This document shows, piece after piece, positions 1 to 19,993 of a stretch of DNA of 19,993 bases. The notes beneath the pieces were generated by a model. It had not been told where the DNA came from, made no database searches, and saw nothing but the letters and a program-made list of their open reading frames with translations. How positions within the stretch are numbered: position 1 is the stretch's first letter; each line of letters starts with the position of its first letter. This DNA comes from a virus. Lineage: Duplodnaviria; Heunggongvirae; Uroviricota; Caudoviricetes. Location: IMG/VR virus record IMGVR_UViG_2671180846_000035; one strand, 5' to 3'. The position numbers and the translations under genes are program-made.

Positions 1-699
1 TTATGATGATGCCGGTGCATTTATCTCCAGCACCAGACTTTCTATCTCAACGCCATACGCTGCATTTTTTGTAACATCCGTCAGCGTCAGCGCATTCAGT
101 CCCAGTGTCAGACTGTCTTTTATAACCTGGAATGCCGGGCCAGCCACTCCATTCAGTTTCGGAGTAACCGTGGCACTGCCGGCGGTGAACACCAGCTCCA
201 GCGTCTGCCAGTCGTTACCGTAATCGCCGAACTCCCCCAGCTTCGTGTTTCCGGCTTTCCTGTGATGCATCAGATTCACTCTGCCGTCAGTGGTCTGAGT
301 GAAGTACGACATCAGGAACGGATTACCGGTACCCGTCATCGCCACACCATCAGGAACGGGAGCATCCGTATACAGATAAATCCCCAGCCCGAACTGATTG
401 TTGGTCAGTGCGCCTGACAGGCGGAACTTACAGGTCAGTCTGCCGCCCTGTGTCAGCAGGGTAATTGCGTCATCCACCGGATGCGTCAGGGACCAGGTTT
501 TATTGCTCTGCTTGGTGATCTTAAATACACCATCTGACAACTGAATTCCGCCATCCTTAATGCTCCAGCCCTGCGCAGCAGCCTCTCCGGCTGCCGGCAG
601 CAGGGAGATTGTGCGAACGGACGTATCTGCAGACGGACCCGATGGCGTGTTGCCGCCGGGCGAGGGTTTGATTTCCGGTGCCTTACCACTGATGAAGGC
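1..699 (-). CDS. C-terminal portion of the NanS-p-like esterase (putative carbohydrate-binding domain); frame is open from the N gap to the stop at 1-3
   Basis: The 179-aa ORF 1..540 starts at a TTG, and the same frame reads without a stop back to the N run at 699 (linker-like ...PEIKPSPGGNTPSGPSADTS...). Size and position fit the C-terminal domain of prophage NanS-p esterases. Joining to the upstream ORF across the gap is inference. Confidence 0.5.
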   Translation of the reverse strand, partial: AFISGKAPEIKPSPGGNTPSGPSADTSVRTISLLPAAGEAAAQGWSIKDGGIQLSDGVFKITKQSNKTWSLTHPVDDAITLLTQGGRLTCKFRLSGALTNNQFGLGIYLYTDAPVPDGVAMTGTGNPFLMSYFTQTTDGRVNLMHHRKAGNTKLGEFGDYGNDWQTLELVFTAGSATVTPKLNGVAGPAFQVIKDSLTLGLNALTLTDVTKNAAYGVEIESLVLEINAPASS

Positions 700-749
700 N
701 NNNNNNNNNNNNNNNNNNNNNNNNNNNNNNNNNNNNNNNNNNNNNNNNN
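700..749. other. Assembly gap (run of 50 N)
   Basis: Run of n characters in the sequence; true length and content unknown, so frame across it is undefined. Confidence 0.95.
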
Positions 750-1912
750 TTCAGAATAGCGGTTGCCATACGATCCGGAATAATGCTCCTGCGCGCCCAT
801 GAACTGAAATGCGTCTGGCGATTTGATGATACCCAGTTTTTGTTCGTTCGGGATGCCGAACCGTAATATCCCTCACTTGCAGCATCCGGATCTTCCGTTG
901 GTGCGTTGGTGGAGGTATTGTTGCCACTACCATCGGTCAGGAATGGCACAAAGAAAACGTTGTCGCTCTCCCTGTTTTTGTACGCCCCGTAAATGGTGTC
1001 GTACTGCGTGCCGTAGGTGTTTTTCCAGTAATACGTCGTGTCACCACAAATCCATGGCACACTTGCCGCTCTGCCTCCATGACACTGCGTGTTAAACTCG
1101 GTAATGTCCGCACGAAACTGTTTCAGCATGGCCGCAAACAGCGGAGGTTGCTGTGAGTACGTAGCGGCGCTCATGTCAAATTCGCCCTGCATCCAGCATA
1201 CGGCCAGCAGCATGTTTTTTGGGTTTTTCTGCAATGCGGCCTTCGTGCGCAAAATCAGGTCCTGATATAAAGGTTTACCCACACCCCAGCGAGCCGAATC
1301 CTGACTGGCTCCTGTGGACTCGCTGAATGTCCCCTCCGCGCCCTGGGTGAATGCCGAACCACCACGACAGCATGGAACCAGTAAAATCCCGGCATTCTGT
1401 GGAATGTAAGGCAACAGGCGTTTGGCAATATGCAAGCCCTGTCCGACACAGCCATACTGCCCTTTGCTCAGGTCTGCATTCGGGTGATTCAGTACGCTCA
1501 TATCCTGAACATCATGCAGGCAGTGATCTGCCGGAATGATGTCGTTAAATGCGCATGCTTTACCACCGGGAGTCACTGTGTTGCGACGGGCCAGTTGCTT
1601 AATGCGTGGGTGGGGCGCATCGTAAGAATCCGGCAGCGGCATTCCCTCACCATATGACATGGCATTGGATTGACCAGCAAGTACCACCACGTAATACCAC
1701 TCCGGCACGCTGCCGTGCTGGGGGGAATCAGGTGAGATGTCTGTAGTGCCATCGGCCACCATTGCCTGCATTAGATACCACGGGGTGCCGGGTTCGTAGG
1801 CAACCCGCGTCTCCCCCTGAAGATGCCACCCTTTCGCAAGATGTTCATTCACCTTTTGAGTCAGTTCAGCCTGTGTCATGGCTGTAATCAGTGCAAAGTT
1901 CTTACTGGTCAT
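750..1912 (-). CDS. nanS: Sialate 9-O-acetylesterase, NanS-p-like (N-terminal DUF1737-like segment plus SGNH hydrolase), 5' portion up to the gap
   Basis: ORF 683..1912 (409 aa). Motifs VLAGQSNAMSYGEG, APHPRIKQLAR, FNDIIP, CCRGGSAFT, CWMQGEFD match my recollection of E. coli NanS/YjhS and prophage NanS-p. ATG at 1912 overlaps the lysC stop (ATGA). Confidence 0.7.
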
Positions 1913-2220
1913 TGTGTTACTCCCGTCTGGTGTGTCAGTTCGGCTATTCTCTTATCCAGTTCAGCAATGGCCCGTTTATCCGCGTTACAGGTTTCCAGTG
2001 CATCCAGAAGGCGGTCGCCCCATATTCCGAGGTTTCCCCATGTGGGTTGGTCAGGGAAGGGGGGAGGCGTTACCGGCATGGTCAGCGTCTGCGGTATAAG
2101 CCGGACTGACGGCGCTGGCCGTGGCGCGTTCTGCGTGCCTGCGCAACCTGTCAGTAAAACGAGCGTCAGGCAAAGCGTGGGCGCATTCATCTTTTGCAAT
2201 ATCGTTGCGTAGCTGTTCAC
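1909..2220 (-). CDS. lysC: o-spanin lipoprotein (LysC/Rz1-like)
   Basis: Signal peptide with lipobox (LCLTLVLLTGCAG) and a proline-rich periplasmic region; overlaps the 3' end of the i-spanin gene as in P2 lysB/lysC. Start may be the GTG at 2220 (GGAGAGG Shine-Dalgarno upstream) or the ATG at 2190. Confidence 0.7.
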   Translation of the reverse strand: MNSYATILQKMNAPTLCLTLVLLTGCAGTQNAPRPAPSVRLIPQTLTMPVTPPPFPDQPTWGNLGIWGDRLLDALETCNADKRAIAELDKRIAELTHQTGVTQ

Positions 2221-2458
2221 GTCTTACCTCTCCGTCCTGATTGCGTTGCTGATTGTCCGCGCGGAGTTGAGCCAGCACCTGCTGCATATCCTGTACCCCG
2301 GCGCTGATGATATTCAGTGTGTCGACGGTACTTTTCAGGGTGCTGGCCTGCGCTTCGTTTCTGGCGTTCTCCCGGCCCAGCGACCACGACAGACGCATGG
2401 ATGTTCCCCATGCGGCAATCAGAAGGAAAGCGACGCCAAGCGTGGGCCAGAGCTTCAT
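2051..2458 (-). CDS. lysB: i-spanin (LysB/Rz-like), 136 aa from the internal ATG
   Basis: N-terminal TM segment (MKLWPTLGVAFLLIAAWG) then a coiled-coil-like periplasmic domain. The ATG at 2458 overlaps the endolysin stop (ATGA); the 183-aa track ORF is an upstream extension. Confidence 0.65.
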   Translation of the reverse strand: MKLWPTLGVAFLLIAAWGTSMRLSWSLGRENARNEAQASTLKSTVDTLNIISAGVQDMQQVLAQLRADNQQRNQDGEVRREQLRNDIAKDECAHALPDARFTDRLRRHAERATASAVSPAYTADADHAGNASPLP

Positions 2459-2847
2459 GCCGGATAGGCTCCGTGTGGTAACTGAAAATGCGGTCCGTCT
2501 TTCAGGGTCTTCCAGTCGCCGCCCCATTCCACCGGAATATTCAGTTCCCGGCTGGCCTGTCTGAATGCTGCTGCGATTTTTTCGTACAGCGGCCATTCCC
2601 ATGACACCTGGCTGCCAACATAAGCCACAACATCCACGGCATGCCCTGTGAGATGGCGACTGTTCATGGTCTGGCTCTTGCCTGTGGTCACGAGCTGCTT
2701 CTGACGATAACGACTGCGCAATCCTTCGGTGATACCAAAATCCACTTCCGAGATTTCCAGCGCCCGTCGGGTCACTTTCACCAGATCAGGATTTACACCC
2801 TGCAAATTCTTTTCGCTTCGGCTGCTGAATTTAAATGTGTTGCTCAT
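2455..2847 (-). CDS. Endolysin, peptidase M15 family (L-alanyl-D-glutamate endopeptidase type)
   Basis: 130 aa with the Zn-binding HxxGxAxD-like motif (HLTGHAVDV) and a C-terminal WGGDW..DGPHFQL typical of M15 endolysins. AAGGAGAGG Shine-Dalgarno upstream; start overlaps the holin stop. Confidence 0.8.
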   Translation of the reverse strand: MSNTFKFSSRSEKNLQGVNPDLVKVTRRALEISEVDFGITEGLRSRYRQKQLVTTGKSQTMNSRHLTGHAVDVVAYVGSQVSWEWPLYEKIAAAFRQASRELNIPVEWGGDWKTLKDGPHFQLPHGAYPA

Positions 2848-3167
2848 TCGTTCCTCTCCTTCACCCTGCGATCAAATATTGCAATAACCTTGTCGCGTGC
2901 TTTCTCTGCGCCCATAAAACCGATTGAGGCACCAAAAAACGTCACTGCATCCTCAGGGATCCCGAAGAAGCGCAGCGACCCGGCCACGGCCATGGCAAGA
3001 ACGCCGCACGCCAGCGATCCCGTTACGGTCTGAACCAGTGTTCGTCCGTCATAAAGACTCATCAGCGCGGAAATGCTGACAGCCGCGCCTACTGCATACA
3101 CCGTTGGCAGGTGGTCAAAGAGCCACGCAATAACCTGCTCTGTGATCCCTGTTTGAATGGTGCTCAC
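2844..3167 (-). CDS. Holin (about 107 aa from the GTG start)
   Basis: Two to three hydrophobic TM segments and a charged C-terminal tail (RRVKERNE). The GTG at 3167 follows a GGGGGGAG Shine-Dalgarno just after the gene X stop; the 180-aa track ORF (2844..3386) is an out-of-frame upstream extension across X. Confidence 0.6.
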   Translation of the reverse strand: MSTIQTGITEQVIAWLFDHLPTVYAVGAAVSISALMSLYDGRTLVQTVTGSLACGVLAMAVAGSLRFFGIPEDAVTFFGASIGFMGAEKARDKVIAIFDRRVKERNE

Positions 3168-3169
3168 TG

Positions 3170-3370
3170 CTACTCCCCCCACAACTGAATCATTTCTCGT
3201 TTCTTCTTCTCCGGCTCCGGCATCTCCACTTCCTGCCCGGCGTCCAGAAATACCTGCTGACAGAGTCCGGGGTTGGCATCCAGCACCTTTTCGGTGACGC
3301 CCCGTGTCGTGCCGTAGTACCGGAAACAGAGCGAATCCACGGTGTCGCCTTCCAGTGCCTTCACTTTCAT
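3170..3370 (-). CDS. X: Phage tail protein X (P2 gpX family, LysM-like)
   Basis: MKVKALEGDTVDSLCFRYYGTTRGVTEKVLDANPGL resembles P2 gpX. The ATG at 3370 overlaps the gene L stop by 1 nt. Confidence 0.8.
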   Translation of the reverse strand: MKVKALEGDTVDSLCFRYYGTTRGVTEKVLDANPGLCQQVFLDAGQEVEMPEPEKKKREMIQLWGE

Positions 3371-3864
3371 CAGCACAGCTCCGCAAACATTCGCGGTCGT
3401 CCCAGAATGTCAGAGATGGCCCAGCTCACATCGCGCCACAAATCCGATGTCTGTATATCCAGTGCGTCCGCCCGGCGGTCGCCCTTGTCCGTTGTGTCCG
3501 CATCGCGGTAACGCTCCAGAATCAGGGCGCGTGTGGCGGTATAAACAGCATTGCGCCAGTGCCAGAGATTGACGCTTTCTCCGTTAATTACAGGGGCCGG
3601 AACATCGGCCAGCGTCTGATAGCCAGCCGCCTGTTGTTCCTGCTGCCATGCTTCCAGCTCGCGGGTAACGTGTGCTATGGCCCCGGTGGCGGTATGCAGC
3701 AGGCGGGAGGTGGTCACGCGGCCCGGCAGTCGTACCGCCAGACGCAGCTCACGCAGCACAATATCCGGCCAGAATGCACCCGCTGAAATGCGAGTGTCGC
3801 CATCATCGGTATCGGTGATGTCGTCCTCTGCGGGGCCGGGGTTAGTTCTGGCAACCATACTCAT
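3370..3864 (-). CDS. L: Head completion/stabilization protein (P2 gpL family)
   Basis: Synteny (M-L-X) and size. ATG at 3864 preferred for its AGGAG Shine-Dalgarno; the track ORF starts at a GTG at 3873. Confidence 0.75.
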   Translation of the reverse strand: MSMVARTNPGPAEDDITDTDDGDTRISAGAFWPDIVLRELRLAVRLPGRVTTSRLLHTATGAIAHVTRELEAWQQEQQAAGYQTLADVPAPVINGESVNLWHWRNAVYTATRALILERYRDADTTDKGDRRADALDIQTSDLWRDVSWAISDILGRPRMFAELC

Positions 3865-3965
3865 GGGGTTCACTCCTGAAAAAATCGGGCGGTGGGTGCG
3901 CGGTGTAAACGGTCACGGAGTCAAACCGGAACACCGCGCACGCCGCCCGCTGACGGGGTCAGTCG

Positions 3966-4766
3966 TTAACCGCGCTTTGCCTTCTGCGTCGCGGTGGTTT
4001 TTCGTGTTGCAGGCTTCCGCGTTGTCTTTTTATTTTTGCTGCTTTCGTCCTGCGCCTGCTGTGCGCTGGCGTCTTCTGGTTCGGCTGCGGAATCGGCTTT
4101 TTTCAGGGCGCGGGAAAGGGTTGCAATCTCGCGTTTCACACCTGCGTTCGGGTTCAGGTGCATCGCTTCGCGCAGCAGCTTCAGTGATGAGGCCATGTTG
4201 TCTGCATCGGTCAGGCCACGACGGGCAAAGGCACACGCCTTGCATAATTTGGCGCGCACTTCGTCCGGAATGTCCTGGTTGGCGACAATTTCCCAAAGTG
4301 TGTCCAGTGGTTCGATAAAGGCGGATAAATCCGCGTCGGCATCCGTCCCAGCCTGCGTCAGTACCGGGTTGCAGATTTCTTCGGTCAGTACCGTGGCAGC
4401 AGTACGGCCAAAGTTATCCGGCATGATGAGGTTGTGACGGACCACATATGCACCAATACGCAGCGCCAGCGGAAGATCGCCGCAGTCAATCGCCCACACC
4501 ATCAGCGTGGCAATTACTTCGTCCTGTTGCCCGCCGTCAGCCTCCAGCGTTCCCTCAATCCAGCCGGAAAAGTCCGGCAACAACTCTTTTTTGATGGCGG
4601 CTTTCGCGCTTCTGGCCTGTATGGCCTTTAGCCTGGCCTGTGCCAGACGCAGACGATACAGCACTTCTTCATGCGCGGTACACGCGGCGTGGTCCACACC
4701 TTCATTCGCCCGGCCTGCGCGCTGTGCCATCACGTTCTGCCAGTGTTGTTGTGCAGGAGTAATCAT
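3966..4766 (-). CDS. M: Terminase endonuclease subunit (P2 gpM family)
   Basis: 266 aa with a lysine-rich C-terminal tail, immediately downstream of the capsid gene; GGAGAG Shine-Dalgarno before the ATG. Confidence 0.8.
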   Translation of the reverse strand: MITPAQQHWQNVMAQRAGRANEGVDHAACTAHEEVLYRLRLAQARLKAIQARSAKAAIKKELLPDFSGWIEGTLEADGGQQDEVIATLMVWAIDCGDLPLALRIGAYVVRHNLIMPDNFGRTAATVLTEEICNPVLTQAGTDADADLSAFIEPLDTLWEIVANQDIPDEVRAKLCKACAFARRGLTDADNMASSLKLLREAMHLNPNAGVKREIATLSRALKKADSAAEPEDASAQQAQDESSKNKKTTRKPATRKTTATQKAKRG

Positions 4767-4811
4767 TTTTTCTCTCCGTTACAGGCGGGCATGATGCCCG
4801 CCGTGAGTTGA

Positions 4812-5864
4812 TTAGCTGTCGGCGAACTTCAGGCCAGTGACCATCGCGCACTTGCCATAGTCTTCAACGACATAAGCGTCATTGATGGACTGGTAGGTGG
4901 CGATGCGGTTGTATTCCGGCTCGTCTTTCATCAGACGACGCATTGAACCTTTCTGCCAGTAAATCGACAGGTTGTTGAACGAGGTGATAAGCATCGTTGC
5001 ATCCGGGAAGAACGGCGCAAGGAACACGCCCAGCCCGCCAATGGTGCGCGATGACAGGATGAGCTGCCCGGCAAGTAATTCCGCATTGGGATTCTGGCCG
5101 CTGATGCTGTTCAGCACGGGCAGACGCAGCGAGTTAAACAGGTTGCGCCCCATAATCACCACGAGGTCGTCAGCTTCCTTGTGCCATTCATCCAGCAGGG
5201 ATGAGCGCGCATCCTGTACCAGAGCATCGGCATTCGCATACTTACCCGCGTGCGCCACAGTGTTGTCCATGTTGCGGGAGGTCAGCGTCACGTCATTCAT
5301 TACGCGCTCGCTGGCATCGGTTCTGATGTGCTCCAGCCAGCCCACGTTAACGTCCTGAAGCAGCTTGTTGGTGTGAAAATCAGACTCGTAGGCGTGGGAT
5401 GTGCCGTTAAAGCCAATCATGATGCGATCAAGCGCTACCTGCCGGGCGATCTGTGTACTGATACGGGACTGAAAATCGCTGTGGGCCGCCCAGGTATCAA
5501 GCTGTGGGTACGAAATAAAGGTATCGTAGTTCACCTGTTCGCACTGGTACTGACGAGACTTCATATCGATCACGTTATTCGGGTTACGGCGTTTGATGCC
5601 GTCATAACTGCTATTCGTGCGCGCAATTGGCCCGGTGGTGTCCGGGAGGATTTTTTCGCCTTTCTGGTCGGTCACGCCGATCACGTTAATTCTTTTCGTA
5701 AATTCGGTACTTTCCTTTGAGGCGTTTTCAAAACGCTGCTGCACCGCGGGTTCCACGGTAAATCGCGATACCAGTGCAGATACCGGGATATTGTTAAGCG
5801 ACGCCTGCTGCGCCATATAGCAACCCAGCTTGTTGCGGGTAATATCTGACATCACCAGATTCAT
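4812..5864 (-). CDS. N: Major capsid protein (P2 gpN family)
   Basis: 350 aa; segments FTVEP, GFNG, LVVIMGR, ENLSIY-like and YVVEDY match my recollection of P2 gpN; position between O and M. Confidence 0.9.
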   Translation of the reverse strand: MNLVMSDITRNKLGCYMAQQASLNNIPVSALVSRFTVEPAVQQRFENASKESTEFTKRINVIGVTDQKGEKILPDTTGPIARTNSSYDGIKRRNPNNVIDMKSRQYQCEQVNYDTFISYPQLDTWAAHSDFQSRISTQIARQVALDRIMIGFNGTSHAYESDFHTNKLLQDVNVGWLEHIRTDASERVMNDVTLTSRNMDNTVAHAGKYANADALVQDARSSLLDEWHKEADDLVVIMGRNLFNSLRLPVLNSISGQNPNAELLAGQLILSSRTIGGLGVFLAPFFPDATMLITSFNNLSIYWQKGSMRRLMKDEPEYNRIATYQSINDAYVVEDYGKCAMVTGLKFADS

Positions 5865-5887
5865 AAAAAATTTGCTCCTTTGTCTTA

Positions 5888-6724
5888 TCAGAAGTCAGCC
5901 AGCTGGTCGGAGGCTGCGCCCGTTGCGGTGAAGCGGTTCTGCGGATCGCCGTCCTGCGTGCGCAGTTTTTCCTTCAGTGCTGTCAGCTCTGTGGTCAGTG
6001 ACGTGATTTTCTGGCGGTCCTGCTGATGGCGGGTTTCCAGCACATTAAAACGGTCGATAATGTCGACCTGTGATGTTGCAACGCCTTCCACCGCTTCCTG
6101 AATACGGGAGAAACTGGCGTCATCCGCTTTGCGGCCACGACCAATAATCCCCATTACGCGGTTAAACCACTGGGTGCCTTCTTCCTGGCGTTGTTCTGCC
6201 ATTTCGATGATTTCAGACTCGATGGCTTCGGAGATAAGCGGTGCTTCACCCTGGATACTGTTGAACGTCATCACCGCCTGACGCTGCTGTGCCGTGAATT
6301 TCAGGCGCTCAGTGCCCAGGCTTGCCGGGGTGTCGGTCATCGCCAGCCCGACCAGATAGGCACGCCCGTTAACGGAGAACTGCGGGTGCAGTTCGATACT
6401 GGAATAGATTTTCTTGCCGTCAGCGATAAGCTGCTTCATGCGCTCGGTCGGTTCGATTTCTGCATACAGCGCAGTACGTCCGGCCAGCGGGCCTTCCGTA
6501 ATATCTTCCGTACTCAGCGCGGTGACATCGCCCATTGCGGAAAATTCGCTTGACGGGCATGGCGAGAGATAGTGCTCAACGTTCACGCGGGCAGCGTAAA
6601 CATCCGGGTTGAAGTTCTCGGCGGCTTCACGCAGATGTACCGGGCTGATTTCGCGGCCATCAACAGTTGATCCGGAGACAGCCACGCGAAACTTTTTGCG
6701 GGATGTCTTTTTTTCATTAGCCAT
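5888..6724 (-). CDS. O: Capsid scaffolding protein (P2 gpO family)
   Basis: Resembles P2 gpO (KKFRVAVSGSTVDGREIS..). The ATG at 6724 has an AGAGGGG Shine-Dalgarno; the upstream ATG at 6757 has none. Confidence 0.85.
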   Translation of the reverse strand: MANEKKTSRKKFRVAVSGSTVDGREISPVHLREAAENFNPDVYAARVNVEHYLSPCPSSEFSAMGDVTALSTEDITEGPLAGRTALYAEIEPTERMKQLIADGKKIYSSIELHPQFSVNGRAYLVGLAMTDTPASLGTERLKFTAQQRQAVMTFNSIQGEAPLISEAIESEIIEMAEQRQEEGTQWFNRVMGIIGRGRKADDASFSRIQEAVEGVATSQVDIIDRFNVLETRHQQDRQKITSLTTELTALKEKLRTQDGDPQNRFTATGAASDQLADF

Positions 6725-6878
6725 AGTTTTTGCCCCTCTGACTGGTTCTTCAGTCATGATGGCAAAGCGTAACAGGCTGATACAAAGGGATTTTGTTGTA
6801 AGAAAACGGCCAGAACAGGGGGTTAAGGAGAACAGTTTCGCGCGCGGGTAATCTTCCTGTAATTACTCAGGGGGAGCA
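6725..6878. promoter_or_regulatory. Divergent late promoter region between O (minus) and P (plus)
   Basis: 154-bp intergenic region between divergent structural operons, as in P2. It contains TGT...ACA-type partial dyads, but no confident match to the Ogr-dependent TGT-N12-ACA site. Confidence 0.4.
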
Positions 6879-8630
6879 ATGATTCAGGACGCTTTTGTGC
6901 GCCAGCGTGCGCGGCAACTTTACTGGCAGGGTTATCCGCCCGCAGAAATATCACGTCTGATGGGAATAAACCCGAACACGATTTATGCGTGGAAAAAACG
7001 CGACCAGTGGGATGAAACGCCACCCGTGCAGCGTGTCACGCAGTCCATCGATGCGCGCCTCATCCAGCTTACTGAAAAACAGAATAAAACAGGCGGTGAC
7101 TTTAAGGAAATAGACCTGCTGACCCGGCAGCTTAAAAAACTGCATGATGGCCAGCCGGATGCGACGGTCACAGGAAAGAAAGGCCGGGCGAAAAAACTCA
7201 AAAATCATTTCACGCCGGAACAGATTGCCGCACTGCGGGAAAAAATCATCAGCAGGCTGGAGTGGCATCAGCGGGGCTGGTTTGACTCCCTGACCCTTTG
7301 CAGGGAAGCCGGGATACGTAACAGGATGATCCTGAAATCCCGACAGATTGGGGCGACCTGGTATTTTGCACAGGAAGCTCTGCTGATGGCGCTGCGTGAC
7401 GATGTGGCGCAACCTTACCAGCGTAACCAGATTTTTTTGTCTGCGTCGCGTCGTCAGGCGTTCCAGTTTAAAAGCATTATTCAGAAGGCCGCGGCTGAAG
7501 TTGATGTGGAGCTGAAAGGGGGCGATAAAATCATCCTCTCCAACGGCGCAGAGCTGCATTTTCTCGGCACTTCTGCTGCGTCGGCACAGTCCTATACGGG
7601 CAATTTTTATTTTGATGAATTTTTCTGGGTCAGTCGCTTTGCTGAACTGCGCAAGGTGGCTGGCGCTATGGCAACCCTCAGCGGACTGCGGCGCACCTAC
7701 TTCTCCACGCCATCCACCGAAACGCACGAGGCATACGCCTACTGGAACGGCGACCGCTGGAACGAGAAAAAGGCCACGCATAAACGCCAGCGTTTTTCTG
7801 TGGACTGGAAAACGCTGCATAACGGGCTTATCTGCCCTGACCGGACGTGGCGGCAAATTGTCACGCTGGAAGATGTGGTCAATCACGGCTGGAAACACAC
7901 CGATATCGACGAAATTCGTGATGAAAACACCGAAGACGAGTTCCTCAATCTCTATATGTGTGAGTTTGTCCGCGAAGGGGAATCGGCATTTAACCTGAAT
8001 ATCCTGATTGGCTGCGGTGTTGACGGATACGACGACTGGAAAGACTGGAAACCTTTTGCTCCCCGCCCGATGGGGAATCGTCCGGTATGGATTGGGTATG
8101 ACGCAAACGGCAGTAGTGGCAACGGCGACAGCGGCGCTGTGTCCGTGGTGGTTCCTCCGGCTGTTCCTGGTGGCCGTTTTCGAACGGTGGAGACGCGACG
8201 CGTTCAGGGGCTGGAGTTTGAAGAACAGGCCAGAGTCATTGAAGAGTTCACGTATCGCTACAACGTGGAACACATCGGCATTGATGTGACGGGCGGGAAC
8301 GGGGAGGCTGTTTATCAGATAGTGAAACGGTTTTTCCCTGCTGCTATTCCGTACACCTTCACGCTGTCATCAAAACGGTCGCTGGTACTGAAAATGCTGC
8401 AAATAATGCGTGCCGGGCGGTGGGAATACGATCGCGCCGAACGCGAGCTGGTCGCGGCCTTTAACGCCGTGCGTAAGGTGAAAACACCGGGCGGCTTTAT
8501 CACTTACGAAACGGACCGCGCGAGGGGGATCAGCCACGGCGACCTTGCGTGGGCAACCATGCTTGCTGTCATTAACGAACCGATTGGCGGCGAAGGAGAA
8601 AACGAGCGTTTCACGGTTATGGAGTTCTGA
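6879..8630 (+). CDS. P: Terminase ATPase (large) subunit (P2 gpP family)
   Basis: 583 aa; N-terminal MIQDAFVRQRARQLYWQGY...ISRLMGINPNTIYAWKK is terminase-like; GGGGGAG Shine-Dalgarno; divergent from O as in P2. Confidence 0.9.
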   Translation: MIQDAFVRQRARQLYWQGYPPAEISRLMGINPNTIYAWKKRDQWDETPPVQRVTQSIDARLIQLTEKQNKTGGDFKEIDLLTRQLKKLHDGQPDATVTGKKGRAKKLKNHFTPEQIAALREKIISRLEWHQRGWFDSLTLCREAGIRNRMILKSRQIGATWYFAQEALLMALRDDVAQPYQRNQIFLSASRRQAFQFKSIIQKAAAEVDVELKGGDKIILSNGAELHFLGTSAASAQSYTGNFYFDEFFWVSRFAELRKVAGAMATLSGLRRTYFSTPSTETHEAYAYWNGDRWNEKKATHKRQRFSVDWKTLHNGLICPDRTWRQIVTLEDVVNHGWKHTDIDEIRDENTEDEFLNLYMCEFVREGESAFNLNILIGCGVDGYDDWKDWKPFAPRPMGNRPVWIGYDANGSSGNGDSGAVSVVVPPAVPGGRFRTVETRRVQGLEFEEQARVIEEFTYRYNVEHIGIDVTGGNGEAVYQIVKRFFPAAIPYTFTLSSKRSLVLKMLQIMRAGRWEYDRAERELVAAFNAVRKVKTPGGFITYETDRARGISHGDLAWATMLAVINEPIGGEGENERFTVMEF

Positions 8631-9676
8631 TGAGCAGAAAAAATAAAAAAGTGCGCATGAGTTCACGCATTGATCTCGCTGATGCGCTCAGGAAAGAATC
8701 ATCGCTCAGTGCATTCACATTTGATGGTCCTTATCGCCTGACCGGGCATGACCTGCTGGACAATATGTACTGTGCTGATAACGGACGGTGGTATGAAACC
8801 CCGGTGGACTGGTACGGTCTGGCAAGAGCAGCCCGGCAAACGTCCTGGCATCAGTCTGCGCTTTACTTTAAGCGCAATGTATTACTCGGTTGCTACATCC
8901 CGCACCCGCTGCTTTCCCGGCAGGATTTCTCGGCGCTGGCGCTGGACTGGTTTGTGTTCGGTAACGCATTCCTTGAGCTTAGAAGCAATATGCTCGGCGA
9001 ACCGCTTAAATTACGGCACGCCCTGGCGAAATACATGCGACGCGGAAGCGATCTTGAATCATGGTGGTATGTGCAGGATGGCAAGGACGCGTTCCAGTTT
9101 CGCCCTGGCAAAGTGTGCCACCTGATGAATCCGGATATTAACCAGGAAATCTACGGCATGCCGGAATATCTTGGCGCATTACTCTCGGCCAGCCTTTCTC
9201 ATTCGGCGGACATGTTCAGAAAACTGTACTACGACAACGGATCCCACGCCGGGTGCATCATCTACATCGGTGCAGCGCAGGTAAACCGCGAAAGCATGGA
9301 CTCCCTGAAAGAAACGTTACAGGGCGCGCGTGGTGGTGGTGCGTTTAAAAACGTACTCATCCATGCGCCCAACGGGGGCAAAGAAGGTGTGCAAATTTTG
9401 CCGTTCCAGCAGATCACTGCAAAGGATGAGTTCATGAATGTTAAGGCGGCATCCCGTGATGATGTGCTGGCTGCGCACCGCGTTCCGCCGCAACTGATGG
9501 GGGCGATGCCGGGCGAAAAAAGTGCGTTTGGTGATGTGGAGAAGGCCGCGCGGGTTTACGCAATTAACGAGCTGATGCCCGTTATGGAGGCCATGAAGCA
9601 CATCAATGACTGGCTTGGCGAAGAGGTGATCCGCTTTAACCCTTACGCACTGCTAGATACCCAGCCCACATCCTGA
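8630..9676 (+). CDS. Q: Portal protein (P2 gpQ family)
   Basis: 348 aa; start overlaps the P stop (TGATG); last gene before the cos-side intergenic region, as in P2. Confidence 0.9.
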   Translation: MSRKNKKVRMSSRIDLADALRKESSLSAFTFDGPYRLTGHDLLDNMYCADNGRWYETPVDWYGLARAARQTSWHQSALYFKRNVLLGCYIPHPLLSRQDFSALALDWFVFGNAFLELRSNMLGEPLKLRHALAKYMRRGSDLESWWYVQDGKDAFQFRPGKVCHLMNPDINQEIYGMPEYLGALLSASLSHSADMFRKLYYDNGSHAGCIIYIGAAQVNRESMDSLKETLQGARGGGAFKNVLIHAPNGGKEGVQILPFQQITAKDEFMNVKAASRDDVLAAHRVPPQLMGAMPGEKSAFGDVEKAARVYAINELMPVMEAMKHINDWLGEEVIRFNPYALLDTQPTS

Positions 9677-9703
9677 CGCGCTTCGCTTGTCTGCTGCTTC
9701 GCC

Positions 9704-9726
9704 GGGGCATAAAAAATTTATGCCCC
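9704..9726. terminator. Stem-loop downstream of Q (GGGGCATAAA-aaa-TTTATGCCCC), candidate terminator
   Basis: Perfect 10-bp inverted repeat about 30 bp after the Q stop. No clean U tract follows on either strand, so intrinsic terminator function is uncertain. Coordinates approximate. Confidence 0.3.
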
Positions 9727-9729
9727 GAC

Positions 9730-10165
9730 TCTCCAGCTCCTGTATCAATCAGATAATTTCACGACGCTTTTCTGCTTATTGTCATCATCGGCGGTCAGAC
9801 TCTTACGCAATCCCACCGCGTTGACTGCATGTTCTCGCCGCCTCAGTGCGATTTTGACGGCCTTATCTGCCACCCATCAAATCAAAAGCCCTCACGTCTT
9901 TTTCACGCTCAGCGTGAGAAATACAGCCATTCTGTTGTGTCGCTGCGACATCGTTCAGGGGATGCTATTTACCCCCTGAAACGCGGGCTGTTCCCCCGTC
10001 ACCTGCGCGCAGAAAAAGCGCGTTTTTTTGTGCACGCACGGATCCTTGACGGATCCAGCCGCCATGCGGGCCGGAAGGGTAAAAAGTCGTTCAAAAAAAT
10101 TGTGCAAACTTGTGCACTATTGTGCAGCAGGGCGATGCGCGATTATCGCCCTGGTTTGAGGGGGA
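9730..10165. other. Non-coding cos-proximal region (expected location of cos/packaging site by P2 synteny)
   Basis: About 490 bp without a credible ORF between Q and the next gene. Contains several palindromes (about 9903-9917, 9954-9980, 10129-10152) and three TGTGCA repeats at 10-bp phasing (about 10101-10126). The P2 19-nt cohesive-end sequence as I remember it was not found. Confidence 0.35.
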
Positions 10166-10756
10166 TCAGGTGTTATTTTTATCTGTCGTCAGTGGGCTAA
10201 ACCATCCACGATTTACATCGCAGGACTGATGCGTTCTGTCCTCGTGTTTCTCCTGCCACAATGCTTTTCCGCCAGCCTTTATGATGGCTCTTTCAACATC
10301 CCGCTCGTATCGCAAGGGCTGAAATACGTCATTAATGAAATATTCGCTTATGTCCGGAAGCGATACTGCAAAATTATTTGTTTGTTGCGCCGTCCTGCTA
10401 TGCAGCAAAGCGGCATACTTTAATGCGTCCTGTGCTTTCTGGAATTTAAGTGCATAGTCAGTGGCGATTTTTTCCAGTTCAGCGATTCGGTTGTCTTTGG
10501 TTTCCAGCCAATCAAGTAGCGCCAATACTTCAGGATCCCCGACATCCAACACTGTTACGCGTGATTTTTCATAATGTTCGTCGGCAAGAGTTCGGCCAAT
10601 TTTGAAATCTCCATCATCACCATAACCGGAGCAGGCATAAACAACCTGTGCTCCAGATATTCGCTGAATTGACATTTCCTCGCCGCAAATAGGGCATTTC
10701 GGTACTGGCACAGGTGAATAACGTTCACGTAATGCCTGATAGTTGATTTCGCTCAT
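10166..10756 (-). CDS. Ead/Ea22-like family protein with N-terminal zinc-ribbon motif
   Basis: 196 aa; CPICGEEM...YACSGYGDDGDF resembles a Cys4 zinc ribbon; the coiled-coil segment LLDWLETKDNRIAELEKIA resembles Ea22-like proteins; AAGGAG Shine-Dalgarno. Confidence 0.5.
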   Translation of the reverse strand: MSEINYQALRERYSPVPVPKCPICGEEMSIQRISGAQVVYACSGYGDDGDFKIGRTLADEHYEKSRVTVLDVGDPEVLALLDWLETKDNRIAELEKIATDYALKFQKAQDALKYAALLHSRTAQQTNNFAVSLPDISEYFINDVFQPLRYERDVERAIIKAGGKALWQEKHEDRTHQSCDVNRGWFSPLTTDKNNT

Positions 10757-10819
10757 TAAGTCGTTCTCCTTGTTTATGTTCTGAGGTGGAGAGCAGGGCG
10801 AACTCGCCCTGATGTTTTG

Positions 10820-11131
10820 TTATTCAGGAAATAACGCCCGGATATTTCCGGCCATCTGACTGGTTATCTGTGCGGTTGATACTGGCTGTGATGCGGGGCG
10901 TTCTGTCCTGGTTTGTGTCACTGATAACGCTTCATCACCAGCCCATGCAGCCAGTCGATAAGCCTCTGCCGGATTCATTTTCAGAAGTGCCAGCCCGGCC
11001 AGAAAAGCCACGCGTTGGCCGCTTTTGCGGGCTTCTGGTGTAAGGCTGTCCAGCCAGGCGCATGCTTCTCCTTCGTTCTTGACGGCGGTGGGCTTCAGAT
11101 AGAAACTTATCCGTCTGGTTGGAGTCGTCAT
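10820..11131 (-). CDS. parR: ParR-like centromere-binding protein (103 aa from the internal ATG)
   Basis: RRISFYLKP...LDSLTPEARKSGQRVAFLAGLALL aligns with my recollection of R1 ParR (RRTIAFKLNP...LDSIPQGERSRLNRAALTAGLAL). The ATG at 11131 has a strong AAGGAG Shine-Dalgarno and sits 4 nt after the parM stop. Confidence 0.65.
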   Translation of the reverse strand: MTTPTRRISFYLKPTAVKNEGEACAWLDSLTPEARKSGQRVAFLAGLALLKMNPAEAYRLAAWAGDEALSVTQTRTERPASQPVSTAQITSQMAGNIRALFPE

Positions 11132-11135
11132 TGGT

Positions 11136-12095
11136 TTACTCCTTGTCCATTGCGTACAGCCCATTAACCAGAGCAAACTGTGGCACCCCGTCCGCGATGA
11201 AAGTCGCATTAACTCCGCAGGCTTCGCGGATAGCGGGTGCCACAATCTCCGCCCCTCCACCGACAACCATCACCCGCCCGTAACCCGAAAAACCCGCCAG
11301 CGCGCGGATCACGCGTTGTTTCAGTGTTTCTTCCTTTTCACGAATAACCGCCATCAGGCTGGCGTAATGCGCGTCATTGTGGATGTGCTGGCGCAGCCAG
11401 GCTTCATCATGGCGATGTTCGATAATGGTATTGGCGATGTGGTGACTGGTGCGCATACCGTTAGTGGCCATCACCGACAGTACGGCATCGGCCATCAGAG
11501 AAACGCCCACGTGTGGATCGCAAAACACCTGGCTGATACCTGCCAGTTGCCCCTGAACCTTTGCCACATCCAGAGTGGTTCCGCCCAAATCCACAATCAG
11601 CAGGGATTCAAACGGACTCATGTCAGCCAGTGCCTTAAAGCCAGCCGGAATGGATTCAGGCATAACCCGTACGTTACGGATAGTGAATGCTTCGCCGTTC
11701 TGGTACTCCACCGGGCGCATGACGTTCGCTTTTTTGCGGTTGATGTTGGCCATGTCCGGCTGTGCGTTTGTATCGAAATACTCGCTCAGTGGCAGGGTGA
11801 CAACCACATCCACTTCCTGTGGTGTGATGCCTGATTTGACCAGCGCGTGATGAATGGCAATTATATTCACATCGCTGTACTGGTATTGCGTGTCGGTCGT
11901 CTGGACAAAGCGATCGCTGACCGGATCAAAACCATAGCGCACGCCATCAAGCATGTAGTTCGCGGGCTGCGTGCCACCGAACGGCGCAGACCATTCCGAC
12001 TTGAAGCTGTTCGGGCTGATGGCGTTGCGGCGTTCGCCGTTCTCAGTCCATGCCAGCTTGATGTTGGTGGAGCCGTCGTCGATACAAATTTTCAT
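11136..12095 (-). CDS. parM: ParM/StbA-like actin-type segregation ATPase
   Basis: 319 aa. Motifs IDDGSTNIKLAW, ISPNSFK, YQYSDVNIIAIHHAL, VMPESIPAGF, LIVDLGGTTLDV, GVSL, FSGY..VMVVGGGAE and LVNGLY are collinear with plasmid R1 ParM as I remember it. Confidence 0.85.
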   Translation of the reverse strand: MKICIDDGSTNIKLAWTENGERRNAISPNSFKSEWSAPFGGTQPANYMLDGVRYGFDPVSDRFVQTTDTQYQYSDVNIIAIHHALVKSGITPQEVDVVVTLPLSEYFDTNAQPDMANINRKKANVMRPVEYQNGEAFTIRNVRVMPESIPAGFKALADMSPFESLLIVDLGGTTLDVAKVQGQLAGISQVFCDPHVGVSLMADAVLSVMATNGMRTSHHIANTIIEHRHDEAWLRQHIHNDAHYASLMAVIREKEETLKQRVIRALAGFSGYGRVMVVGGGAEIVAPAIREACGVNATFIADGVPQFALVNGLYAMDKE

Positions 12096-12099
12096 GTCG

Positions 12100-12230
12100 C
12101 TTTTCCTTGTGTTGATTAATTAATCGGTTACAGGATTTTTAAATCCCGCTTTTGCCTGTTTTGTGCGCGCTTCATATATCGCGGCACGTTTTTTGCTCAT
12201 TTACGGGATTTGTGAGTCCCGTTTCTGTCT
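12100..12230. promoter_or_regulatory. Candidate parMR promoter/centromere-like region (paired imperfect palindromes)
   Basis: Two related 18-bp dyads, cAGGATTTttAAATCCcg (about 12131-12148) and CGGGAtttgtgagTCCCG (about 12204-12221), plus repeated TTTTGCCTGTTTT-like T-rich motifs upstream of parM; partly inside the 3' end of A. Confidence 0.3.
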
Positions 12231-15012
12231 GTTTTTTGTTTCCACTGGTCAGGCTACCCCGCAGCAGGTCTGCTTTGCGGTGGGCGCGTTCAGTGGTTTC
12301 ACTGATTCTCTGTGCGTGCACTGCGTCACGGATGGCGCGCAGCATGTCAGAAAGCACGGTAACGGGGGTTTTCATGGTGTTCTGGTCCTGCTGAAGTGTG
12401 GATGCCAGGTGTGCGGCGGCTTCGGGGTCTGATGCCCCCAGCTGTTCCAGATAGCTGGCGACCGGGTTATGGCGGATCTCCGTGCTGCTTACGCCGTGAT
12501 TACGGCTCAGGCGCTGCCAGAGTTGCGTGATTCGGCTGTCCGGGCGGGTATCTGGTTTGCGTACAATTTCAAATCCCTGCGGTGCAATGATGCTGCCGTC
12601 AACGTACAGACTGCCGCCCCGTAACAGGTGCTGCATCTGCTGTTCACCGATATGCAGGCCGAGAGATTCAGCAGACTCCCGCCATTCTTTAGCGAGTAAC
12701 TCGTGATTATCAGGCAAAGGCCGTGGCTGTTTGCGGCTCTGTGTCCAGTTCTGCATTTCATCACTGCTGTTTTTTGCCTGTTTGTCACGCAGCGAACGCA
12801 TCAGCGCCCGGCGTTCGTGCCGTTTCAGTGAGCGCATCCATTCATTCACGTCAACGCCGTCAGGAAGCTGCGGCCACGGTGCTGGCCTTTCTTCCGGCTG
12901 TTCTGTCCCGTTGTTGTCCGTTTCCTGTACACGGGGACAGTTATTGCCACGAGTCCAAGGGGCGGCAGGGCCGCCCTGAAGGTCAAAACCATTTTCGCGG
13001 GTGCTGTCTTCCGCTTCCGGTTTACGTCTTACCAGCTTCCAGTTATCCGGGTGCGTGCACACACGGGAGGATTCCCCGATGAGTGGTGACCAGATCCCGT
13101 AAATCTGTACGCTCTGTTCGCCGTAATCGTTCAGCTCATCTGCGAGGTCGTAGGCGGTGCGAATCAGGTAGTCTTTGCGTGGAACAAGTACGCCGCCCTG
13201 TTTCTCAATGTAGGTGGCAAAACACCCGGCATCAGCGGCAGCGAGTACCGCATCCATTGCATCATCCTTCAGCCGTTGTGGGCCTTCCGGGTTGCGTGCC
13301 ATCTGGCTGGCAAGGCGGCGGAGTTCACGCCATACCTGACGGGAGGGGATGCCAAAGAACTGGAACTGGCGGACCCGGTGAAGGCGTGCCCAGCCGATGG
13401 CGCGTTCCACGCTCTCGGCCATTGATTTTCCGGTTTCGTGGTCAACGCGTGGCTTGCCCGTTTTCGGGTCGATGCCATCCACGGCGCGGCTGTCCAGGTT
13501 CTTTCCGATGTAGGTGGCGATGTAGCTGGTTGGCGTGCCTTTTGAGCCGTCGACATACTCCACCTTAAAGCGCGGAGTAATATCATTGCCCAGCTCGTGG
13601 CGGTCTTCCTGAATGGCAATATCGCGGGTGTGGGACACAATGGTGTCGATTTCTTCCGGATGAGCAAAGACCATCATATGCCAGTGCACGGTGCCGTCAT
13701 GGTGAGGCTCCACCGTGCGGATGCCATACCAGCGCAGGCCGTCGCGGTTCAGTTTCTTGCGGACCGCCGCAAAAAACGTGTTAACCAGGTAATCGCTGGA
13801 GTCGCGCATGGTGGCCCCGTTCCATTTGGGATTCGGATGACCGTTCTCTGTTGTGGCGTGGTATTTTGACGGGCAGGTGACAGTCAGAAACACCGCTCTG
13901 TCGCCACGGGCTTCGGCCAGAAGTTCCAGCCCCTTCATGGTGGCCATCATTTCTGCCTTACGGTGAATCGGGTTACTTACTCCCGCGTAATACACTGTCT
14001 CGAGATCAATCGTGAACCCGTCTTCGTTTTCCAGCATGAAACTTTTCAGGAAATCGCGTGTTTTCTCGCGCTGTGCGCGAAACTCGCTTAACGCGTCCTG
14101 GCTCAGATAGGGTGATGTTTTTCTGGAAACCAGACAGGCGGCGCGGAGTTGTTCTTCTCTCCACTCGCAACGTAACAGCCACAGTTTGCGTTTCCACCAT
14201 TCCGCACAGGTCAGGCGAAGGATTGCGCCCGGCAGCAGCTCCGTGTCCGGTTCATTCCTCCGGTCTTTGTCTGTTGTCAGAGCGTCATAATGTGGAGGCA
14301 TAGCGTGCAGGTGTAACGCCATGCGGGCCAGCATCTGATACGCCTTCAGCGTTACATCCATGGTCAGCTCGCCATCGGTCGCGCCAAAGCCATCGCAGAG
14401 TTTTTCAAAAGTGCCACTGAACATCGCCGCCGTCATGGTGGCCAGCGTCTGTATCTGGTGTTTGTTGAGCTGCGGCAGGTAAAGCAAATCGTCCAGGCGT
14501 TCGCGTCCGGCAAGGGAGCGATAGCCCGGTGTCAGCCAGCGGCTGTCGGTGCGGTCCAGACGTTCGAATATTTTGCGCAGGGTTCCGCGCGCGTAGCGTT
14601 CAGCCTGCCAGCTCTTTTTGCCTTTCTGACGATCGGCTTCCTGCTTCTTGCGCAGAAAAGAGAGGTGGCGGCTCAGAGGTTCACGCAGATAAACGGGAAG
14701 CACCTTCAGTGTGGCAAAAGCACGGGCCACCGGGTCTTGTTCTGTTGCCTGACGCTTGCTGATGATGCTTTGTGCCAGCTTTTCACGCTGTCCGGCTTCC
14801 TCAAGGGATGCCATGAGTTTTTTACCCACGGTGGATTGTGCGAAAAAGGCTTCTTCCTTCGCTTCCTGTTCTTCCTGTGCCCTTTTGTTTGCCTCAAGGT
14901 AGTAACGGATGGCGCGTTGCAGGTCGGTTTCAGTTTCCTGCCTGCGCTCCGTAAATCTGGCCGGATCAATGGCTGGCCGTGGTTCATTCCAGCTCCATGC
15001 AAACGCACTCAT
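12172..15012 (-). CDS. A: Replication initiation endonuclease (P2 gpA family, rolling-circle HUH type)
   Basis: AWSWNEPR near the N-terminus, VEPHHDGTVHWHMMVFAHP (HUH motif) and YIATYIGKNLD (catalytic Tyr region) match P2 A. ATG at 15012 overlaps the upstream gene stop (ATGA); the track ORF extends to 15039. Confidence 0.9.
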   Translation of the reverse strand: MSAFAWSWNEPRPAIDPARFTERRQETETDLQRAIRYYLEANKRAQEEQEAKEEAFFAQSTVGKKLMASLEEAGQREKLAQSIISKRQATEQDPVARAFATLKVLPVYLREPLSRHLSFLRKKQEADRQKGKKSWQAERYARGTLRKIFERLDRTDSRWLTPGYRSLAGRERLDDLLYLPQLNKHQIQTLATMTAAMFSGTFEKLCDGFGATDGELTMDVTLKAYQMLARMALHLHAMPPHYDALTTDKDRRNEPDTELLPGAILRLTCAEWWKRKLWLLRCEWREEQLRAACLVSRKTSPYLSQDALSEFRAQREKTRDFLKSFMLENEDGFTIDLETVYYAGVSNPIHRKAEMMATMKGLELLAEARGDRAVFLTVTCPSKYHATTENGHPNPKWNGATMRDSSDYLVNTFFAAVRKKLNRDGLRWYGIRTVEPHHDGTVHWHMMVFAHPEEIDTIVSHTRDIAIQEDRHELGNDITPRFKVEYVDGSKGTPTSYIATYIGKNLDSRAVDGIDPKTGKPRVDHETGKSMAESVERAIGWARLHRVRQFQFFGIPSRQVWRELRRLASQMARNPEGPQRLKDDAMDAVLAAADAGCFATYIEKQGGVLVPRKDYLIRTAYDLADELNDYGEQSVQIYGIWSPLIGESSRVCTHPDNWKLVRRKPEAEDSTRENGFDLQGGPAAPWTRGNNCPRVQETDNNGTEQPEERPAPWPQLPDGVDVNEWMRSLKRHERRALMRSLRDKQAKNSSDEMQNWTQSRKQPRPLPDNHELLAKEWRESAESLGLHIGEQQMQHLLRGGSLYVDGSIIAPQGFEIVRKPDTRPDSRITQLWQRLSRNHGVSSTEIRHNPVASYLEQLGASDPEAAAHLASTLQQDQNTMKTPVTVLSDMLRAIRDAVHAQRISETTERAHRKADLLRGSLTSGNKKQTETGLTNPVNEQKTCRDI

Positions 15013-15398
15013 GGCTGGTATCCCGTCACGCGCTGCCACTCCTGTGAGAAGAGGGCGGAAAGGCGGTTAAATTCAGCGGAGTATTCACTCAGCGAGGCAC
15101 ACCCGCCAGCAGTGCGATGCGCCAGCATTGCCGCAAATATGGAGGCCGGGGAGTCGTAATACGCCAGCAGTGATTCGCCGTGTGGTGTCAGGCAGTGCAA
15201 CGCCAGCCCGTGTGGTGTGAAGTCCACGCGGTAGCAGTCGTCTACTGTGAAATAAAGGGTGTCTGCATTCTCCGGTTTTGTGGTGCGTGCTCTGTTGTCA
15301 CGACCACGGATGTAGAGATCAAATAATCCCTGAAGAACGGGAGCCAGACGGGTGTCCTGTGTGCGCACCCATCTTGTGAAGTCATGAGCGTCAATCAT
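15009..15398 (-). CDS. Hypothetical early-operon protein (129 aa)
   Basis: ORF with the right orientation, immediately upstream of A and translationally coupled to it; no family recognised. Confidence 0.5.
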   Translation of the reverse strand: MIDAHDFTRWVRTQDTRLAPVLQGLFDLYIRGRDNRARTTKPENADTLYFTVDDCYRVDFTPHGLALHCLTPHGESLLAYYDSPASIFAAMLAHRTAGGCASLSEYSAEFNRLSALFSQEWQRVTGYQP

Positions 15399-15506
15399 GC
15401 TGCAATTCTCTTTACTACAGATGTGCGAAGGCTTCCTGCCAAAAAACTCAGAAGCGGTCGGTTACAGGAATTGACGTTCTACGAGTAGTTATTGCTGGCT
15501 TGAGGT

Positions 15507-15725
15507 TCATTTCTGTTTAATTCCGTGCATGCTGTAGAAGAAATCAAAAGTGTTATCTATGCGTATCATGAGCTCACGCTGCATCGCTTCTGGTGTTTCT
15601 GGTTCGCCTGGTGAGCCAACTCCCGCGAAGAAATCACCGATCTCGCTTTGAATAAGTGCCTTTAGCGTTGCTGAGGAACTCAGGTGTGTTCGGTGATGTC
15701 TGCGAGTGATTCTTCTCCTACTCAT
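15507..15725 (-). CDS. Hypothetical early-operon protein (72 aa)
   Basis: ORF whose ATG overlaps the stop of the upstream gene (ATGA); no family recognised. Confidence 0.4.
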   Translation of the reverse strand: MSRRRITRRHHRTHLSSSATLKALIQSEIGDFFAGVGSPGEPETPEAMQRELMIRIDNTFDFFYSMHGIKQK

Positions 15726-15925
15726 TTGCGTGGATCCTGTACCTGTCGGATAAGATTCACCCGCGCCACATTAGTGGCGCAAAAGTAAGTGCCGTCAGTG
15801 AGATAGATGTGGTGTGCATCCTTTTCTGAGCGGTGTTTGTCGATTGTGGTAATCAGACGTTCGTCGACTTCGTATTCACGTCCTCTGGAGGTGAAACGAA
15901 CGACAGGAAAATGCTTAATTGCCAT
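15722..15925 (-). CDS. Hypothetical early-operon protein (67 aa from the internal ATG)
   Basis: Strong AAGGAGG Shine-Dalgarno 5 nt before the ATG at 15925 (MAIKHFPVVRF...); the longer track ORF start at 15976 lacks one. Confidence 0.5.
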   Translation of the reverse strand: MAIKHFPVVRFTSRGREYEVDERLITTIDKHRSEKDAHHIYLTDGTYFCATNVARVNLIRQVQDPRK

Positions 15926-16011
15926 TACGCCTCCTTGGTGTGTGTGAATACCTCTGCGAATGCAGATTGTGTTCACATTTTTTTATTTAAGCTGGGGTTT
16001 TATTTATGCGG

Positions 16012-16125
16012 TTATTCGCCAGTGAAAAAGCGTTCAATCTTTTTTACTGAATTAATAATTCGCATAATACCAATTGCACAAACCACCGAAATAATAAGAA
16101 CAATCCAGGATATAAATATACTCAT
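16012..16125 (-). CDS. Small hydrophobic peptide, 37 aa, single predicted TM (MSIFISWIVLIISVVCAIGIMRIINSVKKIERFFTGE)
   Basis: Not in the ORF track (below its size cut-off). The ATG overlaps the stop of the upstream 80-aa gene (ATGA), same strand as the operon, and the reading frame ends in TAA. Confidence 0.4.
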   Translation of the reverse strand: MSIFISWIVLIISVVCAIGIMRIINSVKKIERFFTGE

Positions 16126-16364
16126 GCGATATTTCCCAGTTTGTACGGCTCAATATGCTCCCCGCATTCTGCGGCGCAGATAAGCTCAGAAAGTTCATTA
16201 AGTGCATCCAGATCGTCAGCGTAAAAAGCTACGTCATACAGACTCCGGATAGCCCTGGTCAATGAGTCACGGGCTGCACGTTCTGAATGAGCGCCGGATG
16301 CGCTTAAACGAAAATAAAAACGCTCAAGTGCTTTGTTGATGAGAGTTTTATATTCTTTATCCAT
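16122..16364 (-). CDS. Hypothetical early-operon protein (80 aa)
   Basis: ORF in operon orientation; acidic C-terminal half; no family recognised. Confidence 0.5.
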   Translation of the reverse strand: MDKEYKTLINKALERFYFRLSASGAHSERAARDSLTRAIRSLYDVAFYADDLDALNELSELICAAECGEHIEPYKLGNIA

Positions 16365-16375
16365 CGCAACACCCT

Positions 16376-16654
16376 TTAATCTGCTTTCTGAATTTCAGCT
16401 TCTGAATCCATGCAGATAATCTCGATATAGGGTTCATCGCCATTAACCTGACGAGATTTTTCGGCTTCGCTAATTATTTCGCGAATGATCTGGTACGGAA
16501 GCTCTACAGTCAGGCGTGTACCGTTCAGATAAACGTAGGTAGCTGCGTTTTTTTCAGATGGAACTACTCCGTCAATAGCTGATGCGCGTAATAACAGTTC
16601 ACCGCGAAAATCAATAAAGCGGATAAATACACCTTGTGCATGGTCTTTAGTCAT
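16376..16654 (-). CDS. Hypothetical early-operon protein (92 aa)
   Basis: ORF in operon orientation; no family recognised. Confidence 0.5.
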   Translation of the reverse strand: MTKDHAQGVFIRFIDFRGELLLRASAIDGVVPSEKNAATYVYLNGTRLTVELPYQIIREIISEAEKSRQVNGDEPYIEIICMDSEAEIQKAD

Positions 16655-16664
16655 AAAGCACCTG

Positions 16665-17015
16665 TTATAAAGCAGCCTGTTTAATAAAACTTTGCCCGCG
16701 AAGCAGACGATCGACTGTGCGTAGTGCTTCGTACAATGTGAAATCCTGCCCGAACTGATTATCGCCGCTGCTTAATGCAAAAATGCGGTTTCCGGTAAAC
16801 GGATTGTGTGGGCATCTGTGAACCACGATTCCAGCTTTCTCAATCAGCCAGGTGTGTTCGCCGATTTGTTTTACAGCGTGCCCATCTGGTGTTGCGTGCG
16901 TCTCGTTCAGGTTATAGCGGCTGTTACTACGTGATGCACTGGTAGCGACGTGGTGTACATGGCGTTCTACGCCATTACGAAATTTGGAGTATGGATTATT
17001 AGTGTTTTTTTTCAT
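16665..17015 (-). CDS. Hypothetical early-operon protein (116 aa)
   Basis: ORF in operon orientation; no family recognised. Confidence 0.5.
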   Translation of the reverse strand: MKKNTNNPYSKFRNGVERHVHHVATSASRSNSRYNLNETHATPDGHAVKQIGEHTWLIEKAGIVVHRCPHNPFTGNRIFALSSGDNQFGQDFTLYEALRTVDRLLRGQSFIKQAAL

Positions 17016-17036
17016 GATGATGCTCTGTTCATTGTT

Positions 17037-17240
17037 TTAGCTGTTAGCCAAAGCGTCTTTTAACATCGCCACAAGGTTTACTTCAGGCTTTTCCATTTTG
17101 GCGCGTTTGGGGCGGATAATAATTCGACCGTCAGCCAACATCTTTTTGCATGTATTAAGAGGGATACCTGTTATCTCTGCATATTTCTGCAGGGATACAT
17201 AGGGGGCATTCACATTGATATTGATGGTTATACCTGACAT
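17037..17240 (-). CDS. Cox-like HTH DNA-binding protein (excisionase/regulator family)
   Basis: 67 aa; APYVSLQKYAEITGIPLNTCKKMLADGRIIIRP resembles the HTH region of P2 Cox as I remember it. Confidence 0.5.
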   Translation of the reverse strand: MSGITININVNAPYVSLQKYAEITGIPLNTCKKMLADGRIIIRPKRAKMEKPEVNLVAMLKDALANS

Positions 17241-17256
17241 CCCACTAGCCTCCTGA

Positions 17257-17463
17257 TCAGGAAGATTTGTTTTGTTCTTTCTGGGTTAGCTCTAGGCCGC
17301 GAAGGAAGATCATGCGCGCCATGTTAGAGGATGAGCGTTGTTCTTTAGCTGCCATTTCATCAATGACGGCTCGCTCCTCGAGGGACAGCCGAAGTGCCAG
17401 TCTTGGACCTGTGGCGGTGTTACGCGGAATGCGTGATCTGGTATCGTGAAGAACTTGTTTCAT
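17257..17463 (-). CDS. Small DNA-binding regulator (possible ribbon-helix-helix), first gene of the early operon
   Basis: 68 aa; the RLALRLSLEERAVIDEMAAKE pattern resembles an RHH beta-strand plus helix; position is Cro/Apl-like, divergent from the repressor. Confidence 0.45.
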   Translation of the reverse strand: MKQVLHDTRSRIPRNTATGPRLALRLSLEERAVIDEMAAKEQRSSSNMARMIFLRGLELTQKEQNKSS

Positions 17464-17538
17464 AGTGGTATATTGTGATCATCTAATAGCTCGTGAAATC
17501 ATTTTGGTATCAAAAAAGATACCTGTCAAGGTTTTTGT
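17464..17538. promoter_or_regulatory. Lysis/lysogeny switch region with divergent promoters and candidate operator
   Basis: 75-bp region between the divergently transcribed repressor and early operon; perfect dyad GGTATC-aaaaaa-GATACC (about 17506-17523) and a TGGTAT repeat. Confidence 0.5.
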
Positions 17539-17943
17539 ATGAAAAATGATATTGGTCAGCGGTTGCGTGAGGAAAGGGAAAGATTGGGACTTAGTCAAGT
17601 TGCCATGAGCGACATTGGTGGAGTCAAAAAGCTAACTCAGCTTAGATATGAGAAAGGAGATAGCTTTCCTGATGCTGCGTATTTGGCAGCGCTGTCTCGT
17701 TTTGGCCTTGATGTTCAGTATGTTGTGTTGGGAATTCACTCACCTGAAACTTATAACGATGATGAGCAGGAGTTGATTACTCGCTTTCGAGCAGCTTCGT
17801 TAGATGTGAAAAACGCGGTGATCGGGGCTTTAAAAGGTGCGATCAGTGAAAAGGAAACTCAGCCATCAGGACGTGAGTTAAATATTTCTGGTGGTAATAA
17901 CCGTATCGCTGGTCGTGACTATAACGAAACTAAGGGTAGGTGA
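17539..17943 (+). CDS. Immunity repressor, HTH XRE/Cro-CI family
   Basis: 134 aa; N-terminal HTH (GQRLREERERLGLSQVAMSDIGGVKKLTQLRYEKG); transcribed towards int, opposite to the early operon, as for P2 C / 186 cI. Confidence 0.75.
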   Translation: MKNDIGQRLREERERLGLSQVAMSDIGGVKKLTQLRYEKGDSFPDAAYLAALSRFGLDVQYVVLGIHSPETYNDDEQELITRFRAASLDVKNAVIGALKGAISEKETQPSGRELNISGGNNRIAGRDYNETKGR

Positions 17944-17958
17944 TAGTAGGGAGGTGAC

Positions 17959-18609
17959 ATGGCCGTCAACTCAAACGGTTCAAACAATCGCGTTGCTGGG
18001 CGTGATTTTCACGAAAAGAATATTCAGATAGAGCGATATGATGGTTCTCATACCGTCAATATCGCAATCCCTTCGAATAATGATGATGACGATCGCCCTT
18101 TGCTTAAGGCTCAGCGTAAGGAGCTAAATAGCTTGGTTGCTGCTATTGCAGAAGCTAGCAATACTGAAGCGTTTATTATTTGGCAAAAAGTACATGCGGA
18201 GATTGGTGTAGCTGGTATTGATGATATGACAGTAAATCAATATAAAACAGCGGAGAGTTTTCTGCATGCAATGCTTGAGCGATGTAAAGATCATGATGCC
18301 TGTAAGACTCTTGTAAGTTTATTACTACGTAACAGTGAAGACTGTGGACTTCGACAAAAACTTCTGCGGTATTGCCATATCAATTTCGGTACAGGACGTT
18401 TAAACGATCTTACTCGTTCTCAGTTACAGTCTGCATTGTCGTGGTTAGAGCAACAATCGGCATCAAGTCACACAGAGAGTTCGGCCTTACCAGAAGTTCG
18501 ACTTCGTGCTTCAGAATTAATCCGACTTTATCCAAAAGAAATAATATTCTTTATCTGCGTAGGGGTTTTGGTAGGCGGTGCCATTTCTAGGGTGTTTTTT
18601 AATTTGTAA
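17959..18609 (+). CDS. Tail-anchored membrane protein of unknown function (216 aa)
   Basis: C-terminal hydrophobic segment IIFFICVGVLVGGAISRVFF; GGGAGG Shine-Dalgarno; AT-rich relative to the structural genes; inserted between repressor and int. Confidence 0.6.
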   Translation: MAVNSNGSNNRVAGRDFHEKNIQIERYDGSHTVNIAIPSNNDDDDRPLLKAQRKELNSLVAAIAEASNTEAFIIWQKVHAEIGVAGIDDMTVNQYKTAESFLHAMLERCKDHDACKTLVSLLLRNSEDCGLRQKLLRYCHINFGTGRLNDLTRSQLQSALSWLEQQSASSHTESSALPEVRLRASELIRLYPKEIIFFICVGVLVGGAISRVFFNL

Positions 18610-18638
18610 TCTTACTTGAGCTAAATTGAGGTAATGAT

Positions 18639-18986
18639 ATGAAAGTAAAAAAGGTTCAACTATTAGTTACTTTTTTATCTATGTTTTCTTTTTCCGCCGT
18701 CGCAATGCCTTTTAAAACTATTGAACGTGAGAGTTTCAATGGGGTATGGCCATTTAATACTGATGAGGTTCAATTACAGTGTCTTGATGGTAATCCTTAT
18801 GTGATGAATTTTGACGATAATAAGTTATATGCGCTTACAGGTTTAGCTCGAATAAAAGGTAAAACATTTGGTGCGTTACCGTTAGATAACAATAATCCAT
18901 TTTGGCTAGATAATGATGCCGCCCCAGGGTTAAAAAAGAGTCTGGGGGATGTCACTAAGGCTGCATTTGATTTATGTGATAAGTAA
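18639..18986 (+). CDS. Small secreted/periplasmic protein with signal peptide (115 aa)
   Basis: N-terminal signal peptide MKVKKVQLLVTFLSMFSFSAVA; two Cys in the mature part; GAGG Shine-Dalgarno; AT-rich. Confidence 0.6.
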   Translation: MKVKKVQLLVTFLSMFSFSAVAMPFKTIERESFNGVWPFNTDEVQLQCLDGNPYVMNFDDNKLYALTGLARIKGKTFGALPLDNNNPFWLDNDAAPGLKKSLGDVTKAAFDLCDK

Positions 18987-18991
18987 CTAAA

Positions 18992-19993
18992 ATGTCGGTT
19001 CGTAAGATTCCATCAGGTAAATGGCTTTGCGAATGTTATCCCTACGGGGCATCGGGAAAACGCATTCGTAAACAGTTTGCGACAAAAAGTGAGGCGCTCT
19101 CTTATGAGCGCCGTTTAATGAATAGTAGAGTTGGAGACGAGTTTCAAGATGGTTCTGGTCCTCGTCTTTCTGAGTTGATTGCTCGTTGGTTTGAGATGTA
19201 CGGTAAAACCTTGTCCTCTGGTGCAGAGCGCAAAGTCAAACTTGAGGCGATTTGTTCCAGGCTGGGGGATCCATTTGCTTCTCAGTTTGACAAAAATATG
19301 TTTGCTACTTATCGGGAAAGAAGGCTATCAGGAGAATGGAATCCCAAGGGGAAGAAAAAACTTAGTGAAGCAACCGTTAATCGCGAGCAGTCATATCTAC
19401 ATGCTGTTTTTGCCGAACTGAAGCGCCTTGGGGAGTGGTCTGGTGAAAACCCCCTGACTGGTATTCGCAAGTTTCGTGAGGAAGAAAAGGAACTGGCGTT
19501 TCTGTATGTAGATGAGATTGAACGCCTTCTGATTGCGTGTGATGAGTCACGGAATAAAGATTTGGGGGTTGTTGTCCGTATTGGGCTTGCGACTGGTGCT
19601 CGGTGGAGTGAAGCTGAAGGATTAAAGCAATCTCAAGTACTGCCCGGTCGAATCACATTTGTTAAAACTAAAGGAAAGAAGAACCGCACTGTACCGATTT
19701 CACCTCAATTGCAGGCTATGCTTCCTCAAAAACGAGGAGCGCTATTTTCACCATGTTATGAGGCTTTTGACGCTGCAATTAAGAGAGCGAAGATCGAGCT
19801 TCCTGATGGGCAATTAACTCATGTGCTACGTCACACGTTTGCCAGTCATTTTATGATGCGGGGCGGAAATATTCTTGTGTTGCAAAAAATACTGGGGCAT
19901 AGCGATATAAAAATGACTATGCGTTATGCGCATTTTGCTCCAGGTCATTTAGAGGCTGCTGTTGAATTGAACCCTTTTGACAATAGAGGGTAA
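18992..19993 (+). CDS. int: Tyrosine integrase, P2 Int family
   Basis: 333 aa; GKRIRKQF..KSEA, ..GARWSEAEGLK.., RITFVKTKGKKNRTVPIS, HVLRHTFASHFMMRGGNILVLQKILGH and MTMRYAHFAP match my recollection of P2 Int, including the catalytic R..HxxR..Y. Stop codon is at the window end. Confidence 0.9.
   Translation: MSVRKIPSGKWLCECYPYGASGKRIRKQFATKSEALSYERRLMNSRVGDEFQDGSGPRLSELIARWFEMYGKTLSSGAERKVKLEAICSRLGDPFASQFDKNMFATYRERRLSGEWNPKGKKKLSEATVNREQSYLHAVFAELKRLGEWSGENPLTGIRKFREEEKELAFLYVDEIERLLIACDESRNKDLGVVVRIGLATGARWSEAEGLKQSQVLPGRITFVKTKGKKNRTVPISPQLQAMLPQKRGALFSPCYEAFDAAIKRAKIELPDGQLTHVLRHTFASHFMMRGGNILVLQKILGHSDIKMTMRYAHFAPGHLEAAVELNPFDNRG

Follow-up and report, generated by a model that had tools for sequence, protein, structure and literature searches.

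The chromosomal NanS of E. coli (YjhS, PDB 3PT5) is active on Neu5,9Ac2, and catalytic roles were shown for its Ser and His residues (PMC10017367), which belong to the described blocks of the SGNH family (PMC10462455). Related prophage-borne proteins, termed NanS-p, are represented in lambdoid phages by 933W L0105/z1466, phi24B vb_24B_21/gp84 and the SASA esterase of phage 434. The review PMC8065619 attributes activity towards Neu5,9Ac2 and towards O-acetylated glycans of mucin to alleles of EDL933 and O104:H4, five alleles having been assayed. A preprint on phi24B describes the DUF1737 domain of gp84 as a hexameric capsid-binding domain located on the hexons, with proteolytic processing of the protein at Ser/Pro linkers; the capsid-bound N-terminal domain is reported to measure ~54 residues. 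In Peduoviridae prophages of Klebsiella, SGNH/SASA-like esterases were read as tail or receptor-binding enzymes (PMC12115436).

Here we describe a gene of this family in a P2-like prophage sequence of 19,993 nucleotides (IMG/VR record IMGVR_UViG_2671180846_000035), referred to as the window. The gene likely encodes a NanS-p sialate O-acetylesterase carried as cargo in the late operon of a P88-like prophage of an O26-like E. coli, its split into two pieces being an artefact of assembly.

The esterase gene and its position

From its ATG at 1912-1910, a minus-strand frame is open for 387 codons as far as a run of exactly 50 N. Past this gap, 232 codons (699 to 4) can be read in another frame, which closes with a stop at 3-1. 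The product of the first piece matches Pfam DUF1737 (E 6.6e-7, 29.5 bits, with a cut-off of 24 bits) and Pfam SASA PF03629 (E 6e-12), and PDB 3PT5 matches its residues 69-388 (E 5.8e-124). The product of the second piece matches DUF6645 (E 1e-18), and the NanS-p C-terminal domain in PDB 6YP6 matches the orthologous region with an E-value of 3.2e-31. PHROG 143 covers the protein over its full length (1-624), and NanS-p of phage 434 is 82% identical overall to the P2-like protein. An NCBIfam search with the full protein returned no family. The SGNH motifs are retained (GQSN at aa 80-83, QGEFD at 242 and RQTHFS at 365-370). The three-domain layout of NanS-p is also present, consisting of DUF1737, SASA/SGNH and a lectin-like C-terminal domain, with Ser/Pro-rich linkers at aa 58 (DISPDSP) and 405-417 (KPSPGG…PSGPS). 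Given the E-values for 3PT5 and 6YP6, chance is excluded for these sequence-based domain assignments. The gene is common, has been annotated before and is an ordinary member of the NanS-p family.

Table 1 Features of the esterase locus in the window.
Feature	Position	Strand	Basis or remark
3' third of nanS-p: Ser/Pro-rich linker 2 and lectin-like DUF6645 domain, lambdoid-paralogue sequence	1..699	-	DUF6645, 6YP6
50-N scaffold gap	700..749	.	19 nt in complete genomes: CGTAGCCGGTCGCACCTTA (gene orientation, P2-like copy)
5' two-thirds of nanS-p-type gene, codons 1-387	750..1912	-	translation, Pfam, 3PT5; authentic P2-like prophage copy
SGNH/SASA catalytic domain, aa 72-387 up to gap	750..1699	-	motifs, 3PT5 alignment
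His368 codon (block IV, RQTHFS)	811-809	-	
Ser82 codon (block I, GQSN)	1669-1667	-	
DUF1737 domain, aa 4-53, P2-like-lineage variant	1754..1903	-	Pfam
lysC/esterase junction: ATGA overlap 1912-1909, GGGAG 1924-1920	1909..1924	-	read from sequence
lysC (Rz1-like o-spanin)	1909..2097	-	Pfam LysC PF23793 E 5.5e-14; RefSeq annotation in L035
lysB/DUF2570	2051-2458	-	Pfam; RefSeq annotation of 99.8%-identical O26:H11 prophage
M15 endolysin	2455-2847	-	Pfam; RefSeq annotation of 99.8%-identical O26:H11 prophage
Holin	2844-3167	-	Pfam; RefSeq annotation of 99.8%-identical O26:H11 prophage

The prophage is P2-like (Peduoviridae, Xuanwuvirus/P88-like), with Pfam matches to GPL, GPA and an integrase. 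Its genes follow the P2-type order Q, P/O, N, M, L, X, holin, endolysin, lysB/C, R, S, V, W, J… in the RefSeq annotation of the 99.8%-identical prophage. The lysC stop and the esterase start overlap as ATGA, and a GGGAG Shine-Dalgarno sequence is located 7 nt upstream of the ATG. In the RefSeq annotation of the O26:H11 and O104:H4 prophages, a single esterase ORF is followed by R, S, V, W and J, with R and S starting 23 nt past the esterase stop. This proximity in complete genomes rules out the esterase as a substitute for R and S. From lysC to R, the gene strand contains no terminator-like site, and a PADLOC scan of the neighbouring cargo ORFs gave nothing meaningful.

In the P2 annotation, lysC, R and S are members of the O operon, and lysC leads directly into R and S with no esterase between them. 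Since both P2 and P88, the closest esterase-free relative, run from lysC to R and S, the esterase gene is, as judged from gene order and homology, a mosaic insertion in the late operon. The mosaic unit of ~2.0 kb stands in for ~98 nt of P88, a stretch that takes in the 3' end of lysC (~18 codons) and the 5' end of R (~15 codons). The final ~18 lysC codons of the window (1909 to about 1965) are part of the acquired segment, and homology to esterase-free prophages starts at position ~1965. R and S are 97-98% identical to those of P88 at the DNA level.

Among 5426 complete E. coli genomes, 376 (about 7%) contain the esterase gene, which is adjacent to lysC in all of them. It is carried by ~36% of the genomes with a P88-like (Xuanwuvirus) lysB/lysC. 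Carriers of the P2-like copy include O26:H11 and the O104:H4 outbreak lineage, in which this copy is putatively active. Among P88-like phages, the vB_EcoM-569R5 type carries the esterase.

An earlier note, made from the letters of the window, had recognised a DUF1737 and SGNH esterase with NanS-like motifs, and past the gap a frame of about 230 codons ending at position 1-3 that would encode a carbohydrate-binding C-terminal domain. Profile and homology searches agree with each of these points, giving very strong matches to SGNH and NanS. The overlap of the ATG with the lysC stop and the location at the R/S position of P2 were likewise correctly read. The proposed mosaic with a P2-type late operon holds as an insertion relative to P2 and P88, but at the above frequency it is not rare.

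A probably composite scaffold

The two listed ORFs (683..1912 and 1..540) correspond to the two gene pieces, the former crossing the Ns as X residues and ending at an out-of-frame stop. The 50 N put the pieces out of frame, while the 19 nt found in complete genomes join them in frame (1163 + 19 = 1182 = 3 x 394). In these genomes, the locus is a single uninterrupted ORF of 625-626 aa between lysC and R/S, and the orthologues have no stop at the gap position. The earlier note had attributed the apparent frameshift to the gap, which the 19 nt confirm, and had regarded a stop within the gap as evidence to the contrary. Its view of the two ORFs as one gene stands for the locus in complete genomes but only in part for the window, where the halves are probably from different copies.

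Window 750-19993 matches the P2-like prophage of O26:H11, with an identity of 99.8% for the whole window, and 750-1972 is identical to O26:H11 11368 at 1223 of 1223 positions (100%). In contrast, window 1-699 is identical over 699/699 nt to the lambdoid copy in RM10386, and its identity to the P2-like copy is 94.9% (blastn) or 93.7% (global alignment). The matching lambdoid nanS-p copy is located ~880 kb away in the same genomes as the P2-like copy. The paralogues share two perfect repeats, of 64 nt and 312 nt, and the only three SNPs that separate these repeats (gene nt 1166, 1173 and 1181) all lie within the 19 nt of the gap. As the second piece is fully lambdoid and the gap removes the discriminating SNPs, the scaffold is probably composite, with the two window halves originating from different gene copies. 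The presence of R and S beyond position 1 of this scaffold is therefore not to be assumed.

The O26 P2-like copy ends with …NSPAA before the stop, and the lambdoid type with …NAPASS. No P2-context copy with the 3' end of the window was found in the 5426 complete E. coli genomes. The best matches among them span window 19-2500 at 98.6%, and coverage always ends 18 nt short of the esterase stop. Of the 26 draft contigs in IMG/VR, 7 terminate within the esterase gene and 3 pass into lambdoid flanks; one Peduoviridae GenBank record likewise terminates within the gene. As each end of the window coincides with a stop codon, the window was probably trimmed to gene boundaries, and the idea of position 1 as a contig end was dropped on the same grounds. 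We propose that the real locus is one ORF of ~625 codons, that the contig would have broken at the bubble of three SNPs between the paralogue-identical stretches, and that the 699-nt piece set after the gap bears the sequence of the lambdoid paralogue.

P2-context alleles are themselves mosaic: their N-terminal domains are 94-100% identical and their SGNH domains 85-88% identical among themselves, and they differ in blocks that resemble lambdoid alleles. Real lambdoid gene conversion thus occurs and could have made the 3' end of the window, for which the 312-nt perfect repeat offers ample recombination substrate. The window would then contain a genuine hybrid allele with its 3' third converted by the lambdoid paralogue, a gap that is merely a local failure, and R and S beyond position 1. 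We consider this improbable, as 0 of the 5426 genomes have a P2-context copy with such an end, the rest of the window belongs with O26 prophages whose copy ends in …NSPAA, and the allele switch falls exactly at the N gap. In three IMG/VR contigs (L003, L016 and L020), the P2-like series O-N-M-L-X-holin-M15-lysB-lysC leads into the esterase and on to a lambdoid holin and SAR endolysin. A real inversion or deletion between the P2-like and lambdoid prophages, with the crossover in nanS-p, would produce this arrangement and place the lambdoid holin and endolysin beyond position 1. However, the junction is absent from complete E. coli genomes, where coverage halts before the esterase stop; being confined to draft assemblies, such junctions are most simply chimeric contigs, and a rearrangement is very unlikely.

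Two separate genes, or a pseudogene with a stop or frameshift inside the gap, would account for the pieces being out of frame as they appear in the window, and truncated alleles exist elsewhere (4 of 26 IMG/VR loci). However, the gap flanks are identical to those of genomes in which the 19 nt give an in-frame join, and an intact ORF of 625-627 aa is found in 15 of the 19 IMG/VR loci with a readable end. We therefore give this explanation hardly any credence. Short-read assemblies of E. coli with multiple prophages break or are wrongly joined at nanS-p paralogues, and the 3' end of the window is not to be read as the allele of the P2-like prophage.

Discordant histories of the domains

The P2-like DUF1737 domain shares 28-30% identity with E. 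coli lambdoid NanS-p and 57-64% with the domain of a second P2-like lineage. It contains a 4-residue insertion compared to the lambdoid type and aligns with standalone as well as lambdoid DUF1737 sequences. The SGNH and C-terminal domains are 85-86% and 92% identical, respectively, to E. coli lambdoid alleles, and DNA homology to these alleles ends at the DUF1737 linker, at window 1706. A tblastn search with the P2-like domain found only three phage records, all of them P2-like (two Peduoviridae and one P88-like prophage record), and the 347 lambdoid phage records carrying the lambdoid type all lack it. At least two divergent P2-like lineages have kept this DUF1737 lineage at the position between lysC and R.

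Queried with the N-terminal 72 aa, a word-indexed protein search yielded nothing beyond fragments of the protein itself. An exhaustive HMMER search with the N-terminal domain against 1.84 billion representatives gave only 10 matches, consisting of short standalone DUF1737 proteins, one 1379-aa protein (P0014) and one low-complexity false positive (P0012). A scan covering one genome for each species detected no relative. In deposited Klebsiella phages, neither of the P2-type DUF1737 domains had a close relative, and the DUF1737 profile matched no solved structure in the PDB. A single-sequence AlphaFold (AF2) model of the domain contains a helix and three strands, as in the phi24B description, but at its low confidence (pLDDT 58) this agreement is too uncertain to be relied on.

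These comparisons indicate that the N-terminal DUF1737 domain follows the phage type, with the catalytic and C-terminal domains following the E. coli lambdoid pool. Such histories fit the capsid anchoring reported for phi24B, and the Ser/Pro linkers are only suggestive of gp84-like capsid binding and processing. It is possible, although we regard it as doubtful, that the protein is mainly a virion component, with DUF1737 docked on P2-type hexons and the esterase and lectin serving mucus interaction, and not chiefly a soluble enzyme that frees nutrients for the lysogen population. This would be compatible with the cargo account. The capsid-binding DUF1737 of the phi24B preprint points in this direction, as do the higher identity of the domain across two P2-like lineages than to lambdoid copies of that host, the 85-92% identity of the other domains to the lambdoid pool, the end of DNA homology at the linker, and the location of the gene among virion genes, with which it is predicted to be expressed. 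On the other hand, the lambdoid DUF1737 variants are shared by 434 and 933W (~82% over aa 1-33), which probably have different capsid types, and strict capsid specificity is thereby weakened. The low confidence of the domain model also weighs against it, as does the point that no decoration protein is known for P2.

DUF1737 may tentatively be viewed as an exchangeable capsid anchor matched to the phage type, behind which the esterase and lectin are exchanged freely with the lambdoid nanS-p pool of the host. If this is true, a sialate O-acetylesterase would decorate P2-like virions; it would be the first reported decoration protein of a P2-type capsid and a mucus-modifying enzyme borne by virions. 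The discordant domain histories constitute a cheap comparative test of the claim that DUF1737 binds capsids.

Proposed function

In the cargo account, the esterase gene would be a passenger inside a P_O-type late operon, preceded by the spanin gene lysC and followed by R and S for tail completion. Extrapolating from the P2 paradigm, it would be transcribed only with the late genes, and its translation is probably coupled to lysC. P2-like prophages are generally not SOS-inducible, so the regulation probably differs from that of the lambdoid nanS-p copies. As the protein has no secretion signal, it may leave the cell by phage lysis, either free or capsid-bound. The SGNH domain (Ser82, His368) is predicted to remove 9-O-acetyl groups from sialic acids, and the C-terminal domain to be a lectin-like jelly-roll. 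The enzyme would de-O-acetylate free or mucin-bound Neu5,9Ac2, yielding a product accessible to sialidases and, in kin that survive, to the NanT pathway. The NanS-p pool available to STEC for the use of O-acetylated mucin sialic acids extends beyond lambdoid/Stx prophages, with ~7% of complete E. coli genomes bearing a further nanS-p copy in a P2-like prophage.

Comparison with known systems

P88 and other Xuanwuvirus members share the order holin, M15 endolysin, lysB and lysC with this prophage type. In P88, lysB/lysC lead directly to R, whereas the type seen in the window has ~2.0 kb at this position. The Klebsiella esterases are similar in being O-acetylesterase-like SGNH proteins of P2-family prophages. 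Chromosomal NanS has a clearly homologous catalytic domain, but it has only one domain and ~330 aa and its gene belongs to the nanCMS operon, and the 625-aa, three-domain prophage protein does not belong to this class.

The closest resemblance in architecture is to the lambdoid NanS-p proteins, which have the same three-domain layout and Ser/His motifs and are likewise encoded in a late operon next to lysis genes. Here, however, the carrier is a P2-like myovirus prophage. The lambdoid gene is located downstream of Q/stx and upstream of the holin gene S, preceding the lysis genes (Q-stx-nanS-p-S), while the P2-like copy follows them, between lysC and R. It is thus the context that differs, not the protein family.

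A single esterase gene in a P2-like late operon

The only run of Ns in the window, 50 bases long, is bordered on each side by an open minus-strand frame. From an ATG at 1912-1910 the upstream frame is open for 387 codons up to the gap edge, while a different frame provides 232 open codons from 699 to 4 and a stop at 3-1, in agreement with the roughly 230 codons of the earlier note. In the mechanical ORF list the pieces appear as 683..1912 and 1..540, the former reading across the Ns into an out-of-frame stop. Pfam identifies the expected DUF1737 and SGNH esterase domains upstream of the gap and DUF6645 downstream of it (Table). The ATG overlaps the lysC stop in an ATGA, as had been noted, with a GGGAG Shine-Dalgarno sequence 7 nt upstream; the preceding genes encode LysC, an M15 endolysin and a holin (Pfam).

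Over positions 19-19993, the window shares 99.8% identity with a P2-like prophage found in E. coli O26:H11 strains such as 11368 and RM10386. In these genomes RefSeq lists one 625-aa 'DUF6645 domain-containing protein' (WP_000202151.1), whose gene lies between lysC and the tail-completion genes R and S; V, W, J, I, H and G come next. In place of the 50 N, 19 nt stand in the reference, which brings the two pieces into one frame (1163 + 19 = 1182 = 3 x 394). The O104:H4 outbreak lineage is arranged likewise, its protein being 626 aa long. The proposal that the two listed ORFs are one gene with a gap-induced frameshift is supported by these genomes, in which R and S lie downstream as predicted.

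In P2, the O operon includes lysC, R and S, with lysC overlapping R. Among deposited phages, P88 (Xuanwuvirus) is the nearest relative that lacks the esterase; its R and S show 97-98% DNA identity, and its lysB and lysC run straight into R. Homology to P88 ends within lysC at window position ~1965, ~55 nt ahead of the lysC stop, and restarts 45 nt inside R; ~2.0 kb in the esterase-bearing prophage stands for ~98 nt in P88, in support of the suspected mosaic of a P2-type late operon and a NanS-type esterase. In the complete reference the R start follows the esterase stop after just 23 nt, and no terminator-like sites were found on the gene strand from lysC to R. Given this arrangement, transcription of the essential R and S would, under the P2 operon model, have to pass through the esterase gene.

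Table. Locations of the esterase gene and of other features in the window and in compared loci
Feature	Location	Strand	Remarks
Esterase coding sequence, two pieces	750-1912 and 1-699	-
N run	700-749
DUF1737	aa 4-53 of the ORF	-	Pfam E 6.6e-7, 29.5 bits (cut-off 24)
SASA/PF03629	upstream piece	-	Pfam E 6e-12
DUF6645	downstream piece	-	Pfam E 1e-18
ParM, 319 aa	in 10820-12095	-	StbA_N/ParM_N, E 1e-82 and 1e-68
Small 'plasmid partitioning/stability' partner of ParM	in 10820-12095	-
GPA replication endonuclease	12172-15039	-	~946-955 aa
HTH repressor	17539-17943
Cargo ORF, membrane protein, 216 aa	in 17959-18986	+
Cargo ORF, DUF2511 protein	in 17959-18986	+
Integrase	18992-19993
Serine O-acetyltransferase	L001 (O26:H11 11368) 2190-2762		among tail genes
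Second-lineage esterases, 642-656 aa, DUF1737-SGNH-C-terminal domain	L036 5001-6971, L040 5001-6929, L042 3281-5218 (IMG/VR)		Rz/Rz1 to R position
P2-like to lambdoid junction	L003 5693-9500; also L016, L020 (IMG/VR)

The downstream piece matches a lambdoid paralogue

Window 750-1972 is identical to the O26 P2-like copy at 1223/1223 positions. Window 1-699 matches that copy at 94.9% (blastn) or 93.7% (global alignment, 44 differences), and is identical at 699/699 positions to another nanS-p gene of the same O26 genomes. This paralogue belongs to a lambdoid prophage, where it stands as a SASA esterase gene after the Q antiterminator and tRNAs and ahead of the class II holin and lysozyme; in RM10386 it is ~880 kb from the P2-like copy. 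Its context is the same in a second genome. No difference separates the two paralogues over gene nt 1102-1165 or over 1182-1493. In between they differ at 1166, 1173 and 1181 only, all within the 19 nt for which the window has Ns. The assembly thus broke precisely at a three-SNP bubble between perfect repeats of 64 and 312 nt.

Complete genomes contain neither a P2-like-context copy with the 3' end of the window nor lysC and esterase joined to a lambdoid holin. Of 26 IMG/VR contigs that have the P2-type N-terminus, 7 stop within the esterase gene and 3 pass from P2-like genes through it into lambdoid lysis genes; GenBank record ON470599 also ends within it. Most simply, these results mean that a paralogous or collapsed-repeat piece was joined on after the gap during scaffolding. 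Genuine gene conversion in the strain of origin could also have produced this 3' end, and P2-like-context alleles are visibly mosaic. The window itself seems to be cut at gene borders on both sides.

In three IMG/VR contigs (L003, L016, L020), P2-like head and lysis genes lead into the esterase, beyond which lie a lambdoid holin, a YdfR-like gene and a SAR endolysin. Complete E. coli genomes lack this junction, so the contigs are probably chimeras that arose via nanS-p paralogues. Shortened P2-context alleles also occur, of 286 aa (L017 and L022), 218 aa (L007) and 273 aa (L025). The 286-aa alleles still end in the usual …EINSPAA and are still followed by R, which points to in-frame loss of an internal segment.

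DUF1737 and the rest of the protein have different histories

DNA similarity to lambdoid nanS-p alleles is ~90% over window 1-1706 and ends at the end of the DUF1737 linker. A tblastn search with the N-terminal 72 aa matched only the three P2-like phage records; the lambdoid-type N-terminus is present in 347 phage records, none P2-like among those listed. IMG/VR contains a second, clearly divergent P2-like lineage with a different holin, lysozyme and Rz/Rz1, which has no representative among deposited phage genomes. Its esterase occupies the same place, directly before R, S, V and W. Relative to the O26 P2-like protein, DUF1737 is 57-64% identical in this lineage versus 28-30% in E. coli lambdoid alleles, SGNH 65-69% versus 85-86%, and the C-terminal domain 31-34% versus 92%. 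Judged by these domain-by-domain identities, the N-terminal module tracks phage type and the remainder tracks the nanS-p pool of the host.

The DUF1737 of phi24B gp84 was described as a hexameric capsid-binding (decoration) domain, the protein being processed at Ser/Pro-containing linkers (2026 preprint). The discordant domain pattern, which is correlative, is what a module fitted to a particular virion would show. We consider it possible, though less likely than not, that DUF1737 serves as a virion anchor in P2-like phages.

Predicted activity

Residues 69-388 match the E. coli NanS/YjhS structure (3PT5, E 5.8e-124), residues 430-622 match the crystallised lectin-like C-terminal domain of phi24B NanS-p (6YP6, E 3.2e-31), PHROG 143 spans the protein end to end, and overall identity to the phage 434 SASA esterase is 82%. 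Of the SGNH motifs, the protein has the block I serine (GQS82N) and the block IV histidine (RQTH368FS); Ser and His were shown to be catalytic in NanS, according to a review (PMC10017367), and the block pattern is that described for NanS-p (PMC10462455). By these matches the protein is a NanS-p family member, and homology makes it a sialate O-acetylesterase of the SGNH type that carries a lectin-like domain, in line with the NanS-like motifs and carbohydrate-binding C-terminus proposed in the earlier note.

Expression would be late and under Ogr control, and translation would be coupled to that of lysC. The N-terminus is predicted to be a folded DUF1737 without a signal peptide, so the protein would leave the cell via lysis and might then strip O-acetyl groups off free or mucin-bound sialic acids. 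According to a review (PMC8065619), this activity was demonstrated for other NanS-p alleles, and five O104:H4 alleles were reported to be active; the P2-like copy that O104:H4 carries is not necessarily one of the five.

Other genes of the prophage

A plasmid-type actin-like segregation module is located between the portal and replication genes of this integrating P2-like prophage. In the adjacent replication endonuclease the GPA domain covers aa 194-518 only, and no domain was assigned to the long N- and C-terminal extensions. Two cargo ORFs separate repressor and integrase, and the membrane protein has no match in Pfam or PADLOC. In the O26:H11 11368 prophage, the tail genes that lie past the end of the window are interrupted by a serine O-acetyltransferase gene, so the cargo combines an acetyltransferase-family gene with an O-acetylesterase.

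Prevalence and relation to known NanS-p genes

Of 5426 complete E. coli genomes, 376 contain DNA of the N-terminal domain, and in every one of these it is contiguous with lysC. As related lysB/lysC occur in 1039 genomes, ~36% of such P88-like prophages carry the esterase. Three GenBank phage records contain it, all P2-like: the partial Peduoviridae genomes vB_EcoM-569R5 and -705R2 and a prophage record named after P88.

Our literature search found no paper on the P2-like location or a P2-specific DUF1737 lineage. The gene is annotated in hundreds of genomes, the NanS-p family and its occurrence in non-Stx prophages are already known, its modular variability has been described (PMC10462455), and SASA-like esterases have been noted in Klebsiella Peduoviridae prophages. 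Against this background, the most useful results are the recognition that the scaffold is probably composite and the comparative evidence in favour of DUF1737 being a module specific to phage type.

What the first reader, a model, noticed from the sequence alone, without database searches (positions are those of the whole stretch)
10820..12230. R1-type parM/parR actin-like partition cassette inside an integrative P2-like prophage, in the old/tin position
P2-like phages integrate with Int and are not known to me to need active partition. Here a clear ParM homolog and a ParR homolog sit directly downstream of gene A, between A and cos, with paired palindromes upstream that could act as a parC-like site. 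This locus is where P2 carries the old and tin accessory genes and is a known hotspot for accessory and defence cargo. The cassette could stabilise an episomal form, exert incompatibility against ParMR plasmids, or be a repurposed cytoskeletal module.
Basis: partly seen in the sequence, partly recalled or inferred. Interest (0 to 1): 0.75.

Follow-up and report, generated by a model that had tools for sequence, protein, structure and literature searches.

The report
Known ParMR partition cassette, P88-like prophage
An integrated P2-type E. coli prophage really does carry an intact actin-like plasmid-partition module (parM, parR and a likely centromere), but this is a routinely annotated, already published feature of the P88-like phage lineage, found in about a quarter of E. 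coli genomes, and its role has never been tested.

Summary
Window 11136-12095(-) encodes a full-length ParM (Pfam StbA_N 4e-82 plus the ParM C-terminal domain 1e-68; E 1e-92 to R1 ParM structures). Window 10820-11131(-) encodes a 103-aa ParR (Plasmid_stab_B, 3e-23). Two conserved 16-bp palindromes lie 73 bp apart just upstream of parM.

The cassette is annotated as ParM/partition protein in phage P88 and every other Xuanwuvirus record. It occurs in 1308 of 5426 complete E. coli genomes. Rousset et al. [quoted passage not shown]

It is not mobile hotspot cargo. It is fixed next to one gpA type: the same 14 phage records carry both. It keeps the same position in Escherichia, Salmonella and Hafnia prophages, and parM is under strong purifying selection (dN/dS 0.02-0.15). 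The variable cargo starts downstream of parR.

Most likely it is a working type II segregation module that acts on extrachromosomal circular phage DNA during gpA-driven replication. SXT/R391 srpMRC and CGP3 AlpAC are the precedents. A stable plasmid prophage is less likely. No experiment on this cassette turned up.

The parts
11136..12095 (-). parM: 319-aa actin-fold ATPase, the motor or filament protein of a type II partition system
   Evidence: Pfam StbA_N 3.7e-82 and ParM C-terminal domain 1.3e-68. Full-length alignment to R1 ParM 1mwk, E 1.2e-92, with the ATP-binding motifs conserved. phrog_691 'partition protein' 7e-90. dN/dS 0.02-0.15 against relatives.
10820..11131 (-). parR: 103-aa adaptor or centromere-binding protein. 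It has an N-terminal ribbon-helix-helix-type domain, a hypervariable linker and a conserved C-terminal tail (NIRALFPE).
   Evidence: Pfam Plasmid_stab_B 3.1e-23 over residues 6-76. phrog_2515 1.7e-57. Family profile gives pB171 ParR 2jd3 as best PDB hit, E 0.014. 24% identity to R1 ParR, with the C-terminal N..L motif aligned. N- and C-termini are invariant in 18 relatives. The monomer AlphaFold model is low-confidence (pLDDT 58), with helices at 20-29, 32-52, 54-61 and 86-100 and a disordered linker at 65-85.
12128..12165 (-). Proximal parC-like repeat in the gpA-parM intergenic region. It contains the palindrome GGGATTTAAAAATCCT (12132-12147) and overlaps a weak candidate promoter (TTTAAA-17-ATTAAT, read by eye, below the scanner's threshold).
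   Evidence: Direct repeat D1 and inverted repeat I1. Half-sites are conserved and the centre varies in 11 loci, including the Hafnia lineage. Identity to the Hafnia locus is 23/25 and 19/25 in the two 25-nt windows covering the repeat, against 10/25 in the spacer window. The pattern is unique in the window and in a full phage genome.
12201..12238 (-). Distal parC-like repeat inside the last codons of gene A. It contains the palindrome GGGACTCACAAATCCC (12205-12220).
   Evidence: It is an island of conservation (18/25 and 21/25) within an otherwise poorly conserved gpA 3' end when compared with the Hafnia lineage.
12172..15039 (-). Gene A (rolling-circle replication endonuclease) of the long P88 type. 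It lies directly upstream and is probably co-transcribed with parMR.
   Evidence: Pfam Phage_GPA 8.9e-130. The 14 phage records with at least 86% identical gpA are exactly the 14 with ParM; all other gpAs are at most 44% identical and their matches stop near residue 811-817. No terminator-like site on the minus strand lies between A and parM.
10166..10756 (-). Variable accessory gene (Ead/Ea22-like, 196 aa) between parR and the presumed cos/portal region. This is the true hotspot cargo at this locus, not part of the par module.
   Evidence: Pfam Ead_Ea22 1.1e-31. This stretch is the part not shared with most P88-like phages (two-piece matches covering about 74%). Other genes occupy the position in P88, pC-Ec2-KPC and other loci. 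No PADLOC hit.
10794..10811 (.). GC-rich hairpin immediately after the parR stop. It marks the boundary of the conserved module.
   Evidence: One search lists it as terminator-like on the + strand only. On the coding (-) strand no T-run follows.

Best explanation
This is an intact type II (ParMRC, R1-like) DNA segregation module. It is a vertically inherited, fixed part of the replication module of P88-like (Xuanwuvirus) P2-type temperate phages, not mobile cargo.

Proposed mechanism, inferred by homology:
- ParR dimers bind the two palindromic sites just upstream of parM. One site lies in the last codons of gene A and the other in the A-parM spacer.
- The ParR C-terminal tail captures the ends of ATP-dependent ParM filaments.
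- Filament growth pushes apart or positions copies of the circular phage genome.

The module follows gene A with no intervening terminator and no strong promoter of its own, so it is probably expressed with the early/replication operon. It would then act when the phage DNA is extrachromosomal and being copied by gpA, that is after infection or after excision. Its effect would be to distribute or position replicating circles. That could serve efficient replication and packaging, as for CGP3 AlpAC. It could also ensure that dividing cells inherit a copy before integration or lysis, as for SXT/R391 srpMRC. It probably does not maintain a long-term plasmid prophage.

Shown: homology, intact motifs, conserved synteny, purifying selection and conserved repeats. 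Inferred: DNA binding, filament formation, timing and biological role.
For: - Protein identity.
- Functional constraint: parM dN/dS is 0.02-0.15, for example dN 0.026 and dS 0.63 against the Hafnia lineage. ParM stays 94% identical there while gpA drops to 58%. The ParR N-terminal strand region and C-terminal tail are invariant across 18 relatives.
- Fixed synteny gpA-parM-parR in E. coli, E. albertii, Salmonella and Hafnia prophages, including ones with different portal/terminase types.
- One-to-one association with the P88-type gpA in the phage collection. 1279 of 1309 matching E. coli records hold at least 80% of the cassette.
- The nearest plasmid ParMs are only about 53% identical, so this is not a recent plasmid capture.
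- Candidate centromere: two conserved palindromes with variable centres, unique in the phage genome, forming islands of conservation.
- Operon structure: no minus-strand terminator after A, and no sigma-70 match of at least 9/12 upstream of parM.
- Precedents: srpMRC stabilises the excised, rolling-circle-replicating SXT/R391 ICE and has a small centromere of four 13-bp repeats (PMC4489591). AlpAC links circular CGP3 phage DNA to actin-like filaments and is needed for efficient phage replication (PMC4446434).
- The element is integrative: an integrase lies at 18992-19993, the identical cassette sits in a chromosomal prophage beside yecA, and 1454 of 1456 places are chromosomal.
Against: - My literature searches found no experiment on this cassette.
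- The candidate parC has only two sites, unlike R1's ten iterons. ParR binding is untested.
- The palindromes would also fold as RNA hairpins (z = -2.97), so they could be RNA or transcriptional elements.
- The absence of a separate promoter is a negative result from a crude scanner. R1-type par operons are normally autoregulated from a promoter within parC, and a weak TTTAAA-17-ATTAAT candidate overlaps the proximal palindrome.
- No benefit of partition to a lytic or briefly excised phage has been demonstrated for any P2-like phage. P2 and 186 do without such a module.
- The ParR structure prediction was low-confidence.
Confidence: 0.55

Rival explanations
1. The cassette lets these phages persist as stable low-copy plasmid prophages (a facultative phage-plasmid lifestyle). 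Rousset et al. 2022 offered this speculation.
For: - PMC9122126 states it as a possibility.
- One complete assembly holds the entire phage, integrase included, as a 34,461-bp circular 'plasmid' (NZ_CP148288.1).
- The module is a complete plasmid-type par system.
Against: - 1454 of 1456 places in complete E. coli genomes are chromosomal.
- The other 'plasmid' records are prophages or fragments inside large replicons, or mis-assigned chromosome pieces.
- The phage identical to the circular record is integrated in another strain. An induced or excising prophage can also assemble as a circle.
- The annotated genome shows no replicon other than gpA rolling-circle replication.
- parMR appears to sit in the repressor-controlled early operon.
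Confidence: 0.15
2. The proteins have been repurposed for a host-directed or non-segregation role. Examples would be a cytoskeletal function like cyanobacterial CorMR, or a fitness factor for the lysogen. The palindromes would then serve only as an operator.
For: - Chromosomal ParMR systems with non-segregation roles exist (bioRxiv 10.1101/2025.06.27.661541 and PMC12270681, listed).
- The phiSM homologue was listed as a 'fitness' gene (PMC6456863).
- The candidate centromere has only two ParR sites.
Against: - Strict linkage to the replication gene, not to the lysogeny-expressed or cargo regions.
- ParR keeps both the DNA-binding end and the ParM-binding tail.
- The 'fitness' label in PMC6456863 is annotation-based only.
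Confidence: 0.12
3. The cassette is accessory cargo of the old/tin hotspot and acts against competitors. It would exclude ParMRC plasmids or phages, either by incompatibility or as a defence system.
For: - It lies between gpA and the portal gene, the locus defined as a diversity and defence hotspot (PMC9122126).
- Rousset's table counts it among the hotspot arrangements.
Against: - No PADLOC hits.
- The parC-like DNA occurs in no genuine plasmid par locus in PLSDB; the only six records with it are copies of this prophage.
- The upstream repeats of the closest plasmid ParM (TTTCTATAT type) are unrelated.
- ParR is only 24-26% identical to plasmid ParRs.
- The cassette is invariant within the lineage, while the neighbouring gene varies.
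Confidence: 0.05
4. The two palindromes are not a centromere. They are RNA-level or transcriptional elements, such as a processing site, an attenuator or an operator only, at the A-parM junction. The true parC would lie elsewhere or be absent.
For: - The region folds better than shuffles as RNA (z = -2.97).
- There are only two sites.
- No compensatory base changes were seen that would point either way.
Against: - The half-sites are conserved while the central bases vary. One variant is a perfect 16-bp palindrome with no loop (Hafnia lineage). This fits binding by a dimeric protein.
- No T-run follows on the transcribed strand.
- In known ParMRC and srpMRC systems the centromere lies directly upstream of the motor gene (PMC2241845 abstract; PMC4489591).
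- No other copy of the motif exists in the phage genome.
Confidence: 0.13

Closest known systems
R1/NR1 ParMRC (StbA/StbB), the type II plasmid partition system
   Same: - ParM is full length, about half its residues match R1 ParM in the end-to-end alignment, and all nucleotide-binding motifs are present.
- ParR belongs to the same Pfam family, and its C-terminal tail aligns with R1 ParR's.
- The order is repeats, then parM, then parR, with parR translationally coupled to parM.
   Different: - It sits in an integrative P2-type prophage, not on a plasmid.
- ParR is only 24% identical.
- The candidate centromere is two 16-bp palindromes 73 bp apart, one inside the upstream gene. R1 has two blocks of five iterons (PMC2241845 abstract).
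- It is probably read through from gene A rather than being a stand-alone autoregulated operon.
- The nearest plasmid ParM is about 53% identical.
srpMRC of SXT/R391 integrative conjugative elements (Carraro et al. 2015, PMC4489591)
   Same: - A ParM-type partition module carried by an element that normally lives integrated.
- It acts on a transient excised circle that replicates by a rolling-circle enzyme.
- It has a small centromere of a few direct or inverted repeats upstream of the motor gene.
   Different: - SrpR lacks homology to known ParR proteins, whereas the ParR here is a clear Plasmid_stab_B member.
- The host element is an ICE, not a phage.
- srpMRC function has been shown experimentally; here nothing has been tested.
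AlpAC/alpS of Corynebacterium glutamicum prophage CGP3 (Donovan et al. 2015, PMC4446434; PMC5539076)
   Same: - An actin-like protein and a DNA-binding adaptor encoded by an integrated prophage.
- The adaptor binds sites in the operon's upstream region.
- Expression is early after induction, and the system is needed for efficient replication of the circular phage DNA.
   Different: - The host is Gram-positive and the prophage is large and cryptic.
- Sequence relatedness between AlpC and this ParM was not tested here.
- Experimental evidence exists for AlpAC, none for the P88-type cassette.
The same cassette as already catalogued: P88 gp17/gp18, phiSM parM/parP, and 'StbA + Plasmid_stab_B' in Rousset et al. 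2022
   Same: - ParM is 94-100% identical across the relatives compared (98-100% within the intact Xuanwuvirus phage records), in the same position.
- Protein accessions in Rousset's Table S5A (WP_000686485 and WP_000211282) are the ParM and ParR of a P88-like copy fetched here.
   Different: Nothing essential. The window's copy differs only in the ParR linker variant and the downstream cargo gene.
ParM/StbA of the P1-like phage-plasmid D6
   Same: It is the only other phage record in the collection with a ParM homologue (47.5% identity).
   Different: From my own knowledge, D6 is a plasmid prophage, for which partition is expected. The window's phage integrates.

Membership tests
Type II (ParMRC) partition system | Actin-fold ATPase of the ParM/StbA family with intact nucleotide-binding motifs | tested here: met
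   Pfam StbA_N 3.7e-82 and ParM C-terminal domain 1.3e-68. End-to-end alignment with R1 ParM shows IDDGSTNIKL, MPESIPAG, DLGGTTLD and GGGAE conserved.
Type II (ParMRC) partition system | Small ParR adaptor (ribbon-helix-helix type) encoded immediately downstream of parM | tested here: met
   Plasmid_stab_B 3.1e-23. The start codon lies 4 nt after the parM stop. The best PDB profile hit is pB171 ParR 2jd3, weak at E 0.014. The fold itself was not confirmed: the monomer model has pLDDT 58.
Type II (ParMRC) partition system | ParR C-terminal tail that binds ParM | tested here: inconclusive
   The C-terminal motif (x-N-I-R-A-L-F-P-E) is invariant or nearly so in the lineage. It aligns with the C-terminus of R1 ParR, with N and L invariant. 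Binding cannot be tested with these tools.
Type II (ParMRC) partition system | Centromere (parC) of repeated ParR-binding sites upstream of parM that includes the operon promoter | tested here: inconclusive
   Two conserved palindrome-bearing 38-nt repeats lie upstream of parM. The architecture differs from R1's 2 x 5 iterons. No promoter reached the scanner's threshold. ParR binding is untested.
Type II (ParMRC) partition system | Carried by, and stabilising, a low-copy extrachromosomal replicon | tested here: not met
   For location, 1454 of 1456 places in complete E. coli genomes are chromosomal, and the identical cassette lies in a prophage beside yecA. Stabilising activity is not testable here. 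The cassette is therefore a sequence-level member of the family in an atypical carrier.
Type II (ParMRC) partition system | ATP-dependent, dynamically unstable filaments that push DNA apart | not testable with these tools
   This needs polymerisation assays and imaging.
P2 old/tin-locus hotspot cargo (defence or accessory systems) | Presence or absence varies among otherwise closely related phages; genes match defence families | tested here: not met
   The cassette is present in all 14 phage records with this gpA type. 1279 of 1309 matching E. coli records hold at least 80% of it. No PADLOC hit. The adjacent gene (10166-10756) is the variable one.
P88-like phages (genus Xuanwuvirus, Peduoviridae) | Nucleotide-level similarity across the genome to P88 and gene order of the P2 type | tested here: met
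   The window matches P88, 520873, Chuche, PhiR44_2 and phiSM at 95-97% identity over 63-82% of its length. The taxonomy line of NC_026014 gives the genus.

The most novel reading that the evidence does not exclude
The ParMRC module is an integral part of how this large P2-type lineage replicates. After infection or SOS induction, ParM filaments anchored by ParR at the two palindromes would move gpA-generated circular genomes apart. That would raise replication and packaging efficiency or the fraction of daughter cells that become or remain lysogens. It could also permit a short-lived plasmid-like carrier state. If so, this would be the first demonstrated role for a type II partition system in the life cycle of an integrative phage of Gram-negative bacteria, and it is present in about a quarter of E. 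coli genomes.
Probability: 0.4. Interest if true: 0.55.

Novelty: already known. Interest (0 to 1): 0.27.

Why it matters
The cassette is very common. It occurs in 24% of complete E. coli genomes and also in Salmonella, E. albertii, Citrobacter, Cronobacter and Hafnia prophages. It is strongly conserved, and my literature searches found no functional test of it.

Showing what an actin-like segregation machine does for an integrating phage would clarify how P2-type genomes are handled while extrachromosomal. It would also extend the ICE (srpMRC) and CGP3 (AlpAC) precedents to a major enterobacterial phage family.

As a scan finding it adds little. The genes are routinely annotated, and their presence at this locus, with the same speculation, is already in print.

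Tried and rejected
- **ParR fold.** The AlphaFold monomer prediction from an 18-sequence alignment gave pLDDT 58. That is too poor for a fold search, so none was run. Single-sequence phmmer of ParR against the PDB found nothing. Only the family profile reached pB171 ParR, and weakly.
- **Reach of the genome scan.** The search for related loci with ParM on species-representative genomes returned only three near-identical loci, one of them a probable contaminant labelled Vagococcus. It did not reach distant relatives. I ran no further search on ParM because the verdict would not change.
- **The circular 34.5-kb 'plasmid' record.** I tried to decide whether it reflects a real episome. That strain's chromosome is not in the E. 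coli collection. The search only showed that the identical phage is integrated in another strain.
- **Diversification of specificity.** I considered whether ParR/parC had diversified, as incompatibility groups would. This was rejected: the DNA-binding end of ParR and the palindrome half-sites are conserved, and only the linker varies.
- **Decaying relic.** Rejected on dN/dS.
- **Structured RNA.** Rfam found nothing in the window.
- **Literature.** Searches on CP-933T and P88 gave no functional data on the cassette.
- **NCBIfam.** Only sub-threshold hits.
Full report
**What is there**

The window is a P2-type prophage of the P88 lineage (genus Xuanwuvirus, Peduoviridae). It matches phages 520873, P88, Chuche, PhiR44_2 and Citrobacter phiSM at 95-97% identity over 63-82% of its length. 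The relevant genes are:

| Feature | Coordinates | Strand | Evidence |
|---|---|---|---|
| gene A (955-aa ORF) | 12172-15039 | - | Phage_GPA 8.9e-130 |
| parM (319 aa) | 11136-12095 | - | see below |
| parR (103 aa) | 10820-11131 | - | see below |
| Ead/Ea22-like gene (196 aa) | 10166-10756 | - | Ead_Ea22 1.1e-31 |
| terminase large subunit | 6879-8630 | + | annotated as such in P88 and strain E2865 |
| portal | 8630-9676 | + | annotated as such in P88 and strain E2865 |

An integrase gene lies at 18992-19993. An identical copy of the cassette sits in a chromosomal prophage beside yecA in E. coli E2865.

**Check of the observation**

- ParM matches Pfam StbA_N (3.7e-82) and the ParM C-terminal domain (1.3e-68). 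It aligns end to end with the crystal-structure sequences of R1 ParM (E 1.2e-92). The phosphate-binding and adenosine-binding motifs are intact.
- ParR starts 4 nt after the parM stop, behind an AAGGAG. It matches Plasmid_stab_B, the R1 ParR/StbB family, at 3.1e-23.
- PHROGs already holds both proteins as 'partition protein' families.
- A profile of 18 ParR relatives picks pB171 ParR (2jd3) as its best PDB match, but weakly (E 0.014). The monomer structure prediction was poor (pLDDT 58). It only shows helices where a ribbon-helix-helix plus C-terminal helix would put them, with a disordered linker.
- The upstream 'paired palindromes' are real. Two 38-nt direct repeats, 73 bp apart, each contain a 16-bp palindrome (12132-12147 and 12205-12220).
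- The pattern covering both palindromes occurs twice in the window against 0.02 expected (pattern chosen after seeing the sites). It occurs nowhere else in a complete phage genome of this type.

**Is it new? No.**

- Phage P88 annotates the two genes as 'plasmid segregation protein ParM' and 'partition protein'. All other records of the genus carry and mostly annotate them.
- In 5426 complete E. coli genomes the cassette is found in 1308. Of 1456 places, 1454 are chromosomal, and PGAP names both genes.
- Rousset et al. 2022 analysed exactly this gpA-gpQ locus. [quoted passage not shown]
- Their supplementary table lists 'StbA + Plasmid_stab_B' arrangements with the same protein accessions I found in a P88-like copy.
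- The phiSM homologue was also listed, as a 'fitness' gene, in PMC6456863.

My searches found no experimental work on the cassette.

**What the comparison adds**

The cassette is not mobile cargo of the hotspot.

- In the phage collection, the 14 records whose gpA is at least 86% identical to the window's are exactly the 14 that carry ParM.
- All other P2-like gpAs are at most 44% identical. Their matches stop near residue 811-817, so residues from about 812 to 955 have no counterpart in them.
- ParR relatives down to 52% identity, from E. coli, E. albertii, Salmonella and Hafnia, all lie in the order gpA-parM-parR. This holds even in prophages with a different portal/terminase type.
- The part that changes between phages is the stretch after parR: Ead/Ea22-like here, other genes elsewhere.
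- The nearest plasmid ParMs are only about 53% identical, while the phage-borne ones are 94-100% identical to each other.

Selection on the three genes differs:

| Gene | dN/dS | Identity to Hafnia lineage |
|---|---|---|
| parM | 0.02-0.15 | 94% |
| gpA | 0.16-0.33 | 58% |
| parR | 0.18-0.52 | 72% |

The variation in ParR is concentrated in a linker. The N-terminal strand region (PTRRISFYLKP) and the C-terminal tail (NIRALFPE) are conserved, mostly invariant, in 18 relatives. That tail aligns with the C-terminus of R1 ParR.

**The candidate centromere**

Across 11 loci the half-sites GGGAY/RATCC are conserved while the central bases vary. In the Hafnia lineage one site is a perfect 16-bp palindrome.

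Against that lineage the two repeats are islands of 72-92% identity. They are separated by a spacer at 40% and preceded by a poorly conserved gpA 3' end. This pattern fits binding by a dimeric protein.

The architecture differs from R1's two blocks of five iterons (PMC2241845 abstract). It resembles the small srpC of SXT/R391, which has four 13-bp repeats.

The sites would also form RNA hairpins (z = -2.97), so an RNA-level role cannot be excluded. The parC-like DNA occurs in no genuine plasmid par locus in PLSDB. The repeats upstream of the nearest plasmid parM are unrelated. Both points argue against the incompatibility idea, and PADLOC finds nothing.

**How it most likely works**

By homology, ParR dimers bind the two palindromes, their tails capture ParM filament ends, and filament growth moves copies of the circular phage genome apart.

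No terminator-like site on the coding strand lies between gene A and parM. No promoter upstream of parM reaches the scanner's threshold. A weak TTTAAA-17-ATTAAT candidate, which I read by eye, overlaps the proximal palindrome.

I therefore infer that parMR is expressed with the early replication operon. It would act while the genome is extrachromosomal and being replicated by gpA, after infection or excision. There are two experimentally supported precedents:

- srpMRC stabilises the excised, rolling-circle-replicating SXT/R391 ICE (PMC4489591).
- AlpAC ties circular CGP3 prophage DNA to actin-like filaments and is needed for efficient replication (PMC4446434).

A stable plasmid prophage seems less likely:

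- Almost all copies are chromosomal.
- An integrase is present.
- No second replicon is annotated.

One complete assembly does hold the whole phage as a 34,461-bp circle. The identical phage is integrated in another strain. I could not examine the first strain's chromosome, so this datum is unresolved.

**Verdict**

The proteins and repeats are real, and the module is almost certainly functional. It is an already known and routinely annotated feature of a very common phage lineage. What remains open is its biological role, which needs the experiments listed under next steps. Interest as a scan finding is low to moderate.

Noticed in passing
L002 (NZ_CP148288.1, whole record 1-34461): A complete E. 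coli assembly (strain Z1323PEC0009, cat) holds the entire P88-like phage, integrase included, as a 34,461-bp circular 'plasmid'. The identical phage is chromosomal in strain Z1323HEC0067. It is unresolved whether this is a true episome or induced phage DNA assembled as a circle.
   Followed up: partly
window 12172-12600 (gpA C-terminus); whole gene 12172-15039: gpA of this lineage is 913-955 aa. Residues from about 812 to 955 have no counterpart in other P2-like gpAs, which are at most 44% identical and whose matches end near residue 811-817. This gpA type co-occurs one-to-one with parMR. No Pfam domain lies beyond residue 518.
   Followed up: partly
window 10856-10942 (ParR residues about 64-92): The ParR linker is hypervariable in sequence and length between otherwise near-identical cassettes. 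The N-terminal and C-terminal ends stay invariant. ParR identity falls to 52-57% while ParM stays above 98%.
   Followed up: partly
window 683-1912 (-) and 1-540 (-): A 409-aa SASA-family sialate esterase with a DUF1737 N-terminus lies beside a DUF6645 gene inside the P2-type prophage. It is about 90% identical in DNA to yjhS/nanS-p genes of lambdoid and Stx phages. It looks like cargo exchanged between unrelated phage families.
   Followed up: no
window 10166-10756 (-): The Ead/Ea22-like protein has a possible N-terminal zinc ribbon (weak hits) and occupies the truly variable slot between parR and the presumed cos region. P88, pC-Ec2-KPC and other loci carry different genes there. No PADLOC hit.
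   Followed up: partly
L003 (NZ_MK439959.1, locus 13900-37800): The IncC KPC plasmid pC-Ec2-KPC carries an IS26-bounded, rearranged fragment of a P88-like prophage that includes gpA-parM-parR. A conjugative plasmid has therefore acquired this par module.
   Followed up: no
L005 (NZ_JBQPOM010000071.1): A contig labelled Vagococcus sp. WN89Y encodes a ParM 98% identical to the E. coli phage protein. This is probably contamination or a mislabelled enterobacterial contig.
   Followed up: no
window 17539-18986 (+): Between the HTH repressor-like gene (17539-17943) and the integrase lie a 216-aa membrane protein gene and a DUF2511 gene. The stretch has low G+C, 0.35-0.46. It is probably lysogeny-expressed cargo at a third hotspot.
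   Followed up: no
window 10794-10811: A GC-rich hairpin lies right after the parR stop. A T-run follows only on the + strand, so it would terminate transcription coming from the cos side rather than parMR transcription.
   Followed up: no

What the first reader, a model, noticed from the sequence alone, without database searches (positions are those of the whole stretch)
17880..18040. Conserved 16-residue motif shared by the repressor C-terminus and the N-terminus of the next gene, separated by three in-frame stops
The repressor ends ...NISGGNNRIAGRDYNETKGR and the downstream protein begins MAVNSNGSNNRVAGRDFHE.... The two genes are in the same frame, separated by TGA-TAG-TAG and a Shine-Dalgarno. 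The motif is conserved at the peptide level while the codons differ synonymously, which argues for selection on the peptide in both proteins. It could be a shared interaction or degradation tag, or the scar of a module-swapping junction.
Basis: seen in the sequence. Interest (0 to 1): 0.55.

Follow-up and report, generated by a model that had tools for sequence, protein, structure and literature searches.

The report
Repressor tail matches membrane partner's start
The prophage repressor ends with a short peptide that is repeated at the start of the membrane-anchored protein encoded next to it, and the two copies change together across many unrelated phages, which suggests that they bind each other and so link the lysis-lysogeny switch to the membrane.

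Summary
The repressor (17539-17943) ends LNISGGNNRIAGRDYNE and the next protein (17959-18609) begins VNSNGSNNRVAGRDFHE. This match was equalled in 1 of 20,000 shuffles.

It is not a local oddity. Both copies are conserved family-wide. The pairing recurs in P2-like and Mu-like prophages. Where the motif differs between phages, both copies differ together: 27 non-redundant loci gave a mean cognate score of 36.9 against 22.3±1.5 for permuted partners, with 0 of 200,000 permutations as high. Only 41% of identical residues share a codon, so selection acts on the peptide, not the DNA.

The downstream proteins are always membrane proteins. Most carry a Flk_N domain, but some are unrelated. Repressor homologues without the tail have no matching neighbour. 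AlphaFold gives no confident structure for either copy.

The gene-pair layout and the G/N/Q-rich composition resemble bacterial amyloid signalling motifs (BASS). However, profiles I built from a subset of published BASS1 and BASS2 sequences do not recognise these motifs.

My best reading is a cognate pairing motif that couples the repressor to a co-expressed membrane partner. Amyloid-like templating is possible. Nothing here has been tested experimentally. The shared frame and the three stop codons are incidental.

The parts
17539..17943 (+). Prophage repressor, XRE-type HTH, 134 aa. It has an HTH domain, two helices (to residue 103), a variable spacer and a conserved C-terminal tail.
   Evidence: phrog_8 E 2.5e-14. 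Pfam HTH_31 8.4e-05, which is below the gathering score. AF2 pLDDT is 80-94 for residues 1-103 and about 50 for residues 104-134. The gene lies divergent from Arc-like and Cox-like genes and upstream of the integrase.
17878..17928 (+). Repressor-side motif, residues 114-130, LNISGGNNRIAGRDYNE.
   Evidence: Local alignment. It is conserved as INVSG.GNR[VI]AGRD[YF][NH]E in homologues. Mean pairwise identity is 0.73, against 0.69 for the HTH domain and 0.40 for the spacer.
17941..17958 (+). Junction: TGA TAG TAG (17941-17949), Shine-Dalgarno GGAGGT (17950-17955), then a GAC spacer.
   Evidence: Read directly from the sequence. The arrangement is not conserved in related loci.
17959..18609 (+). 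Partner protein, 216 aa. It has an N-terminal motif, a cytoplasmic Flk_N helical domain and a C-terminal transmembrane anchor.
   Evidence: phrog_5825 E 3.7e-102. PF27202 Flk_N from precomputed hits. NCBIfam Flk E 8.9e-16 over residues 37-166, far below the equivalog cut-off. AF2 model. RefSeq calls it 'membrane protein'.
17965..18015 (+). Partner-side motif, residues 3-19, VNSNGSNNRVAGRDFHE. The conserved N-terminal segment continues to about residue 39 (18075).
   Evidence: G7, N10, R11, D16 and E19 are invariant in 68 homologues. AF2 pLDDT is 44-52.
18091..18474 (+). Flk_N helical domain of the partner (about residues 45-172).
18508..18603 (+). C-terminal transmembrane helix of the partner (residues 184-215).
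   Evidence: AF2 places helices at 184-190 and 192-215. The C-termini of homologues are hydrophobic.
18639..18986 (+). DUF2511 lipoprotein-like gene in the same operon. This position is variable in other phages.
   Evidence: Pfam DUF2511 2.3e-06 and phrog_2950. Unrelated genes occupy this position in L011, L013 and L015.
18992..19993 (+). P2-type tyrosine integrase.
   Evidence: Int_N 5.2e-32 and Phage_integrase 2.4e-22.
17037..17463 (-). Divergent early genes: Arc-like RHH (17257-17463) and Cox-like (17037-17240).
   Evidence: phrog_3431 9.8e-29 and phrog_575 1.2e-27.

Best explanation
The repressor tail and the N-terminus of the next protein are cognate copies of one short pairing motif. Through it the soluble prophage repressor associates directly with a co-transcribed, membrane-anchored partner.

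Shown here: the two genes form a conserved pair in the lysogenic operon of P2-like and Mu-like prophages. Both motif copies sit in terminal segments with no confident predicted structure as monomers. They are conserved at the peptide level and change together from phage to phage. The partner is always a membrane protein, whatever its other domains.

Inferred: the motifs bind each other, probably by beta-strand pairing. This binding lets the membrane partner tether, sequester or aggregate the repressor. In that way a membrane or envelope cue could feed into maintenance of lysogeny or into induction, independently of RecA-mediated cleavage.

The same architecture would also fit a SinR/SinI-type arrangement, in which the partner's copy competes with tail-mediated self-association of the repressor. 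Whether the assembly is a simple heteromer or an amyloid-like templated one is open.
For: 1. The match is significant: score 62, equalled in 1 of 20,000 shuffles.

2. The partner-side motif is present in all 120 listed homologues, and G7, N10, R11, D16 and E19 are invariant. The repressor-side motif is conserved across Enterobacterales and is at least as conserved as the HTH domain (0.73 against 0.69; the spacer is 0.40).

3. All 10 genome loci with the partner gene have the tailed repressor immediately upstream. Three of them carry different HTH domains on the same tail.

4. Distant repressor homologues in Mu-like prophages (rve transposase, AAA ATPase, holin and SLT) are also followed by a Flk_N membrane protein. 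There the motif is different but again shared. Pectobacterium has QIFNGDISGQFAGNQIIN / QEFNGTAQGQFSSRDIIN. Pseudomonas has QQFNGPVGTVTSGDVVN / QQFHDRVHQVAAGDIKN.

5. Permutation tests support co-variation. With 14 non-redundant pairs the cognate mean was 42.4 against 26.8 +/- 2.45, with 0 of 100,000 permutations as high. With 27 pairs, including tail-less controls, it was 36.9 against 22.3 +/- 1.49, z = 9.7, 0 of 200,000. Divergence after a single duplication would make cognate and non-cognate pairs equally similar, so this excess requires co-evolution or gene conversion.

6. Only 58 of 141 identical aligned residues (41%) use the same codon, and nucleotide identity is 57%. This argues against recent gene conversion.

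7. The matched motif also occurs when the partner lacks Flk_N, for example L173 VTQHINSSGGQVAGRNIIN / VTQEINRNDGQVAGRDINN, and L098, L099, L100, L228, L313. All of these partners have transmembrane segments.

8. Tail-less repressor homologues have no matching neighbour.

9. Chromosomal Flk proteins lack the motif: 0 of 27 have it, against 74 of 103 short phage-type Flk_N proteins that carry the core.

10. AF2 gives pLDDT of about 45-52 for both motif segments, beside confident domains.
Against: No interaction has been measured or modelled.

Some tailed loci score poorly (L149, L151, L223, L233, L248). Part of this comes from miscalled starts or ORFs.

A phage-specific third factor that recognises both copies would produce the same co-variation.

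The direction of control (sequestration, stabilisation or membrane tethering) and the signal involved are unknown.

The P2-like partners are tail-anchored and have no periplasmic domain, so what they would sense is unclear.
Confidence: 0.55

Rival explanations
1. The motif pair is an amyloid signalling motif of the BASS / HET-s kind. Clustering of the membrane partner would convert its N-terminal motif to a cross-beta fold. That fold would template the repressor tails into insoluble assemblies, switching the repressor off and inducing the prophage. This is a specific version of the best explanation rather than a contradiction of it.
For: The genomic signature is the one used to discover BASS motifs: a shared motif of about 15-25 aa at the C-terminus of one protein and the N-terminus of the product of the adjacent, collinear, closely spaced or overlapping gene (here the gaps are -4 to +33 nt).

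The amino-acid enrichment of the motif (G 2.15, N 2.8, Q 2.5, I/V 1.5; K and L 0.15; P 0.35) correlates with BASS-all at r = 0.92, BASS2 at 0.87 and BASS3 at 0.86. Against disordered proteins the correlation is -0.16.

The AGRD core is also the core of BASS1, ASGxGRVYQAGRDQHITER. One variant, L228, has a RHIM-like IQIG core.

Bab/Agp shows that such signalling works in E. coli. Inactivation of repressors by aggregation has precedents in RstC/RstR and Qtip/cI.
Against: HMMs that I built from a subset of published BASS1 and BASS2 pairs score these motifs only weakly. The maximum was 6.1 bits for BASS1 and the median about 1 bit. Only 6-10% of the motifs exceed the 99th percentile of composition-matched shuffles.

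The Enterobacterales variant is rich in charged residues (R, R, D, E, K, K).

Neither protein is an NLR or a pore-forming effector.

No fibril, ThT or prion data exist. AF2 predicts no beta structure for the monomers.

The SwissProt background used for the enrichment calculation was taken from memory.
Confidence: 0.25
2. Both copies are independent recognition sites for a third factor, such as a protease, chaperone, adaptor or phage-encoded antirepressor. That factor would handle the repressor and the membrane protein alike, for example as a shared degron.
For: Terminal, unstructured, conserved peptides are typical degrons or adaptor sites. The repressor tails end in a Lys/Arg-rich stretch that the partner copy lacks, so the two copies are not fully equivalent.
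Against: Different motif pairs coexist in phages of one host genus (Gilliamella L013, L099, L100). A host factor would therefore not explain pair-specific co-variation. No third gene is conserved in the module, and the gene after the partner differs between loci. N-terminal and C-terminal degrons are normally read by different recognition sites.
Confidence: 0.12
3. The similarity has no function. It would be a relic of a duplication or of a recombination junction between modules, kept alike by occasional gene conversion.
For: Recombination clearly occurs inside the repressor gene, because different HTH domains are joined to the same tail. The two copies lie only about 50-90 nt apart, which would allow conversion.
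Against: The motif is as conserved as the DNA-binding domain, while the adjacent spacer is free to vary. It persists from P2-like to Mu-like phages and with non-homologous partner bodies. Codon identity at identical residues is only 41% and nucleotide identity 57%. Tail-less repressors lack a matching neighbour.
Confidence: 0.05

Closest known systems
Bacterial amyloid signalling sequences (BASS1-11): Bell/NLR gene pairs and Bab/Agp of E. coli, with the fungal HET-S/NWD2 pair
   Same: A short motif is shared between the C-terminus of one protein and the N-terminus of the protein from the adjacent, collinear, nearly abutting gene. The two copies match pair by pair. The composition is rich in G, N, Q and hydrophobic residues and poor in K, L and P. 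The AGRD core resembles BASS1. The motifs are unstructured in monomer predictions.
   Different: The carriers here are a DNA-binding prophage repressor and a membrane protein, not a pore-forming effector and an NLR or TGP sensor. The pair sits in the lysogeny switch, not in a defence island. HMMs built here from a subset of BASS1 and BASS2 sequences do not recognise the motifs. Amyloid formation is untested.
SinR/SinI of Bacillus subtilis (from established knowledge; not tested here)
   Same: An HTH repressor and the product of the neighbouring gene share a homologous short oligomerisation element. Through it the neighbour binds the repressor and antagonises it.
   Different: The Sin element is a helical hook, SinI is small and soluble, and the gene order and context differ. 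Here the element is G/N/Q-rich, and the neighbour is membrane-anchored and co-transcribed downstream.
Antirepressors that sequester or aggregate repressors: RstC/RstR (CTXphi) and Qtip/cI (VP882)
   Same: A prophage repressor is inactivated by relocalisation or insolubility rather than by cleavage. The repressor here has a weak RstR-family hit in its HTH region (4.2e-06).
   Different: Those antirepressors are small soluble proteins made on induction. They share no motif with the repressor, and Qtip binds the N-terminal DNA-binding domain. Here the partner is made together with the repressor and matches its C-terminal tail.
Flk (Fluke), the flagellar secretion-switch regulator of Salmonella and E. 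coli
   Same: It has a homologous cytoplasmic Flk_N domain and a C-terminal membrane anchor.
   Different: Flk is about 330 aa with a Pro-rich N-terminus and lacks the motif (0 of 27 clusters). It is chromosomal and is not paired with a repressor. The NCBIfam score here is 58 bits against a cut-off of 353.
Lambda cI-rexA-rexB operon (from established knowledge; not tested here)
   Same: Accessory genes, including one for a membrane protein, are co-transcribed with the repressor in lysogens and influence the switch.
   Different: There is no sequence relationship and no motif shared with cI.

Membership tests
Amyloid signalling motif gene pairs (BASS / HET-s type) | The same short motif lies at the C-terminus of one protein and at the N-terminus of the protein encoded by the adjacent gene. 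| tested here: met
   Permutation tests.
Amyloid signalling motif gene pairs (BASS / HET-s type) | The genes are collinear, with a very short intergenic distance or an overlap. | tested here: met
   Gaps are -4 to +33 nt in matched pairs.
Amyloid signalling motif gene pairs (BASS / HET-s type) | Composition typical of these motifs: G, N, Q, V and I enriched; K, L, P and E depleted. | tested here: met
   r = 0.92 with BASS-all and -0.16 with disordered proteins (using Table S3). The background frequencies were taken from memory.
Amyloid signalling motif gene pairs (BASS / HET-s type) | Recognised by a profile of a described BASS family. | tested here: not met
   HMMs built here from a subset of Table S2 rows gave a maximum of 6.1 bits for BASS1 and a median of about 1 bit for BASS2. 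Only 6-10% of motifs exceed the 99th percentile of shuffles. BASS3-11 were not tested.
Amyloid signalling motif gene pairs (BASS / HET-s type) | The carriers are an NLR/STAND-type or TGP sensor and a cell-death or immune effector. | tested here: not met
   The carriers are an XRE repressor and a Flk_N or other membrane protein.
Amyloid signalling motif gene pairs (BASS / HET-s type) | The motif forms amyloid fibrils and templates its partner. | not testable with these tools
   This needs peptides, ThT staining, electron microscopy or solid-state NMR, or in-cell foci assays.
XRE-type prophage repressor | An HTH_3 / HTH_31 DNA-binding domain. | tested here: inconclusive
   Pfam HTH_31 scores 23.2 bits, below the cut-off of 27, and HTH_3 scores 19.1, below 23. 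However, phrog_8 gives E 2.5e-14 and AF2 predicts a confident five-helix N-terminal domain.
XRE-type prophage repressor | Position in the immunity region, divergent from the early lytic operon and on the same strand as the integrase (P2 type). | tested here: met
   In Mu-like prophages the gene lies divergent from the Ner-like and transposase operon.
Flk (NCBIfam NF007987 equivalog) | Full-length match above the curated cut-off, about 330 aa, Pro-rich N-terminus. | tested here: not met
   58.1 bits against a cut-off of 353, covering residues 37-166 only. The protein is 216 aa, and host Flk clusters form a separate group.
Flk_N domain proteins (PF27202) | A Flk_N domain followed by a C-terminal membrane anchor. 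| tested here: met
   Precomputed PF27202 hits, the AF2 model and the profile search. PF27202 is absent from the local Pfam copy, so it was not rescored here.

The most novel reading that the evidence does not exclude
Temperate phages of Proteobacteria (P2-like and Mu-like) may control their repressor through a prion-like, amyloid-templating motif. In this reading a membrane-embedded sensor converts the matching C-terminal tail of the repressor into an insoluble cross-beta assembly. That would be a new, RecA-independent induction switch. It would also be the first use of amyloid signalling outside immune cell-death pathways, acting on a transcription factor.
Probability: 0.25. Interest if true: 0.9.

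Novelty: new variant of a known kind. Interest (0 to 1): 0.78.

Why it matters
How P2-like and many Mu-like prophages leave lysogeny is poorly understood, because their short repressors have no autocleavage domain. A cognate motif that ties the repressor to a co-expressed membrane protein offers a concrete, testable route for SOS-independent control.

It would also extend the logic of matched terminal motifs on neighbouring genes from immune cell-death systems to gene regulation by viruses. That logic is known so far only for NLR/Bell, Bab/Agp and HET-S/NWD2 amyloid signalling.

The element is common. This locus is present in 525 of 5,426 complete E. coli genomes, including many O157:H7 strains. 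Experiments could therefore be done in standard strains.

Tried and rejected
- Read-through or a fusion protein. Three consecutive stops lie between the genes. The frame relation varies (0 or 2) and the genes overlap in other loci. No fused HTH+Flk_N protein appeared among the homologues.
- A DNA-level repeat, such as an operator or recombination site. The core is only 27/39 identical with no long exact run. Across loci nucleotide identity is 57% and codon identity 41%.
- Co-folding the two proteins through the in-frame translation of 17539-18606.
- Membership of BASS1 or BASS2 by profile. Scores were weak.
- Pfam annotation of the non-Flk partners and of the periplasmic Cys-containing C-terminal domain. 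Nothing was significant.
- Literature searches for a prior description (amyloid signalling with prophage, repressor, HTH or XRE; Flk-like or PF27202). Nothing relevant was found. LfsT is an unrelated 97-aa regulator.
- P0239 could not be located on any contig.
- The genome-contig scan gave only 10 loci, so the diversity came from IMG/VR scans.

Full report
**1. The observation**

The right end of the window is the lysogeny module of a P2-like prophage. It contains these genes:
- Cox-like, 17037-17240 (-)
- Arc-like RHH, 17257-17463 (-)
- an XRE-type repressor, 17539-17943 (+, 134 aa)
- a 216-aa protein, 17959-18609 (+)
- a DUF2511 protein, 18639-18986 (+)
- a P2-type integrase, 18992-19993 (+)

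The region is 97.9% identical to Escherichia phage 520873. It is present in 525 of 5,426 complete E. coli genomes, next to yecA/tyrP in one of them.

The repressor ends ...LNISGGNNRIAGRDYNETKGR. Then come TGA TAG TAG, GGAGGT and ATG. The next protein starts MAVNSNGSNNRVAGRDFHE, in the same frame. The local alignment scores 62. Only 1 of 20,000 shuffled pairs reached that score. Four of the nine identical core residues use different codons.

**2. It is a family-wide feature, not a local accident**

All 120 listed homologues of the downstream protein begin M.VNS.G..NR.[AS]GRD[FY].EN.IQI..[FY]DG.HT.NIAIPS. G7, N10, R11, D16 and E19 are invariant in a 68-sequence alignment.

Repressor homologues from Escherichia, Klebsiella, Salmonella, Yersinia, Serratia, Dickeya, Pectobacterium and others end INVSG.GNR[VI]AGRD[YF][NH]ENKK. 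Among 49 such repressors the motif has a mean pairwise identity of 0.73. That is higher than the HTH domain (0.69) and the C-terminal helices (0.61). The spacer just before the motif is free to vary (0.40).

In 10 of 10 genome loci that encode the downstream protein, the tailed repressor lies immediately upstream (7-20 nt). Three of these loci have a clearly different HTH domain joined to the same tail. The relative frame is 0 or 2, so the shared frame and triple stop of the window are incidental.

**3. Co-variation**

More distant repressor homologues lie in Mu-like transposable prophages. These carry an rve transposase and an AAA ATPase on the divergent strand, with holin and SLT genes downstream. 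There too the repressor is followed by a Flk_N protein.

In these phages the tail motif is different, and the N-terminus of the next protein differs in the same way:

| Locus | Repressor tail | Next protein N-terminus |
|---|---|---|
| Pectobacterium | QIFNGDISGQFAGNQIIN | QEFNGTAQGQFSSRDIIN |
| Gilliamella | GEGQIAGGNIY | AEQIAGRDIY |
| Pseudomonas | QQFNGPVGTVTSGDVVN | QQFHDRVHQVAAGDIKN |

IMG/VR scans added many more variants:

| Locus | Repressor tail | Next protein N-terminus |
|---|---|---|
| L173 | VTQHINSSGGQVAGRNIIN | VTQEINRNDGQVAGRDINN |
| L135 | QVFHGAVSGGVAARDIINN | QEFQGNVDGGVAGRDIVNQ |
| L321 | QTFHGSVGQSVAGNITN | QDFHGGVGQVAGGDITN |
| L228 | VVGDNAIQIGNVAG | VVGDEAIQIGQLQG |
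| L313 | IKGDNNVQI | IQGNNNTQV |

I tested this formally by permuting partners. With 14 non-redundant pairs the mean cognate score was 42.4, against 26.8 +/- 2.45, and 0 of 100,000 permutations reached it. With 27 non-redundant pairs, including tail-less controls and some miscalled ORFs, it was 36.9 against 22.3 +/- 1.49 (z = 9.7; 0 of 200,000).

If one ancient duplication had simply diverged, a tail would be no more similar to its own partner than to any other partner. The excess therefore requires co-evolution or gene conversion. Across 15 non-redundant loci only 58 of 141 identical residues share a codon, and nucleotide identity is 57%. The likeness is therefore maintained at the peptide level.

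**4. What the partners are**

The window's partner has three parts:
- residues 1-40, with no confident structure (pLDDT 44-52)
- a confident helical Flk_N domain, residues 45-172
- a C-terminal transmembrane helix

A profile search of 1.84 billion representative proteins found only 140 Flk_N clusters. Twenty-seven are host Flk (median 336 aa, Pro-rich N-terminus), and none of those has the motif. The other 103 are short (median 210 aa), and most begin with a motif of this kind.

The matched motif is also found on partners that have no Flk_N domain. These include a 118-aa zinc-ribbon protein, 136-152-aa two-transmembrane proteins and 269-341-aa coiled-coil proteins. All partners have transmembrane segments. 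The longer ones add a small Cys-containing periplasmic domain.

Repressor homologues that stop after the C-terminal helices, and so have no tail, are followed by unrelated genes with no match.

The repressor model shows a confident HTH domain plus two helices up to residue 103, followed by an unstructured tail.

**5. Mechanism**

What is shown is a conserved two-gene unit in which terminal, unstructured, peptide-level-conserved motifs co-vary. One copy is on a DNA-binding repressor and the other on a membrane protein made from the same transcript.

The simplest inference is that the two copies bind each other. The membrane protein would then tether, sequester or aggregate the repressor, or compete with tail-mediated self-association of the repressor as SinI does with SinR. 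This would give these cleavage-domain-less repressors a route for control. I put this at about 0.55.

A shared third factor is less likely. Different motif pairs coexist in one host genus, and no third gene is conserved in the module. A functionless scar is unlikely.

**6. Comparison with known systems**

The layout is the one by which amyloid signalling motifs were discovered: a C-terminal motif on one protein and an N-terminal copy on the product of the adjacent, collinear, nearly abutting gene. Bab/Agp shows that this works in E. coli.

The motif's amino-acid enrichment correlates with BASS motifs overall at r = 0.92, and at -0.16 with disordered proteins. The AGRD core recalls BASS1, ASGxGRVYQAGRDQHITER.

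Against this, HMMs that I built from a subset of published BASS1 and BASS2 sequences recognise these motifs only marginally. The carrier proteins are of a different kind, and no amyloid property has been tested. I therefore do not file this as a BASS family member. I say that it is built like one and may work like one (about 0.25).

Inactivation of repressors by aggregation has precedents in RstC/RstR and Qtip/cI.

I found no paper that links amyloid signalling, or any matched terminal motif, to a prophage repressor. The searchable library is incomplete.

**7. Verdict**

The shared-interaction reading is supported. The degradation-tag and scar readings are not favoured. The in-frame stops are irrelevant.

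This is a new variant of a known kind, matched-motif gene pairs, in an unexpected place: the lysogeny switch. It is directly testable in E. coli.

Noticed in passing
window 17257-17463 (-): The Arc-like ribbon-helix-helix ORF (phrog_3431, E 9.8e-29) is not annotated in RefSeq NZ_CP037943.1. That record instead calls a 45-aa hypothetical ORF on the opposite strand (about window 17312-17449 +). The phage record NC_049344 does list an Arc-like repressor.
   Followed up: partly
window 10820-12095 (-): This P2-like prophage carries a plasmid-type segregation pair next to the GpA replication gene (12172-15039). The pair is ParM (11136-12095; StbA_N 2.6e-81) and Plasmid_stab_B (10820-11131; 3e-23). 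An Ead/Ea22-like gene lies at 10166-10756.
   Followed up: partly
window 683-1912 (-): A 409-aa protein with DUF1737 and a SASA sialate-O-acetylesterase-like domain lies among the lysis and tail genes. The RefSeq gene at this position is longer (about 626 aa) and is annotated there as a DUF6645 protein.
   Followed up: no
[not shown]
   Followed up: no
L135, L146, L149, L151, L158, L165 (C-terminal about 45 aa of the partner proteins): The longer partner proteins have, after the transmembrane segment, a small periplasmic domain with two Cys residues (C.F.G..[YF]S.G[ST]...C...W). It has no Pfam match and could be a sensing domain.
   Followed up: partly
L038 (IMGVR_UViG_2778261154_000006): There are two repressor genes in tandem. 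The first also ends in a tail (GKGHRIAGRDYNETKG). It is followed by a second, window-type repressor and then by the partner gene.
   Followed up: no
L228 (IMGVR_UViG_3300034682_000444): One motif variant has an IQIG core like that of RHIM / BASS3 motifs: the repressor has VVGDNAIQIGNVAG and the next protein has VVGDEAIQIGQLQG.
   Followed up: no
L177 3357-4132 (186-like E. coli prophage with a tail-less repressor): The tail-less repressor homologue is followed by a 117-aa Cys-rich protein and a 140-aa C-terminally anchored coiled-coil protein. A membrane-anchored gene is thus still present in the operon, even without a matched motif.
   Followed up: no
H3, NZ_AP042519.1 (E. coli OkiPb01684): In one genome the otherwise identical locus is interrupted by an IS1A element; the match falls in two pieces.
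   Followed up: no

Follow-up and report, generated by a model that had tools for sequence, protein, structure and literature searches.

The C-terminal motif of a prophage repressor recurs at the N-terminus of the adjacent, predicted tail-anchored membrane protein, upstream of a variable cargo slot

What do two genes lodged between the immunity repressor and integrase genes in a P2-like prophage do, and do they act together? In the window (the whole stretch of 19,993 nucleotides analyzed here), four genes follow one another on the + strand: an XRE-type HTH immunity repressor of 134 aa (17539..17943), ORF216 (216 aa, 17959..18609), ORF115 (115 aa, 18639..18986), and a tyrosine integrase of 333 aa (18992..19993; Pfam Int_N, E 5e-32, and Phage_integrase, E 2e-22), whose final base is the last base of the window. 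The initial annotation had read the middle two as an inserted pair of AT-rich genes of no recognisable family, one encoding a C-terminal TM anchor and the other a signal peptide, expressed with repressor and int in the lysogen and serving superinfection exclusion or abortive infection. The two ORFs themselves were borne out, and the shared transcript is probable: the intergenic gaps are 15, 29, and 5 nt long, each contains an RBS-like purine run, and no terminator-like site was found on the + strand from repressor to int. ORF216 and ORF115 would thus probably be co-transcribed with their neighbors and expressed in the lysogen. AT-richness is clear only in ORF115 (35.3% GC); ORF216, at 41.0%, differs little from the repressor (44.2%) and int (45.1%).

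The neighboring genes are P2-like (GpA, P2 capsid, GPO, portal, and Cox-like and Arc-like early genes), and the E. coli copy of the prophage adjoins yecA. The prophage region is present in ∼9% of complete E. coli genomes, O157:H7 strains among them, and its three proteins, each found on 1000 contigs or more, have no annotation beyond hypothetical or DUF; the identical ORF216 sequence is likewise found on at least 1000 contigs. In a collection of phage genomes, both ORF216 and ORF115 occur in one phage only (520873), where they are frameshifted and unannotated, so that the pair is present in no characterized phage of that collection.

The repressor matches Pfam HTH_31/HTH_3 and the repressor families phrog_8, phrog_4, and phrog_3, lacks a peptidase S24 domain, and faces the Cox-like and Arc-like genes, an arrangement that P2-like phages share. 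A divergent control region (17464..17538, no strand assigned) separates the repressor operon from the early lytic operon (minus strand; Arc-like, Cox-like); it has a sigma-70-like site on the minus strand (17529-17501) and an inverted repeat (17498-17516/17532-17550). We infer that this region, whose DNA is 87% conserved relative to a heteroimmune E. coli relative, is the operator. A scan of the window for LexA boxes returned counts at chance level.

ORF216 does have a family. The entire protein is covered by its match to phrog_5825 (E 3.7e-102, positions 1-207 of 208), and it carries Pfam PF27202 (Flk_N), as assigned in the precomputed annotation of its 99%-identical cluster and of homologues; the Flk_N helical domain covers aa 45-172 (18091..18474, + strand) and comprises two small helical bundles. 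The C-terminal TM anchor was correctly recognised at the outset: the sole strongly hydrophobic stretch of the protein is its extreme C-end, aa 194-216 (18538..18606, + strand; KD19 maximum 2.36), which is a helix in the AF2 model, and homologues end 0-7 residues beyond it. Hydropathy gave no N-terminal signal peptide. Sequence and model together thus predict a C-terminal tail anchor with a cytoplasmic N-domain, and tail anchoring has been established experimentally for Flk (PMC6794478, PMC13344023). The AF2 model has a mean pLDDT of 73.5; in this monomer, aa 1-28 and 31-38 fall below 50 and adopt no confident structure. Searching PDB sequences with a profile built on the ORF216 family returned no matches, and a BFVD fold search returned weak matches at most (best E 2e-3), one of them to an ORF6C-domain protein.

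An unexpected finding concerns the N-terminus of ORF216. The last ∼17 residues of the repressor form a motif (LNISGGNNRIAGRDYNE, aa 114-130, 17878..17928, + strand), recognised by a six-frame motif scan and by its conservation, and this motif recurs at the N-terminus of ORF216 (VNSNGSNNRVAGRDFHE, aa 3-19, 17965..18015, + strand). In all six frames of the window the motif matches at these two places only. The Smith-Waterman score between repressor tail and ORF216 N-terminus is 62, compared with 22.1±4.3 for 500 shuffles (z 9.2). Residues S5, G7, N10, R11, D16, and E19 of ORF216 are invariant among 28 homologues, and judging from the sequence, a degenerate second copy of the motif may follow at aa 22-38.

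Does this resemblance reflect a function, or was it left behind by recombination or by the splitting of a gene? In the window and at several other loci, one reading frame serves both the repressor and ORF216, and the mosaic joint with the heteroimmune relative falls within the tail motif, at 17902, where homology resumes and continues into ORF216; both observations would fit a relic. However, the two copies use different codons at 5 of their 9 shared residues and no DNA repeat was detected, which rules out a recent DNA duplication of the motif. A split or read-through gene was rejected as well: three consecutive in-frame stops (TGA TAG TAG) close the repressor gene, the gaps of 8, 11, and 13 nt at other loci place the repressor and the Flk_N gene in different frames, and neither the 137 family representatives nor the 80 scanned loci included an HTH-Flk_N fusion. 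Moreover, the motif is kept, in matched variants, across phages of Enterobacterales, Pseudomonas, Burkholderia, and Ralstonia. A functionless relic is therefore close to refuted.

The linkage between the two genes is nearly constant, and it is also supported by the heteroimmune relative, in which DNA homology picks up at the tail motif and extends into ORF216. We compared 93 related loci from E. coli, Klebsiella, Enterobacter, Serratia, Mixta, Izhakiella, Rosenbergiella, and IMG/VR contigs: at 91 of them, a Flk_N gene directly follows the repressor gene, starting 8-18 nt downstream, and the repressors (HTH proteins of 127-134 aa) end in ...SG.GNR[VI]AGRD[YF]NE.K, with the tail motif at the extreme C-end. 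The same C-terminal location is seen in B3/Ps59 and in IMG/VR loci. When IMG/VR was scanned with the exact pattern N-R-x-A-G-R-D-[FY]-x-E, 80 loci contained the motif. In 75 instances it stood at the very N-terminus of a small membrane protein, and in 30 at the very C-terminus of an ORF, mostly an HTH repressor-like one; it was found elsewhere only 3 times, all of them mis-called starts. For 44 of the 50 distinct proteins with an N-terminal motif, an upstream ORF ends in the motif, at a distance of 2-29 nt in 43 cases; at locus L128, the repressor is ∼150 nt upstream.

The membrane partners are of at least four architectures: Flk_N with a tail anchor, a zinc ribbon with 2 TM segments, a 140-aa 2-TM family, and the B3 ORF20 type. 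The phage backbones that carry the pairing include P2-like ones as well as Mu-like transposable ones (B3, Ps59, and locus L104 with an rve transposase). Mirroring of tail and N-terminus is also found in the Mu-like phages B3, BcepMu, and KS10 and in the P2-like phages KS5 and RS-AB1, with motifs that are lineage-specific and matched within each pair. The Burkholderia and Ralstonia relatives have motifs of their own that nevertheless correspond within a pair. In BcepMu, 'VFHGSVGQAVKVEG' of gp17 is mirrored by 'EFNKPVGQAIQAGE' of gp18; in KS10, 'MVASGSGITQVGS' is mirrored by 'MSASGFGIIQVAG'; in KS5, 'NFEGASIGQQVTGDV' by 'KFDGEIGQVAGGDV'; and in RS-AB1, a fifth motif type, 'VFHGAVGDVKNVSG' by 'EFHGEVKKVINGTT'. 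Relative to shuffles, z is 8.8 for B3, 5.2 for KS5, 5.0 for KS10, and 3.5 for BcepMu. A score matrix of 18 pairs from four motif types is block-diagonal: within-type means are 54, 41, 36, and 35.5, while cross-type means range from 17 to 31 and shuffles give 19±4. Within the NR.AGRD type, no pair-specific covariation was seen by eye, so the evidence for covariation rests on about five motif types. The relatives Dobby, Mana, and Menos have neither the tail motif nor such a partner. In the literature that we covered, which is incomplete, we found no description of this mirroring and no functional study of ORF216-type proteins, B3 ORF20, BcepMu gp18, or KS5 gp12; the pairing of repressor and membrane-protein motifs in many unrelated temperate phages thus appears to be undescribed so far.

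On balance, we lean towards the reading that ORF216 is the repressor's membrane-anchored partner and that ORF115 is independent lysogenic-conversion cargo. The XRE-type repressor and ORF216 would then be encoded by the first and second genes of a conserved immunity cassette of two genes, in which a repressor ending in a Gly/Asn-rich motif of ∼17 residues is matched by a cytoplasm-facing membrane protein that opens with the corresponding motif. The N-terminal motif of ORF216 would engage the repressor tail at the inner membrane, and this engagement would set the amount of active repressor, tuning immunity or SOS-independent induction. The Flk_N helical bundles may serve as a protein-interaction or sensing module. 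Among the partners in other phages, BcepMu gp18 and KS5 gp12 have an extra periplasmic tail that contains Cys, which fits a transmembrane sensor. KS10 gp12 is without a membrane helix, which counts against the proposal.

Membrane sequestration of regulators is familiar from sigma-E/RseA-type anti-sigma factors and from Mlc, which is held by PtsG. By analogy, such systems resemble the proposed pair in combining a regulator with a membrane-anchored partner, often co-transcribed, and their periplasmic sensing parts may have counterparts in BcepMu gp18 and KS5 gp12; they differ in having no homology to ORF216, whose interaction and signal are hypothetical. If engagement through the motif does take place, it would constitute an undescribed second immunity component in a large set of temperate phages, covering P2-like ones from Enterobacterales and Burkholderia as well as Mu-like ones (for example B3 and BcepMu), and would offer a candidate route by which the state of the membrane or envelope controls induction where the repressor has no LexA-like cleavage domain.

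The homology to Flk supports a different reading, in which ORF216 acts on the flagellar type III export gate or on another membrane machine and so alters the motility or surface of the lysogen, the motif being incidental. Genes that block pili are known next to the repressor in Mu-like phages of Pseudomonas, which counts in favor of such host manipulation. Flk (RflH/'Fluke') of Salmonella and E. coli is a cytoplasmic protein that a C-terminal tail anchor fixes in the inner membrane, the topology predicted for ORF216, and it contains the homologous helical Flk_N unit; ORF216 is related to both of the Flk_N repeats of Flk. Flk keeps the flagellar export apparatus in its early mode, possibly via FlhA (PMC13344023). 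However, Flk is a chromosomally encoded regulator of flagellar export with two Flk_N units, 330-410 aa, and a Pro-rich N-terminus without NR.AGRD (PMC13344023), whereas ORF216 has a single unit, alignable with each half of a Flk-like protein, bears the repressor-matching motif, and follows a prophage repressor. Identity to Flk is just 24-25%, and the match to NCBIfam Flk (PRK10715; E 9e-16) covers aa 37-166 only and scores 58.1 bits against a curated cut-off of 353 bits. The gene is also widespread in Klebsiella, a non-flagellated host. The partners in other phages retain the motif and the anchor but exchange Flk_N for unrelated domains, so it is the motif, not Flk_N, that points to the conserved function. 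We therefore regard manipulation of the host in the manner of Flk as very unlikely. The proposed partnership of ORF216 with the repressor suggests that the host flagellar regulator Flk was derived from a phage immunity gene.

Granting that the motif is functional, the two copies need not contact each other. They could be a shared tag, both bound by a third, co-evolving factor (a phage antirepressor, protease, or adaptor), with ORF216 acting as a membrane decoy or competitor that buffers repressor turnover. The tails of the phage Mu repressor control proteolysis, and a tag bound by a common factor would fit the equal conservation of both copies and the lack of visible covariation between pairs within a type. 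It would also fit Komp_PAO1_1, which has a motif-like repressor tail and no adjacent partner, so that the tail may have a function of its own. Against this, the window, which holds about half of the prophage, contains no third copy of the motif and no obvious binding partner; degrons are usually specific for one terminus, but this motif stands at the C-end in the repressor and at the N-end in ORF216; and a single host genus holds three motif types, which argues against a host factor. We consider a shared tag unlikely.

Direct contact could also take another form. The repressor tail and the ORF216 N-terminus might be mutually templating beta-arch motifs, by analogy with Bab/Agp (BASS11) and NWD2/HET-S, with the result that the membrane protein becomes a toxic effector (abortive infection) or that the repressor is aggregated and inactivated (induction). 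Amyloid pairs of this sort (Bab/Agp of BASS11, Bell/NLR of BASS, NWD2/HET-S) are likewise encoded by adjacent genes that share a lineage-specific terminal motif (bioRxiv 10.1101/2024.11.07.622273, 10.1101/2020.01.06.895854), and Bab/Agp provides a precedent in E. coli prophage islands (bioRxiv 10.1101/2024.11.07.622273). The present genes show the same arrangement: a Gly/Asn/Gln-rich motif of ∼17-25 aa closes one product at its C-end and opens the following one at its N-end, its families are lineage-specific and match within pairs, and the partners are small membrane proteins. ORF216 and its relatives seem to have one clear and one degenerate repeat, where HET-s has two. Yet the partners here are an HTH repressor and a small membrane protein, neither of them an NLR/STAND protein, a TPR or other large sensor, or an effector with a Bell/HeLo-type domain; the motif includes several charged residues, and AF2 predicts no beta structure; and a lysogen that constitutively made a prion-like trigger alongside its repressor would run a risk. 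It is thus improbable that, in P2-like and Mu-like temperate phages, a prion-like pair couples the inner membrane directly to the choice between lysis and lysogeny or to a membrane effector of cell death; if it did, amyloid-type signaling would extend from NLR immunity to phage immunity repressors.

We return to the proposal that ORF216 partners the repressor while ORF115 is cargo, and to the second half of the question: do the two genes act together? To call them a two-gene insertion is misleading, because ORF216 is a constant part of the immunity region in this lineage and only the position of ORF115 is variable. Between the Flk_N gene and int lies a slot of 322-1850 nt with at least 8 unrelated contents, which include DUF2511, DUF8087, BRCT/WYL-like and TerB-like+BRCT proteins, secreted proteins of 128-137 aa, multi-gene sets, and no ORF at all. 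In Klebsiella, one backbone with one att site holds either a DUF2511 or a BRCT/WYL-like protein in this slot. The slot before int is therefore a hypervariable accessory hotspot and ORF115 its exchangeable cargo, which defines a new site of cargo upstream of int with uncharacterized secreted and BRCT-type proteins inside. K139-like, P2-related vibriophages likewise have a variable, lysogen-expressed locus between repressor and integrase, and the K139 product is periplasmic (PMC9122126, PMC4870250). In the present lineage, however, the slot follows the constant Flk_N gene; the likeness lies in the locus and its periplasmic product, with no sequence relation seen.

Joint action of ORF216 and ORF115 as a lysogen-expressed membrane and periplasmic module for superinfection exclusion or abortive infection would draw on their probable place in one repressor-int transcript, on having one membrane-bound and one exported product, and on the accessory hotspot between cI and int, with periplasmic Glo, that is known in K139-like phages (PMC9122126, PMC4870250). 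In all contexts read, moreover, phage-type DUF2511 was seen only in this slot, directly after the Flk_N gene. This dependence is one-sided and so fits cargo in a slot: ORF216 is accompanied by many unrelated downstream genes or by none, and its position and motif co-vary with the repressor, not with ORF115. ORF216 also has no periplasmic part; exposing at most 7 residues past its helix, it has nothing with which to contact a periplasmic partner. None of the PADLOC families (5027 models, E up to 1) was matched by ORF216 or ORF115. When int and the slot alleles were searched, PADLOC gave only weak BRCT/WYL similarity (PDC-S48, WYL models), and there was no known defense system in any examined allele and no enrichment of recognised systems. 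The central proposal of an exclusion pair thus fails on both family and pair conservation, with remote homology leading to the non-defense proteins Flk (ORF216) and YebY/MlbQ (ORF115) and with the gene before int varying from prophage to prophage. A joint module is, in our estimate, highly improbable, although ORF115 alone could be an exclusion or conversion factor.

What kind of cargo is ORF115? It too belongs to a recognised family: it scores 28.4 bits against Pfam PF10709 (DUF2511; gathering score 21), matches phrog_2950 with E 9e-40, and is annotated in RefSeq as DUF2511/YebY family. The signal peptide noticed initially is confirmed (aa 1-22, 18639-18704, + strand), with a K-rich n-region, a hydrophobic core, and the cleavage site A-V-A|MP, so that ORF115 is predicted to be a Sec-exported periplasmic protein; A22, P24, and F25 are nearly invariant in the family. 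Among 13 homologues, W37, C48, and C113 are invariant, and the hallmark residues of YebY are the same Trp and Cys-Cys positions (PMC8689200), consistent with a Cys48-Cys113 disulfide. The fold points in the same direction. Although the AF2 model is of moderate confidence (pLDDT 75.8), Foldseek matches it to YebY (PDB 7n0j) with E 1.5e-4, probability 1.0, and TM 0.73-0.80, and to MlbQ (2mvo), a lantibiotic self-resistance lipoprotein, with E 0.01; there were no further matches below E 1. A phmmer comparison with YebY 7n0j gave E 0.0027.

ORF115 thus shares with YebY and MlbQ a signal peptide, the Trp and Cys-Cys positions, and the fold, but differs from them in sequence (∼26-32% identity) and in being AT-rich prophage cargo with no copper operon. 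The link drawn for E. coli YebY is with copper delivery rather than with phage (PMC8689200, PMC11923076), whereas ORF115 is outside any yobA-yebZ-yebY (CopC/CopD) operon and is flanked by the Flk_N gene and int. That YebY homologues occur in Enterobacteriaceae flanked by a phage CI-type repressor and a XerD-like recombinase had been pointed out by Hadley et al. (PMC8689200). We propose that ORF115 is a separate moron occupying the slot, a Sec-exported, disulfide-stabilized protein of the YebY/MlbQ fold that lysogens would produce. Binding of an extracytoplasmic ligand is its most likely activity, through which it would act in lysogenic conversion, for example by protecting the cell from a peptide toxin or from a component of an incoming phage.

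Exclusion and accessory genes expressed from prophages are well known from lambda rexAB, which is transcribed together with the repressor, and from P2 old/tin/fun (PMC9122126), of which old/tin occupy a hotspot between gpA and gpQ. ORF216 and ORF115 have no homology to any of these genes, in keeping with the PADLOC result, and the P2 hotspot is elsewhere: in the window, the gpA-gpQ position holds ParM/StbB-like and Ead-like genes.

The window takes in only about half of a P2-like prophage that adjoins yecA. In it lie P2-family genes for the capsid, the GPO scaffold, the terminase, the portal and the GpA replication protein, and after them, on the minus strand, Cox-like and Arc-like early genes. 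The window's last 2.6 kb share 98% identity with Escherichia phage 520873 (Peduoviridae, Xuanwuvirus); of 5426 complete E. coli genomes, 506 carry this stretch (coverage ≥80%), many O157:H7 among them. On the plus strand, an XRE-type repressor (17539-17943, 134 aa), ORF216 (17959-18609), ORF115 (18639-18986) and a tyrosine integrase (18992-19993) follow one another with gaps of 15, 29 and 5 nt, and no terminator-like site was found between them. The repressor lacks a LexA-like cleavage domain, and a LexA box scan of the window returned none that was convincing. Three consecutive in-frame stops (TGA TAG TAG, 17941-17949) close the repressor gene directly 5' of the ORF216 RBS. Phage 520873 is the only sequenced phage record with the ORF216-ORF115 region; there (NC_049344, 3560-5585) both genes are unannotated and each aligns in three segments, with int divided between two CDS, which suggests frameshifts or sequencing errors. 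In some E. coli strains (NZ_AP042519, NZ_CP168998) the repressor-int region, homologous to window 17400-19993, is interrupted by IS1A and ISVsa5.

ORF216 has one hydrophobic helix, at its extreme C-terminus, and ORF115 starts with a typical Sec signal that closes with AVA|MP; the initial annotation was therefore correct in placing a tail-anchored and a secreted product here. It had also found no recognisable family for either, and both now have one. ORF216 aligns with PHROG 5825 along its entire length (E 4e-102) and carries Pfam Flk_N (PF27202, a precomputed assignment); against Flk, a flagellar regulator modelled in NCBIfam, it scores 58 bits (E 9e-16) with a cut-off of 353. It is a member of the Flk_N/PHROG 5825 family but not Flk. 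Only 137 relatives emerged when 1.84 billion representatives were searched with a profile, and they form two classes: phage-type proteins of ∼200 aa, and a Flk class of 320-410 aa in which the unit is duplicated. In the AlphaFold model of ORF216 (mean pLDDT 73.5), low-confidence segments (aa 1-28 and 31-38, pLDDT <50) precede a confident all-helical domain (∼aa 45-172) and the terminal membrane helix. At most 7 residues of ORF216 are exposed outside the membrane.

ORF115 is above the Pfam DUF2511 threshold, aligns with E. coli YebY (7n0j) and retains Trp37 and the Cys48-Cys113 pair, the Trp and Cys-Cys pair being the residues that define YebY (PMC8689200). It is a DUF2511 member, not the operon-linked YebY, and its fold suggests a putative extracytoplasmic ligand. 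The two genes had been likened to a superinfection-exclusion or abortive-infection module; neither matches any PADLOC model, and the remote-homology check on predicted structure yielded, for ORF115, nothing in the PDB beyond YebY and MlbQ, a lantibiotic-resistance protein. The description of both genes as AT-rich holds clearly only for ORF115, at 35% GC the sole clearly AT-rich gene here; its neighbours, ORF216 included, lie at 41-45%.

We surveyed the genes around ORF216 homologues at 93 loci, drawn from genomes and IMG/VR. The Flk_N gene is constant, starting 8-18 nt past a 127-134 aa HTH repressor in 91 of them, while the slot between it and int varies: the stretch measures 322 to 1850 nt and holds unrelated contents, namely DUF2511 (115-118 aa), DUF8087 (85-108 aa), BRCT plus WYL-like (288-295 aa) or TerB-like plus BRCT proteins (298 aa), secreted proteins of 128-137 aa, two- and three-gene sets, or no ORF. 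One Klebsiella backbone at one att site (pgsA-uvrC) has either a BRCT protein or DUF2511 in the slot, and phage-type DUF2511 occupied it in every locus whose context was read. This varied content, together with the AT-richness of ORF115 and the few exposed residues of ORF216, indicates that ORF115 is cargo that can be exchanged; ORF216 belongs to the immunity region as a constant component. Conservation of the two as a pair is thus not borne out, and insertion between repressor and int applies to ORF115 alone. In its behaviour the slot resembles a prophage accessory hotspot, but none of the recognised defence systems turned up in it. A cI-int hotspot is known from K139-like vibriophages, where K139 encodes the periplasmic protein Glo (PMC9122126, PMC4870250), and Hadley et al. 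had already remarked on YebY homologues lying between phage repressor and recombinase (PMC8689200).

Among the Klebsiella and Enterobacter slot alleles, two BRCT types (L002 5647-6513; L080 4648-5535; L067 4641-5537), one of 288-295 aa with an N-terminal BRCT domain and WYL-like middle, the other of 298 aa with a C-terminal BRCT-like region, are both weakly similar to the PADLOC candidate PDC-S48. Exported proteins recur in the slot, since a secreted allele was also found (L232 2237-2623; L078 4706-5119; 128-137 aa, signal peptide, 'EWYEGGTL...', no family match).

One terminal motif is common to the repressor and to the membrane protein of the adjacent gene: ...LNISGGNNRIAGRDYNETKGR closes the repressor and MAVNSNGSNNRVAGRDFHEKN... 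opens ORF216, and these are the only two matches in the six frames of the window. The Smith-Waterman score of tail against N-terminus is 62 (shuffles, 22 ± 4). Different codons are used at 5 of the 9 common residues and no DNA repeat was detected behind the two copies, indicating that the similarity is kept at the protein level. Both copies are conserved in all related Enterobacterales loci despite diverged HTH parts; a heteroimmune relative from E. coli loses its DNA homology to the window in the HTH region, regains it inside the tail motif (17902) and keeps it into ORF216. That the motif is a functionless relic of recombination is nearly excluded.

The pairing extends beyond P2-like phages. 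In the Pseudomonas Mu-like phage B3, repressor-like ORF18 ends ...ISVTGDGNRTAGRDFHERKE and the next gene, ORF20, a two-helix membrane protein without Flk_N domain, begins VNIEVTGSNNIVAGRDFIEN; Ps59 has the same pairing, and a metagenomic transposable phage pairs ...VTGSGNRVAGDNYYEKK with MGDIDVKGSKNRTAGRNYYE... An exact-pattern scan of IMG/VR (N-R-x-A-G-R-D-[FY]-x-E) gave at least 80 loci. Among the matches listed, the motif lies at the extreme N-terminus of small membrane proteins 75 times, at the extreme C-terminus, mostly of HTH repressor-like ORFs, 30 times, and elsewhere 3 times, all mis-called starts; 44 of 50 distinct N-motif proteins in these matches follow an ORF ending in the motif. 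Partners have at least four architectures: Flk_N plus tail anchor, zinc ribbon plus two helices, a two-helix family of 140 aa, and the type seen in B3 ORF20. In one metagenomic locus (L103 707-1003) the gene after the Flk_N gene encodes 98 aa with two hydrophobic helices and a motif-like start (VTVVGDNNITASGDLNIGL); a repressor can precede more than one motif-bearing membrane protein.

Related repressors of Burkholderia and Ralstonia phages differ in their tails, and in every case the gene that follows mirrors the tail: VFHGSVGQAVKVEG with EFNKPVGQAIQAGE (BcepMu, phiE255, vB_E433), MVASGSGITQVGS with MSASGFGIIQVAG (KS10), NFEGASIGQQVTGDV with KFDGEIGQVAGGDV (KS5, vB_SR4, vB_FUB5a) and VFHGAVGDVKNVSG with EFHGEVKKVINGTT (RS-AB1). 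The RS-AB1 partner start is mis-annotated (giving a gene of 68 aa); the partner is probably a ∼122 aa ORF from 2333 (2333-2701; MKSRFEFHGEVKKVINGTT...), whose N-terminus mirrors the tail. In an 18-pair score matrix, four within-type block means are 54, 41, 36 and 35.5, compared with 17-31 for cross-type blocks and 19 ± 4 for shuffles. The covariation is based on about five motif types. Across unrelated phage backbones the motif is either conserved or co-varying, and the partner's middle is replaceable; some partners (BcepMu gp18, KS5 gp12) add a Cys-containing periplasmic tail. Relatives Dobby, Mana and Menos have neither tail motif nor such a partner. The pairing has exceptions: KS10 gp12 has no membrane helix, and Pseudomonas phage Komp_PAO1_1 (1681-2826) has a BcepMu-type repressor tail (SFHGPVGQAAQGD) with no adjacent partner, the gene after its repressor-like protein encoding a secreted product in which the motif is absent. 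A rival explanation is a third factor that recognises both motif copies; one host genus holds three motif types, which argues against a common host binding site.

We favour, with moderate confidence, the reading that ORF216 is the repressor's membrane-anchored partner, engaging its tail via the motif, and that ORF115 is independent cargo. The partner's conserved job would be to display the motif on the cytoplasmic side of the inner membrane, where it would engage the repressor tail; the most likely effect would be control of the active-repressor pool, with a membrane or envelope cue prompting sequestration or release. Such control would be analogous to membrane anti-sigma factors and the PtsG-Mlc pair. 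The genomic signature is identical to that of Bab/Agp and NWD2/HET-S, where the shared motif acts by amyloid-type templating, but the partner types differ from those systems, and we consider templating unlikely here. The searchable literature, whose coverage is incomplete, yielded no account of mirroring between a repressor and a membrane partner; such mirroring belongs either with known regulator-partner pairs or with known motif-sharing adjacent genes.

A further rival is that ORF216 acts, like Flk, on a host machine. Chromosomal Flk (Flk-like proteins P0183, P0185 and P0187, compared with window 17959-18609) looks as if the phage-type Flk_N unit had been duplicated in tandem, with the same tail anchor and no N-terminal motif; a gene from a prophage immunity region may have been domesticated as the host's flagellar regulator.

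Elsewhere in the window, the known P2 accessory hotspot, which lies between the genes for portal (gpQ) and gpA (9700-12150), has minus-strand genes at 10166-10756, 10820-11266 and 11136-12095, none with a PADLOC match. One is Ead/Ea22-like. There is also a partition pair of plasmid type, in which a Plasmid_stab_B/StbB-like protein (E 8e-23) accompanies an actin-like ATPase of the ParM/StbA kind (E 4e-82); this is odd in an integrating prophage.
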